A stretch of DNA of 62,946 bases, the filler included, from Craspedostauros australis (Eukaryota): assembly GCA_030167865.1 (NCBI GenBank). It is 13 parts of 13 records of this genome, joined end to end, with 100 filler letters (N's around TTAATTAATTAA, not from the genome) between each part and the next. Parts side by side here need not be neighbours in the genome. Positions count along the whole stretch, not along the records: positions 1 to 12,927 come from JALAGF010001571.1; 12 more parts are not named here. The stretch is one strand, 5' to 3'. Made by a program: the position numbers and the translations under genes. This document shows, in pieces, positions 1 to 62,946 of this stretch. Position 1 is the first letter of the stretch, and each line of letters starts with the position of its first letter. The notes under the pieces are model-generated. The model was not told where the DNA came from. It was given only the letters and a program-made list of their open reading frames with translations, and made no database searches.

Positions 1-1595
1 CCTTGGCAGGAGTCCTGGCCGATGTCGCCAGCGTTCTCGCGACAAGTGAAGTTGCCGAGGCAGGAGCTTGCAGCAATCGTGCCTGTGTTTCGGTTGCACG
101 CGCGTATACCTCCGCAGGACCCCGCGGCAATGCTACCAGCGTTTTGGGAGCACGCACTTCTATCGAAACAACTTCGGCTTGCGATATCTCCTTCGTTGTA
201 ACCACAAGCAAAATACCCCACGCACGCGTTCGTACTGACTGCGCCTTCGTTGGAGGTGCAGGCGCTTTCGCCGATACAGGATCCGGCATCGACGTTTCCT
301 TCATTGTAGTCGCAAGCTTCCTCTCCAATGCAGGATCCGGCGCTGATGTTTCCCTCATTGTAGTAGCAAGCTTTCTTCCCAACGCATGAAAATGCGGAGA
401 TATCGCCTGAGCTTTGATAGCAAGCATTGTCGCCGTTGCAAGAATACTCGCTGACTTTGACGGTGTTGTATCCGCAACTGAAGTAACCATTGCAAGAGTT
501 CTCCTGGACGTCGCCTTCGTTGTCTAAACATGCTCCGTCTGCGATGCAAGAAAATTCGCTAATGTCGCCCATATTCCCAAAACACGAACTCGCACCAAAG
601 CACGAGAATGCAGAGATATCGCCTGAGTTTTTGTAGCAAGCACTGTAGCCGTTGCAAGAATACTCACTGACTTTGCCGGCGCTGAATGTGCAACTGAAGT
701 TGCCATTGCAAGCGTAAGAAGGAATTGATATCTCGATGCCAGCGCAGGCGGACCCATCGTTGCAAGCATAGGGAGCAATCGTGATGGCCGTTGTCTCGTT
801 GAGACTGAATGCGCAAGAGGAATTGCCATTGCAGGAGTTGGGGCACACCGTCACGCGTCGGTCGCTGCCCCACGCACACGCTGTCTCATTGACTGGTGCT
901 TGACAGCAACTAGCCTCCTCGTCTGCGCACTTTGCGATGACATCTTCGGCCGTTCCAGTGAAGCACGACTTGAATGCCTTGTTGGACTTGGACGACTTCT
1001 CAGACTTGGCTCCCTTTGACGATTTCTCAGATTTGGGGGACTTGAGGTGGCGGTTGTGAGCATTGAGGGTTTCGGCCGTTCCCTCATGACGAAGTTCTGC
1101 GATGGACGCAAGCAACGCACCCTTCTCGGCATCATCTGTGGTGCCTTGAAGACGGCCAAGATCGGTGAACTTGTGCTCAAGCTTGCGCTCAAGCTTGTTG
1201 TTGTCGTTGCTCTTGGCGTTGGTGGAAGAGGTGGCATGTCGACGACGGAAGTTGCTTGTCTTGGCCTTGGTGTTGGCGTCCTTGAAGTTGGGAACAAGAT
1301 CATCAATGTTGGGCACGGAGGAGGTGTCAGAGAGGAGCATGTTCACCTTGTCCTCGGTGTCTTGTGCTGTGATCTTGGTGTTGTCGCCGTGTGCGGAGTT
1401 GAATTCCAAGATCTTGGCCTTGCGCTCAGCTGCCAGCTTGCCGAACTTCGCTTGAAGAGCGTTGATGTCGACATCAATGTTGAGATCTGGGGCGACCTGG
1501 TTGCGACCGCTCCTGTCGAGCACGGCATCGACGCCGTTGCAGATGATGCTCTGTGCGATGACGAGAGCGAGGATGTCTTTCTTCATGGGTGGCAT
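1..1595 (-). CDS. Secreted Cys-rich repeat protein (signal peptide, RxL site, KxxK cluster, ~15 x 18-aa repeats); 3' end lies outside the window
   Basis: Manual translation from ATG 1595 (or 1586) stays open to base 1 (>=531 codons); not in the ORF track because no stop is present. N-terminus MPPMKKDILALVIAQSIICNGVDA; RHL-KSPKSEKSSKGAKSEKSSKSNK at ~1052-969; repeats such as SCIGEEACDYNEGNVDAG from ~840 to 1. Confidence 0.88.
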   Translation of the reverse strand, partial: MPPMKKDILALVIAQSIICNGVDAVLDRSGRNQVAPDLNIDVDINALQAKFGKLAAERKAKILEFNSAHGDNTKITAQDTEDKVNMLLSDTSSVPNIDDLVPNFKDANTKAKTSNFRRRHATSSTNAKSNDNNKLERKLEHKFTDLGRLQGTTDDAEKGALLASIAELRHEGTAETLNAHNRHLKSPKSEKSSKGAKSEKSSKSNKAFKSCFTGTAEDVIAKCADEEASCCQAPVNETACAWGSDRRVTVCPNSCNGNSSCAFSLNETTAITIAPYACNDGSACAGIEISIPSYACNGNFSCTFSAGKVSEYSCNGYSACYKNSGDISAFSCFGASSCFGNMGDISEFSCIADGACLDNEGDVQENSCNGYFSCGYNTVKVSEYSCNGDNACYQSSGDISAFSCVGKKACYYNEGNISAGSCIGEEACDYNEGNVDAGSCIGESACTSNEGAVSTNACVGYFACGYNEGDIASRSCFDRSACSQNAGSIAAGSCGGIRACNRNTGTIAASSCLGNFTCRENAGDIGQDSCQ

Positions 1596-1757
1596 GGTTG
1601 CGTGTTGTTGTTGTCGGTGTTGTTGTTACTTGTTGTGTGTGCGCTTTGGCCTTGAGTCAAGTTGAGTTGAGCTGGTCTGTTCTCGATTTTGTGGGTGATG
1701 GCAAACAATCGCTTGAGGGGTGATACTCTTCTCATGCTATCTGTATCATGCTCTGGT

Positions 1758-1803
1758 GTTGTTTGCGTTGTTTGCGTTGTTTGCGTTGTTTGCGTTGTTT
1801 GCG
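1758..1803 (+). repeat. 9-bp tandem repeat (GTTGTTTGC)x5
   Basis: Directly visible, ~160 bp upstream of the Cys-repeat gene start. Confidence 0.9.
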
Positions 1804-3284
1804 TGCTCTTCCTCCTTGTGGATGTTGGGCATGAGTTTGGATCCAACAACTTCGGGAACTTTCAACTTCGTGGAGGTGGCAACAACGGCGAAGCCACAGT
1901 TGGGCGCCGGACATTGTGGCGCTAATTTGGTTTTGCCTCGCCATTTTTGCTCAGCGTTCCGTGGACAACGGGAGATTACTTCAGCCACCGCTGTCTCAGC
2001 AGACATGACAAGATCCTGCATAAACGTGCTCCAGTGACAACGGATGTTTGAGGTCGTGAAGTGTTTTTTGGTGATGTCTGTTGTGAGCGGGACTTGCTCT
2101 CTCTGTGCGCATCTTCGATTGATGATGCTCACTTGAGCTTCGTGGCGCGCCCTTCGCCTGTGGAGAAAGCCACGGCAGGCAGCCAAGGCAAGGATGAGCG
2201 CACACACTACCCAATGCACAACAAACAGTTGTAGCCAAACAATTCGGCGATTATTGGATATGTTCGGATCACAAGAACTGCTGTGTGGATCGTAGTACAT
2301 TTTCTACGTAAGTCCCGAACAAAAACAGGTCAATAACAGCATCAACCATAGTCAAACTTTTCGGACTTTGCTCGTGTGCGTGTTCCTGTACTCATCTTTC
2401 CATTGTAGCATCGCATGGCGTTTATATATACCATCCTGAAGTTTGGTGGCCATTGCTCTCTTGCTCGGTGAGCACTGATACGATCCGTCGGGCACCCCCA
2501 TCATTCACGGACGCTTTTTGCTTGTGTTTGGCATGTTTTCTTGTTCTGGTTGTTCCAAAGAAGTGTTCCAACTATAGCTGACGCCATGATGACGCAAGCA
2601 TTGGAACCAGAATTCTCCAAACTTGCGACCGAAATTAGGGATCCGAGTGGTCAAACATCGCTCCGCCTACCATGGGAGCACTAAACGCAAGCATACCACC
2701 ATACCATCGCATTCAAACATAATATAGACCACATGGTTGTGACCACCTCGGCGGGGGGATTCTGAAATTATATCTATTGTTCAGATTGAGCCAAAGGCCG
2801 CTCAGTCCGGAGACTACAAAGATGGAGAGCCGAATTCCTCAATAAACGAGGCAAGATCCTACAGGATCCCTGTAGAATCCTACATGTAGCCAACTGCACC
2901 CAACGAGATCCTACAAAAATCTGATCTGTCCGTCGTCCGAAGGCAAAACCACACCTAGGGGGTCAACAAACACAAATAGATCGACGAGATAGTAGTAGCA
3001 ACATGAAATGTCAATACTTTCCTGGATAGCCCTGGCTCTTAAGTTTACGTAGATGTAAAGAGATATTCGATTGAGTGCCTACAACATCAAGTCTGAGATC
3101 AGGAAAAATGGATCCAACATCTGTAACCAATTGCAACCAATTTTGGGGGTCTGTTTGTATGAGGCGCTCGAGTGTTGGTGGTGACGGTCATGGCGATGCC
3201 TATCCTCACAATTTGAATCTGTTTTGCTGCGGTCATGTCATGTGATACAACGGATCACACAGAGCGAATCTCACACATTCGACA

Positions 3285-3990
3285 TTGCTTCGATTCTATT
3301 TCTACTCGTCCCCGCTTATGAAACTCGTGCTTCTGCTTCTGCTCCAAACAGCCGCCAGGGCTGCCACCACGCTGTCCGTTGTCTTCCTTGACGAGTCTCT
3401 CGGCATGAATTCTTCCGAAATCGTGATTTTCTTCCTGATCGCTTCGTTCTGCATGCTGCCGCGCTCCAAGATGGGCGAGATCGTGACGTACCGCACGAAC
3501 CCCAAGACGTCCTGGACGGTGAACATGGTGCTGTTCGGGTGATCCTTCATCGTGGGCGCGCTGGTGCTGTCGAGTGAGCCCATCGTGTACGTGTGGGGCG
3601 CCACCGTGGGCAGGTGCATCGGGTGGTTCTACGCCACCCAGAAGGTGTTCTTCAGCATGTGCCTGTCGTGGGGGGCAAGAGTCCGAACTGTCCAGCTTCT
3701 TCGTCTACGTCACCCAAATTCTGAGCTGGCTGCCGCCGCTGGTATTCGCGATTCTGGCGGAATCGGGGACGGATCAGAAATGGTCCTTGATGGCGAGCAG
3801 CTTTGGGTTCGTGGTCAGCATCGGGTGCTTGCTTTGCGCCGGATCGTGGGGTGAGATCGTGGCCGAGGCGCAGCAGGAGGTGGAGGAGACCGGCAGGGGG
3901 TCGAAGAGTTCCACAATAGATCATGACGCAGTATCGCCGGAGAAGAGTGGGGAAGCAGAAGATCTGATCCAACTGCCTGATGCAGTGTAG
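3285..3990 (+). pseudogene. Disrupted C-terminal half of an ATG22/UMF1-like MFS transporter
   Basis: Successive TM segments and the motif GQESELSSFFVYVTQILSWLPPLVF; in-frame TGA at 3540-3542; frameshift near the G-run at ~3670-3676; no N-terminal half seen upstream. Confidence 0.65.
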
Positions 3991-4637
3991 AGTAGCATTG
4001 GACGAATATGACTGAAATCAGTCGATGGCGATCCTTTCCCTTTCTTGCTGAAGCGAGAGCGAGAGAGATGGGGTGTATCCGGCGTCGTGGTGTTGAACAT
4101 GCATAGAGTAGAGAAGAGCGTATCATATGTACAGAGTACAGTCATCGTTGAGAGTAGTGTCGTGGAGGAAGAACTCAGACTTCGACAATACTAGTAGCCT
4201 GTTGCGGATGCATGCGGGCATAGAGATGGCCCCAAATGCCGATAACTTCTTTTGAACTGGTGCCGGAAACACGATCAGCATTTCGATTTGTGAGGCATCG
4301 CCGCATTCGCCTGATGGAATTCCATGGAAAGGAGCAAGATGGGAGAGAAAGCGATGCGTTCTACTATGCTGTTCTATATTGCTAAATATAATATGTGTTG
4401 CGATGCGATGATATGCTTTGCGATGCTCTGAGTGTGACTGTGTTTGGATTGGCGGGAGTATGGTGTAATAGGTATACTATTACATCATGTTCTATACCAT
4501 CATACATACCAATGTATTGTTGCATGATAAATTGCAGGGAGTACAGTGGCTCCTCAAAATTGCTGCGCGGATCGGCGTCGGTACGAATGCGAATGTATGT
4601 CATCATCCAGATCCATCGATCGGCAAGCGCCATGCGT

Positions 4638-5384
4638 TCATTGCTTGGCACCACCTCGTCGTTGACGCTGGAAAACTTTCTTGAGTCGGCTCTTCGCGCT
4701 CATCGTCGCCGTTGTTGCTGTTGCCTCTGCTGTATCAGATGACGATGCATGCTGCGATCGTCGAAGCGACTGGGATTGCCGCCGTTTCTGCTCTGCCCTC
4801 GCTTGCGCCATCACCCGGCCGACTTCGGATTCTGTTCGGTGGGCAGATCCGTGCAGCAAAATGTCAGCGTGATCCTGCGCTGGTCGGTGATCCTGCCTGA
4901 CCGCGGCGGTGGCCAATTCCGCGTGATCTTCCGTGTCTGTGCTGGCGTCGGAGGCGGGCAAGCAACCGACGATGAAGACCATCGCATCCGACAAGGAGTT
5001 GTCCTCATCGAAATCCTCGCAGTCGGTGCACGAAGTGGCATCGTCGCTGTCGGATGCCGATGAGTGCTTGTGCGCCTCCATGCTCTGGCCTGGCAGCTGG
5101 TTCTGCTTCTTCCACACCTCGATGTCGAGCTTCAACGGGATGTTGCGGATGTAGCTGGAGGGACCCATGGGCTGGCGGCTGAAGGGGCAGCTCCCATTCT
5201 CTCGGATCCAACGGAAGATGGCGGAGCATTCGTAGCTGCGTCCGAAGCGGTCGACGACCGGCTCGTTCATCAGCTGCATCGTGAGCGGGCAGAGGAATTT
5301 CTCAGGGATGTTACTGGGCATGCAGACGTCATTGCGCTGCGTTGTGTTGGTGGAATTCTCTTTCGGCGTGGTTGAAGGTGTCAT
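4638..5384 (-). CDS. U-box domain protein (putative E3 ubiquitin ligase)
   Basis: IPEKFLCPLTMQLMNEPVVDRFGRSYECSAIFRWIRENGSCPFSRQPM fits the U-box consensus; first ATG at 5384. Confidence 0.88.
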   Translation of the reverse strand: MTPSTTPKENSTNTTQRNDVCMPSNIPEKFLCPLTMQLMNEPVVDRFGRSYECSAIFRWIRENGSCPFSRQPMGPSSYIRNIPLKLDIEVWKKQNQLPGQSMEAHKHSSASDSDDATSCTDCEDFDEDNSLSDAMVFIVGCLPASDASTDTEDHAELATAAVRQDHRPAQDHADILLHGSAHRTESEVGRVMAQARAEQKRRQSQSLRRSQHASSSDTAEATATTATMSAKSRLKKVFQRQRRGGAKQ

Positions 5385-7009
5385 GGTGTGTCTTGTGTGT
5401 TGTGTGTTGTCCTTGTGTATTGTTTTGTGTGTTGTGTGAGGACTCAATTTGTTTGTGGATTTTTGGATTTTGTGTTGCAGGTTGCGGGTTGCGAGGTCTG
5501 GTTGTTTTTGTTTTTACTTGTTGTGGTTTGTGGCATGGTTGTCCAAACAGATCTTCGTGGTTGGATGTCATCACGTAGCTCGTCGTACTCGTAGTACTTG
5601 CAGAAGAGTGTGGAAGCGAACACAGAAGGTGATCGTGCTCCATTTTGGCACGAGATTTCCAAACGGAACCGGAGACACGCACACACGAACGGAAGCGAAT
5701 ACTTGTTGGGAGACAGAGGCGCACGGTAGCACTGAGCGACATTCGGACCACAACAACAAAAACCAATCAAACATCAACAGATTGGGAGAAATGACACAAT
5801 TCCGACGTCAACATCAACGTCAACGGCTGTGAGGCCCAAAACACACGTACATTCTCCCCGCGCTAATGCTTTCCAGTTCGACCGCCACAAAGGCACACAA
5901 CCACGAGAACAACCTCAACAATCACCACAAGACGGATCAAAGTGATACTTCTGCGTTGACAAGTCCATGGGATACTTATGTATGGCTCTCGCTTCACTCC
6001 ATAATTTTAAGGGTGTCTACGTGTCGCACACAGCAACGAGGAGGCTTGTCCATTCTCAGCGAAGGAACAAGGGTGACAGTACGAATTTGCATGCCTCAGC
6101 CCTTTAAATCACATGATTTGCGTTCCACGGTCCTTCGTGATTCAACAAATATCCGCATTTTCTATCGCGCGGGCTTGATGGTTTTGTGCCGGTGAAACTC
6201 ACTTTCTGGTCCTGGCAGCAACGGTGTATTTTTGTCTGAGGGCCGTTTAAGCACGTTCTCTGCATGTCTGATTCATGCCATTGCAAGTGCGTTGCACGGA
6301 CTAATTCACGATTGATTTAAAAAGACGCGATAACGTCTAAAACGGTCGTGAATGATCTCGTCAGCCTGACGAGATGGCGATTGGAACTCAGACGGAACCA
6401 AAATTAAACCGCATCACGCGTCGACTTTGCGGCAGTTCGATCCGTTGCTGAGCGCATGGGTGTCTGCGAGCAGACAGAGACGGCATCAGACAAGTCCAGA
6501 GAGGCACGTACAGCATGTTCCTCTGTCTGGAACATGATGTCCTCATACGCCATCCTTGGGCGAACGTCAAGTGAACCAACGCTACGCTACTACCCTCCAC
6601 ATGATTGTCACAAGAGAAGAGCCACGCGTGGTATGGAATGACTACGAGTGAGCTGGTTGTTCCTGTTCCAGTTGATGGTTGGTGTCGATGATGATCGCGT
6701 GCTGCGTCGCTGCGGTGCAGCATGAGTACAAGGGAGATGGATTGGGCATCAGGGTCAAGGATGGTCGCCTGCAATTGGAGTGATCTCCTCTCTCGTGTGA
6801 TTCAAGGGTCACAATTGATCATATAATACAATCAGTATCTATTGTCATTACGATACCTCCAATAGCATTCCACGATCCTGACTCTCCTGTACGAATACTT
6901 GCCAATTGAGAAGCGTAAACTGCCTGTTCCATAGATCGTACACGACGACAATCTGCCCACGTTCGATCATCCGAGGTGGCCTGTTGCTCCATTCGCTCTG
7001 TGTTCACGG

Positions 7010-8269
7010 TTACGATTGAGGCGGTGCATACGAAAGCAACACCTTGTGGCGCAAGAAATAGTACAGCAGACTGGGATCGTCCCGGACCCTGCTCACGATG
7101 GTGCCCCACAGCGCGAGCGGAACCGAATGAACGTCATGCGTGCCACCATCATCACTCTGAAGCAGACGCCGCCCTGCACGGTTGGCTCTGACCCAAAAGT
7201 CAGCGACTCGAATCATGTCCGGCTTTGGTTTGCGCCCGCGATATTTGATGCTCTTGATCCAGAAATTGTGCATCTCCATCGTCCTTGCTATCGCCCTGGC
7301 TCCATTCCATGATGCCAGGTTGCTGCTGATGCTCAAAGACTCCAGATTGGGACCGGCATCCTGCAGAATGCGACAAACGCCGTCGCGGCCGATCGGGTTG
7401 CGATGCAGATCCAACCGCTCGATTGGACAGGCCCTGTCCGGCAACGTGGATGCAATCACTTGAGCGCCGGCATTGGATATCTCGTTCCTGCCCAACGACA
7501 AGATCCTCAGCGACTGGTTTCTCTGCATACCTCGCGATAAATTGATCACGTCCTCGTCATCGACACTGTTGCATGACAGATCCAGCGTTCTGAGACCGCA
7601 GCCCGGCAATGCGAGTGCTTGCGCAATGGCGTCGCTGTCGGCCGTCGACTCATGGCACGCGTGGCTCGAGCTCAGATCGATCTCCTCCAGCGATCCGAAT
7701 CCTGCGCCCGACAGCATGTCGGCAATACCGCGAGGCCCAAGCCGATTCCTTGCAACGTTGAGCCGCTTCAGTTGCGGGTTGTTCGCCAGGATCTTGCGCA
7801 GGGATCTTCCGCTGGACGCTGTCAAGAAGTTGAGGCGGACATTTAGGTGCTGCAGCTGACCCAGACGGTGCTGGCTCAGCAATTCGACGCCCGCATCCAA
7901 CAACCGGCAGCCTGTGAGATGCAGCGTCGCGATCGACGTATGGTCTTTGAGCGCACGCGCAATCAACCTCACCCCTTCCCTGCCCATGTCGTTGCGAACC
8001 AGCTCCACGACCTGCAGCGTGCCATTTACCAGAAGATGTTGGCCGAAACCGCGTTGGGAGGAGGGCAGCTCATCCCATTGAAGACCGCGAAGGATCAGCC
8101 GTGTCACGTTGGTGTTGCGCTCCAGCGCAATCGCAAGGGACAGCAAGTCCACTTGCTCGTCGATGAATTCCAAGAATGTGAATGCGGGATCATTGTTGTG
8201 CACCGCCACCAGGGTCTTGTGCACAACCTGATTCGGGTGCAGCGGTGCCGCATCCACGAGATGGTTCAT
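7010..8269 (-). CDS. Leucine-rich repeat protein, ribonuclease-inhibitor-like (NLRC3-type repeats)
   Basis: Repeated LxxLxLxxNxI/L units (LRTLDLSCNSV, LRILSLGRNEISNAGA, IERLDLHRNPIG); C-terminal NRAGRRLL...VPLALW...LLYYFLR tail of the kind common in diatom LRR families. Confidence 0.88.
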   Translation of the reverse strand: MNHLVDAAPLHPNQVVHKTLVAVHNNDPAFTFLEFIDEQVDLLSLAIALERNTNVTRLILRGLQWDELPSSQRGFGQHLLVNGTLQVVELVRNDMGREGVRLIARALKDHTSIATLHLTGCRLLDAGVELLSQHRLGQLQHLNVRLNFLTASSGRSLRKILANNPQLKRLNVARNRLGPRGIADMLSGAGFGSLEEIDLSSSHACHESTADSDAIAQALALPGCGLRTLDLSCNSVDDEDVINLSRGMQRNQSLRILSLGRNEISNAGAQVIASTLPDRACPIERLDLHRNPIGRDGVCRILQDAGPNLESLSISSNLASWNGARAIARTMEMHNFWIKSIKYRGRKPKPDMIRVADFWVRANRAGRRLLQSDDGGTHDVHSVPLALWGTIVSRVRDDPSLLYYFLRHKVLLSYAPPQS

Positions 8270-9929
8270 GGACGCCTTGGTGTTGTCGTTGTTGTTGTCA
8301 TCATTGTGGCGCCATCTGCATGTGCATGTGAGTGCGTTGATGGCATGTTCTGTTCTTGTTCTCTCTCGTTCTGTGCGAACACGGCAGCCAACGTGGCGAC
8401 GTTCAAGTATAACAACAAAAGGGACACACTATTCAATCGCGATCGGGATAGGATTTTCAAGTACGATCAAATCGAGACACACTATTCGAGTCATGGATAT
8501 GAAACACGTTTGCAACTTCCTCTTGCGCCCATCTAGTCGTGCTCTTCGGACTAAATAGTGTCATCGCGGCACTTGGCGCTATTGATATTCCGTGTGTCTT
8601 CACATATTTCTGTAATTACGCATTCACCACCGATACCATATGGTGGTTGCGGGAACATGGTAATTTATTTACAAATTCAATACACAATCACCTCGCAATG
8701 GCATCGCCACGATTTCATGATCACGCTGTCCTCTCAATCTTGTTCTCCTGGGAGATGACAAGTCCCAGGGAAGAAACAGCCGTCCAGAAAAGGGAAACTG
8801 GGATTGGGTGCTTCTCGCCTTGTCGCAGATGGCTGTGGGCAGCTTGGATCACATCCAAGGAGCACACACAGAGACACAGAGACACAGAGAGATCCACTTC
8901 GTTTGCCTCTTGTGTTGTTTGTGCTCGTGATCGTACTCGTATATCCGTAAGCGATTTTTAGGCGCCTGGTGAATCTACTTAGACGTAATTAAGTGGACTG
9001 CCGAGTCCACATACGAAAACGCCCACACAGCAAATTCCTTGCGGCCTTCGTCCCGGATATTCTCTCCTACACAAAGATGCCTTTCCATAAACGATCAGGT
9101 TCCGGTGAGACGGAGGCTTCGTGGCGGAGGAACCTGTGAGAGGGCGCGCCACATTGTGCTGCCTTCATTGATGTCATTGTTTATGGGGTTGTCTTGTTGC
9201 GAGAAGAAGCTCTCCGTCAGCAGGACGGGTGGAGAAGAAAGCATGGAGTGGAGGCCTCGGCTGATCGTCATACTGAAACGGCGAACTCGACACGATGGCT
9301 CTCAAGTCTACGTTCAGTTCCCCGCATTGATGCATCTCCCCAGAGCTGTGGCTCTTGGTCGACTGCGAAAGGGTCGTGAAGACTACACGCAACGGAGAAA
9401 ATCGGAAACGAAGAATGCCACTGATTCCAGTATGCGAGGCCGTCCGAGCATAATCACTTTCACCGACGCCACCAACGTGGAGCTCCTGTGAATAGCTGCA
9501 CCATTCGTCCGATCGACTGGCACAAAGGATGCGCTGCGTATTATTTGTTCCGACAGAGGGCGTGAAGTCTTCTACCAGGCATGCAACCAGGGAGCAGGAG
9601 AAATAGACGTCCTGCAAAAAAAAGCGCATATTTTCTGCATTTGTTCACGGATTGCTTCCCCAACTTTGGACTGATATGACCGAGATGTTGTCGTCAAATA
9701 ACCCCCACTCCGGTAGTATCGACGGTCCTGCTGTGACGCACACGGGCAGGTCTTTTGCTTCCAACACACAGGTGTGTGGCTTGTGTTTTCTGTCGCCTCT
9801 TCGTCGCCATGTTCTCCCGCCTTGTCTCGTTTTGCACCCTCCGTATCGGTTTCGGTTTGGGTTTCGTCCTCGCCCTGCGTTTCGTGTTTCCACACGTGCA
9901 CCACAGAACATGGCACCATGCAGCCCGAT

Positions 9930-10350
9930 GCAACACAACATCACACAAAATCACACACCCACAAAATCACACCACATCACACGACATCACATACCATCCA
10001 TCACACACCATCACATACCATCACACACCATCACATACCGCAACTCAACACACTATCACACACCACCACACACCGTCACATCACACTGCATCACACACCG
10101 TCACATCACACTGCATCACACTGCATCACACAACATCACACACGACGGCACGCAACTCCACTCAACACACTATCAAACACCATCACACACCATCACACAC
10201 CATCACACACCATCACACACGACAGCACGCAACTCCACTCAACACACCATCACACACCATCACACACCATCACATCACACTGCATCACACCACATCACAC
10301 ACGACGCGACGCAACGCAACGCCACGCCACGCAACACAACACCACATGTC
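9930..10350 (+). repeat. Degenerate CA-rich low-complexity repeat (CATCACACAC-like units)
   Basis: Directly visible; yields His/Thr-rich open frames in all three plus frames, consistent with non-coding simple repeat. Confidence 0.85.
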
Positions 10351-10931
10351 GACAGACATCAACTGCGCTTCTCTGCATTGTTCACAAAGCGTGTTCGCAC
10401 TGGTCCCCTCTGTTTCGTGCATGCCCCACATTGGCACGTGTGTGCAGTCGACTTGCTTGCCTTGTGCGTATTCCTATTTCATGTTGCTTGCCTTTCCATC
10501 CAGTCTGCTTTGCATTGAACTCTTCTCCGCACTGGGATCTTCGTTCCTGTTCAGTTCGTTGGGTTTCTCGTTTGGCCCTCCTGCAGGTTATCTTCGTTTC
10601 TATTTCGGCGAAGTTCCGGATCTGGTGCGGTTTGGCGTTGCTGTCGGCATGTTTCCATGCTGGTGTGGCTTGCTTTTTTCTGGTGGTGTTGACCTGCGAT
10701 GTCCACCATGCTGACCCTCTCTGTTGCCGCTTCGGCCACCTCCGCGTGTCACAAGCATGTTTCCTGCCGTGGTTCCGAAACCATCACGTTCAGGCACATG
10801 AATGTATTGCGCCATGGCACAGACGAAGCAACTGCATCATAAAGCAATCGACAATGTCAGAGAGAAGCTCCGTGTGTTAGTCAGTGTTCTACGTCAATTA
10901 TCGCTACTTAGATAGTCCTGTTGTGATTGGC

Positions 10932-11984
10932 TTACTCCTCCATTACGCTATTCAGTTCCTCCAATAGTCTCTCACGCAATCTCATCCGAGTCAGCTTTCG
11001 TTCAACTACTGGAACGGGGTCGAAGAGAGGAGAACCTCCAACTAGCTCAATTTGCGTAATGGTGGCAACAGAGGCAAAGGCAAGAACGTGTTTGTCAGGA
11101 TCGTGTCGCCACACATTTCTCAGGCAGGCCCAGTGCTTGATGCGTCGGTTAACAGTTTCGTGTCTCGCACGGAGTATTTTGTCAGTGATGTACTTGGGAC
11201 CCAAAACGCGTTCATCCCCAACGTAACCTTTGTCAGCAACAACAACTTCGCCGTTGGTCAACTGGTTCTTTAAACCAAACCGAAAGATGCTGAGGTCATT
11301 CCACATGCCACAAGGAAAGGGTCCATTGGTCCACACAATGTCACCACCAGTAATTGACAGGGCGATCTCATACCGAACGCCTGGGCCCGAGAATTTTGGC
11401 GAAAACCATCCCTCTGTGAATGGTTGGGGCTCTTGAATTCGCATGTCAACTCTGTCAACAGTGACAAGCGCTTTGTCCTCTGGCGACGCTTCACGAAACC
11501 GATTGGGCCAGTGAATCTGCAACAATGAGGAAGCAATTGGCGTTCTGTTAGTGGTTCGCTTATGGAAGTGAATGGAACATGAAAGAAACATTTCAGATCG
11601 CATTCCACGACTTACCACATTGTGCTTGACTTGGGCTATGATGTCCAACACGATCCAGACCCATTTGCGGAGAGTGGTGCGATTTGTCCTCAACCACAAT
11701 GACAAAATGGTTTCCGTGGCGTACTGTTTTAGAAACGCTGCAGCCCACATCAGGTGCTTTGGGCATAAGTCATGCCGAAGTAGGCCTGCTTCTCCAATTT
11801 CATTCCACAGCATGTGTATCACTGTCCCTGAAGCGCCAAAAAACGAGTGGAAGATTCGTTGTTTGTCCGTTGCGTTGGCATGTCGTTGGATGTCATCAAA
11901 CCCGGTGTTGATGCCAATAATGGACCAGCCCAACCAGTCGAAGGTTCCAACTGGGAGTGCATACGGAGGGAGTGGATCTGCCAT
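10932..11984 (-). mobile_element. DDE transposase/nuclease, PIF-Harbinger/IS5-like (DDE_Tnp_4-type), with a probable 99-nt intron (11517-11615)
   Basis: Motifs VTVDRVDMRIQEP (D1), VADKGY (D2), RARHETVNRRIK (E); N-terminal HLMWAAAFLKQYATE...TTLRKWVW; GTAAGT donor at 11615 and TTGCAG acceptor at 11517. TIRs not identified. Confidence 0.82.
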
Positions 11985-12927
11985 GGCTCCAAATGTCCGT
12001 TTTGTTTTTTGTGACAGTTTGATGGTCCCAACCAATCCTCTTGGATGGATACACATTGGCGAAGGTGTGAGAGGTCAACAACTAGTACAACTTCAAGCCT
12101 TGCACATCAACCGTGACAGCGATACCGTCGATGCGCCATTGCAAAGGCTGCACTGAAGCGGCTGTGATGTGGTGTCATTGAACTTGTGTTGTGAACCTGA
12201 GCCTGTTTTAAGATTCTTTATTTCCTTTCTTCTGTTGACGTCAGCGTGGACAACCCACTGCATACTGTAGTCGTGACGCCACCCCCGGCAGCCGCCACGT
12301 CTGTGCTGGATGCCATTGCTATGTTCTAGTGCAAATCATTAGCTGTTCTTCGTGTCAACACAAGCAATGGGTCCGCCATTCGAAGTCTCGCGTTAGATGG
12401 CGGAGACGGCGAGCTTCACATCTGATTGGAAGGTGCCATCTTGCTTTGCATCAACGGCAACATCGCTCGCATTCAGGAAGGATTCCATAACGACAGGGGT
12501 CCGTCAAGGAACGCCAACTGGCATAGTCACTTGTTTTTGGAATGTGTACGTTGGTCATGGTAGATGTTTGTACCAGCAGGCCATCTCTCGCAGGCGTACA
12601 CCACAGTGGATCCAGCACATGCACATGTAGTAGTACACTCAGGATTGCAATTTTCTAGTAAAGCTAGTTGTTTTGGCAAGGTACCTCGTCGTTGCGGGAT
12701 CCAAAGTGACACTGCGTTGTTACAATCAGTATGCTATGGCATGATTCCTATGGGCGCAACAGCGATGATGCGTGAGACAAGACCATCAGTAGTGGCATGT
12801 TATCACGGTCCCCATTCTGTAATCATGGATTCACGCGTCTGCGCCACATGCCCCTCTTTGGCGACGAGACACGCAGAGTCTCCATCGCGTCATCACAATC
12901 TCACTCGTATTTCCATGTGATGGTGTC

Positions 12928-13027
12928 NNNNNNNNNNNNNNNNNNNNNNNNNNNNNNNNNNNNNNNNNNNNTTAATTAATTAANNNNNNNNNNNNNNNNN
13001 NNNNNNNNNNNNNNNNNNNNNNNNNNN
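12928..13027. other. Artificial contig linker (N44-TTAATTAATTAA-N44); the same linker is at 42987-43086, 44890-44989, 46736-46835, 48375-48474, 50640-50739, 53042-53141, 55042-55141, 56332-56431, 57493-57592, 58598-58697 and 60154-60253
   Basis: Identical 100-bp spacer with stops in all six frames; adjacency across linkers is not biological. Confidence 0.98.
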
Positions 13028-15070
13028 GTGAAGCTTACAAGCATATTCGACATCGCAATCACTCTCTATCGCTCCATGCACCCCTCGTTCGGAATGCTAG
13101 TTTCATCATCACTAGCATCTCATAAAAACTATCATCAGCACGACAAGGACGACTCAACATTGCTGCAAATGAAGAGAAATGATTGGTCGTTGGTTTCGTT
13201 TCAACACGTGGAAGGTTGGATTGCCGGGACTGCAATGTGAAACTCAATTGTGTTTTTGGCTCCTAAAACGCAATCGAGTTTCACTTTCCGAGGGGGAAGT
13301 TCGCATGTTGCCCCTCTAAAAATGTCATTATCAGGTTATTTTGTACCGTGGGACTCGCAATGTGAAATGCGATAGGCCTCTATTCTGTCTGTTCGTGCTG
13401 AACATTGGAGAAGGTATTCGTCGGCATGGTGGGTAAGGCACGAATAGATCGTATTTTACCTCATAGCATGGTAGAAGCTTCGATCGTGTCTTTGGCGCTC
13501 CATTACCATGCACAGCTGGAAGAACAACAATCTGAGGCGGCACCACTGATCTGCCATCGTTCCGAAGATGGGAGTGGTACCATGGATGCTCATGGATGCA
13601 TGGACTTGACTGGATGACGAAGTCGTGTTCGAACAGTACTCACCCATGGGCTGTCGCTTTTTCAAACTGCTGGCATTCGCCGATCGAGAACAGTGCCACA
13701 TTGCCGAGGCGATGATGCGCTACTCCCATTTCATGATACACAATTGCTTGTTTGCTTGTACGTTACGTACTTTGAGCCCTGTTCCCCACTGAGCAAGAAG
13801 TCGCTTGGGTGTTGCACTCCAACGCGAACAGACGCAACACCAAGACCGCAGTTGGGGGACATCTCCAATCCAACCCGCGCGGACGACAGAATTTCTGAAT
13901 GGAGATGTGCGGAACGACATCGCGCGAACGCTGTGCCGTCCAAATGCTCGCACTCTCCAACAGCAAAGCAACAGGTGACAGGAAGTAGAATCATGGAGTG
14001 GGCGCAGCGACTGGCAACTGTCATCACGCAAGTACCCAAGAGAGAGCCAAAATGCTGTGCCGAGGTACACTAGACTCAAGAGTACACTAGACTCAAGATT
14101 ACACTTCACTGCCTCGTTGCTGTGCATATCTGCCCAACATGAATGATGCTGGCCATGGTACTGCAGCTGTACTGTATCGGCGAGCGTGGATGGTTTCTGA
14201 ATCCGCTCTACGCCGTTTCCGTCTACCAGAATCTGTGTCGCCCAATACGACTACAAATACCGTGACCACGAGGACTTCACCAACCACTGCACATACTCGT
14301 ACAAACGCACATAGTACTCCTCCTTCACGTGACACGCAGCTCAAGTTGCGCACACAAGCCCTCCCTTAGATGAGTTCCTTGCATGCGACTGCTCCAAAGC
14401 AGCACGATTGACGATAAAAGGGCCCTCTTCACAAACTTCGATGCACTTGACGAAGATGCGGTAGTGCAACTCCTTCTCGCAAGGGCGGAGGGGTGCGTGT
14501 CTCTCCCCTTGCATACGTTGATCGTGGTCCCGTCCTTTGTCCAAGGCCAAACGTAATTCTTCGCTTCCACCCACGCCTTCGATCAGTAGCTCACAGACAG
14601 CGAACCCTCTATTCGCAGGGAAGGGAACAAAGAGAGCAAACTGTGACGAAGGGCCTGATCTGGAACAGAGAAATGTGGAAGGCATTCTTTGGATCTGTTG
14701 AGGAATCGTGTTCTTGTTCCACGGAAGGTGACGTGGCGCGAAACGGCTCGACGACATTTCTTCAACTTTGGACTCCTTCGACCACGATTCAACAAATCGA
14801 GAGAAGCGCTTTGGATTGGCCGCGACCACCACGATCGTGGACCCGATGGTCACGGCGAGTCTCTGGCTCCGAACAGAGAGAGCCAGAGAGATCTTTCGAT
14901 CAAGGATCGTGGCGGCGGTTCCAACAGCCTCCACCATGGCAACAGAAGCAGGAGCTGAGAAGAACCACCTGAGCGGAGACGCACCTGGCTCGTCCGAGTG
15001 GTTGATCATCGTGGTGGCTTTCATGGTAGGAAAGAGACTGAAGTGAAGCGAAGCAAAGTGGAGTGAAGCA

Positions 15071-16250
15071 ATGACGGACGAATCCAAGCCCAACCATGGT
15101 GATGCCGATGATGGAGGCAATGAGATCGCGGCGATGCACGCCAAGACGCAGGCTCAGATGGAGGCAATCGAGAAGGAGATCAAGGAGACGCAGCCACTGA
15201 CGTCGGTTCCGATGCCCATCGCGTCTCTGCGGAAGCGCTACGAGACGGACGGGTCATCCAAGTTCTTTCTGCTGGGCATCGATGAGTTGGATCGATCGTA
15301 TCAGCATGTTCGCACGGTGCGAGGTGATGGCAACTGCTACTACCGCGCATTCCTCTTCGGTCTGTGCGAGCATCTCATGAACCCGGCCAATGCCGATGAA
15401 TTGGATCGCGTGGCAAAGTATGGTGAGCTACGAGAATGGATGTGGAGAAGATGGAATGTGCAGTCCTCGATGCCGTTGGACGAGAATGGGAGTGCAGGGT
15501 CATTTTCTTCCACACCAGCCGTGCACTGGGAGAGAAGAACTGACAGGATCTTCGTGTCGACCGCCCATCATCAAAGCGAAGACTGCGACGATGAAGAGTG
15601 AGGGGCAATTCCATTTGCTCATCTTCGCAAGCGAGTACTCGTGCTTGCTCTGATCCACTCGACGGTGCTTGCCATTGCCCTCGTGCGTACCAGCGATATG
15701 CTCACCCACACCGCTCATACTCACCATTTGTTTTCTCGCATTCTCCGCAAGCGCAGCCAAGGAATCCAACCAATTCGTGATGAACGTGGGCGGATACGAC
15801 GAGTACGCCATCGACATGTTCCACGAGGCGTTGGTGGAATTGCTCGAATCCATACAGCAAAACAAGCTGTCCACGACGCAGCAGCTGGAGATCGAGCTGA
15901 ACAAGGAGAATGACTCCAGCGAGTACTGCACATGGTACATGAGGGTGCTCACGGCGTCGTATCTCAAGAGCGATCCCAATCGGTTTTTGCCCTACATGGA
16001 AGGTGGTTACGTCGACGTCGCGGCGTTTTGCAGGGCCCAGGTCGAGCCGATGGGGAAGGAATGCGCCATGGTGCAAGTTCTGGCGTTGGCCGAAGCATTT
16101 GGCGTCACCGTGCGCGTGGAGTATTTGGACGGACATGAATTCAAGGGTGGCAAGCTGGTGCAGCATGTCTTCGGTCCGGAGGACAGCAAGCTCCAGCTCT
16201 CCGTGCTGTACAGACCTGGCCACTATGACATTCTGTATCCGAAGACGTGA
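15071..16250 (+). CDS. OTUB1: Otubain-like deubiquitinase (peptidase C65); exons 15071-15422 and 15757-16250
   Basis: Catalytic RTVRGDGNCYYRAF and LYRPGHYDILY motifs; GTGAG donor at 15423 and CAG acceptor at 15756 join in frame (KY-AKES). Confidence 0.93.
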
Positions 16251-16515
16251 AGCAAAATGAAGTGAAGTGAAGCTGAGCTCATTGAAACTGTTGCGGGGAC
16301 ACACCCAGTGTGCCACACACACACACACAAACAATAATACCAAATGGACGAACATGAATGCTATTATTATACGATGTAATAATAGAGTGATCTACTCCAC
16401 TCAGCTCTCATCTACTTCAGATTTGATGACATTCAATAACATGGTTCTAATATCTTCTTGACATTCCTAGAAATCAAACTCCAAATGCTCCTGTTCTTCT
16501 CCACCCCCTTCGAGA

Positions 16516-19500
16516 TCAAAGGAATGTTCTTCGCAAGCTGTCGTAATCATTGGAGAAGAGATCTGCGGCCCTTTCGGCCAAGGTCTCGCCTGCGTGGGCT
16601 GCCGCTGCAGCTGCTGCTGTGGCCGCGGCAATTGCATCGGCATTCGGTGGTTCCATGGCGTTCGACGCGGTGGGCAATCTGCGACGCATCAAATTCCTTG
16701 GCGCTTGGTGGTGGTGGTGTTGTTGATGGTGGTGCTGCGGCTGATGAAGGTGTTGCATGAAATCCCTGTGCTGGAACACCGTGTTGGCGATCTGCTGGGG
16801 GAATGCAGGGAGAGGTTCCGTCATTTCGACGGTCTGATCCACAGCGTTCGTGTTGGCGGGCGGAGGTGGCTTGGGTTGCTTCCTCAGCTTGTAACTCGCA
16901 TCCCACACGAAGCCGATCTGCTCAAGCTGCGCGACTCGGTCTGGGCTGAGGCTCGTCTTGTTGCCGGAACGGAGCTTCTTGTAGTTCTTGCGTTGCGCTT
17001 GCACCCACTTTCCAAGATTGTTGTAGCCGACGAAGTGCTGCGGAACGACGGTGTCTCCGTGTTCAGCCTTGTATCGCAGCAGCTGCTGGAACCGCTCGTC
17101 CCATGACTTGCGGCCGTTCTGCGGGCCGAGGCGCTTGCCCACGTTGAACTCAAACTCGATGGCCTCCAACGCGGCCAAGCGGTCATCCTTCATGGTGTTG
17201 GGTCGTCCCATCGTGCGCTTGCCGTACTCCGTTCGGCATGACGACACGAAGGCTCCCAGCGCACCCTCCATCACTGGAACTCGTGTGTGCCCATGCTTTG
17301 CCTTGTACTCCTTGAGCTGCTCCAGGCGGTCATTGAAGCTCCAGTAGTTGGGCTTTTGGCGGAACATGAAACCGACGTCGTACAGCTTCTGCAAACGGAG
17401 CGCGGTCAATCGTGTCGGCTTCCCAGCCTGCAGACGGCGGTACTGGACTCGCTGCAGACGTACCCACTTCTTGAAATCATCGAGCGGCGGGTTCGTGTTC
17501 ACGAGGCAGTCGCCATGCTCCTCGCTGTAGGCCTTGAGACGCGCAAACTGCTCATCCCAAGTATGCTCATCGACGAGGTCATCGACGGGATCGTACGACT
17601 TGCCCGCCTCGAATCCCAATGCCTTGAGCTGATCCACCTGATCCTTGGTGATGCGGCATCCCTTTCCGGCATCGAATCGTTGGATCTGTGTCTTGACCTT
17701 CTTGGCCCATTTGGACAGCTCGTGGCCCTTGTTGAAGACCTTGCCACCCGTTTTATCCATGTGCTCCTTGAGCTGCTTCACGCGATCCTCGAACGTGACG
17801 TGAACGAGCGGGAACCCGATGGCCAGCAGGCGCTGCCGCTTCTCCTCGGACATCGTCGATAGTTGCCCGTCTTTGAGGTACCTGAATTGGGCCCGCTGCT
17901 CGATGGAGAACCGTCGGATGTCTTGCAACGAAGGATCCTCGTCTGCCATGGCCTTCGTGATTTCGAAATCTCCATCGTTGGCCTCGCCGTACTCTTTCAG
18001 CTTCTTATACGATGCCTCCCAACGGGCTCCAGGCTTGCGGTACATGCGCTTGTCGACATTTAAGTCAAAGCCGATCTCCGTTAGCATGCGCTCCTTGTCC
18101 GCGCAGAAGGTGCCCTTGGAGTTGGTGTTGTTAATGCGCCCAGCCGCTTGCCATTCACGGTAGAACCTTCGTTGGTTGTCCGCCCATACCTTGAGCTGCT
18201 TGTACGACTCTATCGGGATGAACTCATCGTCATCGTCATCGTTGTCATCGTCCTTGTTCTTCTCCTTGTCATTGTCGGTTGGTTCCGTCTCCATGGCATC
18301 ATCGTTCTTTGCGTCACCACTGCCGCCAACGAGGCCGGTGCCAGTCTCACGAGGCTGGGTTTCCGGTTCTTCATCGGCACCATTGCCATTCGCTGCGGCA
18401 CCAGTTGCGGTCGGTGCTGGATTGCTTGCCTGGACGCGACGACGCTTAATGGGTTTGGTCAAGCCATTGATGGCGAGGTATACGTTGGTGTGACCATACT
18501 TTTCCTTGAAGTCTCTCATCTTGCCCATCATTTGCTGCCATCGGCTGTGGACCTTGCGTGAAGACTGAATGGAGTGCATGGCCCTCTTGAATTCTCGCTT
18601 GTGACGTTGGCGGTCTACGGCTGCTACGCTATTGGCGTTGATCGCATCCAAGAAAGACTGGCACTTGGCATACCTCTCGATAGCCTTGACTGTGGGATCG
18701 TCGTTGATATCACTTGGCCCGGTCTTCACGAGTTTGGCATCGAAGGTATCCTCGTCACTGTCCTCGTCGGAGCTGGAATCATTGTCGTTGCCGTCGTTTT
18801 TGCCACCGGCTGCGTTCTCCTTGGGTCTGGCAAGACCACGGCCCTCGCCAAAGATGTCCTTGGACAAGGAACCATCCTTGTCGATGGTCCTCACGGACGT
18901 CTCGGCCGTGCGCGCCACCACTCGCGCGACCTTGATTTCGCTTGGGGTGACCGTCCAGCTGAAGCCAAGCTGTTCCAAGCGCGTGACCTTCATGCTTGTC
19001 GGAAGGTCAGAGCCATTGTGGCTGGATGAACTGCTTCTGCGCCCTCTACGTTCCAGGTTGAAGCTGTCATCGCTGTACTCGCTTTCACACCCTGAAGAGG
19101 TTGAGTTATCATCTGATTCGATGTGCTTCTTTTCCTTGTAGTTCACCTTTTTTCGATTGCGCCTGCTCCTTCGAACAGCGTTGGGGTCATCAGAGTCGTC
19201 ATCTGCTGCTCGCTTCTTGGAACCGGCCTTTCCGCCTTTCTTTCCGGTGCTCTTTCGGTGTGCGGTAAGGTACTTTTCTCTTATTTTCCGGATCCGCTGC
19301 TCTTTTATACGTTCCTTCGATTCCTTGTACTGGACGCGCTGCTCCGCTATCCAAATAACGAGAGGGACGTAGCTTTCTCCGAGGATGCGATCCTGCGACA
19401 AGATGGACTTGTCTGGTCGGATGAGAAGGTTGCCATGGCGCTTGTGAAATGTGAGAAGATCCGTGTACATATCCCACCACAACTTTGTCGGTGTGTCCTC

Positions 19501-21792
19501 CAAGGTCTCCAGCTTGGCCACGGCCTTGAGCTGTTCCACGGTGTAGTTGAGCTTGAACTGCTTCTGTTTCAGCGGTGGAGGCGGAAGGTGATGAATTGAC
19601 AGAGGCGCTGTGGATGCACGCGGTTGTGGAGTGGTTGGGCCTGTACCGGACGCGTTCTGCATCGTCGTCAACGTTCCGGCAGCGTTGATGGTGGCTGTGG
19701 ATGCTGCGGGTGCCTGCGTGGTGAGAAGCTTCGTTATCGGCGTGTTCTTCACGAGGTATGAATCAGCTTCGTCCAAGTACTTGAACTCCTTGAAGACGGA
19801 GAACGAATTCAGGAACTGGCGTGCGTTCTCCATGGAGAGGAAGATGCAATTCTCCAGTCCATCCTTCCCCTTCATGATGGCCACATATCGTGGTGGAGCA
19901 GGAGCTGGTGGTGTTTCTGGCGATTCTGTTGTTTTTGTTGCTGTGGCTGGAACTGCTTCCGCAGGTGCTGCTGTCGCTGTCGCTGTCGGTGCTGCTGCTG
20001 CTGCTGCTGTGTCCGCTTCAGCTGATGCTTCTGCTTCTGCTGCTGCGGCTGGCTCCTTGTCAATGTTAATCACCTCCAGCTGTGCCGTCAGTTTCGCACC
20101 TCCAGTTACATCTTGCAATGCAAGTTCAAGTTCGTGAGTCATGGGAATGCGCTTGAGTGTCGGCTTCTCCTTTTGCTGGTGCGACTCCACGCTGTCGTCG
20201 TCGTCGTCGTCGTCGTCGTCGTTGTCTATCACCACCACTTCCGTCTCATCCTGTTTGCCGGTCTTTGCATTTGCCTTCGCCTTCCCTTTTGCTTTGGGCT
20301 TGCCTGCCGCAGCAGTCGTCGCAGTGGCAGCGCCATGTTTGCCGGCGTTGTTAGCAATGTAGCCGGCGACTGGGGTAGAGTTGTGAGGGGGCGGCATGTA
20401 GGCTGTGGTGTTGTAGGCTGTGGTGTAGCCAGTGCTGTTGTAAACAGTGCCAGGAGGCACGTAACCGGCGTATGGAGAATTGGCGGATGGAGGAGGCATG
20501 TAAGCAGTGTGGTTGTAGGCAGTGTTGGCGGCCACATAGCTAGCGTACGGTGTCGCAGTTCCCGGAGGAGGTACGTAGCCGGCGGTGTTGTAGGATGTGC
20601 CAGGGGGTAGGTAACTGGTGTATGGGTTGGCGGGGTGCTTGGCTGCGGTAGCCTGGCGTTTTGCTTCGGTGTTGTGCTTGTTGACTTTGCGCTGAGTCGA
20701 AAACTTGCCATTGAGTCTGACGATGTTGCTGGCTTGATTTCTTGCACGTATTGTGGCGGCGGACTCTTGCGTAGTAGTGGTTTGTGCCGCTGACGGTGGT
20801 GCGGGCTTTGGCTGCCCAGTATTCGTTGCAACTGGGCGATGCGCCGCAGTGGTCGTGGTTAAGAGAGCTCTCACGATCGGAGTGGGTTGGTTCGATGCAG
20901 CTGTCTTCGTTGCTGGCGGTGCTGCCCTTGACTTTGCTGCTGCGGTGGCGGCGGTCGTCGCAATAGCTTGCACAATGGGAAGAGATTGTTTGGGTACAGT
21001 TGCCCCCTTCGACTGTGCCGCAGTTGTTGTTGCTTTTGTTGCTGTGGCTGTTGTGGCCGTTGCGATGGCTCTCACAATCGGAAGAGTCTGCTTCGCAGCT
21101 GTCGGCCTGGCTCCAGTCGGAGCCACCCTTGGCTGTTTCGCAGTCGTCACAGCAGTTGTAGTTTTTGCAATCGTCGCAGTTGTTGCACCGGCTTTCACAG
21201 TGGGAGTGGCCTCCTTCGCAGGAGCCGCAGTCGCTTTCGTTGCAGATGGAGCCGTCTTTGCCGGTGCCGCAATGGCCTTTGCAGCAACTGTCACCATTGG
21301 AGCAGTTTTTGCTTGCGCTTGTGTTGGTGGTGTCCGTTTTGGAGGAACTGGGGTTACCTTCGGTTGACCAGTGGCCGTCGCAACGGCTTTTGATGGCGTG
21401 GTCATCGCATTCGGTTGAACCGTGCTGGTTGGAGTGGGAGGGGTCGTCGCAGTTGCCTTCTTCGCGCTTGCGCCTGGTGTGACGGTGGCCGCAGCGGTCG
21501 CTTTCTCTGGAGTTGCCTTGGGCTGCGTTGGAGTCGTCGCAGCTGCCTTCTTGGCTCCAGGCGTCACGGCGGGTGCGATTTTTGGCGTGGCCGTCACGAG
21601 GGTCTTCGGAGCTGCTGTCCCCACAGCTGGTGATCCCATGACGATAGTCGTTGGGACTGGCACGGCGACCGCGAGGGCAACCGGGCCATCCGCAATGGAG
21701 GAACGCTTGGGCGCTGTGGATGGCTGACTGTGGGCTTGAGTGCTGCCCGAGGCTGTCGCAGGAGCGTTGTTGTTGGTCTGTGCTGTCGTCAT
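16516..21792 (-). CDS. Large helicase-associated (HA) repeat protein, ~1760 aa, with a low-complexity N-terminus, an RNase H1-N-like segment and 7 HA domains; no helicase core
   Basis: HA consensus W/F..RxxxLxxYKxxHG...LGxWVxxQR...RxxxLxxIGF occurs 7 times (e.g. WDERFQQLLRYKAEHGDTVVPQHFVGYNNLGKWVQAQR); first ATG at 21792. Confidence 0.88.
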   Translation of the reverse strand: MTTAQTNNNAPATASGSTQAHSQPSTAPKRSSIADGPVALAVAVPVPTTIVMGSPAVGTAAPKTLVTATPKIAPAVTPGAKKAAATTPTQPKATPEKATAAATVTPGASAKKATATTPPTPTSTVQPNAMTTPSKAVATATGQPKVTPVPPKRTPPTQAQAKTAPMVTVAAKAIAAPAKTAPSATKATAAPAKEATPTVKAGATTATIAKTTTAVTTAKQPRVAPTGARPTAAKQTLPIVRAIATATTATATKATTTAAQSKGATVPKQSLPIVQAIATTAATAAAKSRAAPPATKTAASNQPTPIVRALLTTTTAAHRPVATNTGQPKPAPPSAAQTTTTQESAATIRARNQASNIVRLNGKFSTQRKVNKHNTEAKRQATAAKHPANPYTSYLPPGTSYNTAGYVPPPGTATPYASYVAANTAYNHTAYMPPPSANSPYAGYVPPGTVYNSTGYTTAYNTTAYMPPPHNSTPVAGYIANNAGKHGAATATTAAAGKPKAKGKAKANAKTGKQDETEVVVIDNDDDDDDDDDSVESHQQKEKPTLKRIPMTHELELALQDVTGGAKLTAQLEVINIDKEPAAAAEAEASAEADTAAAAAAPTATATAAPAEAVPATATKTTESPETPPAPAPPRYVAIMKGKDGLENCIFLSMENARQFLNSFSVFKEFKYLDEADSYLVKNTPITKLLTTQAPAASTATINAAGTLTTMQNASGTGPTTPQPRASTAPLSIHHLPPPPLKQKQFKLNYTVEQLKAVAKLETLEDTPTKLWWDMYTDLLTFHKRHGNLLIRPDKSILSQDRILGESYVPLVIWIAEQRVQYKESKERIKEQRIRKIREKYLTAHRKSTGKKGGKAGSKKRAADDDSDDPNAVRRSRRNRKKVNYKEKKHIESDDNSTSSGCESEYSDDSFNLERRGRRSSSSSHNGSDLPTSMKVTRLEQLGFSWTVTPSEIKVARVVARTAETSVRTIDKDGSLSKDIFGEGRGLARPKENAAGGKNDGNDNDSSSDEDSDEDTFDAKLVKTGPSDINDDPTVKAIERYAKCQSFLDAINANSVAAVDRQRHKREFKRAMHSIQSSRKVHSRWQQMMGKMRDFKEKYGHTNVYLAINGLTKPIKRRRVQASNPAPTATGAAANGNGADEEPETQPRETGTGLVGGSGDAKNDDAMETEPTDNDKEKNKDDDNDDDDDEFIPIESYKQLKVWADNQRRFYREWQAAGRINNTNSKGTFCADKERMLTEIGFDLNVDKRMYRKPGARWEASYKKLKEYGEANDGDFEITKAMADEDPSLQDIRRFSIEQRAQFRYLKDGQLSTMSEEKRQRLLAIGFPLVHVTFEDRVKQLKEHMDKTGGKVFNKGHELSKWAKKVKTQIQRFDAGKGCRITKDQVDQLKALGFEAGKSYDPVDDLVDEHTWDEQFARLKAYSEEHGDCLVNTNPPLDDFKKWVRLQRVQYRRLQAGKPTRLTALRLQKLYDVGFMFRQKPNYWSFNDRLEQLKEYKAKHGHTRVPVMEGALGAFVSSCRTEYGKRTMGRPNTMKDDRLAALEAIEFEFNVGKRLGPQNGRKSWDERFQQLLRYKAEHGDTVVPQHFVGYNNLGKWVQAQRKNYKKLRSGNKTSLSPDRVAQLEQIGFVWDASYKLRKQPKPPPPANTNAVDQTVEMTEPLPAFPQQIANTVFQHRDFMQHLHQPQHHHQQHHHHQAPRNLMRRRLPTASNAMEPPNADAIAAATAAAAAAAHAGETLAERAADLFSNDYDSLRRTFL

Positions 21793-22827
21793 TGTGACAG
21801 ACTGCAAGCCGTGGGCCTTGATCAATCTCTATCTCTTGTTGTTGTTGTTGTTGGAATGCTGGATGCACTTGGATGGCTGTTGTGGCAGAAGGCAGTAGGA
21901 CAGAGAGTTGGTGGATGCGAAGGTGTGGGTAGTAGTATGGTGCAGCGAGAAAAAGGCAACGCACATGATGAAACGGAACGAACCTGTTAGAGATGTGTAA
22001 ATCACATGACCATTCACATCCACAACACTCTCGACGACACAGCCAAACCCCGATGGCACCAACTCATTGCGAGCGACAATCAAAGGCAACACCAGCGTGT
22101 TCCCAAAAGAAGAAGGGAATCAATCATCCCATCGTCGCAGACGCGATTGTGCACATCATGTCGTAAAATTCAACGGACATTGCCGTGCGCAGCCCTCCGC
22201 GCTCATCGTGGCACCTGCATTCGCATCTCCAACACCGCACAGCAACTATGACAGCAACAGCAACGATCATTCCCATCTGGCCTTTCCTCACCTTCAGATG
22301 TGTTGTCGTTCGGAGCGCGATGTGATGTGGAGCTCTACTGCCTTCAACCCAAAATTGTGAGCAACAGCGCTCCGCTTTGCCTATCTTTGCGTTGTCTCTT
22401 TTGGGAGTTTTATTTTTGGATGCGTTTGCCTGTGTTACCTCCGTTTCAGCGAGGAGGCACTGCCGTTGAACGTGGTACAAATTCTACACGTTGAAGGGGT
22501 AGCAGATCTGGCTTTTAGTGACACGCTGATTTTCGCGGGGATGAGAAGCGCAGCAGCCGTAATCGCAAAAACATAGCTGTAGCCGCAGTACTATTTTTAC
22601 GTAGCGACTGTTGCACACATGATTTCGTTTTGGGTGGTGTGGCGCGCAATCGTGAACGAATCAGTCTTATGAAAGCCTACAAGATCGAAGGTAGACATTG
22701 TTCATGGTGAACGAAAACAACGCGTGAGTTCCCACGCAGTTCCGCTATGCAATTGCGTTCACAAACACAATCCTATTCATGGCATAGTACTCTGTTCCAC
22801 TTCGCTCACCCATCACTCATTTGAACA

Positions 22828-24434
22828 TTAGCCGCAGACGAAACTAATATCCGGATTCCACGTCATGACTGGTTCATCCGCCCTGGCTGTCAGTATTTCG
22901 CATCCGGTATCCGTGACGAGGACCATGTGCTCGAATTGCGCGCTGCGCTTGCCGTCCGTGGTGACGGCCGTCCAGTTGTCGTACCACGTCGTGTCGGCGG
23001 GCGTTCCGAGGTTGACCATGGGTTCGACCGTAAAAACGTGGCCGGCCTTCATGGTGCCCTTGGCCTTGTTCTTGTGGTAGTGCGGGATGTTGGGGACCGT
23101 GTGGAAGAGGGTGCCGATGCCGTGACCGCAGTACGTGCGGTTGACGCTGCAGCCGTTGGACACGGCCTTTTTGTGGATCGCTGTGCCCAGATCGCGGTAC
23201 AACGTGCCGGGCTTGACGAGGGCCAGGGCGGCAGCCAGGCATTCGAATGACGTCTGGATGAGCTTCTTTCCGTCCGCGTCGACCTTGCCCACACCGAAGG
23301 TCTCATTGAGATCGGCGTGGTAGCCGCCCAGGTTGTACGTGGTGATGTCGATGTTGACGATGTCGCCGTCCTCGATTTCTCTGTAGTCTGGAATGCCGTG
23401 ACAGATGACTTCGTTGACGCTGGTGCAGACGGATTTGGGGAAATTGTAGTAGTTGAGCGGCGAGGGATAGCACATGCGCTCCATGCAGGCCTCGTGGACG
23501 ACGCGATCGATCTCGTCCGTCGTGACGCCAGGTCGCAGCGCCTTGCCGGCAATGTCCAGCACCTCACGCCCCATCTTGCAGGAGTGGCGCATTCCGAATT
23601 CGCCGTCGAGCTCCTTCGAGGTGTAGATGCGGATGTTGTTGTGATACGATTTGTCCTTCTGCTCGCTCTCCGAAATGCCGGCGATGTGATCGGCATAATC
23701 TGGCTTTCGAATGCCAGGTTTCACTGCGCGCCGGGGGCTGTACAATGCCGGTCGCAGTGCGCCGGTGAAGGAGTAGGCCTGCGCCCAGTCGGGCAGCGAG
23801 AGCTTTTGCTCCTTGGATGCATCAGCAGGGCACGAGACACCGTCGCTAGGTGGTGTCTTTCTGTGTTGCGCGCTGCTCGTTTCAAACACATGGGAATGAG
23901 TATAGCATGGTATGGTATGGTTGTTGGTGGTGTTAGCGTTGTTAATGTTGTTGTTGATGGGCGAAGAAGACGGAAATTTGAGTAAAGATCGCACAACACA
24001 CGAGAATACGGAATGGAATGGATGGATCAAGCGTACGAGTATGACGAGAGATCATCAACCAACGCATCGCCACCAAACACCATCATGTAGTCGTATGTAT
24101 GCATGCTCAAGAAATCGATGCAACCTTGCAATGAAAGCATGCGGATGGAGTACTATACTCTGACACTCCATTCTTATGAACATCAACATCATCAACATCA
24201 ACATCATCACAATCATCATAACACTTGAGAAAGACCCTCGCAGACTTACCTCTGCGCAGCAATGATCTGCTTGGCCAAGGAATGCACCTGCTTGTGGCTG
24301 CCGTAGTTCTTCTTGAAGCAGTCCTGGCTGCAAAAGTAGGTGGGCTTGAGACCGAGCTGGACGCACTTGGGACATGCGAGGTTGCCAGTCACTGTCTGAG
24401 TACATCCTGGTGAAGCACAGTTTGCTTTTGCCAT
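22828..24434 (-). CDS. MAP1: Methionine aminopeptidase 1 with N-terminal C6H2 zinc finger; exons 24434-24250 and ~23860-22828
   Basis: Exon 1 [28 protein letters not shown]; exon 2 [51 protein letters not shown] donor at 24249 and phase-compatible CAG acceptors at 23861 or 23873. Confidence 0.94.
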
Positions 24435-25191
24435 CTTGTCTCGATTACGAATCTTATATAAAATGTTATACAATATTATAGAATATGATGTAATGTATTG
24501 GCAGAGTATTTGAATGTGCTTCTGGTGTTGGTATTGCTGGTCCTATCGATGGCGGTGGATGTGGTTGTGTGTTGTGATTGTATTTGTCATTGTGATTGCG
24601 AAGCGAGCAACAGCACCGTTCGATCACCATCGCCTCCACGAACTCCATCGTTCTCGCTCTTGTTCATCACGTCCAGTTGAGAAACAACTGCCGTCACGAT
24701 TGGTTGGCGGCAGTTCCATTGCGGTAGTGGCGAATCGCACGTTGTTGTGTCCATGTTCGTGTTTCTGTCGCGATCATGTTCTGTTGTTGGTATCAACCTT
24801 GTTTCAATCGTATGGGTCAAGTGGTTGTTGGAATGGTCGAAGTGATCGTGTGTATCCTCGACTCCACCGACTTCAACAGTTTCGCCAGAAACAACAACTG
24901 AAGTTCAACTTTGCGCGTGTCATCTTTTTGGATCCGATCACCGATCATCTCGCACCACATGGATCCTGCGTGTGGCATGCTTTGCTCTCGTGAGCCGTCC
25001 ATGCTCATTGAAAGGCAACAGCCGAGGAAAGATCCATTGCGCCGTCACAGCGGATAAAGCAACACCTGCTTCGTCCCTTGCTTTTGCAACAGATTAGGCC
25101 CCTGGCGTTGCATTTGAGGCAAACTGTTCACTACACTCTCGAGGGTGCGATCATGAAATCCAGCAACTACATCTGCAGCCACAAGAACAGC

Positions 25192-26730
25192 ATGAAGCCG
25201 CTGATTTGCTGCACCTTCTCGCTGCTATTCTGCACGGGACGTTCCTTCTCGTTGCAGGCGTCTGCATCGGATGTATCCAATGCAATTCCTGGCAGAGCAG
25301 CAGACGGCGATGCCACCATCTACGAATCTCTGCAATCGCAACCTCGAGATCTGCGATCCACGTTGGATTGGGCACAGCAGCATGGCGTGGTGTTCCACGA
25401 GAATTGGATGCAATTGACGCCCGTTGGCCATGCAGCGGATGAAGCGGAGGCCGTTGGTTGGGGATACTTCGCCGTGCAGGACATTCCAGCAAGGACCAAG
25501 ATCATGACGGTTCCGACTCAAGTGCACTTTGCATCGAGCAAAATATATCACGCCAATCGGCAAGAACAATCGTCAACATCAGCTGCAACAGAAGCAGTAG
25601 CATTCCAAACCGCCTACAAACACATCGCCAAGCACAAACTGCAAGATCAGATCCCCCAATTCATCATCTTCGTCGAACTGCTGCGTCACTTCCTGCGGGA
25701 CGCATCGATGTGGTCGCCGTGGCTCCAATCGCTGCCAAAAACATTCGACACGGCAACGTGCATGACCGAGGACGAGTTGGAGTGTTTGCCACCGCGCGCA
25801 TGGGCGTTGGCGTCGATCGAGATTCAGCATCTCAAGGTGTTTCGGTCGGCGTTGCAGCTGTTGCCCGATGCGGTGGTGCCGCGTACCAATCTGGATGACG
25901 AATTGATTCGATATGCGTTCAACGTCGTCTTCACGAGGTGCTGGAGTTATCCCAAACAATCGCAGCTGCTGCAGAATGCCACATTGGCTCTGCCGCACGA
26001 TCCGCACTTCGAACTCGATGATCTCGATTTGGTGCCCATGGGAGACATCTTCAATCACAACGTGCGCAACAATGCCGTTGTCACATACGACAGCACCAAC
26101 GGCGACGCCGTCTTCGTCACGACGCAACCAGTTCCGAAAGGTGCCCAACTCACCTTGTCGTACGGCGTCGACACCATCCCGTATCGTTGGTTGATCGTCT
26201 TCGGGTTCGTCGACACGGAACAGCCAGAGATCTACTGCGACTGGCTGGCCACGAACCCCACGCAACGCCATGTCGATGTGGGATACGACACGGAACGCAT
26301 GGTCTTCCGCACGAGCGACGGCGCCATCTCGCAGCCGGTGTGGGACGTCGTGCTCTACAGCATCCTGGAACAGGTGCCGCAGATTCAGGATCAATTCTAC
26401 GACGCTCTCGTCGTGCGCAAGGACGTGGCGATGCAGCAATATCTGCACCAGCGGTACATTATGGAGACCAGCATAATCCTGCGCAAGCATGTGGTACGGA
26501 CCTTGCAGGAACTGCAGCAGCAGGCCGATCGTATCGCGGCGCTGTTGTTGGAGGAGAACGACACTGCAAGGCAATCGCGCTTGCCATTGATCCAGACACA
26601 CGTCCAGTTTCTGCAAGCGACATACCGCAAGGTGAAGCTGCAGATCGATTTTCGGATGCAGACGGAATTGCAACGAAGGAAAGAGTCCCAACAGGACAAC
26701 GATGGTGACGGCAATGGCGATGAGCTGTAG
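25192..26730 (+). CDS. SET-domain protein lysine methyltransferase, Rubisco-LSMT-like, with N-terminal signal peptide (possibly plastid-targeted)
   Basis: GWGYFAVQDI, WSPWLQSLP, YAFNVVFTRCW, LVPMGDIFNH, GAQLTLSYG, IVFGFV; N-terminus MKPLICCTFSLLFCTGRS-F. Confidence 0.85.
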   Translation: MKPLICCTFSLLFCTGRSFSLQASASDVSNAIPGRAADGDATIYESLQSQPRDLRSTLDWAQQHGVVFHENWMQLTPVGHAADEAEAVGWGYFAVQDIPARTKIMTVPTQVHFASSKIYHANRQEQSSTSAATEAVAFQTAYKHIAKHKLQDQIPQFIIFVELLRHFLRDASMWSPWLQSLPKTFDTATCMTEDELECLPPRAWALASIEIQHLKVFRSALQLLPDAVVPRTNLDDELIRYAFNVVFTRCWSYPKQSQLLQNATLALPHDPHFELDDLDLVPMGDIFNHNVRNNAVVTYDSTNGDAVFVTTQPVPKGAQLTLSYGVDTIPYRWLIVFGFVDTEQPEIYCDWLATNPTQRHVDVGYDTERMVFRTSDGAISQPVWDVVLYSILEQVPQIQDQFYDALVVRKDVAMQQYLHQRYIMETSIILRKHVVRTLQELQQQADRIAALLLEENDTARQSRLPLIQTHVQFLQATYRKVKLQIDFRMQTELQRRKESQQDNDGDGNGDEL

Positions 26731-26841
26731 TATTATACTCTTTCTATTTTTCTCTATGTACCATTATATCATTTGTTCTTGTGTATGGTGCCTGCATTGG
26801 TGCTCCACCCACGCCATGCCACGCCATGCCATCCAAACCGT

Positions 26842-28959
26842 TCATCGCGACAACCGCAGCATCCAATACGCCGACGTCAAGGTCGTGATCAAGATCACAG
26901 CGAGCACGCCGACGTTGAACCAGTAGTCCGTGAAGATGCCTTCGTATCCCAAACTCTCGTAGACCAACTCGCCGGGCAGCGGACACAGATCGCTACCACC
27001 GATGGAGATGACGACGTCGACGTCCGTGGCGCATTCGATCTCGCGATCGCCGAATTCGTTGATGAGCAGCGCCGAGTATCCGTAGCGCGCGAATGACAGA
27101 TAGCTGGCCCATTGGATGCCATCGTGCATGCTGTTGAGGGGGATGTAGAATCCGCCCAGAATGAACATGAACAGCGTGAGGGTGGGTGCGATGATCAAAG
27201 CGATGGCCATGTTGGGGATCAAAATACTGAGCAGGAATCCCATGCTCTGCGCCGCGCTGAGCGTGAGGTAGTAGGCCAGAACGAATTTGAAAAAGTGCGG
27301 CGCCGTCAAGCGCAGTCCTGCGGCGAAGTAGACGACGATGCCGTAGAAGACGGGCAGGATGATGTTGTTGGTGAGATCGGATGCGATCTTGGCCAAGAAG
27401 AACGGCAGGACGCCGTAGAGTTTTTTGGCACGTTCGCGGCGCAGCAGGGCACGCTCGCGTTGGAAGACCTGAAGGCTGCCGACGACGATGGCATTGCCTT
27501 GCGCGATGAGGACGAAGAAGAGCAGCGAATTGCGCTCGTAGGTTGCCGAAGTGTCATCGCGGATCTGCCACCAGAAGAGGCAGGTGAGGAAGATGAAAGT
27601 GAACGTAAGGATGAGGGACACCGCCGTGAGCTTCTCGCCACGACGTTGCTTCATGGTGCGGGTCATGAGCAGCTGCAGCTGCAGCCAGAAGGACGCCTCG
27701 TACTTGACGGTGCTTGTTTTCAATTCCTCAAGAGTCGACAGCCGAGTCTGCAGGGGCTTGCCGCACTGCCCCGCAGACGTGTGTGAGGACGTCGGTGTGT
27801 GTTCCATGGAAGCGGACTTGATCATACCATCATGCTCCGCCGCATGCTGCCTCCACCGTTGCGCCAAGGCACTCACGGGCGCGACTTCCAACGACGACGA
27901 GGATTGCGTTGCTGCCTCCTCCATCTGATGCTTTCGCGTTTGTTCGTCCATCATCACCGTATCCATCATCCAATCGGCAATGCCCGTTTCCTCCGGCAGG
28001 GAGTCGACGGTCGGACACGATTCGAGGTAGGCGCGCGCCTGCTGCGCTGGTCCATCGTACAGGACGTGCCCCTTGCTCAGCAACAGCAGATGATCGAGAA
28101 GCTTGAAGATATCCGTGCGCGGTTGATGGATGACGACGGCGATGGCATGCCCCATGGTACAGGCCAGCTCTTTCAACGTCTTCATGAGATCCCTGGCCGT
28201 CGTGGCATCCAACCCCGATGTGGGTTCATCGAGCAGAAGCAATGACGGACGCGCCACTAATTCCGCTGCCACGGCCGTGCGCTTGCGCTCGCCGCCGCTG
28301 ATGCCGGGCACGTTGGCCAAGGCGGAACCGATGAGGTTGTCGCGGATGTGCAGCAATCCCAGCTCCTTCATCGTCTCCTGGATGAGCGTCTGCGTGAAGT
28401 CCTTGTCCTCCTGCGATGATGATGGCGTCTTGAGTTTTGCGGCAAACGTGATGGTCTCTTCGACGGTGAGATGCGACAGGAGCAGATCGTCCTGCCACAC
28501 CACACCGACCAGGCGCTTGGGCAATCGACCGATCTCGCCGTTGATGGTGATGACGCTTTCTGGCGTGAGATCGTTGACGGGGTCCTTCATCAATCCGGCG
28601 ACAACCGAAGTAAGGGACGTCTTTCCGCTGCCGCTGGGTCCCATCCATGCCGTGAGTTGATACGGTGACACCTTCGTCGTGATGTTGTGCAGCACGGTGG
28701 TGCGAGGACGTCCGCCTTCTTGCGGTTGCTGTTGGGATGATGTGTTGGAAGCCGCTGTGGGAGGTGCCGCCTTGCCGATGGCAGACGTGACAGGGCGGTA
28801 CGTGACATTCCTGAGATTGAGTTCGACGATGGGAATCTTGCGTGAGTCCTGCAACGTCATTGCGAGGGATGATTTGCGATTGCCGAAGGTTGCCGACTTG
28901 ATGGGCCCATGCGCGTTGCTGTCGTCATGAGCGACGTCTTCGATATCGTGGGAAGACAT
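26842..28959 (-). CDS. ABCG (White-family) half transporter
   Basis: Walker A GPSGSGKT, signature ISGGERKR, Walker B LLLLDEPTSGLD, IHQPR, followed by an ABC2 membrane domain; first ATG at 28959. Confidence 0.95.
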   Translation of the reverse strand: MSSHDIEDVAHDDSNAHGPIKSATFGNRKSSLAMTLQDSRKIPIVELNLRNVTYRPVTSAIGKAAPPTAASNTSSQQQPQEGGRPRTTVLHNITTKVSPYQLTAWMGPSGSGKTSLTSVVAGLMKDPVNDLTPESVITINGEIGRLPKRLVGVVWQDDLLLSHLTVEETITFAAKLKTPSSSQEDKDFTQTLIQETMKELGLLHIRDNLIGSALANVPGISGGERKRTAVAAELVARPSLLLLDEPTSGLDATTARDLMKTLKELACTMGHAIAVVIHQPRTDIFKLLDHLLLLSKGHVLYDGPAQQARAYLESCPTVDSLPEETGIADWMMDTVMMDEQTRKHQMEEAATQSSSSLEVAPVSALAQRWRQHAAEHDGMIKSASMEHTPTSSHTSAGQCGKPLQTRLSTLEELKTSTVKYEASFWLQLQLLMTRTMKQRRGEKLTAVSLILTFTFIFLTCLFWWQIRDDTSATYERNSLLFFVLIAQGNAIVVGSLQVFQRERALLRRERAKKLYGVLPFFLAKIASDLTNNIILPVFYGIVVYFAAGLRLTAPHFFKFVLAYYLTLSAAQSMGFLLSILIPNMAIALIIAPTLTLFMFILGGFYIPLNSMHDGIQWASYLSFARYGYSALLINEFGDREIECATDVDVVISIGGSDLCPLPGELVYESLGYEGIFTDYWFNVGVLAVILITTLTSAYWMLRLSR

Positions 28960-29159
28960 GGTGCTTGTGTGTGCTTGTATGCTCTGCTTGGATCTGTTCT
29001 GTTCTGTTCTGCACTCGCACTCGAGCTCCTTCTCTGCTCCGAAGTATTGGGACTCTGCTGTCTTCAATGACGTAGTTTTGGAAACGTTGAACAAGTGAAT
29101 TTGGCCTTGTTTGTGATTTTATGAGATCGAGGGTGGGCAGGTGTCAACGACCATGCGAT

Positions 29160-29191
29160 CGACCAATCGACCAATCGACCAATCGACCAAT
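29160..29191 (+). repeat. (CGACCAAT)x4 tandem repeat, possible CCAAT-box cluster in the divergent ABCG/FUSC intergenic region
   Basis: Directly visible ~200 bp upstream of the ABCG ATG; regulatory role is inference. Confidence 0.55.
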
Positions 29192-30524
29192 CTGTTGATG
29201 AACACGCAGAAGGGGTCTCACGAGAGTTCGCAGGAAGAGAGACGGATAGCGACCTCGGCGATGTTTGGAGCCTCCAACCAGAACGGGAAAGATCTGTTCT
29301 CCCAAGACGCTCTCTGGAGAGGGCCACAGCGGGGTGCGAAGTATCGCGGATTGATGTGAGGAATGGCCTGAAGGCTGATGTGAAGAATGATGTAGTTTGA
29401 TGTTCGTCGAAACTGAGGAACATCACGGCCGTTCGTCAGGTAGAGGTGATACTCTCTCTGCTTCTCGTAGCCGCAGGTTTGAACCCAAGGGGAGGTCTCC
29501 TATCGATTGCGAGGGTCACGTGGCCGCATCCAATCGTCCACCAACCAACCAACCCACCCATACGTCCATCCCTCCATCCTCATCGACCAATTGATCTCTC
29601 TCTGGTCCTGCGTCTGAGGTCTTTCCCTCTTCCTGTTCGAAATTGGAGCGTTCAATGAACATCCGTGACGATCCATGATCAGCACAAAACATGCGTATGC
29701 TTCGCTGTGTGCCTGAGCAGTTTCGGGGACACACGCGAACTCATGAACACGCCAAGAAGGCACACAAAAGCGCGAAATGAATCGTCGGAGTAGACGGAAC
29801 TCACGACGTCGACACTGTCCACGTCACCGTTGTCACCAAGTCGCCATCGTCACCGTGACGTAATTCCATTTATCGTACTCACGACATGACATTCTTTCGC
29901 TTCGCTTCTCATACGGTCCAATTGGTCGATCAATTCCTGTTCTTCTGTTGCATCCATGACTTGGAAGTTGATGCGCGCCAACGAAACCAAGGGAACAAAC
30001 ACCCAAAATGCAAACGTGGAGACACACCAACACACTTCGCGATGATCGCGTCTGTGATTGCAAATGAGAACACGGACGTGCCGCGTCATTCCACCTCTCT
30101 CTTCTCTTCTCTTCCCACGATCGTGTGTGTTTGGATTTCTCTCTTTGCTGTTCTCTCTTCTGTCCCGTCGGTTCTGTTTCGTCAGTTCAGTTTGTGTTGG
30201 CGAAAGTGCCAATGCTCTTGGAGAGGCTCACCACCATTGAAATCATGCAATGCAGCGATGCGATGTGGTGCTGTGCTGGCCAGACCCACAACAATCTTCA
30301 TTCCCTGACCAGCTCAAGACGATGAAGAACATCCATCCAGGGTTGTTGTGAAGCTTCATTCCACTCTAATGAAAGATGCAGAGCACACTGCTCGTGCCCA
30401 GCGCTGCTGTTTTCACCAACACATCAAACATCAACCACCACGCACAACACAGGACACACGACACTCACATCCAACAACTCCACGCGCACTCTCAGCACCC
30501 TCAGCACCCTCAACACTCGCAGAC

Positions 30525-33500
30525 ATGCCGCCATCTTCCACCATGACGCCACAACGACAACAGCATGAACAGCATCAACAGCAGCAGCGAAAGAGACCGA
30601 CGGCAATGAGCAGCACCTTGGAACAAGCGCCGCAACCGAATCGCGCCGCCTCGTTCTCAAAGTGCTTCGCTTCCGACGAAACGATGTCCACCAACGATGC
30701 CTACTCGTGGGATGATCTGACCACTCTTCCGCTTCGTGTTGATCCTTCCCAAAAGGACGAACCTCCCGACGATCGACGGAAGCACCATCTTCATCGAAGC
30801 GATCATGCTCATCATGCTCTTCGATGTTGGCAACGGCAACGACACTTCTCTCACGATGATGACGATTATCGTCGTGGACTTCCCAACCCCTGCAACTGCC
30901 TTCGCAGGATGCTGCAACGATCGCAGGATCATGGAGGCAACATGGCCCAACGGCTGGACATCGCGACGCGCACCACCATCGGCTGCGTGCTTCACTTCTC
31001 GCTCCTCGTCTTCACGCAGCCAGACGAGGTCCATCTCGGCGCGGTCTGGATCGGCAACATCTTCTTCCATGTCTGCCTCGGAACCAGCATGGGCGAATCC
31101 ATCATCATCAGCCGCGGTTTCGCCCGCAGCGTCCTCTTCACATCCTTCGCCAGCCTTCCATTCGGCATGCTCCTGCAGGACCTGCCACCCACGATGGCCA
31201 AGTCCATCCTGCCGATGCTCACCTTCGGACTCTCCTTCCTCATCATGTCCTGCCCCTGGCTCACCTACCGCAACCTCATGATCCTCGTCATGTACATCGT
31301 CGTCGCCGCGCCCGTGCGCAAACAAGTCGAATGGCACGTACCTTTGGGATACTGCGCATCCTACTTGATTGGCATCGCCATCGCCATCCTCATGAATGCC
31401 CTGCCGCGTCCCAACTTGGCGACCGACAAGCTGCACAAGCTCCTCACGCGGTACACCGACGACGTCACGCAGTGCCTCAACGAGGCCGACGCCTATACCT
31501 TTGCGGCTGGCAAATCCTCCACCATGGCCCGCGCAGCCGCGGCCGGCATCGAACTTCTCGTGGAACGATCCAGCGACACCCTCGAAGAGATGACCACCCT
31601 CCTGCCCAAGGCCGAACAGGAAAGCTGCAATCTCCACAAACTCAGACGGTGGATTGGATATCTGCAACGTCATCAGCAACCCAATCTCAAGCTCTTGCAG
31701 AATGCGTTGAAACAGCGGTTTCTGGGAGAAGCCATCGCTTCGCACGATCGCCACGCCCGCGCCATCCGCCGCATCCTCGCCAAGCATATGGAAGGATCGT
31801 ACTCGCAGCTGTTGGATGCCTTCTTGCAACAGGACTTTGCCAATACGCGCGGTTTGCAAACGCAGCTGGAACAGTGCGAGTGGCAGTTGGGCAATGCCGT
31901 GCATGAGGCCATGCAACTCGTGCTGACGCAGCACCATGGGTCCACGGAACGGACCATCCCGCAGATGGCGCATCTGATTCGGCGTATCACGTCGTTTCAT
32001 AGCGTCTTCTCGATGGTGCGAGGGTTTGTGTTGGAATATGGCAGCGACAGCGACGGCGATGCTGGATTAGATGTGACGCAGCGACAAGACGACAAGGAAA
32101 AGGAGACGGCCTCAGCCGCAGCTACCAACGGGAGGGATCACAACATGTTTGTCACGTTGAAGCACCAGCTGTCTGCAGTGATGCAGGTCACACATGCTTG
32201 GATCGCCAACACCGCTCATGCCTTCATCGCAACATGGTGGCAACCAGCTTGGCTTTGGCATGACCCGATGAAACGCCGACTGGCCGTCAAGACATCGGTC
32301 GGCATGATCCTCGCGAGCTTGTTCGTATCCGTGGATTACCTGTGGGACGTCTCGGCGCCCTTCGGATTCTGGCCTGGTCTGACGATCGCTTCCGTCAACC
32401 TCGTCAATCAAGGCAGCAGTTTTCACAAAGCGGCCGATCGACTGTTCGGAACCATCCTCGCCGCAGCCTACGCCATGCTCATTGTCGACCTGTTCCCTGG
32501 AAGCAACGACGCCATCACCATCGCATCCATCGGCGCATTCACCTTTGCCGCCGTCTACCTGCGCAACAAGGAGCATGCCTACAAGTACACCTACGCCGCC
32601 ACGAGCATCGGGTCCATGTCGTACGGTTCCGTCCAAAACGATGTCGATGTGTACGGATACGTCCCCAAACGGATCCAGCTTATCTTTGTCGGTGTGATGT
32701 TGTTTGCGATTGTGGAACTGCTGCTGTTCCCACGCAGCAGCCAAGTCATCGTGGAGGAGCAGATGATGAAGTTCTTCGTAACGATGGAAGATTTTGTCGA
32801 AGGGATTCGCGACTACGTTGCCGACATTGCAGAGACAGTGGGGCGGCACCCACAGCTGGATGATGACGTCGAACAACAAGACACGCAACGCAATAACGGT
32901 GACAGAAATGAAGACAGTGAGAGCGACAGCAATAGCGATAGCGATAGCGACGTGGTGGAGACGGAAAGCATCTCAGAACGACAAGGACAAACAGATGGAG
33001 GTGAACAACGTCAATCGGGCATGACGAGTGACACCTACTCGCGTTCCTTGCAAAAACTCAAAGCGATCACCGTGACGTTGAAGAAGGAGGTTCCATCAGC
33101 CTTGAAGGAACCGCAGCTTGGATGCTCGCATCAGCTGAAGTTCAGCCACATTTCGGGCTTCGTGCATCATTCGGAAGCCGCGTACGAGCAGGCCGTTGCT
33201 TTGACAAAGTCCCTGGAGGAGCTGTGGCAACACCATCCCGCCAGTCGAACGGAAGGGGATGCCGTGGAAGGAACATCATCGGCAACCACCACAATGACCA
33301 ATGCACACAGCCCCGCCCATCACTCCACCTGGCCGCTCCTTTACGCCAAGCTCCTGTCCAAGGTCTGGATCCAGCTGCGCATCTGCTGCAACAACTTGCG
33401 CGTCGCGTATCCCGATGCGCGGGTTCGCCCGCAGAATCAAAATGGATTGCAAGCCGTGGCATCGGCTGCCTCGTTCCGCGATTTGGATTCGATCCGCCTC

Positions 33501-33656
33501 GAGCTCGTGGCGATGCTGCAATCGGAACCGGATCTCCTGACGGTGGGCATGACGGTGTCGTCGCTGTTGGAACTGTGCCGCCACATCCAAAAGGCGGGCA
33601 AGAACTTGGAGGAGTACACCCGATCCTTTCCGTCGCAACCGATCGATGCGATGTAA
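30525..33656 (+). CDS. Multi-pass membrane protein, FUSC/aromatic-acid-exporter/ALMT-like (two TM bundles)
   Basis: Two hydrophobic clusters separated by a helical linker; second cluster RLAVKTSVG...WPGLTI...GSSFHKAADRLFGTIL...RIQLIFVG..LFPRSS resembles FUSC_2. Start codon uncertain (30369, 30525 or later). Confidence 0.72.
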   Translation: MPPSSTMTPQRQQHEQHQQQQRKRPTAMSSTLEQAPQPNRAASFSKCFASDETMSTNDAYSWDDLTTLPLRVDPSQKDEPPDDRRKHHLHRSDHAHHALRCWQRQRHFSHDDDDYRRGLPNPCNCLRRMLQRSQDHGGNMAQRLDIATRTTIGCVLHFSLLVFTQPDEVHLGAVWIGNIFFHVCLGTSMGESIIISRGFARSVLFTSFASLPFGMLLQDLPPTMAKSILPMLTFGLSFLIMSCPWLTYRNLMILVMYIVVAAPVRKQVEWHVPLGYCASYLIGIAIAILMNALPRPNLATDKLHKLLTRYTDDVTQCLNEADAYTFAAGKSSTMARAAAAGIELLVERSSDTLEEMTTLLPKAEQESCNLHKLRRWIGYLQRHQQPNLKLLQNALKQRFLGEAIASHDRHARAIRRILAKHMEGSYSQLLDAFLQQDFANTRGLQTQLEQCEWQLGNAVHEAMQLVLTQHHGSTERTIPQMAHLIRRITSFHSVFSMVRGFVLEYGSDSDGDAGLDVTQRQDDKEKETASAAATNGRDHNMFVTLKHQLSAVMQVTHAWIANTAHAFIATWWQPAWLWHDPMKRRLAVKTSVGMILASLFVSVDYLWDVSAPFGFWPGLTIASVNLVNQGSSFHKAADRLFGTILAAAYAMLIVDLFPGSNDAITIASIGAFTFAAVYLRNKEHAYKYTYAATSIGSMSYGSVQNDVDVYGYVPKRIQLIFVGVMLFAIVELLLFPRSSQVIVEEQMMKFFVTMEDFVEGIRDYVADIAETVGRHPQLDDDVEQQDTQRNNGDRNEDSESDSNSDSDSDVVETESISERQGQTDGGEQRQSGMTSDTYSRSLQKLKAITVTLKKEVPSALKEPQLGCSHQLKFSHISGFVHHSEAAYEQAVALTKSLEELWQHHPASRTEGDAVEGTSSATTTMTNAHSPAHHSTWPLLYAKLLSKVWIQLRICCNNLRVAYPDARVRPQNQNGLQAVASAASFRDLDSIRLELVAMLQSEPDLLTVGMTVSSLLELCRHIQKAGKNLEEYTRSFPSQPIDAM

Positions 33657-34259
33657 TGGTATTAGAGGATAGTCTTGAAATAAGATGTGACAGTGGGTAC
33701 AATAAAGTACAATAGATTAGAGTAGATTAGAGCATATTAGAGTAGAGTAAATTGTACTGCACTGGAGTTGAAGTATCTCCTCTGGCACGATGGGAGCTGT
33801 GGAACTCGACATTGAGGCCCAAGTAGTAGTTGTGAAACAAAGGCTAGACTACGCTAATATACACTCTATAAAAGGTACTGTGATAGATGTTGATTGATAG
33901 AAGTGCGTCAGATGCTGAGTCGAGTGATTCGAATGCCTCACTGTCTTTTGGCGCCATCCAGTCAGTCAGCACGAAAAAGACAGAAACAAGAATGGCATTT
34001 TGTGTTGAAAAATGTGGAAAACGTTGGTGAGTGAGAGGAACGACCAATAGCCAAAGAGAGATCGATCATCGATCCTTCTTCGCAATCATCACATCACATC
34101 ACATCGAACTTGAATGAGAGCGATTGTGAGGTTCTGCGTACGAGTGTGCGAGTGTAGGAGAGTACTTGTTCGGGGACGATCGATCAATCGATACTTGTCA
34201 AAGCACAAGAGGAGAGGCGTTGCCATCGCAAAGAAGAAGGAATCGCACTGCCCCACAAG

Positions 34260-36690
34260 ATGTTCCGATTGCAGAGAGCAACGGCTGTCTTTGCCGGATT
34301 GATGCTTTTGGCATCATCGTCGCAGGCATGGGTGACACCGAACGCACAGTACCAGCATAGAAGACGGACGGCAAGCAGCAGCCGTCTGAAAATGGCGGAT
34401 ATTGAATACAATGCCGAACGCATTCGGAATTTCAGCATCATCGCGCACATTGATCATGGTGCGTTGTTATTGGGTGGAATGGAGATTGACGCAGCGACGG
34501 GAGGGAATGGAGTGAAGCGACGTGAGATGGAGTCAATGTATCCAAGAACTTGCGTGGGAGATACGAATAATGAGGATCGAACGCGTTGCCAATGCCATGG
34601 GAGAGTAGCACAACGCAACATCGATGTGATGACATGCCCTCTCAAATCAGTGGCGCCAAAATGAGAGAGAATTGTGGTCGCATCATCATCAGATGAATCA
34701 TCGGCTGCTTGGTTGATTGTCTGTTCATGCTGTCGTGCTCGTATTCTCACTCACTCGCTCATTCAAATATTCACACATTCACACATTCGCAAACACATCG
34801 TGTAAACTGCATGAATCGCACGACCCTGCTGCAGGCAAATCCACGCTCGCCGACCGTCTCCTGGAGTCCACGGAAACTGTGGCATCGCGTGACATGGAGG
34901 CACAGCTGCTGGACAACATGGATCTCGAGCGCGAGCGCGGCATCACCATCAAGCTGCAGGCGGCGCGCGTCTTGTACAAGAGCAAGAAGGACGGGGAGAT
35001 GTACACCCTCAATCTTATCGACACACCTGGTCACGTCGATTTCTCCTATGAGGTCTCGCGCAGTTTGGCCGCCTGCGAAGGTGCATTGCTCGTCGTGGAT
35101 TCGTCGCAAGGAATTGAAGCGCAGGTCAGTGAGAATGGTGCTTGTCGATATCTCACCATACTTTATGATGGTCGTATATGTGGTGCTTGGAATGATGTTA
35201 ACAATGGATCGGATGGAATTCTGAATCTTCGTCCTGCGTCGCTACAAGCATCGACAATCTGTACGCTTCTGACATTCTTGGACTCTACTCGATTCTCATT
35301 CACCTCCACCCTTCATTACCACACACCAACACGCAATGACATGCGACCACGCATACGTAACAGACACTTGCCAACGTGTATTTGGCGCTGGAGAATGATC
35401 TCGAGATCATCCCAGTCCTCAACAAAATCGATCTGCCAGCCGCCGATCCGGACCGCGTCGCCACCGAAATCGAAGACACAATCGGCTTGGACTGCACCGA
35501 CATCGTGCACGCATCGGCCAAGTCCGGCATCGGTATCGACGACATCCTCGAATCTGTCGTGCGGCTCGTGCCACCACCCAAGGCCGAACTGGGCAAACCA
35601 CTCCGTGCTCTCATCTTTGACTCGTACTACGACGCCTACCGTGGCATCGTCGTCTTCTTCCGCGTCATCGACGGTCAGATCAAGAAGGGTGACAAGGTCC
35701 GCTTCATGGCCTCGCAGGCCGAGCACGACGTCACGGAGGTCGGCGTCATGACGCCCAACCAGGTCCAGGTCGACACCCTGCGTGCCGGCGAGGTCGGTTA
35801 CATGTGCGGTTCCATCAAGGACGTGCTCGATGCGCGTGTTGGTGACACCCTCTGTCTTGCCAAGCAGTTCAAGGACATGAACAACGGCGGGCCAGAAGTG
35901 GAGGCCCTTCCAGGTTACACCGACAGCGTGCCGATGGTCTACTGCGGTCTGTTCCCCGTCGACGCGGATCAGTACGAAACGCTGCGTGATTCTCTCGGAA
36001 AGCTCAAATTGAACGATGCCGCCTTGACGTACGAGCCGGAGAACTCGGGTGCTTTGGGATTCGGTTTCCGTTGCGGGTTCTTGGGATTGTTGCATATGGA
36101 CGTCGTGCAGGAGCGCTTGTCGCGTGAGTATGGCGTGGACCTGATCGTCACTGCACCAAGTGTCGTGTACAAGGTCAAAAATGCCGATGGCACCGAGAGG
36201 GAGATCGACTCGCCCGCCAAGATGCCCGACATTACGCGCGACGAAAAGACCTTCGAACCATTCGTGCGCATGGAGATTCTGACCCCCAGCGAGTACAACG
36301 GCGCCATCATCGAGCTCGGCCAGGAACGAAGAGGTATCCTCAAGGACATCAAGTACCTGACCCCAACCCGTTCCACCATCATCTACGAACTGCCATTGGG
36401 TGAAGTCATCACCGACTTCTTCGATCAGCTCAAGTCCCGCACCAAGGGATACGCCAGCATGGAGTACAGCATCACCGACTACCGCGAGAGCGACCTCGTC
36501 CGTCTCGACGTCAAGATCAACTACGAACTCGCATCGCCGCTGGCCTGCATCGTGCACCGCGACAACGCCCAATCCATGGGACGCAAGCTCGCCAAGTCCT
36601 TGAAGAACCTCATCCCGCGCCAGATGTTCAAGGTCCCGATCCAATCCTGCATCGGCGTCAAGGTTATCGCATCCGAATCCATCTCGCCCA

Positions 36691-36721
<31 letters not shown>

Positions 36722-36854
36722 TGGCGATCTGTCCCGAAAGAAGAAGCTGCTGCAGAAGCAGGCGAAGGGTAAGAAGCGAATGAAGGCCATTGGTAAGGTC
36801 AACGTCCCGCAGGAGGCCTTCATGGCCGTGCTGAAGTTGGATAACAGTGAGTAG
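34260..36854 (+). CDS. lepA: Translation factor GUF1/LepA (EF4), probably plastid-targeted; exons 34260-34458, 34835-35124 and 35364-36854
   Basis: [76 protein letters not shown]; both GT-AG introns join in frame; bipartite-like presequence ...LLASSSQA-W. Confidence 0.95.
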
Positions 36855-37389
36855 AGCAATCAGCGATTTGCGAGGAGTTGGTGAAGAGCCGTCCACGTAA
36901 TTTAGACCTACTCTACTCTCTGGAGAGAAACTAACTTGAAGCTACTTGAAGTGGTTCCACTCGTGGAATTCTAGACAGAGAGAGAGAGGAGGAGGAAGAC
37001 TGCACCAGACGAATTCACATACTCCACGCTTTGTGTGTATTGGCACGACGAGTTCTTCTCTCGTGCGTGTGTCCATCAGCGATGCCTTCGATCGCAGCCC
37101 CAATAGAGTTCAAAGCTGTATGGTACGACTTTGGAAAGCAAGCGTCAGAAAATTCAATGCTACATTGTATGCGCTCCAACATCGAGTTCATACATTCGTA
37201 CTGCTGCAGCATACTCGTAGCTGTACGGTACTCTGATCGTATCGTAACCCACACCGCACATAGTATTGTATCATTTGGACTTTCGTGATGCGCAGTTGCA
37301 CGTCCATTTCTGTCACCACCACCACCATTGCGGTCACCGCTCCAACACCGCCAAATCTACCCGCCCGATCATCCACCAGTTCTCACGTA

Positions 37390-40300
37390 TCACGGCGACT
37401 GCTGCATTTTGCGTCTTCGCATGCCGTTGATCTTGAGGAGGGCGTAGACAAGCATGGCGATGATCAACGAATCCCACTGCAACAAATGCGACACAATGAC
37501 CTGCGTCGGTCTGCGGTCGGCGTCAAAATCTTGCCTCTGGAATTCATCGGCGTACTTCCATGGCGAGGAGGAGTCCAAAGTCGCCTCCAGCTTTTGATCC
37601 AGCCAATCGATCAACGCCATTTCCATCTTGAGGAACTTTTCATGGACCGACAGTGCGGAGAGAGCGATTTGGATGGCCAGGAGGGCACCGTCGTTGGCGC
37701 CGTTGCCAGCGAGATCGTAATGTCGCTTGGCAAGTGGAAAATCATGCGCCAAACCCAAACCCCATTGATGCATGAAACCGAGGTTGAAGTTGGCCCGGGG
37801 ACTGCTGTGCTTTTCGGCTGCCAGCGTGTAGTAGTGTGCTGCCATGGCCAGATCATTCAACGTGACTTCTTCAGAATCTGCACTCTCCGTGTCGACCGCC
37901 GTTGCGTCATTTCTCTGCTCGCCATTCTGCATTCCTGATGACGACGAGGATGATGACGATGAAGCCATGCCGACCAACTTTCTCACGAACCGCTTCAACG
38001 GCTCATCGATCGAGGCAATGAGCTTGGGCAGATACACCTCCGGGAAGATTATGTACTGCAACCAGCCGAAGGGACCGATGATGCGGTGGTAACCGAAGCT
38101 GTCCTCCTTGCCATCCGCGTTCGTGCGCATGCGTCCGTAGTAGTAGTAATCGCCGACGCGCAAGCATGCCTCGGCGTTGCCCAACGTCGCAGCGGCCTTC
38201 CACAAACGCACCGAGGCCTTCGCGCAGTCGTGCGGTGACAATCCCAAGCAGTGACCGCTCTCCAGCAGGAAGGCGGCATTGGATTTGGCCGTGGCGGAAC
38301 CGGTTTCTGCAGCGGCCAAATAGTTGCGCAGCGATGCCTCCATGTTGCCGTTGGAGTAGTGCTTGTAGGCGTTGCGCAAGCGGAAGGACCGATCCAGCGA
38401 GGCCCGCTCCGTGATCCACTTGTAATGCTTGCGAGCACGCTGACAATCGGGCTTGATGACATCGAATTCAATGACGCCGTCGTTGCCGCGCACCTTGATG
38501 CCGTTGGCGTAGATCATTGCCAACCGATGGTGCGCCATGATGTGATCCTCTCCGGCCGCCGCAGTGAGCAACCGAATGGCATCCGTGTAATCCTTCTGCG
38601 TAGACCCCTTGTAGACCTGCTTGCCAGGCACGCGTGATTTATGCAAAGCGAAGGTATCGTAGACGTCGTCGTCGTCATCATCGTCGTCGTCATCATCACC
38701 ATCGCCGCCCGTCTTGCCTTTGGCAGCAGCCGCTTGCTGCGGTTCCTGCTGAAAGGGATGCTCCACGCCTTCCGCCGAGCTTTTGCCATCGCTGGAGAGG
38801 TCGTCTACGGACTTGTAGTGAGTCTTCCAGCCCAACCACATCATGGCGAGGTTGTATCCCGCATCGATACTGCCCATCTCCTTGGCCAAGGTGAAGTACT
38901 TTTCGGCCAACTGCAGATCGGGCTTGAGCTCTCCTGGAATGCCGTGCAGATGCACCAGCCCGAGACCGTTGACGGCGCGCGGATCGCACGTGACGACGCG
39001 CTTGTTGCGGCTGTCATCGACGAGGGGGTCATCCTCACTGTCGTCGTCATCGGCGGCACCGTTGTTCTGTTGCTGCTTCTGCTGTCGCGACAGACGCAGA
39101 GACTTGTCGTGCCGACGTCGACAGCCTTCCAATCCCAAAGGTGCGCCCATGTCAAAGTACTCCCACGCCGTGTAGCGGTAGGGCCGGTCCATTCCCAATC
39201 CCCAAAAGTAGAACATGCCCAAGTGGCCGTGCGCATCCCATCGATCGCCGAATTCGGACGATATCTCGTAGTAGAAGAGCGCCTTGGTGAGGTTCTGCGG
39301 TGCACCGCGAACGCCGCCATGGTAGAATTGTGCGAGCGTGTGTGCGGCATCGATATCGGGCTGCGCGGCTGTGAGCGAGGCAGCGCCCGCGGTTGCCGAC
39401 GACGTTTTGGATTTCATCGCGGCTGCAACTGCGCTGCCTGCGCCACCGTAGGCGTAGGCCGTGGCATCCACGCCCATCGTGGCGCGGATGTGGTAGAACT
39501 GAAGGGCATCCTTGCTCTCGCTGGGTTTGTTGTGCCAATCGAGCTGCGAGGATTGCCCACCGTGCATGTAGATCTCCGCCAAGGAATGGTGATCCTGCGG
39601 TGGCAAGACGCGGCCTCTTGAATTGGGCGCATGCTCCAGCTGATCCATGATTCCATTTCCCGCAGCCTCGTAGTACGGCAGCGAACGTTCGCACGACGAC
39701 GTAGAACCGGCCTGTCCACTCGTTTGACTGCTGCCGCCGCCATCGTTGGGCTCGAAATCAGGATGCACGACGTCGATTCTGTGCGCCAGCGCCATGGCAG
39801 CTTCGATGTTGCCACCCATGGCGGCCAGATGCCAATAGAGGTAAGACTGGATGATCTGCGACACCGGTTCTCGTTTCGTTGCACTGCCTCGATTCTCATC
39901 ATTATGAACAGACGCAGCCGGCGCAACACCAGCCGACACGTCAATGAACTCCTCCGCAACCTGCAGCTTGGGAGCCATGGAGATCACGCCTGCGCTGCCG
40001 TTGGGTGAATCGTACGGAGCCGTGGAAACGGGCCAGATGCCGCTGGCGTACGCCATGGCGGCATAATGCTGCGCAGTCGGGTGACCGGCGTCCGCCGCCT
40101 TGATGAGCAGCATGGCAGGATCAGCGGCCAGCTTCGTCTTGCCGATCGAGGACGGATATCCCGCCGTGGAAGAGGACGATGAAGATTGCGCGCGGGTACT
40201 CACACGTGCATTCCCTTCATCTTCCGAATGAACCAAGTACTGCTCGATGGACGGCACGAAGATGGGATCGTGGCGATTGGCGTACGCATCGCCTTCCTCA

Positions 40301-40674
40301 TCTTCCGCATCCGGACGCTGTCCCACCACCGCATCCCACTGCAGGAAGGACCTGGCCTGATTCCAATAGGCGTTGCCAATCAAAACCTGCGACGAAGCAC
40401 CGTCCGGCGCCACCAGATCCCGCATATTCACGACGGATCGCACCAGACGTGGATCATCCGAACGGCTGAAGATGTAACGAAAGTACCACGGCGTTGTGTT
40501 GTCAATGGGTCGCGACGATGCAGTGCTGCCGGCCGTCCCAGCAGTCGCGCTCTGCCGCTTCTGCTGAATCAGCTTCTCCTGATTCACATACCATTGCAAT
40601 GTCAGGACTCCTCCGCCCAACATTCCCGTCATGCTGGCCAAGCCAAACAGGATCAGTAGCTTCGTCTCCATCAT
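37390..40674 (-). CDS. SEL1L/Hrd3-like ERAD component (Sel1 repeats, N- and C-terminal hydrophobic segments)
   Basis: Sel1 repeats (AAMGGNIEAAMALAHR, AKSNAAFLLE, ACLRVGDYYYYG) and the Hrd3-type FNLGFMHQWGLGLAHDFPLAKRHYD before a C-terminal TM helix. Confidence 0.85.
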   Translation of the reverse strand: MMETKLLILFGLASMTGMLGGGVLTLQWYVNQEKLIQQKRQSATAGTAGSTASSRPIDNTTPWYFRYIFSRSDDPRLVRSVVNMRDLVAPDGASSQVLIGNAYWNQARSFLQWDAVVGQRPDAEDEEGDAYANRHDPIFVPSIEQYLVHSEDEGNARVSTRAQSSSSSSTAGYPSSIGKTKLAADPAMLLIKAADAGHPTAQHYAAMAYASGIWPVSTAPYDSPNGSAGVISMAPKLQVAEEFIDVSAGVAPAASVHNDENRGSATKREPVSQIIQSYLYWHLAAMGGNIEAAMALAHRIDVVHPDFEPNDGGGSSQTSGQAGSTSSCERSLPYYEAAGNGIMDQLEHAPNSRGRVLPPQDHHSLAEIYMHGGQSSQLDWHNKPSESKDALQFYHIRATMGVDATAYAYGGAGSAVAAAMKSKTSSATAGAASLTAAQPDIDAAHTLAQFYHGGVRGAPQNLTKALFYYEISSEFGDRWDAHGHLGMFYFWGLGMDRPYRYTAWEYFDMGAPLGLEGCRRRHDKSLRLSRQQKQQQNNGAADDDDSEDDPLVDDSRNKRVVTCDPRAVNGLGLVHLHGIPGELKPDLQLAEKYFTLAKEMGSIDAGYNLAMMWLGWKTHYKSVDDLSSDGKSSAEGVEHPFQQEPQQAAAAKGKTGGDGDDDDDDDDDDDVYDTFALHKSRVPGKQVYKGSTQKDYTDAIRLLTAAAGEDHIMAHHRLAMIYANGIKVRGNDGVIEFDVIKPDCQRARKHYKWITERASLDRSFRLRNAYKHYSNGNMEASLRNYLAAAETGSATAKSNAAFLLESGHCLGLSPHDCAKASVRLWKAAATLGNAEACLRVGDYYYYGRMRTNADGKEDSFGYHRIIGPFGWLQYIIFPEVYLPKLIASIDEPLKRFVRKLVGMASSSSSSSSSGMQNGEQRNDATAVDTESADSEEVTLNDLAMAAHYYTLAAEKHSSPRANFNLGFMHQWGLGLAHDFPLAKRHYDLAGNGANDGALLAIQIALSALSVHEKFLKMEMALIDWLDQKLEATLDSSSPWKYADEFQRQDFDADRRPTQVIVSHLLQWDSLIIAMLVYALLKINGMRRRKMQQSP

Positions 40675-43137
40675 CGTGATCGCCTCTCTTAGGGTGTTTC
40701 TTCCCTTGTTGTCTTCCTTGTTGCCTTGATCAATGATCCAACGCAAGGATTGCTCTGCAAACACTCGAATGCTCCGATTTGTGACTACAACAGAAACGAG
40801 GATCTGGATTCTTGTTGTGATTTTGTCGCCACGACGACCGCTGTGGCTCCATTTTCGTTTTGGTTCTTCTCGTTCTGTTCGAGTTGGTCAATCATGTACG
40901 GAAATTGGGTCGATCTCGTCGAAGAATCATTCACGGAGACTATCCAGCAACGAAGATAGGAGCAAGTGCCACGATACGTCGCAGAAAACAAGGCACTTTC
41001 GGTTTGGACAAGCGAACTAGGCGAGAGTGAACGACCACAACATTTCAAGTCCATGGCAATCTCAGGAACTCACGTACAAGACCCAATCAAGGGCGCCAAG
41101 TTTCTCACAAGGTTGATAGCACGCACAGCTTCTCATTTGTAACGAAACGGCTGGCATCACCGTCTCCCACCCGTGTTCAGTGCGTGCGACTCGTAGATGC
41201 GTCCAGGCTACAAGAGGAGTGGCCTCTCCCCCAAGCGCAAGCCGCCGCTTGGGGACGCCGTCATCCATGTGGCCTACTGGAGTGTACTGACACCATGGAA
41301 CGGGTCAAGCAGATGTCGGAAGAGTCGGCATTCATTGGCGGTTACTTACAGACGCATACGAGCACCTGCATGGTGATTGGTGGGGCTCCTTGCTAACACG
41401 CATACCATCCGAGCTAAGTCACCGGGCGCGATATCCTCTTGTCTATCATCACCATCATCGCCACCATCATGCGCAACAACGTTGCCAGTCATCCTTCTCC
41501 ACGACTACGTACACGACTGTGGCATCCGCGTACGTGCAGTCCTCATAAACCTGAACACTGTGCGCAACGCTGCTCTTTTGACCTCTGTTCTCTCGTCTGG
41601 AGAGGCTTCTTTCCACGATGTCTCCTCGTCTTGATGGATTGTTGCGCTCACCAAGAGTGTGGCGTGATGACCTTGTGGAGCGCTGTCGATGCCATGGGTC
41701 CCGACGTCAGGCCGATCGACTTCTGCCGTCTAAGTTGGAACCGCATGGAAACCATGGATGAGATGACAAAATGCCAATGGAATCCAACACAAGGAAGGGT
41801 GATACTTGGAGCAAGAAGAGTTGATACTCGCGGCGAGGGTCGCACCTCTGCGGTGGGCACCATTTGCTTTCGTCTTTGCTTTTCTTCGTGTCGTCTTGCA
41901 GACTATAAGACATCGCTTTGTCGAGCGTCGACGGTGGAAAATGATGCTGACACCATTGTTCCAATCATGCTTGACGCACATTCGTCGGCTGTTCTTCCTG
42001 TTCTTGCTGGTTCTGCTACGCTGCTCCCACTTGGTCTTCACGTTTTGTATCAGCGACAAGCTTGAAGGATGCCAGACACCTGCATGGTTGAAGTCAATGG
42101 ATAGCACATTTCTTCGATCCTGCTTTGAGTTCCTCGTCGAGTATTTGTTGAGTACTACAAACTTTATGGTGCTCTACCTGTGCGAGTACAGGTAGCGCTT
42201 TGCTGAAGATGACAAGGGAGGCTGTGCGTGGCGTATGCGCGTGGTTCCATGCACCAGGTGCCAGCAGTTGTATGTTGTCGATGTCACATCAACATGTGAC
42301 AACGTTGCAGCTATCATTCTGATCTGCCATCTGTGACTAGAGTGGCGTAGAGTAGGGTACTGTTCTCTACGCTGCTCTATTCTGATGCACTTTGTTGGAC
42401 TCTACGACATTTCTGCGCCACCTTTGGCCACGTGCGGGTTTGGTGGAACCAAGTCTTCGTTCGGAAGGCAGATCCGTCATGTGGCGCACTACTCAAGCCC
42501 CGAATAGAACGGAGCACAACATAGAGCATGGCACAGCGGTCTGTGGCATGCATAGTTGGTGCTCTCTCTCTCTCTCTGTTGGTAGAGAGTAAAGAGACCA
42601 TCTGCTATTTCTCGCAATACTTGTATTGTACAATACATTTTTATATTGTATTGTATAATATTGTATGATATTCTAGAATATGATATTCTATTCGATAATA
42701 TTATTTTACAGTATACATGCCAGTTGGCACACCTTCTCGCAAGAATCATGCGTGGCGCCATTCGTTGCAGAAAGATGTAGCAAACGTGATTTCTTTGGTT
42801 CCCTCTCTCTTCCCCTGGGAGTTGAGGGAAATTGGCATCCGTGACATATCTCCACCCGTGATTCGACATCTCAGAATCGGATCGAACAATCTCGAATGTT
42901 TCGCAACACAACACAAATCAGCTGTCTCGATCTCACAAAACTGGTTGTTGTTGAGAACTACTACTACTACTGTTATGTTTGGTGTTNNNNNNNNNNNNNN
43001 NNNNNNNNNNNNNNNNNNNNNNNNNNNNNNTTAATTAATTAANNNNNNNNNNNNNNNNNNNNNNNNNNNNNNNNNNNNNNNNNNNNGCTCTTTCTGTCGT
43101 CCAATCGGCTGCGAACAGCGACGTGTGGATGAGGGAG

Positions 43138-43313
43138 AAAAGGTGCCCTATTTAGGGCACGTTTTGAAAACATGCCCTATTTAAGGCACGTTTTGAAAAG
43201 GTGCCCTATATAAGGCACGTTTTCAAAAGATGCCCTATATAAGGCACGTTTTGAAAAGGTGCCCTAATTTAGGGCATGGTTTGAGAACGTGCCCTATTTT
43301 AGGGCATCTTTTG
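43138..43313. repeat. Six tandem copies of a 29-30-bp near-palindromic unit (AAAAGGTGCCCTATTTAGGGCACGTTTTG)
   Basis: Directly visible; GTGCCCT/AGGGCAC inverted arms; no spacers between units. Confidence 0.92.
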
Positions 43314-44989
43314 ACATCGNACAGATACGAGTCGCGAGTGGCGACGACAATGTCTGAAGGACATGGCAACCAAGACTAATAAAATCTCGTTCACGACTAA
43401 CATTGTTCGTCAGTCCGTTAAAATTCACTCGGACCACCATATCCGGCAGTTTACCGGAAGCCCCTGCGAACTTCATTGCGTTGGTTGTTTGGTTTGGTTA
43501 GCTTGTGAGGTTTCGGACGTTGATGTTTGTATTTGTTCGTTTGTCGTGAGCACGCGAGTTGCGGCCGTCGTCAGATGGGTAAATGAGAGATATAGAAGCA
43601 AGTCGATTGGTGTGAGCAAAGAGGTTGGAACGTGATGGCATATGTGGATGTGGCGCCGACAGCGTTTGTGATCTGCTCTGTGTTGGTTGGAGTCCGATGG
43701 GCGTGGCGAGTTTCATCATGTCGCCGCGCGTTGTCGTTGCGTGGTGCGGCATGCCACGGCCAACAGAACTTCAACTTCGTTGTGTCTGTGACACATGGTG
43801 GTTTTGGCGACGAATCAAGCGAAGCGGGCACCAAGGGACGGTCGGGCGAGAAGTCCACGATTATTTCTTGCCGGTACAGGTGCGTGCCACAGTGATGAGG
43901 GTCGATGGGATCGTCGCGATTGTTGCTTGATAGCTTCGCCCCGCCAATCATCATGTTGGTCCTTGGTGCCCCTCACCACTATGGTCTGCGCCGCGATGGT
44001 CTGCGCCACCGTGTGGACGTCTGCGATGTTGAAGTCCTACTGTCATGGCGCTGCTGCCATTGCCGGCGCCGCCATGATGGCTGTGATTGTCATTGGAATG
44101 ACGACTTGCTACAGCCACGGAGGCAGCGGCAGTTGCCATTGAGGGCGGAGTGCTGCATCTTGTCTTACCGTTTGTTTGTTGTGCAGCTGGCTGTATTTGC
44201 TGGTCGGTTTTGATTGTGAGATAATCAAGTTTTGTGAGAAGAGAAGGTCGCTCTTCGACGTGTTTGCTTTGCTTTTGCTTTTGGTGACGACGATGTGCGA
44301 AGCTGCGATCGAGTCCGACCTACCAATAAGGTGGGGAAAGTGCACGGCAGAGTACAACTCGATGCATGCTGGTGGAGTGCTGTGTGGTGTGGTATGGCCC
44401 TCGCGCGAGTGGGTTGACCAAAGACGTCGTGGGGAACCACAATTGCCACAATCCTTTTCGTGTCGGCAAGGGATTGCCCCAAATTTGCATTTGCGGGTTC
44501 GCGCCTCACGCGCGATCCTCGCAACAATTTCATCGGTGAACACACAGAGAAAACACAAAGCGAGAGCTGGAACTCAAGTTGGCGCATGGAACACAAATTT
44601 GGAACGTTCGAGACACGCCGCAGCGAAAATGTGACACCTTTCTCGGGAAACCCTCTCAGATTTCCTGATAAATTGTTTATGTCGTTCCTCTCTGTGAGAA
44701 AGTTACGGCCTGACCTTCCTTGAATTGCAAGAAATTATCTCTGATAAGTTATGAGGGCTTGAGTTGAGAAATCTCCCACAGTAGTCCGTGCTATAGGTGT
44801 TTTGCTTTCGGTCGCACATGAGCGCGACTCGTCATTTTCTTCGACTTGGACATCGGTTAGCGGAGAAACCGTTGTTGTTCTCTCTCAGANNNNNNNNNNN
44901 NNNNNNNNNNNNNNNNNNNNNNNNNNNNNNNNNTTAATTAATTAANNNNNNNNNNNNNNNNNNNNNNNNNNNNNNNNNNNNNNNNNNNN

Positions 44990-46735
44990 TTTCTTCAGGG
45001 TCATGATGACGCCGAGGTTGCTGATGTTGAATCCGCTTTCGAGAGCCTTGTTGATGCTCAGTAGATTGACCCATAACTTGGGCACGTACTTCACCGACTT
45101 GAGTACCACGTTGTATCTCCTCCCGTTTCTTTGCATGACGGTCATGCGCTTGTCGCCCACCTTGGTTACCTTGAGGAAGCGCCCGCTCCCGATCTTCACA
45201 TTCTGATCGGAGACGCGAACGTTGGTCATCCCTTCGTCGTTGTTGGTGAGATGGCACGATGCGCCAGAATCTCCCAACCAGGTGTTGGTCTCGTAGTTGT
45301 CCGGTGCGACGGAGGAGCGCCTTGCGCTGACGTTGTCGGTGTTGCCGACCACCATTGCCACTTCGTGTTGCTCTTCGCGTTCAGAGTAGATTGGCAGCAC
45401 CCAGTGCTCTGGCTTTGGGAGTCTGACTCCGCAGTCACTTTGGTGATGGGTCCAGCTGATGGAGTTTGCGGCATGGTGGGTCATGCGCGTAATCAGATCG
45501 CTGGGGAAGGGGTCGAAGCGACGAGATTCCAAACTGTTGTTGATGTTGCACGGGTTGCGACACACACTCAATGTGGTAAGCATCCCGATCTCGTGCAGTT
45601 TGAAATACACCGTGCGTGGCTCGATGAGAGGGACGCGGTCCCAGCTGTGAGTGGCCACAGCGTCATAGCACAGTAAGGCGAGCTCACAACGCACATCATN
45701 GGCTTTGAGCACGTTGCTCAGCGATGCTCGAACCGCATTGCGGAGGGAGCCAGCTCTTTCGAGTCTGGTACGTCGTTCCGCGCGCTCTTCGTCGTTGGTT
45801 GGCACATTGCCACGCGGCTCGTTGTGGAGCTGGATGAAGAAAGGGACTTGGGGGCACTCCACGCACCATGCGTAGAGTGGTCCTCGCTTGAGGCACAGAG
45901 GGCACCAGGCCGTATTGGTGGTAAGCCCTGTCGAGTTCCCGATCATGCGGTCCACACGAGAGAGCTCTGGGGCGAAGTTGAAGATAGGGCGACGTGCCTC
46001 TTCTTCTCGGTTGGCATCGCCCATGTCGTTGTCCACGTCTTCAGTGTCGGTGGTCCCTTCGTTGGTCAGGCTTGCGTCGTAGTAGGACTCTTGTCCTTGG
46101 TTGGAGTTGCTCATCTTGTTGTTGGCGTTGTGTGGTCTCAAGGAAACAATGGGAGAAGTGTCAGTCTGTTCGACGATGGATGCAAAGGCGACGTCTTCCA
46201 TTACGTTGGAGTCGGATTGATTGTTGCTTCCGATGTCGCGTGTTTTTCCCTCGTCTGTGTTCACGGATAAGTTGGTCACATTTTCCAATTCGTTCGTGTT
46301 TCCCGAGGTGGGGACACAAATTAGCTCGTCTGTCATCATGAGAGCCACGTCGTTGTTTCCTTCCATTCCATCAGTCGCCACGTTGGCCGAGTCTGCCTCC
46401 TTCATGGCTGCCTTCAGCTTGAAGCACTGTAGGATCTTATGTCCCTTCTTACCGCAGTACTTACACTCCCCATTGAACTTGGGCTTGCTGTTGTTGTCTC
46501 CTTGGCCACTCTTCTTGTTCTTGCCGTTGCCTTTCTTGGGGGCGGAGCGNCAGTCTGCCTTCTTGTGGCCGTAGGCGCCACAGTTGCGGCAGTGACCTTT
46601 GAAGCCTCCTACTGCAGCGAATGCAGTCTCTTCCCTGTTACTGTTGCTCTCTGTCAGGAATCGGGAGTACGACTTTGCAAAGATACCGTATTCTGCCGCA
46701 GCTCCCATGAGGACTGACTGGAACCGGAATGGTAT
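44990..46735 (-). mobile_element. Ty1/copia (CoDi-like) Gag C-terminus to protease fragment
   Basis: Two CCHC knuckles (CRNCGAYGHKKAD-X, CKYCGKKGHKILQC); protease WLGDSGASCHLT and downstream LKSVKYVPKLWVNLLSI; open across the contig. Confidence 0.92.
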
Positions 46736-47351
46736 NNNNNNNNNNNNNNNNNNNNNNNNNNNNNNNNNNNNNNNNNNNNTTAATTAATTAANNNNNNNNN
46801 NNNNNNNNNNNNNNNNNNNNNNNNNNNNNNNNNNNTTTTTGACCGCAACTTTTACATGTACCCCTCCACTTTTCTTGTACCAACGGAATCCTTGGGAGTT
46901 GGCGCTTCTTCTGATCTTCCTGAATCAGGGGTCTTCTTACTGCGGTCGGGTCGCCATCGTCCTCCGAAGTACTCGTGAATCGTTTTTTCGGCGACGGGAC
47001 TGATGGGAAAACTCATCAGCGAGGCCATCATCGCTGATTTTCGCGACACATCAATGATTTTTTCGGTGCTCACATCTCTCAACTCGATCGCCGTTTTCAC
47101 ATGCATCACTTGGCATGCGTGTTCATACAGCTCCGTGAATACCTGCCAACACATTGCTTCGCTGATGATCTCTGTGGCTCATCGTTCATGGATCATTCTT
47201 CGTTGCACGCAATCTCTTTGATTGTTTCTTCGCACCGTCGAAGAGATCATCACGATTGGTGATCACAAAATTGCAATCGCAATTCCACCCATTCCACATC
47301 ATCGATCGCCCATCACAACACAAGCACAGCCAATCTCATGCACCCGCGGCC

Positions 47352-48374
47352 ATGCCTGCATCATCTCCGGCTTCTCCCACATCCAAGCGTGCCAAAGTAA
47401 CCAACCCTTCTTCCAATGGCGCGGCAAGCTACAATTGCGCCAAACCCTTCGTGGTATTCCTCAACAGCAATCGGAAAAAATCCCTTCATGCTACCAATGG
47501 AGTGACAGGAGACCGTTCCGCAGGAGCACCAACCGCAAGCAGCAAGGGAGTATGCAATGGCAACAGTGCCTGCATCAGTGTGGCTGGTACCACCACTGCC
47601 AGCAGCACTGCAAGCATACTCGAAAGCAACAGGCGCAGCAGTCGCATTATCGAGCGCCTCAAATGCAAACTTGCATTGAGGTGCGGAAGAAAAAACAAGA
47701 GGAGTGGCCCGATTGCAACCAACAACAGCAACGATGGCGTGGCCAGCAACAATGGCACAGCCAGCAATGATGGCACGGCCAGCAACAATGGAGCAGTGGA
47801 TACAAACCGCACCACTTCGACTGGTGTTGCCATGGCTCCTGATGGAGCAACTGCTGTGGATGGCACAGCCGTTCCTGTGCATGGAGCCAACAGCAATGTT
47901 GCCTATGCACCACTCCCCATCAGTTCGCACAAGCCACTCTTCCGGTCAGTTGGAGGTTTCAACCCATCAGTTGATACCATCCTGGAGGTTTACTTCTCAC
48001 GGCAACTCATCAAGTCCATGCAAGTCCACACCAACAACCATATCTTCAACAGTGGATCCACGGCCAGCTTCGTTTCAGTGAAGGAGATCTACCTCTTCCT
48101 TGCAATCTACTACTACATGGGAGTCTTCAAGGCACCAGCCAAGCGGGATTATTGGCGCGCCCCGTCCATTGGTGTACCATCCCACCTGCTCACAAAGTAC
48201 ATGACACGAGCACGATATGAAGTTGTGTGGAACCACATTCACTTCTCAGCTGTGAGGAATGCCGTTGCTTCTGATACAACCAATGCCACTGACTCGGAAG
48301 ATGAGAATATCAGTGACAGCGAAGACGATCTCATCCAGAGCCGATATGAATCTCTCATGAGTGCAACGGCCAGC
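47352..48374 (+). mobile_element. piggyBac-like (DDE_Tnp_1_7) transposase, N-terminal fragment
   Basis: YFSRQLIKSMQVHTN...VSVKEIYLFLAIYYYMG...KRDYW...MTRARYEVVWNHIHF matches the piggyBac N-terminal block; cut off by the contig end. Confidence 0.8.
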
Positions 48375-49695
48375 NNNNNNNNNNNNNNNNNNNNNNNNNN
48401 NNNNNNNNNNNNNNNNNNTTAATTAATTAANNNNNNNNNNNNNNNNNNNNNNNNNNNNNNNNNNNNNNNNNNNNCTATTGGATTGATCACCCAGGCGGCG
48501 TCGTAAGTGCAGTGTTTGGTGCTCCCCTCTTGTCCTGTGTGTAATTGCTGATTATCAAATTCATTGGGGCGGCAAAATCCCACCTCACGAATAGAGGACG
48601 AGCGAGTCGCAATGTCACATTCCGAAGCAGAGGTGGTGGAAGTTTCCGAATGTCGTGAAAAGACCATGGAGGATGGGACATTTGGTTGCATTGGTTAAAT
48701 ACGCCCTCGTAGGGACAGGTTGGAAACAACGGTTCAGCACATTCCCACTAATCCGCAACACAATCGTCCCAAAGACGCTGATATCTCCAATAGTGGCATG
48801 AAGTGTACAAAACGCTACAAATTTGAGTCTAAATTTCGTTTTTCATGTCCCAATCGACGCAAAAGGCATTAAATAGTCTCGAACATACGCCAAAATGGGA
48901 TGAGAAAGGGCTAATAAATGCGATATGTCGTTGATTTTACCAATTTTCCTGAAGGTGTCTGTCTGAAACGGCAACCACCACAGCAACATCCCCAGTGCAT
49001 GGCGCCTCGTGTCGCCAACCGTTCAACTTTGCAATGTGCGTTCACACCGACCAGCATGTGGGGCCAATGCGCTCCAGGCAATACAGGAGAAACACTGTTT
49101 CGATCCAGTCAGCGCAAGACGTGACAACATGAGCAAGTCCGTGTTCCACGATCCGAACGCGAAATAGAACAAAGGAATGTCCTGGTCCAAGCGCGGCATA
49201 CCCAGTCGAAGATGGCACATGCAGTGTTCGACACAGCAGCCCAATCTCCCTCAGTGTCTCTGTGCATGCCGGTTGTTTTCGGTTTGGTGTGATCCAGCCT
49301 GTTCGATTCTACTTGTGTGGCTGTGTGTCTGACTATGTAGTACGACCAGCGCTGTGCTCCATCACTGGTTTGTTGTACGAGCGCGACAAAGACGAGACAG
49401 ACTCAACATCAACAACATCGAACAGGCAAATTGTTCATGCGGTGTTCGACACAACAGTCCAATCTCCATCAGTGTCTGTGTATGCCAGTTTTCTGTGTGC
49501 AAGTCCAAACCAACACAGATAGCCAGCCAAATAACACACAGAATGGTCCATGTTGTTTTCTGTTCAGTACTAGTCAATATTAGTAGCACTTGCCCTGACT
49601 GTTTTCATCTCTTTCTCTCCTGCCAATTTGGATGTTGTGCTTGTGGATACCATGATTTTGTCCTCCATCCTTTTGGCATAACAAGACACAAGAAA

Positions 49696-50318
49696 ATGGC
49701 CAGGGAGACAACCGAGGCAGCTATTGCACACAAGGAAATGAAGCTTCTGGGACGAGCAGTTGGCACTAGACCCCAGACTCAACCATCATATGGTGTGCAA
49801 GCATGCTTCCAAAGCAACTTTGGAACCCACACAAAAGTGGCCGCAATGGCAGGGGAGGCACTGAATGAGGAGGACTTGCTACCTTGGAATGCCACTATGA
49901 ATCACCTGTTGTGCGCTCTCATGTTCCTCAAACAATATCCAACATGGGGCGTGCTGGCAGGACAAACCGGAAAGGATGTCAAAACTGTACAGAAGTGGAC
50001 ATGGATTATTCTTCGTGCATTGGGGCTCCTCAGCTGTGAACTTGTAAGTAGCACAACTTTGGAACATTGACAACGGAACTGTAACACTCACAATGAAATG
50101 GATGAGTTGCATGCATTATCTCACACACCCTCTGTCTTTGCCAATGTTAATATGTATTGATCCTATCCCAGATATGCTTCGAAGATCGAAAGAGAGGCTG
50201 TCCACCTGGAACGACAACAATGACATCTGTAGATGGCACAGACTTCTGCATCATGGAGCCTACATTGTATGACCCAGGCTGGTATTCTCACAAATTCAAA
50301 GCTGCGGGCCTCTGATAT
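49696..50318 (+). pseudogene. Decayed DDE transposase of the same family as 10932-11984; exons 49696-50043 and 50172-~50318
   Basis: Exon 1 HLLCALMFLKQYPT...KTVQKWTW; GTAAGT donor at 50044; exon 2 ICFEDR...SVDGTDFCIMEP...WYSHKFKAAGL*Y with TGA at 50313-50315; similarity lost afterwards. Confidence 0.82.
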
Positions 50319-50739
50319 GGTTACCATGGTGCTGGAAGAGTTGAATGTGCTGGTGGTCAATCACAGTGATGATGACAATGCTGCGAGACAACGCTGCATT
50401 TTGTACAAGTTGTGACAATCAATGTGATGGGTGTTGATTCGTTGTGAGCGGCGATTGGCGATGTGACGGATGCGTGTTGATTTCTGGTACGAGTGTGGTG
50501 CGATGAGTGTTGGGTGGCTTGTGGCAACGCATGAAACACGCTTGTCATCACTACTGCCACAATGCGGACGTCGCGGCAGTGAGTTGCTGACTTCCGCTTC
50601 TCGCGTCCGTGTTCATGTTTGTTTGTTGATGGTTGAGCGNNNNNNNNNNNNNNNNNNNNNNNNNNNNNNNNNNNNNNNNNNNNTTAATTAATTAANNNNN
50701 NNNNNNNNNNNNNNNNNNNNNNNNNNNNNNNNNNNNNNN

Positions 50740-53041
50740 GGGTGCACTGGACTCCGTTGGCGCTTGTGATGGCATGTCAGATGGAGCCACAGACTCTGTT
50801 GGTGCCTGGGAAGGCAGATCAGACGGTGCACTGGACTCAGTTGGTGCCTGCGAAGGCATGTCAGATGGCGCCACGGACTCAGTTGGTGCCTGAGAGGGCA
50901 GATCAGAGGGCGCGTTGGAATCAGTCGGTGCCTGGGAGGGCAGATCGGATGGCGCCACGGACTCAGTTGGTGACTGTGACGGCATGTCTGAAGGCGCCAC
51001 TGAATCGGTCGGCGCCTGCGATGGCAGATCGGAAGGCGCACTGGAGTCGCTCGGCGGAGCTGATCCTGTTGGGGTGGACGATGGTGCGCTGGAATCACTC
51101 GGTGCGCTGGACTCTGTCGGTGCCTGAGAGGGCATGTCTGATGGCGCCACGGACTCTGTTGGTGCCTGAGAGGGCAGATCCGATGGCGCACTGGACTCAG
51201 TTGGTGCTTGTGATGGCATGTCCGATGGCGCCACGGACTCTGTTGGTGTCTGTGACGGCAAGTCTGATGGAGCCACAGACTCTGTTGGTGCCTGGGAAGG
51301 CAGATCAGAGGGTGCGCTGGACTCCGTTGGTGCCTGCGATGGCATGTCTGATGGAGCCACAGACTCCGTTGGCGCCTGCGAAGGCAAATCGGACGGCGCC
51401 ACGGAATCCGTCGGAGCCTGGGAGGGCAGATCAGAGGGTGCACTGGATTCAGTTGGTGCCTGTGATGGCAGGTCAGAGGGCGCGCTGGATTCGGTTGGTG
51501 CTTGGGAGGGTAGATCCGATGGCGCAACGGACTCCGTTGGTGCTTGGGAAGGCAGATCCGATGGTGCGCTGGACTCCGTTGGCGCTTGGGATGGTAGGTC
51601 CGATGGCGCCACCGATTCTGTTGGCGATTGAGAGGGCAAGTCTGATGGTGCTACGGACTCCGTTGGTGTTTGGGAGGGAAGATCCGATGGTGCGACGGAA
51701 TCTGTTGGTGCCTGCGATGGTAGATCAGAGGGTGCCACGGACTCGGTTGGTGCTTGGGACGGCAAGTCCGATGGCGCCACTGATTCAGTTGGTGCCTGGG
51801 ACGGTAGATCGGAAGGCGCACTGGACTCTGTCGGGGTCTGTGATGGCAGATCAGAGGGTGCTACGGACTCGGTTGGTGCTTGAGACGGCAAATCCGAAGG
51901 CGCGACAGACTCCGTGGGAGCCTGAGATGGCAAATCTGATGGCGCCACAGACTCTGTGGGGCTCTGTGATGGCAGATCCGAAGGTGCGACGGACTCCGTT
52001 GGTGCTTGCGACGGCATGTCGGAAGGTGCGACGGACTCGGTGGGAGTCTGCGAGGGCAGATCAGAAGGCATGATGGATTCCGTTGGTGTTTGGGACGGCA
52101 TATCAGACGGCGCCACAGACTCGGTGGGAGTCTGCGATGGCATGTCTGAGGGAGCCACAGACTCGGTTGGTGCTTGAGACGGCAAATCCGAAGGTGCGAC
52201 AGACTCCGTCGGAGCCTGAGATGGCAAGTCTGATGGCGCCACAGACTCTGTCGGTGCCTGTGAGGGCAGATCCGAAGGTGCGACAGACTCCGTCGGAACC
52301 TGAGATGGCAAGTCTGATGGTGCCACAGACTCTGTCGGTGCCTGTGAGGGTAGATCCGAAGGTGCGACAGACTCCGTTGGTGCTTGCGATGGTAGATCCG
52401 AAGGCGCGACAGACTCCGTCGGAGCCTGAGATGGCAAATCTGATGGCGCCACAGACTCTGTCGGTGCCTGTGAGGGCAGATCAGAGGGCGCAATGGACTC
52501 AGTCGGAGTCTGGGACGGCATGTCGGACGGCGCCACGGACTCGGTGGGAGTCTGCGAGGGCAGGTCCGAGGGCGCGACAGACTCCGTTGGTGCTTGGGAC
52601 GGCAGGTCCGAAGGCGCCACGGACTCCGTCGGAGTCTGCGATGGCATGTCGGACGGCGCCACTGATTCGGTCGGGCTCTGTGATGGCAGATCAGAGGGTG
52701 CGACAGACTCCGTCGGAGCCTGAGATGGCAAATCTGATGGCGCCACAGACTCTGTCGGTGCCTGTGAGGGCAGATCAGAAGGTGCCACGGACTCCGTCGG
52801 TGCCTGCGACGGCATGTCGGAAGGTGCCACGGACTCAGTGGGAGTCTGCGAGGGCAAGTCTGATGGTGCGCTGGATTCCGTTGGTGCTTGAGATGGCAGA
52901 TCAGAGGGAGCCATGGACTCTGTCGGAGTCTGGGACGGCATATCGGAAGGCGCAATGGACTCTGTCGGTGCTTGGGATGGCAGATCAGACGGCGCAATGG
53001 ACTCAGTCGGAGTCTGCGACGGCATGTCTGATGGCGCCACA
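50740..53041 (-). CDS. Internal fragment of a mucin-like Pro/Ser/Thr-rich protein: ~55 x 14-aa repeat APSD(L/M)PSQ(A/T/S)PTES(V/S/I)
   Basis: One frame is open across the whole 2.3-kb contig; the 42-bp units vary mostly at third codon positions; both ends truncated by linkers. Confidence 0.88.
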
Positions 53042-55141
53042 NNNNNNNNNNNNNNNNNNNNNNNNNNNNNNNNNNNNNNNNNNNNTTAATTAATTAANNN
53101 NNNNNNNNNNNNNNNNNNNNNNNNNNNNNNNNNNNNNNNNNCACTGTTTATTTTTAATTTTAAACGATGTGTTGTTGAGATATAACATCATAAGCAGTTG
53201 TTTGGATGGTTTTGGATGTGCTCTAATTTAGTCTACTTTATCACGACTCATCACGAGTAAAACTCAAAAAACACTCCACAACTAGTGCTATCGCGACACC
53301 GTTTTACATTGAGTGCAGGTCGTATCACTCATCGCTCGCTTCATTGTTCATTGAAGGTACATGTGTTCTATTATGCTCTGCCTGCTTGTGCAAGGAGGCG
53401 CGTGGCTGATCCAAGATCAACAGGCTTAATACTCGTGTGAGTATTTCAATGGACTAAAAATTGGTCGGAGCATCGCCAAGACACGCCTGGAAGCACCGCT
53501 CGAATGCATCCATGGCTCGTACGGCAGAGAAAAGCGCGGATCGTCCTGTTTGCGAAATTTTGCTTCGCGCACATTTGCGCGCTGGTGCTTCCTGTTGTCG
53601 CAGCTCTCGTGTTAGTATGAATGAATGGTGCTGGGCGCACTGTGGCCCATAGCATCGTATAATGCTCTTTTTGCCATCCAGAACACGAGCAATTCATCTA
53701 TTATACCACGCAAGTTGAATCGAGAATGGCGCTTGTGCAAGTTGGGTGGCGTACGGTAAACAAGGAACGTGTCAGGAGATGAATACGGAAAGAATGGGAA
53801 ATGCGGCTTCTTGGCGGTGGTGACAACCTTCAGCCCAATCCCTTCACGATTTTCCAGCTTGCACAGCGCAGGAGAGGAGAACGGAAGTCGCAGGCACATT
53901 GACCATGGCGGCTGCACAAGAACACCAGCTACCGCCGCCGAAACAGGAGCGGCGACCCGGCTGTCCTTTCTTGCCATGTTCGTACACCCCTCGTTCTCTC
54001 CACTCCGGTGATGCCTCTCCTTGCGAAGCAATGTGTGTCCACCACAGACAGAAATCACCCATCTTTGCGACGCGCAGCTTCATGCAGTGTACACTATTAT
54101 ATGTTAATGTAGTATAGTCGATCGTGTGTGCGTTTGTGCGTGCTGGTACTGGGTTTGTGGTGGCACTCGCATTCTTGCATTTCTGTTCCTGTCCCTGTTC
54201 TTGGCCTCTCTATCCGTATCACTGCAAGTCGGCGAGCCCGGTTCCGCCTCTGCTCATGGATAACAATTCTCACCAACATGTGTCGATCAAAGCCTTCACT
54301 GCACCTGTGATCTTCATCTGCACGGAGCGCCATGTTGGTGCTCATGTTGGCGGATGTGGGCAGAACACAGCGGAGTCGAGTGGAGTAGATTCCAGTACCC
54401 AATTGCCGGAATGGACGATACTGTTCCTTTTCGCAGTTCCCCACCCTTCCCAACGATCTCAGTTCGTGGGGGCATACGACCCCATTCAGGATACGATAGT
54501 ACATTCTTGCCGATTTTTAATTTGAGGACCGATATCATCCTATTATGTTGTGGAGGGTACATCTGTGAAATATTAGACGCCTGGACCTTATAGTTAAAAA
54601 GTTTATATTTTTCGCATCAATCTACGACTACAAACGAAAGGCATGCGGACGCAGAAGGGCAAATTGTGTTGGGAATCACCAGTCGTGCTTCAGCTTGCTG
54701 TCCAGTCGTGTCCTTGATCGACAGACTCACATTTCGCGTGGGGAAGGCGGTTGGGTGCGAAGAGATGTTGAGGATTGCCCGGTAGCAGTAGGCATGGTGA
54801 TGATGATGCTTCATCTGGGCTGTGGATNNNNNNNNNNNNNNNNNNNNNNNNNNNNNNNNNNNNNNNCAGAGTTGTGGGTTGGTGGGTAATCCAGATCTTC
54901 ACCCCCGCCTTGACTTTCACACTGCCTTGTTCTCGGTTCTGCTGCCGTTCATGCCCTGGGACGTTGAGCTTCGTCCATGTCTCAATCAGCACACACTGCC
55001 TTCCCTCCACATGCACACTCTATCCCTTCATTACCCAGAGANNNNNNNNNNNNNNNNNNNNNNNNNNNNNNNNNNNNNNNNNNNNTTAATTAATTAANNN
55101 NNNNNNNNNNNNNNNNNNNNNNNNNNNNNNNNNNNNNNNNN

Positions 55142-56291
55142 CGAACAGCTTGACGAGCCATGGCAGAAGGAAGGGATTTTCACCGCATTATCCGCTCGCA
55201 CCTACATTGGGAGCGCATGTGAGAAAATTGAAGCATTGCTTCAACGATCACTTCCAACGCATCAAACACCGATGGCAGAGCAATACCATGCGGAGTTGGA
55301 TGACACTGACATGCTGGACAAAGGGGCGGCAAGCAAGTTCCGAACCATGGTCGGGTGTGCCAACTGGATCATTACATTGGGTCGGTATGACGTCCAGTTT
55401 GCGACCATGTCCCTCTCTCGGTTCTCNATGGCCCCACGTCAAGGCCACCTCAAGGCCATGATCCGTGTGTTCGGCTACCTGAAATCACACCGCAATGGAC
55501 GACTACTCTGCGATCCCACACCACCAGATCACCCCATGCAACCACAAACGGATAACGAGAAATGGATGGAGTACTACCCACAAGCAGAAGAAGCAACACC
55601 ACACAACATGCCACCACCCAAAGGGAAACCTGCGTACATCACAGTATACGTCGATGCTGACCATGCGCATGATGTTGTAACCCGACGTTCTGTCACCGGC
55701 ATTGTTGCCAAAATCAATGGGATGGTTGTCCGTTCCTTCAGCAAGCGACAAAACACAGTCAAGTCATCAACATATGGTGCTGAACTCGTTGCAGCGAGAA
55801 TCGCAGTCGACATGATCATGGAACTCAGGACGGCACTGCGCGTACTGGGCGTTCCCATCCCTGAACCTGCGATCCTACTTGGTGACAACAAGTCTGTGGT
55901 GTTGAATACGACAATCCCGTCAAGCGTCCTCAAGAAGAAGCATTGTGGCATCGCTTACCACCGTGTCAGGGAAGCCATCGCAGCAGGAGCCGTGCAATTC
56001 CTCCACATCACGTCACACGACAATGAAGCTGACCTGCTCACGAAACCAGTGTCGAAAGCCGTCTTCCATCGCCTCATCCGGATGTCCATATTCCGAGCAC
56101 CTGCACACCTGAAGAAAGCCAAGGAGACGACGAAGATTCTGCCAGCTGAGCCAACCGCAAGTACATCACATGACAACATGGTCCATGCATTCGTACATGT
56201 GTATCAGGCTACGCACGTGTATACTCCCCGTCATACCCTGAAGGGGCGTAATGAAGAGAAGTGGTCAAGCGGGTCGGCCACAAACCGGTAG
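55142..56291 (+). mobile_element. Ty1/copia (CoDi-like) RT C-terminus and RNase H fragment
   Basis: FRTMVGCANW..GRYDVQFA, VYVDADHAHDVVTRRSVTG, SSTYGAELVAAR, GDNKSV, YHRVREAIAAG, NEADLLTK. Confidence 0.93.
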
Positions 56292-56431
56292 GGAAGCAGA
56301 ACAGCAACCGAACGTGTCAAAGATCGAAGGCNNNNNNNNNNNNNNNNNNNNNNNNNNNNNNNNNNNNNNNNNNNNTTAATTAATTAANNNNNNNNNNNNN
56401 NNNNNNNNNNNNNNNNNNNNNNNNNNNNNNN

Positions 56432-57010
56432 GGACATAGACGGCATGCTTGGATCGAAGTGGATGTGTTTGTCGATGTGATGCTGTTGGAGAGCATGGAC
56501 ATGAACGGCATGCTTCAATCGAAGTGGATGTGGCTGTCGATGCTGTTGGAGAGCATGGACATGGACGGCATGCTTCAATCGAAGTGGATGTGGCTGTCGA
56601 TGCGATGCTGTTGGAGAGCATGGACATGGACGGCATGATTGGATCGAAGTGGATGTGGCTGTCGATGTGATGCTGTTGGAGAGCATGGACATGGACGGCA
56701 TGCTTCAATCGAAGTGTTTGTCGATGTGATGCTGTTGGAGAGCATGGACACGGATGGCATGCTTCAATCGAAGTGTTTGTCGATGTGATGCTGTTGGAGA
56801 GCATGGACATGGACGGCATGATTGGATCGAAGTGGATGTGTTTGTCGATGTGATGCTGTTGGAGAGCATGGACATAGACGGCATGCTTCAATGGATGCGG
56901 CTGTGGCTGCCGATGTGATGCTGTTGGAGAGCATGAACATGGACGGCATGCTTCAATCGAAGTGGATTTGGCTGTCGATGCGATGCTGTTGGCAAGCATG
57001 GGCATCGATG
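56432..57010. repeat. Minisatellite, ~9 units of 58-66 bp (core GATGCTGTTGGAGAGCATGGACATGGACGGCATGCTTCAATCGAAGTG)
   Basis: Directly visible; unit lengths vary and break the frame. Confidence 0.9.
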
Positions 57011-57592
57011 TGGATGTGATGATGAGGGGCTGGGCTTTTCAGTTTGGTTTTGTGCTGTTGATGTTGATGTTGATGTTGATGTTGTCATTGTCTTTGCTGT
57101 TGTGGTCACTTTCAGTGTCACTTTCATTTTCACTTTCGTCGTGGCTGTCGTAGTTGCTTTCGTAGTTGCTGTGCTGTCGGCTTTTCGTCTTCTGCCCATC
57201 CTGGTGCCTTGATGTGCAATGGACATGAACAATGACGCAAGCCCACACCAAAACAAGCCAAGTTCCTTGTTCTGGGCCACTCAAAACCGATGACTTTCAT
57301 TGGCGCAGAAACCGGACACAACCGTCCAACCCAGAACCTGGATACCGCGAACTGTCGTTGCAGACACCAAAACGACTCTTTTTACATAACGGAGTGATTT
57401 CGAAGTTGTTTCAACGCCTCGATGAAATTTGTTTGAAATTGAATGTAACATGTGGAAGACGTCTCATGCAGCTGGAAAACGATCAAAACACGNNNNNNNN
57501 NNNNNNNNNNNNNNNNNNNNNNNNNNNNNNNNNNNNTTAATTAATTAANNNNNNNNNNNNNNNNNNNNNNNNNNNNNNNNNNNNNNNNNNNN

Positions 57593-58228
57593 GCAATCGC
57601 ATCCCAGCTCGTAGATCTCTTCCATCGCTTCCTTGGCATCGTCAGCGGCTGCCGCGATCTCGCTCACTGTTGGCACTTTGGTTTTGCCCAACATCACGTC
57701 TCTCGTCTTCTGTGCACGAGCGTATGCCTTCGCTTGGGACTCCCATGCGCTGTAGTCTTCCTGTTCACCGCTGAACATCGGCGCCTTGATGCGTCGCTTG
57801 TTTACGTTGGCTGATGTCGCCATGTTGATTCGTTGTTTCGTTGTTGGTGCGCTCGCGCCCTTGATTTCCGTTTGTTTCTGTGTTGTCACTTTTTCGNTTT
57901 TCGCCTGTTGTTGCGCGGAGATTGTTTTCGTCACAAATTCTCCTCCTGGTGGTGTCTCACTTTTACCACTTCGTTTGGCTGTGCGAATGCTCTCTGTCAC
58001 ACCAGTCTCCTCTCGCTTGATCGCCTTGAGGATCCTCTCCTTCTCGCGATGTAGCCTTGCAGACCGTTCTTCTTCGGTCTCATCGATCGCGCTTGCGTCT
58101 GCGCCTGATAGGACAGTAGCCGCGGCTGCTTCCTTCTCTTCTCGTGGTGGAGTGTCACTCGCACCTTCTTCTCTCTTGATAGTCGGGTTGGACAGAGGGA
58201 TTTCTCTCAATTCCTCTTCCTCGCTCAT
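57593..58228 (-). mobile_element. Ty1/copia Gag N-terminal fragment
   Basis: APMFSGEQEDYSAWESQAKAYARAQKTRDVMLG resembles the copia Gag N-terminal (DUF4219-like) motif; an LTR-end-like CCAACA lies upstream on the minus strand at 58316-58311. Confidence 0.75.
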
Positions 58229-58697
58229 TCAGCTTGTTGCTCTTGAATGATGTTCNTCTTCCTCGCACGATNCGATCCGCGGGCTCGCCCTGATCTATCG
58301 TTTATAAACGTGTTGGCAAGTTCCGCNCACGGTAACCTACGATCGTGGAAGATGGTGTTGGTTGATAGTCGTTCGTTTGCTATTTCATTAGTTGGCTACT
58401 CCGATGCTCTCGGTGTACGCCGTTCTCTTGCCCGATGCTCTTGGTGCTTCAATCTGTTTCGTAGATTCAGTCTCCGACTATGAGTCGGTACGCGAGATGC
58501 TCTCTCGCTCCTCTTCTGTATTCTCTCTCTCTCAACATCGTGTGCTCGTCGCGCACGATACTCCGTGTTCGATACGTACTCCGTATTCGACACTCCGNNN
58601 NNNNNNNNNNNNNNNNNNNNNNNNNNNNNNNNNNNNNNNNNTTAATTAATTAANNNNNNNNNNNNNNNNNNNNNNNNNNNNNNNNNNNNNNNNNNNN

Positions 58698-58998
58698 TCT
58701 GATGTTCCAAACCTGCGGATGTTCTTGTCCGCAGGAGGGGCGCGTGCTGTCCTCTGAAGAAGGTGCGTCACCTGCCCATGGTCTTGCCGTTCTGATCAAC
58801 GTCGTCGTCTGCATGGTTGCCATGGTTGGCTTGGTATCGGGACCTCCTGATCTGCCATAGGTGTCGTCCTTGCGTTACTGGAGGACAGGCTATCTTCCTC
58901 ACGGTGGTACAGGTATCAATCGCGTCCGTACCCTTAGTCATAGTCATATTGACATGGCATATAAAGGTGTGACAAATAGTCTCAGAACATGTGACGAA
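58698..58998 (-). repeat. 301-bp segment, reverse complement of 60254-60554 (probable LTR part)
   Basis: The ends and inspected internal stretches match in inverted orientation. Confidence 0.88.
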
Positions 58999-59156
58999 TA
59001 ATATTCAAAGCTGTGACGAACAATGTTGGGAGGTGCGGCAATCACGGGTATTCCGACAAAGTCGTACCCTCAATTCCTAATCCCCTTCCATTGTCGCATC
59101 GACAACATAACATCCATCATCACCATCCTTTTCTTTCACCTTTCGCCTTACTCCCA

Positions 59157-60153
59157 TTAATCCATTGCAGACCGCAGTTGGATGAAGTGGTTCTTGTGGT
59201 TGTCATAGATCTCCTTTTTGGTGTTCTTTGTGAAGCCGTCTGCGATGTTGTCTTCCGATCGCACGAATTTGGTTACGGCTTCTCCATTTTTGACGAGCTC
59301 ACGTATGAAGTGATGTCGGATGTCGATGTGTCTTGTCCTTGCGGATGTCGATGGGTTGGAGGCGATGAAGATCGCTCCGACGTTGTCAACCATAACGTCC
59401 GCAGGCTTGTGCATCTTTAATCCGATGTCGCTCATCAGTTGCGTCACGAAGCGGATTTCTTTCCCTGCTTCTGACAGTGCGACGTACTCTGCTTCNNNNN
59501 NNNNNNNNGTTACGCTGCGTTGTGCCTTTGATCTCCATATGATCGGCACTCCTTGTAGTAGGACGATGTGCCCTCCTACGCTGATGCGATTGTCTTTGTC
59601 ACCCGCGAATTCGCTGTCCGTGAATATTGCAATCTTCCATGCATCGTTGGTCAGTGGACTTGGTTTCATCTTCAGTCCATACTCTCTCGTGTCCCATACG
59701 AACTTCATGACTCGTAGCATCTCCTTGTACGCTGAGGCTGTTGGTCCGTCCAACACTTTGGTCAGTTCTCGCACTGCATTGGCGATGTCGGGTCGAGAGT
59801 GTTTTACCAGGTATAGCAGCATGCCTACTCCACTTCGGTATCGGCTGTGTCGCTGTTCGTCCACCTTGGGCGCATCGCTGTTCCTTTGCATGCCCTGCCC
59901 TGGTGTTCCTGGTGTTCCGTATCGTTGTAGTTTCAGCACATCGCTCCCGAACGTGTCGATGATGTTCTTGAGGATGTGTGGTTGGTTCACCCAACAGTTT
60001 GTCTTGTCATGGTTGAATATGATCTTGCAGCTTAGGTAGTCTTCAAGATCTTCCTCCACTTTGACCCCAAACCGTTCCGCTCGGATATCCTTCACGAGCT
60101 TCTCCAGTTCCTGCTTTTCTCCGATGCAGAGACAATCGTCCACATAGGTGCCG
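59157..60153 (-). mobile_element. Ty1/copia RT (YVDD) to RNase H fragment with its natural stop
   Basis: GTYVDDCL at the contig edge, YRSGVGMLLYLVKHSRPDIANAVREL, FTDSEFAGD, EAEYVA, VDNVGA, RHIDIRHHFIRE, NIADGFTK. Confidence 0.95.
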
Positions 60154-60253
60154 NNNNNNNNNNNNNNNNNNNNNNNNNNNNNNNNNNNNNNNNNNNNTTA
60201 ATTAATTAANNNNNNNNNNNNNNNNNNNNNNNNNNNNNNNNNNNNNNNNNNNN

Positions 60254-60915
60254 TTCGTCACATGTTCTGAGACTATTTGTCACACCTTTATATGCCATGT
60301 CAATATGACTATGACTAAGGGTACGGACGCGATTGATACCTGTACCACCGTGAGGAAGATAGCCTGTCCTCCAGTAACGCAAGGACGACACCTATGGCAG
60401 ATCAGGAGGTCCCGATACCAAGCCAACCATGGCAACCATGCAGACGACGACGTTGATCAGAACGGCAAGACCATGGGCAGGTGACGCACCTTCTTCAGAG
60501 GACAGCACGCGCCCCTCCTGCGGACAAGAACATCCGCAGGTTTGGAACATCAGAAAGGATCAGAACAACCGCAGGTTTGGAACATCACCAAAGATGGCAT
60601 CGACCATGAGGCGATGATATCATGAGACCAACGACGGAAACATGAGATAGGCAGGAGCTCAAGACTGCAGATCCCTACCATGCAAGCGTAGACAGCCACG
60701 ACGAGGCAGAGACAAGGAAGCAAGAACAGAGCATGATGAATGAAGGGGGAAGCACCTAAGAGACAACAGGACGCCCCGTGTCGTTACCGCGACAGATGCC
60801 TACCAAGAAAACGAAAACGGAAGAGAAAGTGAGATTGTGCTCACAGTTCTAAAACGGTACAGTTTCTAACAGCAGATTAGAACTTAGTACTAACTATAAC
60901 CCCGGATTTCCAACA
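60254..60915 (+). mobile_element. Probable LTR 3' part ending ...TTTCCAACA, inserted into an oppositely oriented gag
   Basis: Shares 301 bp with 58698-58998; CA terminus at 60915 coincides with the point where the gag ORF degenerates; the putative other end TGTCGGAA (minus, 59058) is an imperfect inverted repeat of it. Confidence 0.55.
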
Positions 60916-62020
60916 GTCGGTACTGTTCACCAGACCGGATCCGTCCTCCCGCTTGCAGGAAGGCATCGAGGATCGTTCGGAGGAGATGGAGGTCGAAGCG
61001 ACCGGCGTCGTCGAGGCGCTTGCAAAGAGCACGAAGGTGGACTGCCATGAGACCAACGTTCTTGTTTGGAAAACGTCTGCAGTTGACTTCGCGGATCTTG
61101 GCTGCGAGGGCGTCTTGTTCATCCAAGGAGTTGGCCGAGTTGCTGTTCATGAACTCGACGAAGAGAGTGATGAAGTTATCGTGGAACTTCGGCTCGATTT
61201 GGTTCATGAGCTGGTCTTCGAGGACTGGATCAAGACTGTCACGGAAGAACGCTGAGGCTGTCTCGTTGTTCTGGACGTCGTAGTGATCCCACTTCAGGTG
61301 GTACTCGTTGAAGTGCTTGGTGGCATCTTCAAGAGTGAAGGCGGCTGGTGAGTCCAGGACGCAAGTCATCTCTGACTCTGCATTGGCGTCAGCGATGTAC
61401 GCCATGGTGAGGAGTCCAGTTCTTGCCATGTGGTTTCGCACCAGGCGGATGAATTGCTGGATGTTCCCTCCTTTCTTGAACTTGTCGACGAGTCCTTGCT
61501 CTCGCTTGGACTGGTTGTTGGAGTCAGCACCGTTATGGAGGATTCTCTGTTGTTGAGAATTGGTCCACCTGGTGTGTGACTCGTCTTGGAGGCCGGTCCA
61601 CTGCGCATTTGGTGCGCCTGCGGTCCAGGGTACCCAGTTGCGTCCTTGCTTGAGGAGACCTCCCATGATGGGAACTGTTGGTTTCCCAGAGAGGTCGTGG
61701 TCGTCGTCGTCACTATCCTCTTCTGACTTTCCGCTCTTCTTGGGCATGGGTGTTCCCATGTCGAAGAGACTGTCATTGAAGAAGGACTGGTCCGTCCGGG
61801 TTCGTGTGGCGTCAGCCGATCGGCTGCGCCCGAGACCGGAGCGGCTTGGGGTCGTTGTGGCTGTCGCCGCTGCTTGGGCAGTGGCTATAGCCGCGTTTGC
61901 TGCTTCTGCAGCGGCTTCGGCCGCCAACGTCGCCTGTGTGAGGCGNGCGTTCTCGACCGTGATCGCTTCGAGCTGCGCTTGCAGCTCTTCCAGCGTGGCA
62001 GGGGTTGTCTCTTCCGCCAT
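60916..62020 (-). mobile_element. CoDi-type copia Gag N-terminal region, truncated by an insertion
   Basis: HMARTGLLTMAY..MTCVLDSPAAFTLE..WDHYDVQNNETASAFFRDSLD resembles diatom copia Gag as I recall it; a PBS lies upstream. Confidence 0.68.
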
Positions 62021-62433
62021 GATGGATAGCGGGGAACTTCTCGAGTAGTCTTCGGACTTCGAGGGGATCGATCTGTTTGCCTTCTCTTGCTCTTGCTCGG
62101 CTTCATTTCATTGGGAAGGTGTGCACTGAAGTTCGATGCAGGCTTGGAGAGGCTCGTACTCGGTCGGCGAGTGCGGTTATAGCTTGCTTTAGCAGAGGCT
62201 ACTGAAGTTCGACCTTTGGGTCGCTTACCTTCAGCTGGGACTTCTGTCCTCTTGAGTGGCTCGGTTTTCGAGCGTTGGGGGTCTGATTTCAGATCAGATG
62301 CATGCGATGAGGACGTGGTCCTTTGTTGGAAGCTCGATTTGCGAGCTGTGCCTTTTGGCTTCGTCTCAGAGAGACTCTTGCGATCGGTTGGCAGAGGAAG
62401 ATGCTCGGTGGAGTTGTTAAGAGAGTATTTGGC

Positions 62434-62451
62434 AACCACTCGCAGCTACCA
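62434..62451 (-). promoter_or_regulatory. Primer-binding site TGGTAGCTGCGAGTGGTT, complementary to a tRNA 3' end (initiator-Met-like)
   Basis: The plus strand reads AACCACT-CGCAGCT-A-CCA (T-arm, acceptor strand ending U72, discriminator A, CCA); 414 bp upstream of the gag ATG. Confidence 0.72.
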
Positions 62452-62946
62452 GTTAGGATTTGGGCGTAGACGTCGCGAATCGGTGGAGAATGCCTCGTGA
62501 ATCTGCCGGCTTCGGGATAGCCGTGTGATGCAGTTCAAGAGAGGTGTATTGATTGAAGAGTTGTAACTGTAACGATGAGTAGTAGAGTGCTTTGTAGCTA
62601 ATTCTTGTCTGTTATTATGAGTTAGCTTATTGGTGTTTATAGGGTGAAGAAACGATGCCACACAACTTGGCGAGACCCTGCACTGATGCACTTGATTCAG
62701 TGCAACAGAGTAGACAATCATTACAGTGCTTTGCTCTCCGCACATGTAGTTACACTGCAGTGTAGGTCATGACAATCAGTGGTGACGATCATGAAGCAGT
62801 GGCTGTGGTTGAAGCTGACCCTCGGATTCCATTGCTTGAGTTGAAGCAAGTTGGATACGCAAGTTGAGACCACGGTGGTAGTGTGGTGGTCATCAGCATG
62901 AAGGAATCGAGGTATGTTGTAGTAAGGAGGATCTGAAGAGCATATA
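62452..62946 (-). mobile_element. Probable partial 5' LTR with a TATAAA box at 62641-62636
   Basis: Position immediately upstream of the PBS; no second copy in the window to confirm. Confidence 0.5.

What the first reader, a model, noticed from the sequence alone, without database searches (positions are those of the whole stretch)
1..1595. Unannotated secreted protein combining a silaffin-like RxL/KxxK module with an 18-aa two-cysteine repeat array
Seen: an ORF of >=531 codons missing from the ORF track. It has a hydrophobic N-terminus, a ~160-aa pro-like region, RKL and RHL motifs, a Lys/Ser cluster and ~15 or more regular repeats of consensus SCxGxxACxxNxGx(I/V)xxx. Established: RxL processing sites and KxxK motifs occur in diatom silica/cell-wall precursors (silaffins, cingulins); short regular two-Cys repeats form disulfide-stapled beta-solenoids in e.g. 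beetle antifreeze proteins. Inference: a processed, frustule- or trail-associated rod-like protein, possibly an uncharacterised adhesin or surface-binding family.
Basis: partly seen in the sequence, partly recalled or inferred. Interest (0 to 1): 0.8.

Follow-up and report, generated by a model that had tools for sequence, protein, structure and literature searches.

The report
Silica-tagged variable cysteine rod proteins
This diatom gene is one of roughly two dozen or more related copies that join a known silica-wall address tag to a cysteine-rich repeat rod whose surface positions change unusually fast, which suggests a family of variable binding proteins on the glass cell wall.

Summary
The ORF (window 3-1595, minus strand, 531 aa) is real. 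It lacks a stop only because the contig ends. The repeat is not new: it is Pfam DUF7640 (108 bits, cut-off 28), found in diatoms and bacteria, function unknown. The genome is Craspedostauros australis or nearly so (a paralogue is 455/457 identical to its transcriptome protein). Architecture: probable signal peptide, 157-aa pro-region, conserved R-H-L, a Lys/Ser peptide matching the published silica-targeting pentalysine pattern, a Cys cap, then strictly 18-residue two-Cys units. AlphaFold predicts a beta-solenoid (pLDDT 88); handedness is unresolved, left favoured. It has no Thr ice-binding array. The genome holds 29 contig copies with this layout (about 26 genes; 11-37 units), 22 with the pentalysine pattern. 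New here: repeat core positions are purified (pN/pS 0.09), while positions 9-10 show dN/dS about 3. That held in two close hold-out pairs and exceeded 600 neutral simulations, but not in pooled distant pairs. Best reading: a processed, silica-anchored rod with a diversifying binding surface. Location, cleavage, ligand and this copy's expression are untested.

The parts
1596..2164 (-). Upstream region shared with the six closest paralogues and one further family member; it was duplicated with the gene and probably holds the promoter and 5' UTR
   Evidence: blastn 77-94% identity over 430-580 bp in 7 fetched loci; similarity stops by 2164, so these are paralogues, not alleles
1524..1595 (-). Probable ER signal peptide, residues 1-24 (MPPMKKDILALVIAQSIICNGVDA); the cleavage site is inferred
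   Evidence: hydropathy; conserved across the family; dN/dS 0.06 and 0.26 in two clades; SignalP not run
1053..1523 (-). Pro-region, residues 25-181, low model confidence, loosely constrained
   Evidence: pLDDT under 50 over residues 69-208; dN/dS 0.61 in both clades; no usable Atlas hit for residues 1-275
1149..1163 (-). Conserved DLGRL motif (residues 145-149) in the pro-region, role unexplained
   Evidence: D-[LQA]-G-R-L in 28 of 29 core copies; D145, G147, R148, L149 invariant in alignment A1
1044..1052 (-). RHL (residues 182-184), putative RxL processing site
   Evidence: strict RxL followed by K in 27 of 29 core copies; R182, L184, K185 invariant in A1
966..1043 (-). Lys/Ser peptide, residues 185-210 (9 K, 9 S, pI 10.3), with a pentalysine cluster at 185-197 (window 1005-1043); no further RxL separates it from the Cys domain
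   Evidence: matches K..K..K.{1,2}K..K; dN/dS 0.21 and 0.23; no second RxL in any of 29 core copies
768..965 (-). Cys-rich N-cap (CFTGT...CC...C.W...VCPNSC) plus the first, 23-residue unit; residues 211-276
   Evidence: invariant Cys, Trp and Gly in A1; also in Seminavis robusta and 'Stauroneis constricta' proteins; dN/dS 0.39 and 0.28
12..767 (-). 14 complete 18-residue two-Cys units (residues 277-528): DUF7640 beta-solenoid in an acidic Cys region (pI 4.05); fixed core at positions 1,2,4,7,8,11,13,15; positions 9-10 diversify fastest
1..11 (-). Start of the next unit and contig end; about 63 codons (rest of 4 units including the C-cap) are missing from the assembly
   Evidence: the last 84 nt are 100% identical to paralogue C4863, which continues for 63 more codons; no separate continuation contig found

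Best explanation
A secreted precursor of an expanded Craspedostauros family. It enters the ER and loses its pro-region at RHL (inferred). The mature protein is an N-terminal pentalysine peptide joined to a capped, disulfide-rich beta-solenoid of about 19 coils, roughly 9 nm at 4.8 A per coil (rise recalled). The lysine peptide, probably modified as in silaffins, addresses and anchors the protein to the silica wall (inferred from the motif). The rod presents a stripe of variable, often aromatic residues (repeat positions 9-10, and less so 5, 6, 12). These diversify by point change and unit shuffling, so the family works like a repertoire of wall-displayed binding scaffolds for variable partners such as microbes, viruses, other cells or glycans. 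Shown: architecture, family, motif match, predicted fold class and selection pattern. Inferred: cleavage, modification, disulfides, wall location, that variable positions face outward, and any ligand.
For: The pentalysine pattern is met. In the preprint that defines it, it occurs in 27 of 92 silica-associated proteins (29%) against 1.5% of background. It is kept in 22 of 29 core copies under purifying selection, directly after a conserved RxL. No transmembrane-like stretch at the C-terminus of 25 complete copies. Cys number is even in 23 of 25 complete mature regions. Fold: pLDDT 88.1, pTM 0.85, and the top VIA hits are beta-helices and beta-rolls. Selection: core pN/pS 0.09 (CI 0.04-0.17), positions 9 and 10 both 3.0, in 63 reciprocal unit pairs. 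The ratio is 2.3-2.5 in close pairs and falls to about 1 at saturation. Codon ML omega is 3.7 (p 0.013) and 10 (p 0.0015) in two clades. Close hold-out pairs gave 3.9 and 2.6, Fisher p 0.0012. No neutral simulation of 600 reached the observed 2.78 (maximum 2.41). Elsewhere DUF7640 sits beside extracellular modules (Ig-like, LamG, FG-GAP, PT repeats, VWFD).
Against: No localisation, proteomic or ligand data were seen. The 29% versus 1.5% figures come from three centric diatoms, and with a large background proteome most pentalysine proteins need not be silica proteins. Seven of 29 core copies, including the one with a known transcript (C6666), lack the strict pattern. Known silica proteins tend to be disordered and of low complexity, unlike this rod. 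Positions 9-10 were picked after seeing the data. Distant hold-out pairs gave 0.54, 1.86 and 1.36, and the pooled hold-out gave 1.19, not significant. In clade B, counting on collinear units gave only 1.26-1.44. Recombination can bias codon-model omega, and the simulation placed conversion tracts uniformly. The two AlphaFold models disagree on handedness. No coordinates were available to map positions 9-10 or the disulfides.
Confidence: 0.5

Rival explanations
1. Structural silica-wall protein: the lysine peptide drives silica deposition and the acidic rod is a spacer or ruler whose length (11-37 units, about 5-18 nm) helps pattern the wall. Surface variation is then incidental.
For: Pentalysine and KSSK motifs. 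Basic tag on an acidic rod, net charge -13 to -54. Whole-unit length variation with intact caps.
Against: A ruler predicts relaxed (ratio near 1), not accelerated, change at surface positions; observed about 3 at positions 9-10. The many recent copies with free length change fit a fixed measure poorly (inference).
Confidence: 0.15
2. Life-cycle recognition or envelope protein, expressed at mating or in auxospore and initial-cell walls; the variable stripe mediates cell-cell recognition.
For: In Seminavis robusta, genes with high piN/piS are enriched among sexually up-regulated genes (PMC7335047, passage). This family shows such a signal. The window stretch is poorly covered in the one run found.
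Against: One paralogue and two 'Stauroneis constricta' homologues come from MMETSP transcriptomes, which I recall being vegetative cultures. No expression data by stage were seen.
Confidence: 0.15
3. Component of the raphe-secreted adhesive trail or biofilm matrix, not attached to silica.
For: The same cap and solenoid end a giant mucin-like protein in this genome (C1450) and several Pro/Thr-rich proteins. Structural neighbours include adhesins BpaC, CbpF and UspA1.
Against: [quoted passage not shown] No CAA Pfam hit. PTS content is 19%. A silica-type tag would be unexplained.
Confidence: 0.12
4. Largely neutral expansion of a repeat-prone secreted gene; the apparent positive selection is an artefact of local gene conversion or assembly error.
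For: Broken copies exist (in-frame stop in C6707, interrupted C6483, fragments in C3855 and C5804). Units are mosaics of different paralogues. The assembly is fragmented.
Against: Signal peptide, lysine peptide, cap and repeat core are all purified. Synonymous change at codons 9-10 is not raised in close pairs, as local conversion would require. Simulations with conversion fall short.
Confidence: 0.08

Closest known systems
Pfam DUF7640 (PF24646)
   Same: The repeat array is this domain (E 4.5e-31). 88 of 92 scanned homologues carry it. UniRef names the C. australis paralogue a DUF7640 protein.
   Different: No function is assigned and no paper in the library names it. Outside this genome only 2 of 153 homologues examined match the pentalysine pattern. 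The signal/pro/RxL/Lys-peptide/cap layout was seen only here and in 'Stauroneis constricta'.
Silaffins, cingulins and silaffin-like KXXK proteins
   Same: Signal peptide, RxL site, repeated KxxK motifs and a pentalysine cluster (definitions from PMC4557024, PMC5501833 and bioRxiv 2021.09.18.460806).
   Different: The lysine part is only 26 residues and stays joined to a folded Cys-rich domain of 260-700 residues. Silaffins are mostly disordered and are cut into peptides.
Left-handed hexapeptide beta-helices (GlmU, LpxD) and YadA-type beta-roll adhesin heads (BpaC, CbpF)
   Same: 18 residues per repeat. Best low-rmsd matches of the better model: GlmU Z 15.1, rmsd 3.2, 192 aligned; BpaC Z 13.6, rmsd 3.2, 222 aligned.
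   Different: Identity 6-21%, no Foldseek hit at E<=0.001, no sequence hit in PDB or NCBIfam. Two invariant Cys per coil; secreted; no catalytic partner domain.
Tenebrio-type beetle antifreeze protein (features recalled)
   Same: C-x5-C pair in every repeat of a short regular solenoid.
   Different: 18- not 12-residue period; no TCT and only 2 TxT in the Cys region. C. australis is not found with ice.
C. australis trail proteins (Trailins, CaFAP1, Ca5609, Ca5255)
   Same: Same species, secreted, Cys-rich repeats; Trailin CAA domains are also predicted beta-helices.
   Different: No CAA, vWA or DUF4215 domain, no PTS-rich region, two-Cys rather than six-Cys repeats.
Variable LRR repertoires such as lamprey VLRs (analogy recalled, not tested)
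   Same: Capped solenoid, variable number of modules, fixed core with hypervariable positions.
   Different: Different fold; germline paralogues with no sign of somatic assembly; no ligand shown.

Membership tests
DUF7640 (PF24646) | Score above Pfam gathering cut-off | tested here: met
   108.1 bits versus 28.1, 3 stretches; Atlas top hit DUF7640 at 0.90
Silaffin-like KXXK proteins (Brembu 2017 screen) | N-terminal ER signal peptide | tested here: inconclusive
   Hydrophobic, conserved N-terminus; no signal-peptide predictor available
Silaffin-like KXXK proteins (Brembu 2017 screen) | Repeated KXXK (X = S or G) separated by 1-6 residues | tested here: met
   KSSK at 191 and 200, five residues apart (criterion)
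Silaffin-like KXXK proteins (Brembu 2017 screen) | RxL cleavage motif | tested here: met
   RHL 182-184; strict RxL-K in 27 of 29 core copies. Actual cleavage not tested
Silica-targeted proteins | Pentalysine cluster K..K..K.{1,2}K..K | tested here: met
   KSPKSEKSSKGAK, residues 185-197
Silaffins proper | A 100-residue stretch with at least 18% Ser and 10% Lys (threshold recalled) | tested here: not met
   Best window has 16 S and 9 K per 100; most of the mature chain is predicted folded
Silaffins proper | Polyamine-modified Lys, phospho-Ser, release only on silica dissolution, silica precipitation in vitro | not testable with these tools
   Needs biochemistry
Tenebrio-type antifreeze proteins | 12-residue TCT repeat with a flat Thr array (recalled) | tested here: not met
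   Period 18; 0 TCT; Thr at most 19% at any position
Tenebrio-type antifreeze proteins | Same solenoid fold with intra-coil disulfides | tested here: inconclusive
   Not listed among the top 50 VIA rows of either model; disulfide geometry could not be read
Trailins | CAA / pAdhesive_15 domain (PF20597) | tested here: not met
   No such hit at E<=10; the missing 3' end is inferred to be more repeats
Hexapeptide-repeat left-handed beta-helix proteins | Left-handed coil of three hexapeptides | tested here: inconclusive
   Model 2 fits left-handed helices at rmsd about 3 and right-handed at 11-12; model 1 the reverse. No hexapeptide Pfam hit
Frustulins and pleuralins | About 50-residue ACR or 90-residue PSCD repeats | tested here: not met
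   Period is 18; definitions

The most novel reading that the evidence does not exclude
Craspedostauros carries a diversifying repertoire of silica-anchored recognition proteins. A silaffin-type address peptide fixes each member in the glass wall, while a disulfide-stapled beta-solenoid of variable length presents a positively selected, aromatic-rich stripe. The stripe is reshuffled between paralogues in an arms race with viruses, bacteria, parasites or mating partners. This would be a wall-displayed, LRR-like receptor or decoy system built on a scaffold that diatoms share with bacteria.
Probability: 0.3. Interest if true: 0.85.

Novelty: new variant of a known kind. Interest (0 to 1): 0.6.

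Why it matters
Diatom silica-address peptides are known mainly from disordered, silica-forming proteins. Here one is fused to a folded repeat rod in about two dozen or more genes that show signs of diversifying selection, which would tie wall targeting to recognition or defence. It would give DUF7640 a first testable role. C. australis can be transformed, so GFP and lysine-mutant tests are direct. A small, stable, variable solenoid with a built-in silica tag would also be a natural scaffold for display on biosilica.

Tried and rejected
Extending the gene leftwards: contig C1570 is unrelated, the window joins are artificial linkers, and a search with the paralogue's 3' end found no separate continuation. 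Expression of this copy: no RNA holder listed; one run (X1, kind only guessed) has contigs identical to window 1-181 and 310-514 but covers little else, so it is not counted either way. PDB sequence search: 0 hits. Foldseek against PDB (both models) and BFVD (model 2): nothing at E<=0.001; weak viral rows were tail-fibre or YadA-like. NCBIfam: none. Atlas on residues 1-275: no usable hit. No bacterial gene contexts were obtained, because alignment A2 had no conserved stretch to search with; transfer between bacteria and diatoms was not tested. A genome pattern search for RxL-KS was over-constrained and found 0. No oligomer prediction was obtained, so trimer formation is open. Literature: 'DUF7640' 0 papers; two Seminavis gene ids and one MMETSP id 0 papers; topical searches listed no title or abstract describing this family; repeat motifs were absent from 5 supplement files of PMC9894196. 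The CaFAP1, final Trailin, final silica-proteome, Amphora trail and pentalysine papers were not held, and bioRxiv supplements are closed; they could list members of this family. Earlier findings of the scan: none in four look-ups. Rejected: RKL as a processing site, ice binding, Trailin membership, and allelism of C1571 with C4863.

Full report
Observation. The minus-strand ORF at 3-1595 encodes 531 residues with no stop. The window is a chain of contigs joined by identical artificial linkers (12 found), and contig C1571 starts at window base 1, so the gene is cut by an assembly break. Its last 84 nt are identical to paralogue C4863, which runs 63 codons further. The full protein is probably about 594 residues with 19 C-x5-C units (inference). 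From residue 278 the cysteines alternate 6 and 12 apart without exception: one 23-residue unit, 14 units of 18 residues, and the start of another.

Known part. The array is Pfam DUF7640 (E 4.5e-31). A profile search found 791 clusters at E<=0.001 among 1.84 billion representatives. Of 92 top homologues scanned, 88 carry DUF7640, often beside extracellular modules: Ig-like, LamG, FG-GAP, PT repeats, TSP3, P-domain. Named members come from Seminavis robusta, Thalassiosira pseudonana, 'Stauroneis constricta' and C. australis, and from Dehalococcoidia, Anaerolineae, Thermoflexales and Myxococcota (30 proteins looked up, most unnamed). No paper in the library contains the term.

Organism and family. 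Contig C6666 encodes a protein identical at 455 of 457 residues to a C. australis transcriptome protein. The genome is therefore that species or nearly so, and at least that paralogue is transcribed. DUF7640 matches lie on 50 contigs among the 150 rows listed (173 matches, 150 of 369 candidates scored: a lower bound that includes duplicate contigs). In the loci I fetched, 40 open frames carry the Cys cap. Of these, 29 have the core layout of the window gene; removing apparent duplicates (C4019/C4020; C4146/C2029/C4765) leaves about 26 genes. The 25 complete copies have 11-37 units, and 23 have an even Cys count in the mature region. All are single open frames. A tree of the cap region (49 rows) places 29 rows of this genome in one clade (97/92) with no outside sequence among the 9 included. 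That clade holds broken C6707 and lacks C6666, so it is not the same set of 29. The same overall layout appears in two 'Stauroneis constricta' transcriptome proteins.

N-terminal half. Residues 1-24 look like a signal peptide (hydropathy; dN/dS 0.06 and 0.26; no predictor run). The pro-region is low-confidence in the model and loosely constrained (0.61), apart from D-x-G-R-L (28 of 29). RKL is not conserved. R-x-L followed by K is present in 27 of 29 copies, with no later RxL before the cap, so a cut there would leave the lysine peptide on the rod. Residues 185-197 match K..K..K.{1,2}K..K. In bioRxiv 2021.09.18.460806 (sections 12 and 14 read, plus passages) this pattern was reported in 27 of 92 silica-associated proteins and 1.5% of background, citing work in which a 13-residue five-lysine peptide plus a signal peptide targeted GFP to silica. 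It is present in 22 of 29 core copies, 3 of the other 11 frames, and 2 of 153 proteins from the homologue searches; dN/dS is 0.21-0.23. RxL and KXXK background comes from passages of PMC4557024 and PMC5501833.

Fold. Model 1 (whole protein, 11 sequences) had pLDDT 82-90 on most repeats and matched right-handed beta-helices (Vag8 Z 17.4, rmsd 4.0). Model 2 (Cys region, 52 sequences) had mean pLDDT 88.1 and pTM 0.85. It matched left-handed helices at rmsd about 3 (GlmU Z 15.1, LpxD 14.8, BpaC 13.6) and right-handed ones only at 11-12. A beta-solenoid is well supported; left-handed is favoured but not settled. Foldseek found nothing significant. Disulfides could not be inspected. There is no Thr array.

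Evolution of the repeat. Over 396 distinct units from 26 genes, positions 1, 2, 4, 7, 8, 11, 13 and 15 are nearly fixed. Positions 5, 6, 9, 10, 12 and 14 have 3.4-3.8 bits of entropy, with aromatics at 33% (position 9) and 21% (position 10). In 63 reciprocal closest unit pairs from 14 genes, pN/pS was 0.09 for core positions, 1.54 (1.2-2.07) for the rest, and 3.0 at each of 9 and 10. The 9-10 ratio is 2.3-2.5 in close pairs and about 1 at saturation, where pS reaches 0.73; synonymous change at those codons is not raised. Codon models on six collinear units gave omega 3.7 (p 0.013, 6 genes) and 10 (p 0.0015, 8 genes), against 0.25 and 0.18 for core. These positions were chosen after inspection, so I ran two controls. 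In genes not used before, two close pairs gave 3.9 and 2.6 (17 unit pairs, Fisher p 0.0012); three distant pairs gave 0.54, 1.86 and 1.36; the pool of four independent pairs gave 1.19, not significant. In 600 neutral simulations, with and without uniform gene conversion, the best two positions never exceeded 2.41, against 2.78 observed. Counting on collinear clade B units gave only 1.26-1.44. The window's own units are a mosaic: units 1-9 are mostly closest to C4863, units 10-11 to C4961. I read this as probable, not proven, diversifying selection.

Mechanism. Most likely (0.5): ER import, removal of the pro-region at RHL, silica addressing by the lysine peptide, and display of an acidic disulfide-rich rod whose variable stripe binds changing partners. 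Rivals: structural spacer in silica (0.15), sexual-stage protein (0.15; PMC7335047 passages), trail or matrix protein (0.12), neutral expansion (0.08). For the trail reading I read the methods, part 1 of 3 of the results, and passages of bioRxiv 2023.03.06.531300: none of the eight proteins as described has this layout; its sequence tables were closed. Passages of bioRxiv 2026.03.25.714157 had nothing on this family.

Verdict. The domain and the motifs are each known. Their fusion, the lineage expansion and the position-specific diversification were not found in the searches listed under Tried and rejected. New variant of a known kind; interest 0.6.

Noticed in passing
window 50740-53041 (-) and L078/L092 (G000:C1450): The window holds a contig made almost wholly of a 14-residue mucin-like repeat (PSDLPSQAPTESVA type). 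The same unit fills a protein of about 2,260 residues on C1450 that starts with a hydrophobic N-terminus and ends in the same Cys cap plus a longer-coiled DUF7640 array: a giant stalked version of the rod.
   Followed up: partly
L064, L067, L080-L082 (C6005, C1749, C3862, C4130, C1425): Further DUF7640 proteins with Pro/Thr-rich stalks and short arrays; several have Lys/Ser-rich stretches near the N-terminus.
   Followed up: partly
window 1149-1163 (-) and homologues: D-L-G-R-L in the pro-region is as conserved as the RxL site; similar D-x-G-[RIV]-L words occur by eye in pro-regions of other diatom homologues (P0010, P0026, P0056, P0102). Possibly a second processing or sorting signal.
   Followed up: partly
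L026 (C6707), L018 (C6483), L063 (C3855), L068 (C5804): Broken family members: an in-frame stop in the pro-region, an interrupted pro-region, and fragments. This fits birth-and-death evolution.
   Followed up: partly
L060 (C6666), L066 (C2610), L067 (C1749): Tandem pairs of family members on one contig.
   Followed up: no
window 12928-60253: Twelve identical N-TTAATTAATTAA-N linkers: the window is an artificial chain of contigs, so gene neighbourhood across linkers means nothing.
   Followed up: yes
window 4638-5384 (-): U-box domain protein (Pfam PF04564, E 3e-14), the nearest sizeable gene upstream.
   Followed up: partly
window 2230-2375: Short segment matched at high depth by several divergent contigs of run X1; probably a dispersed repeat.
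   Followed up: no
window 7010-8269 (-), 16516-21792 (-), 22828-23592 (-), 25153-26730 (+), 26842-28959 (-), 34894-36854 (+), 37390-40674 (-): By eye only (labels recalled, not searched): an LRR protein, a helicase-associated-repeat protein, methionine aminopeptidase, a SET-domain protein, an ABCG transporter, LepA and a SEL1-repeat protein.
   Followed up: no
window 44942-46708, 47352-48422, 55272-56291, 60890-62020; 56432-57005: By eye: fragments resembling copia-type retroelements and a piggyBac-like transposase; also a 65-bp tandem array.
   Followed up: no
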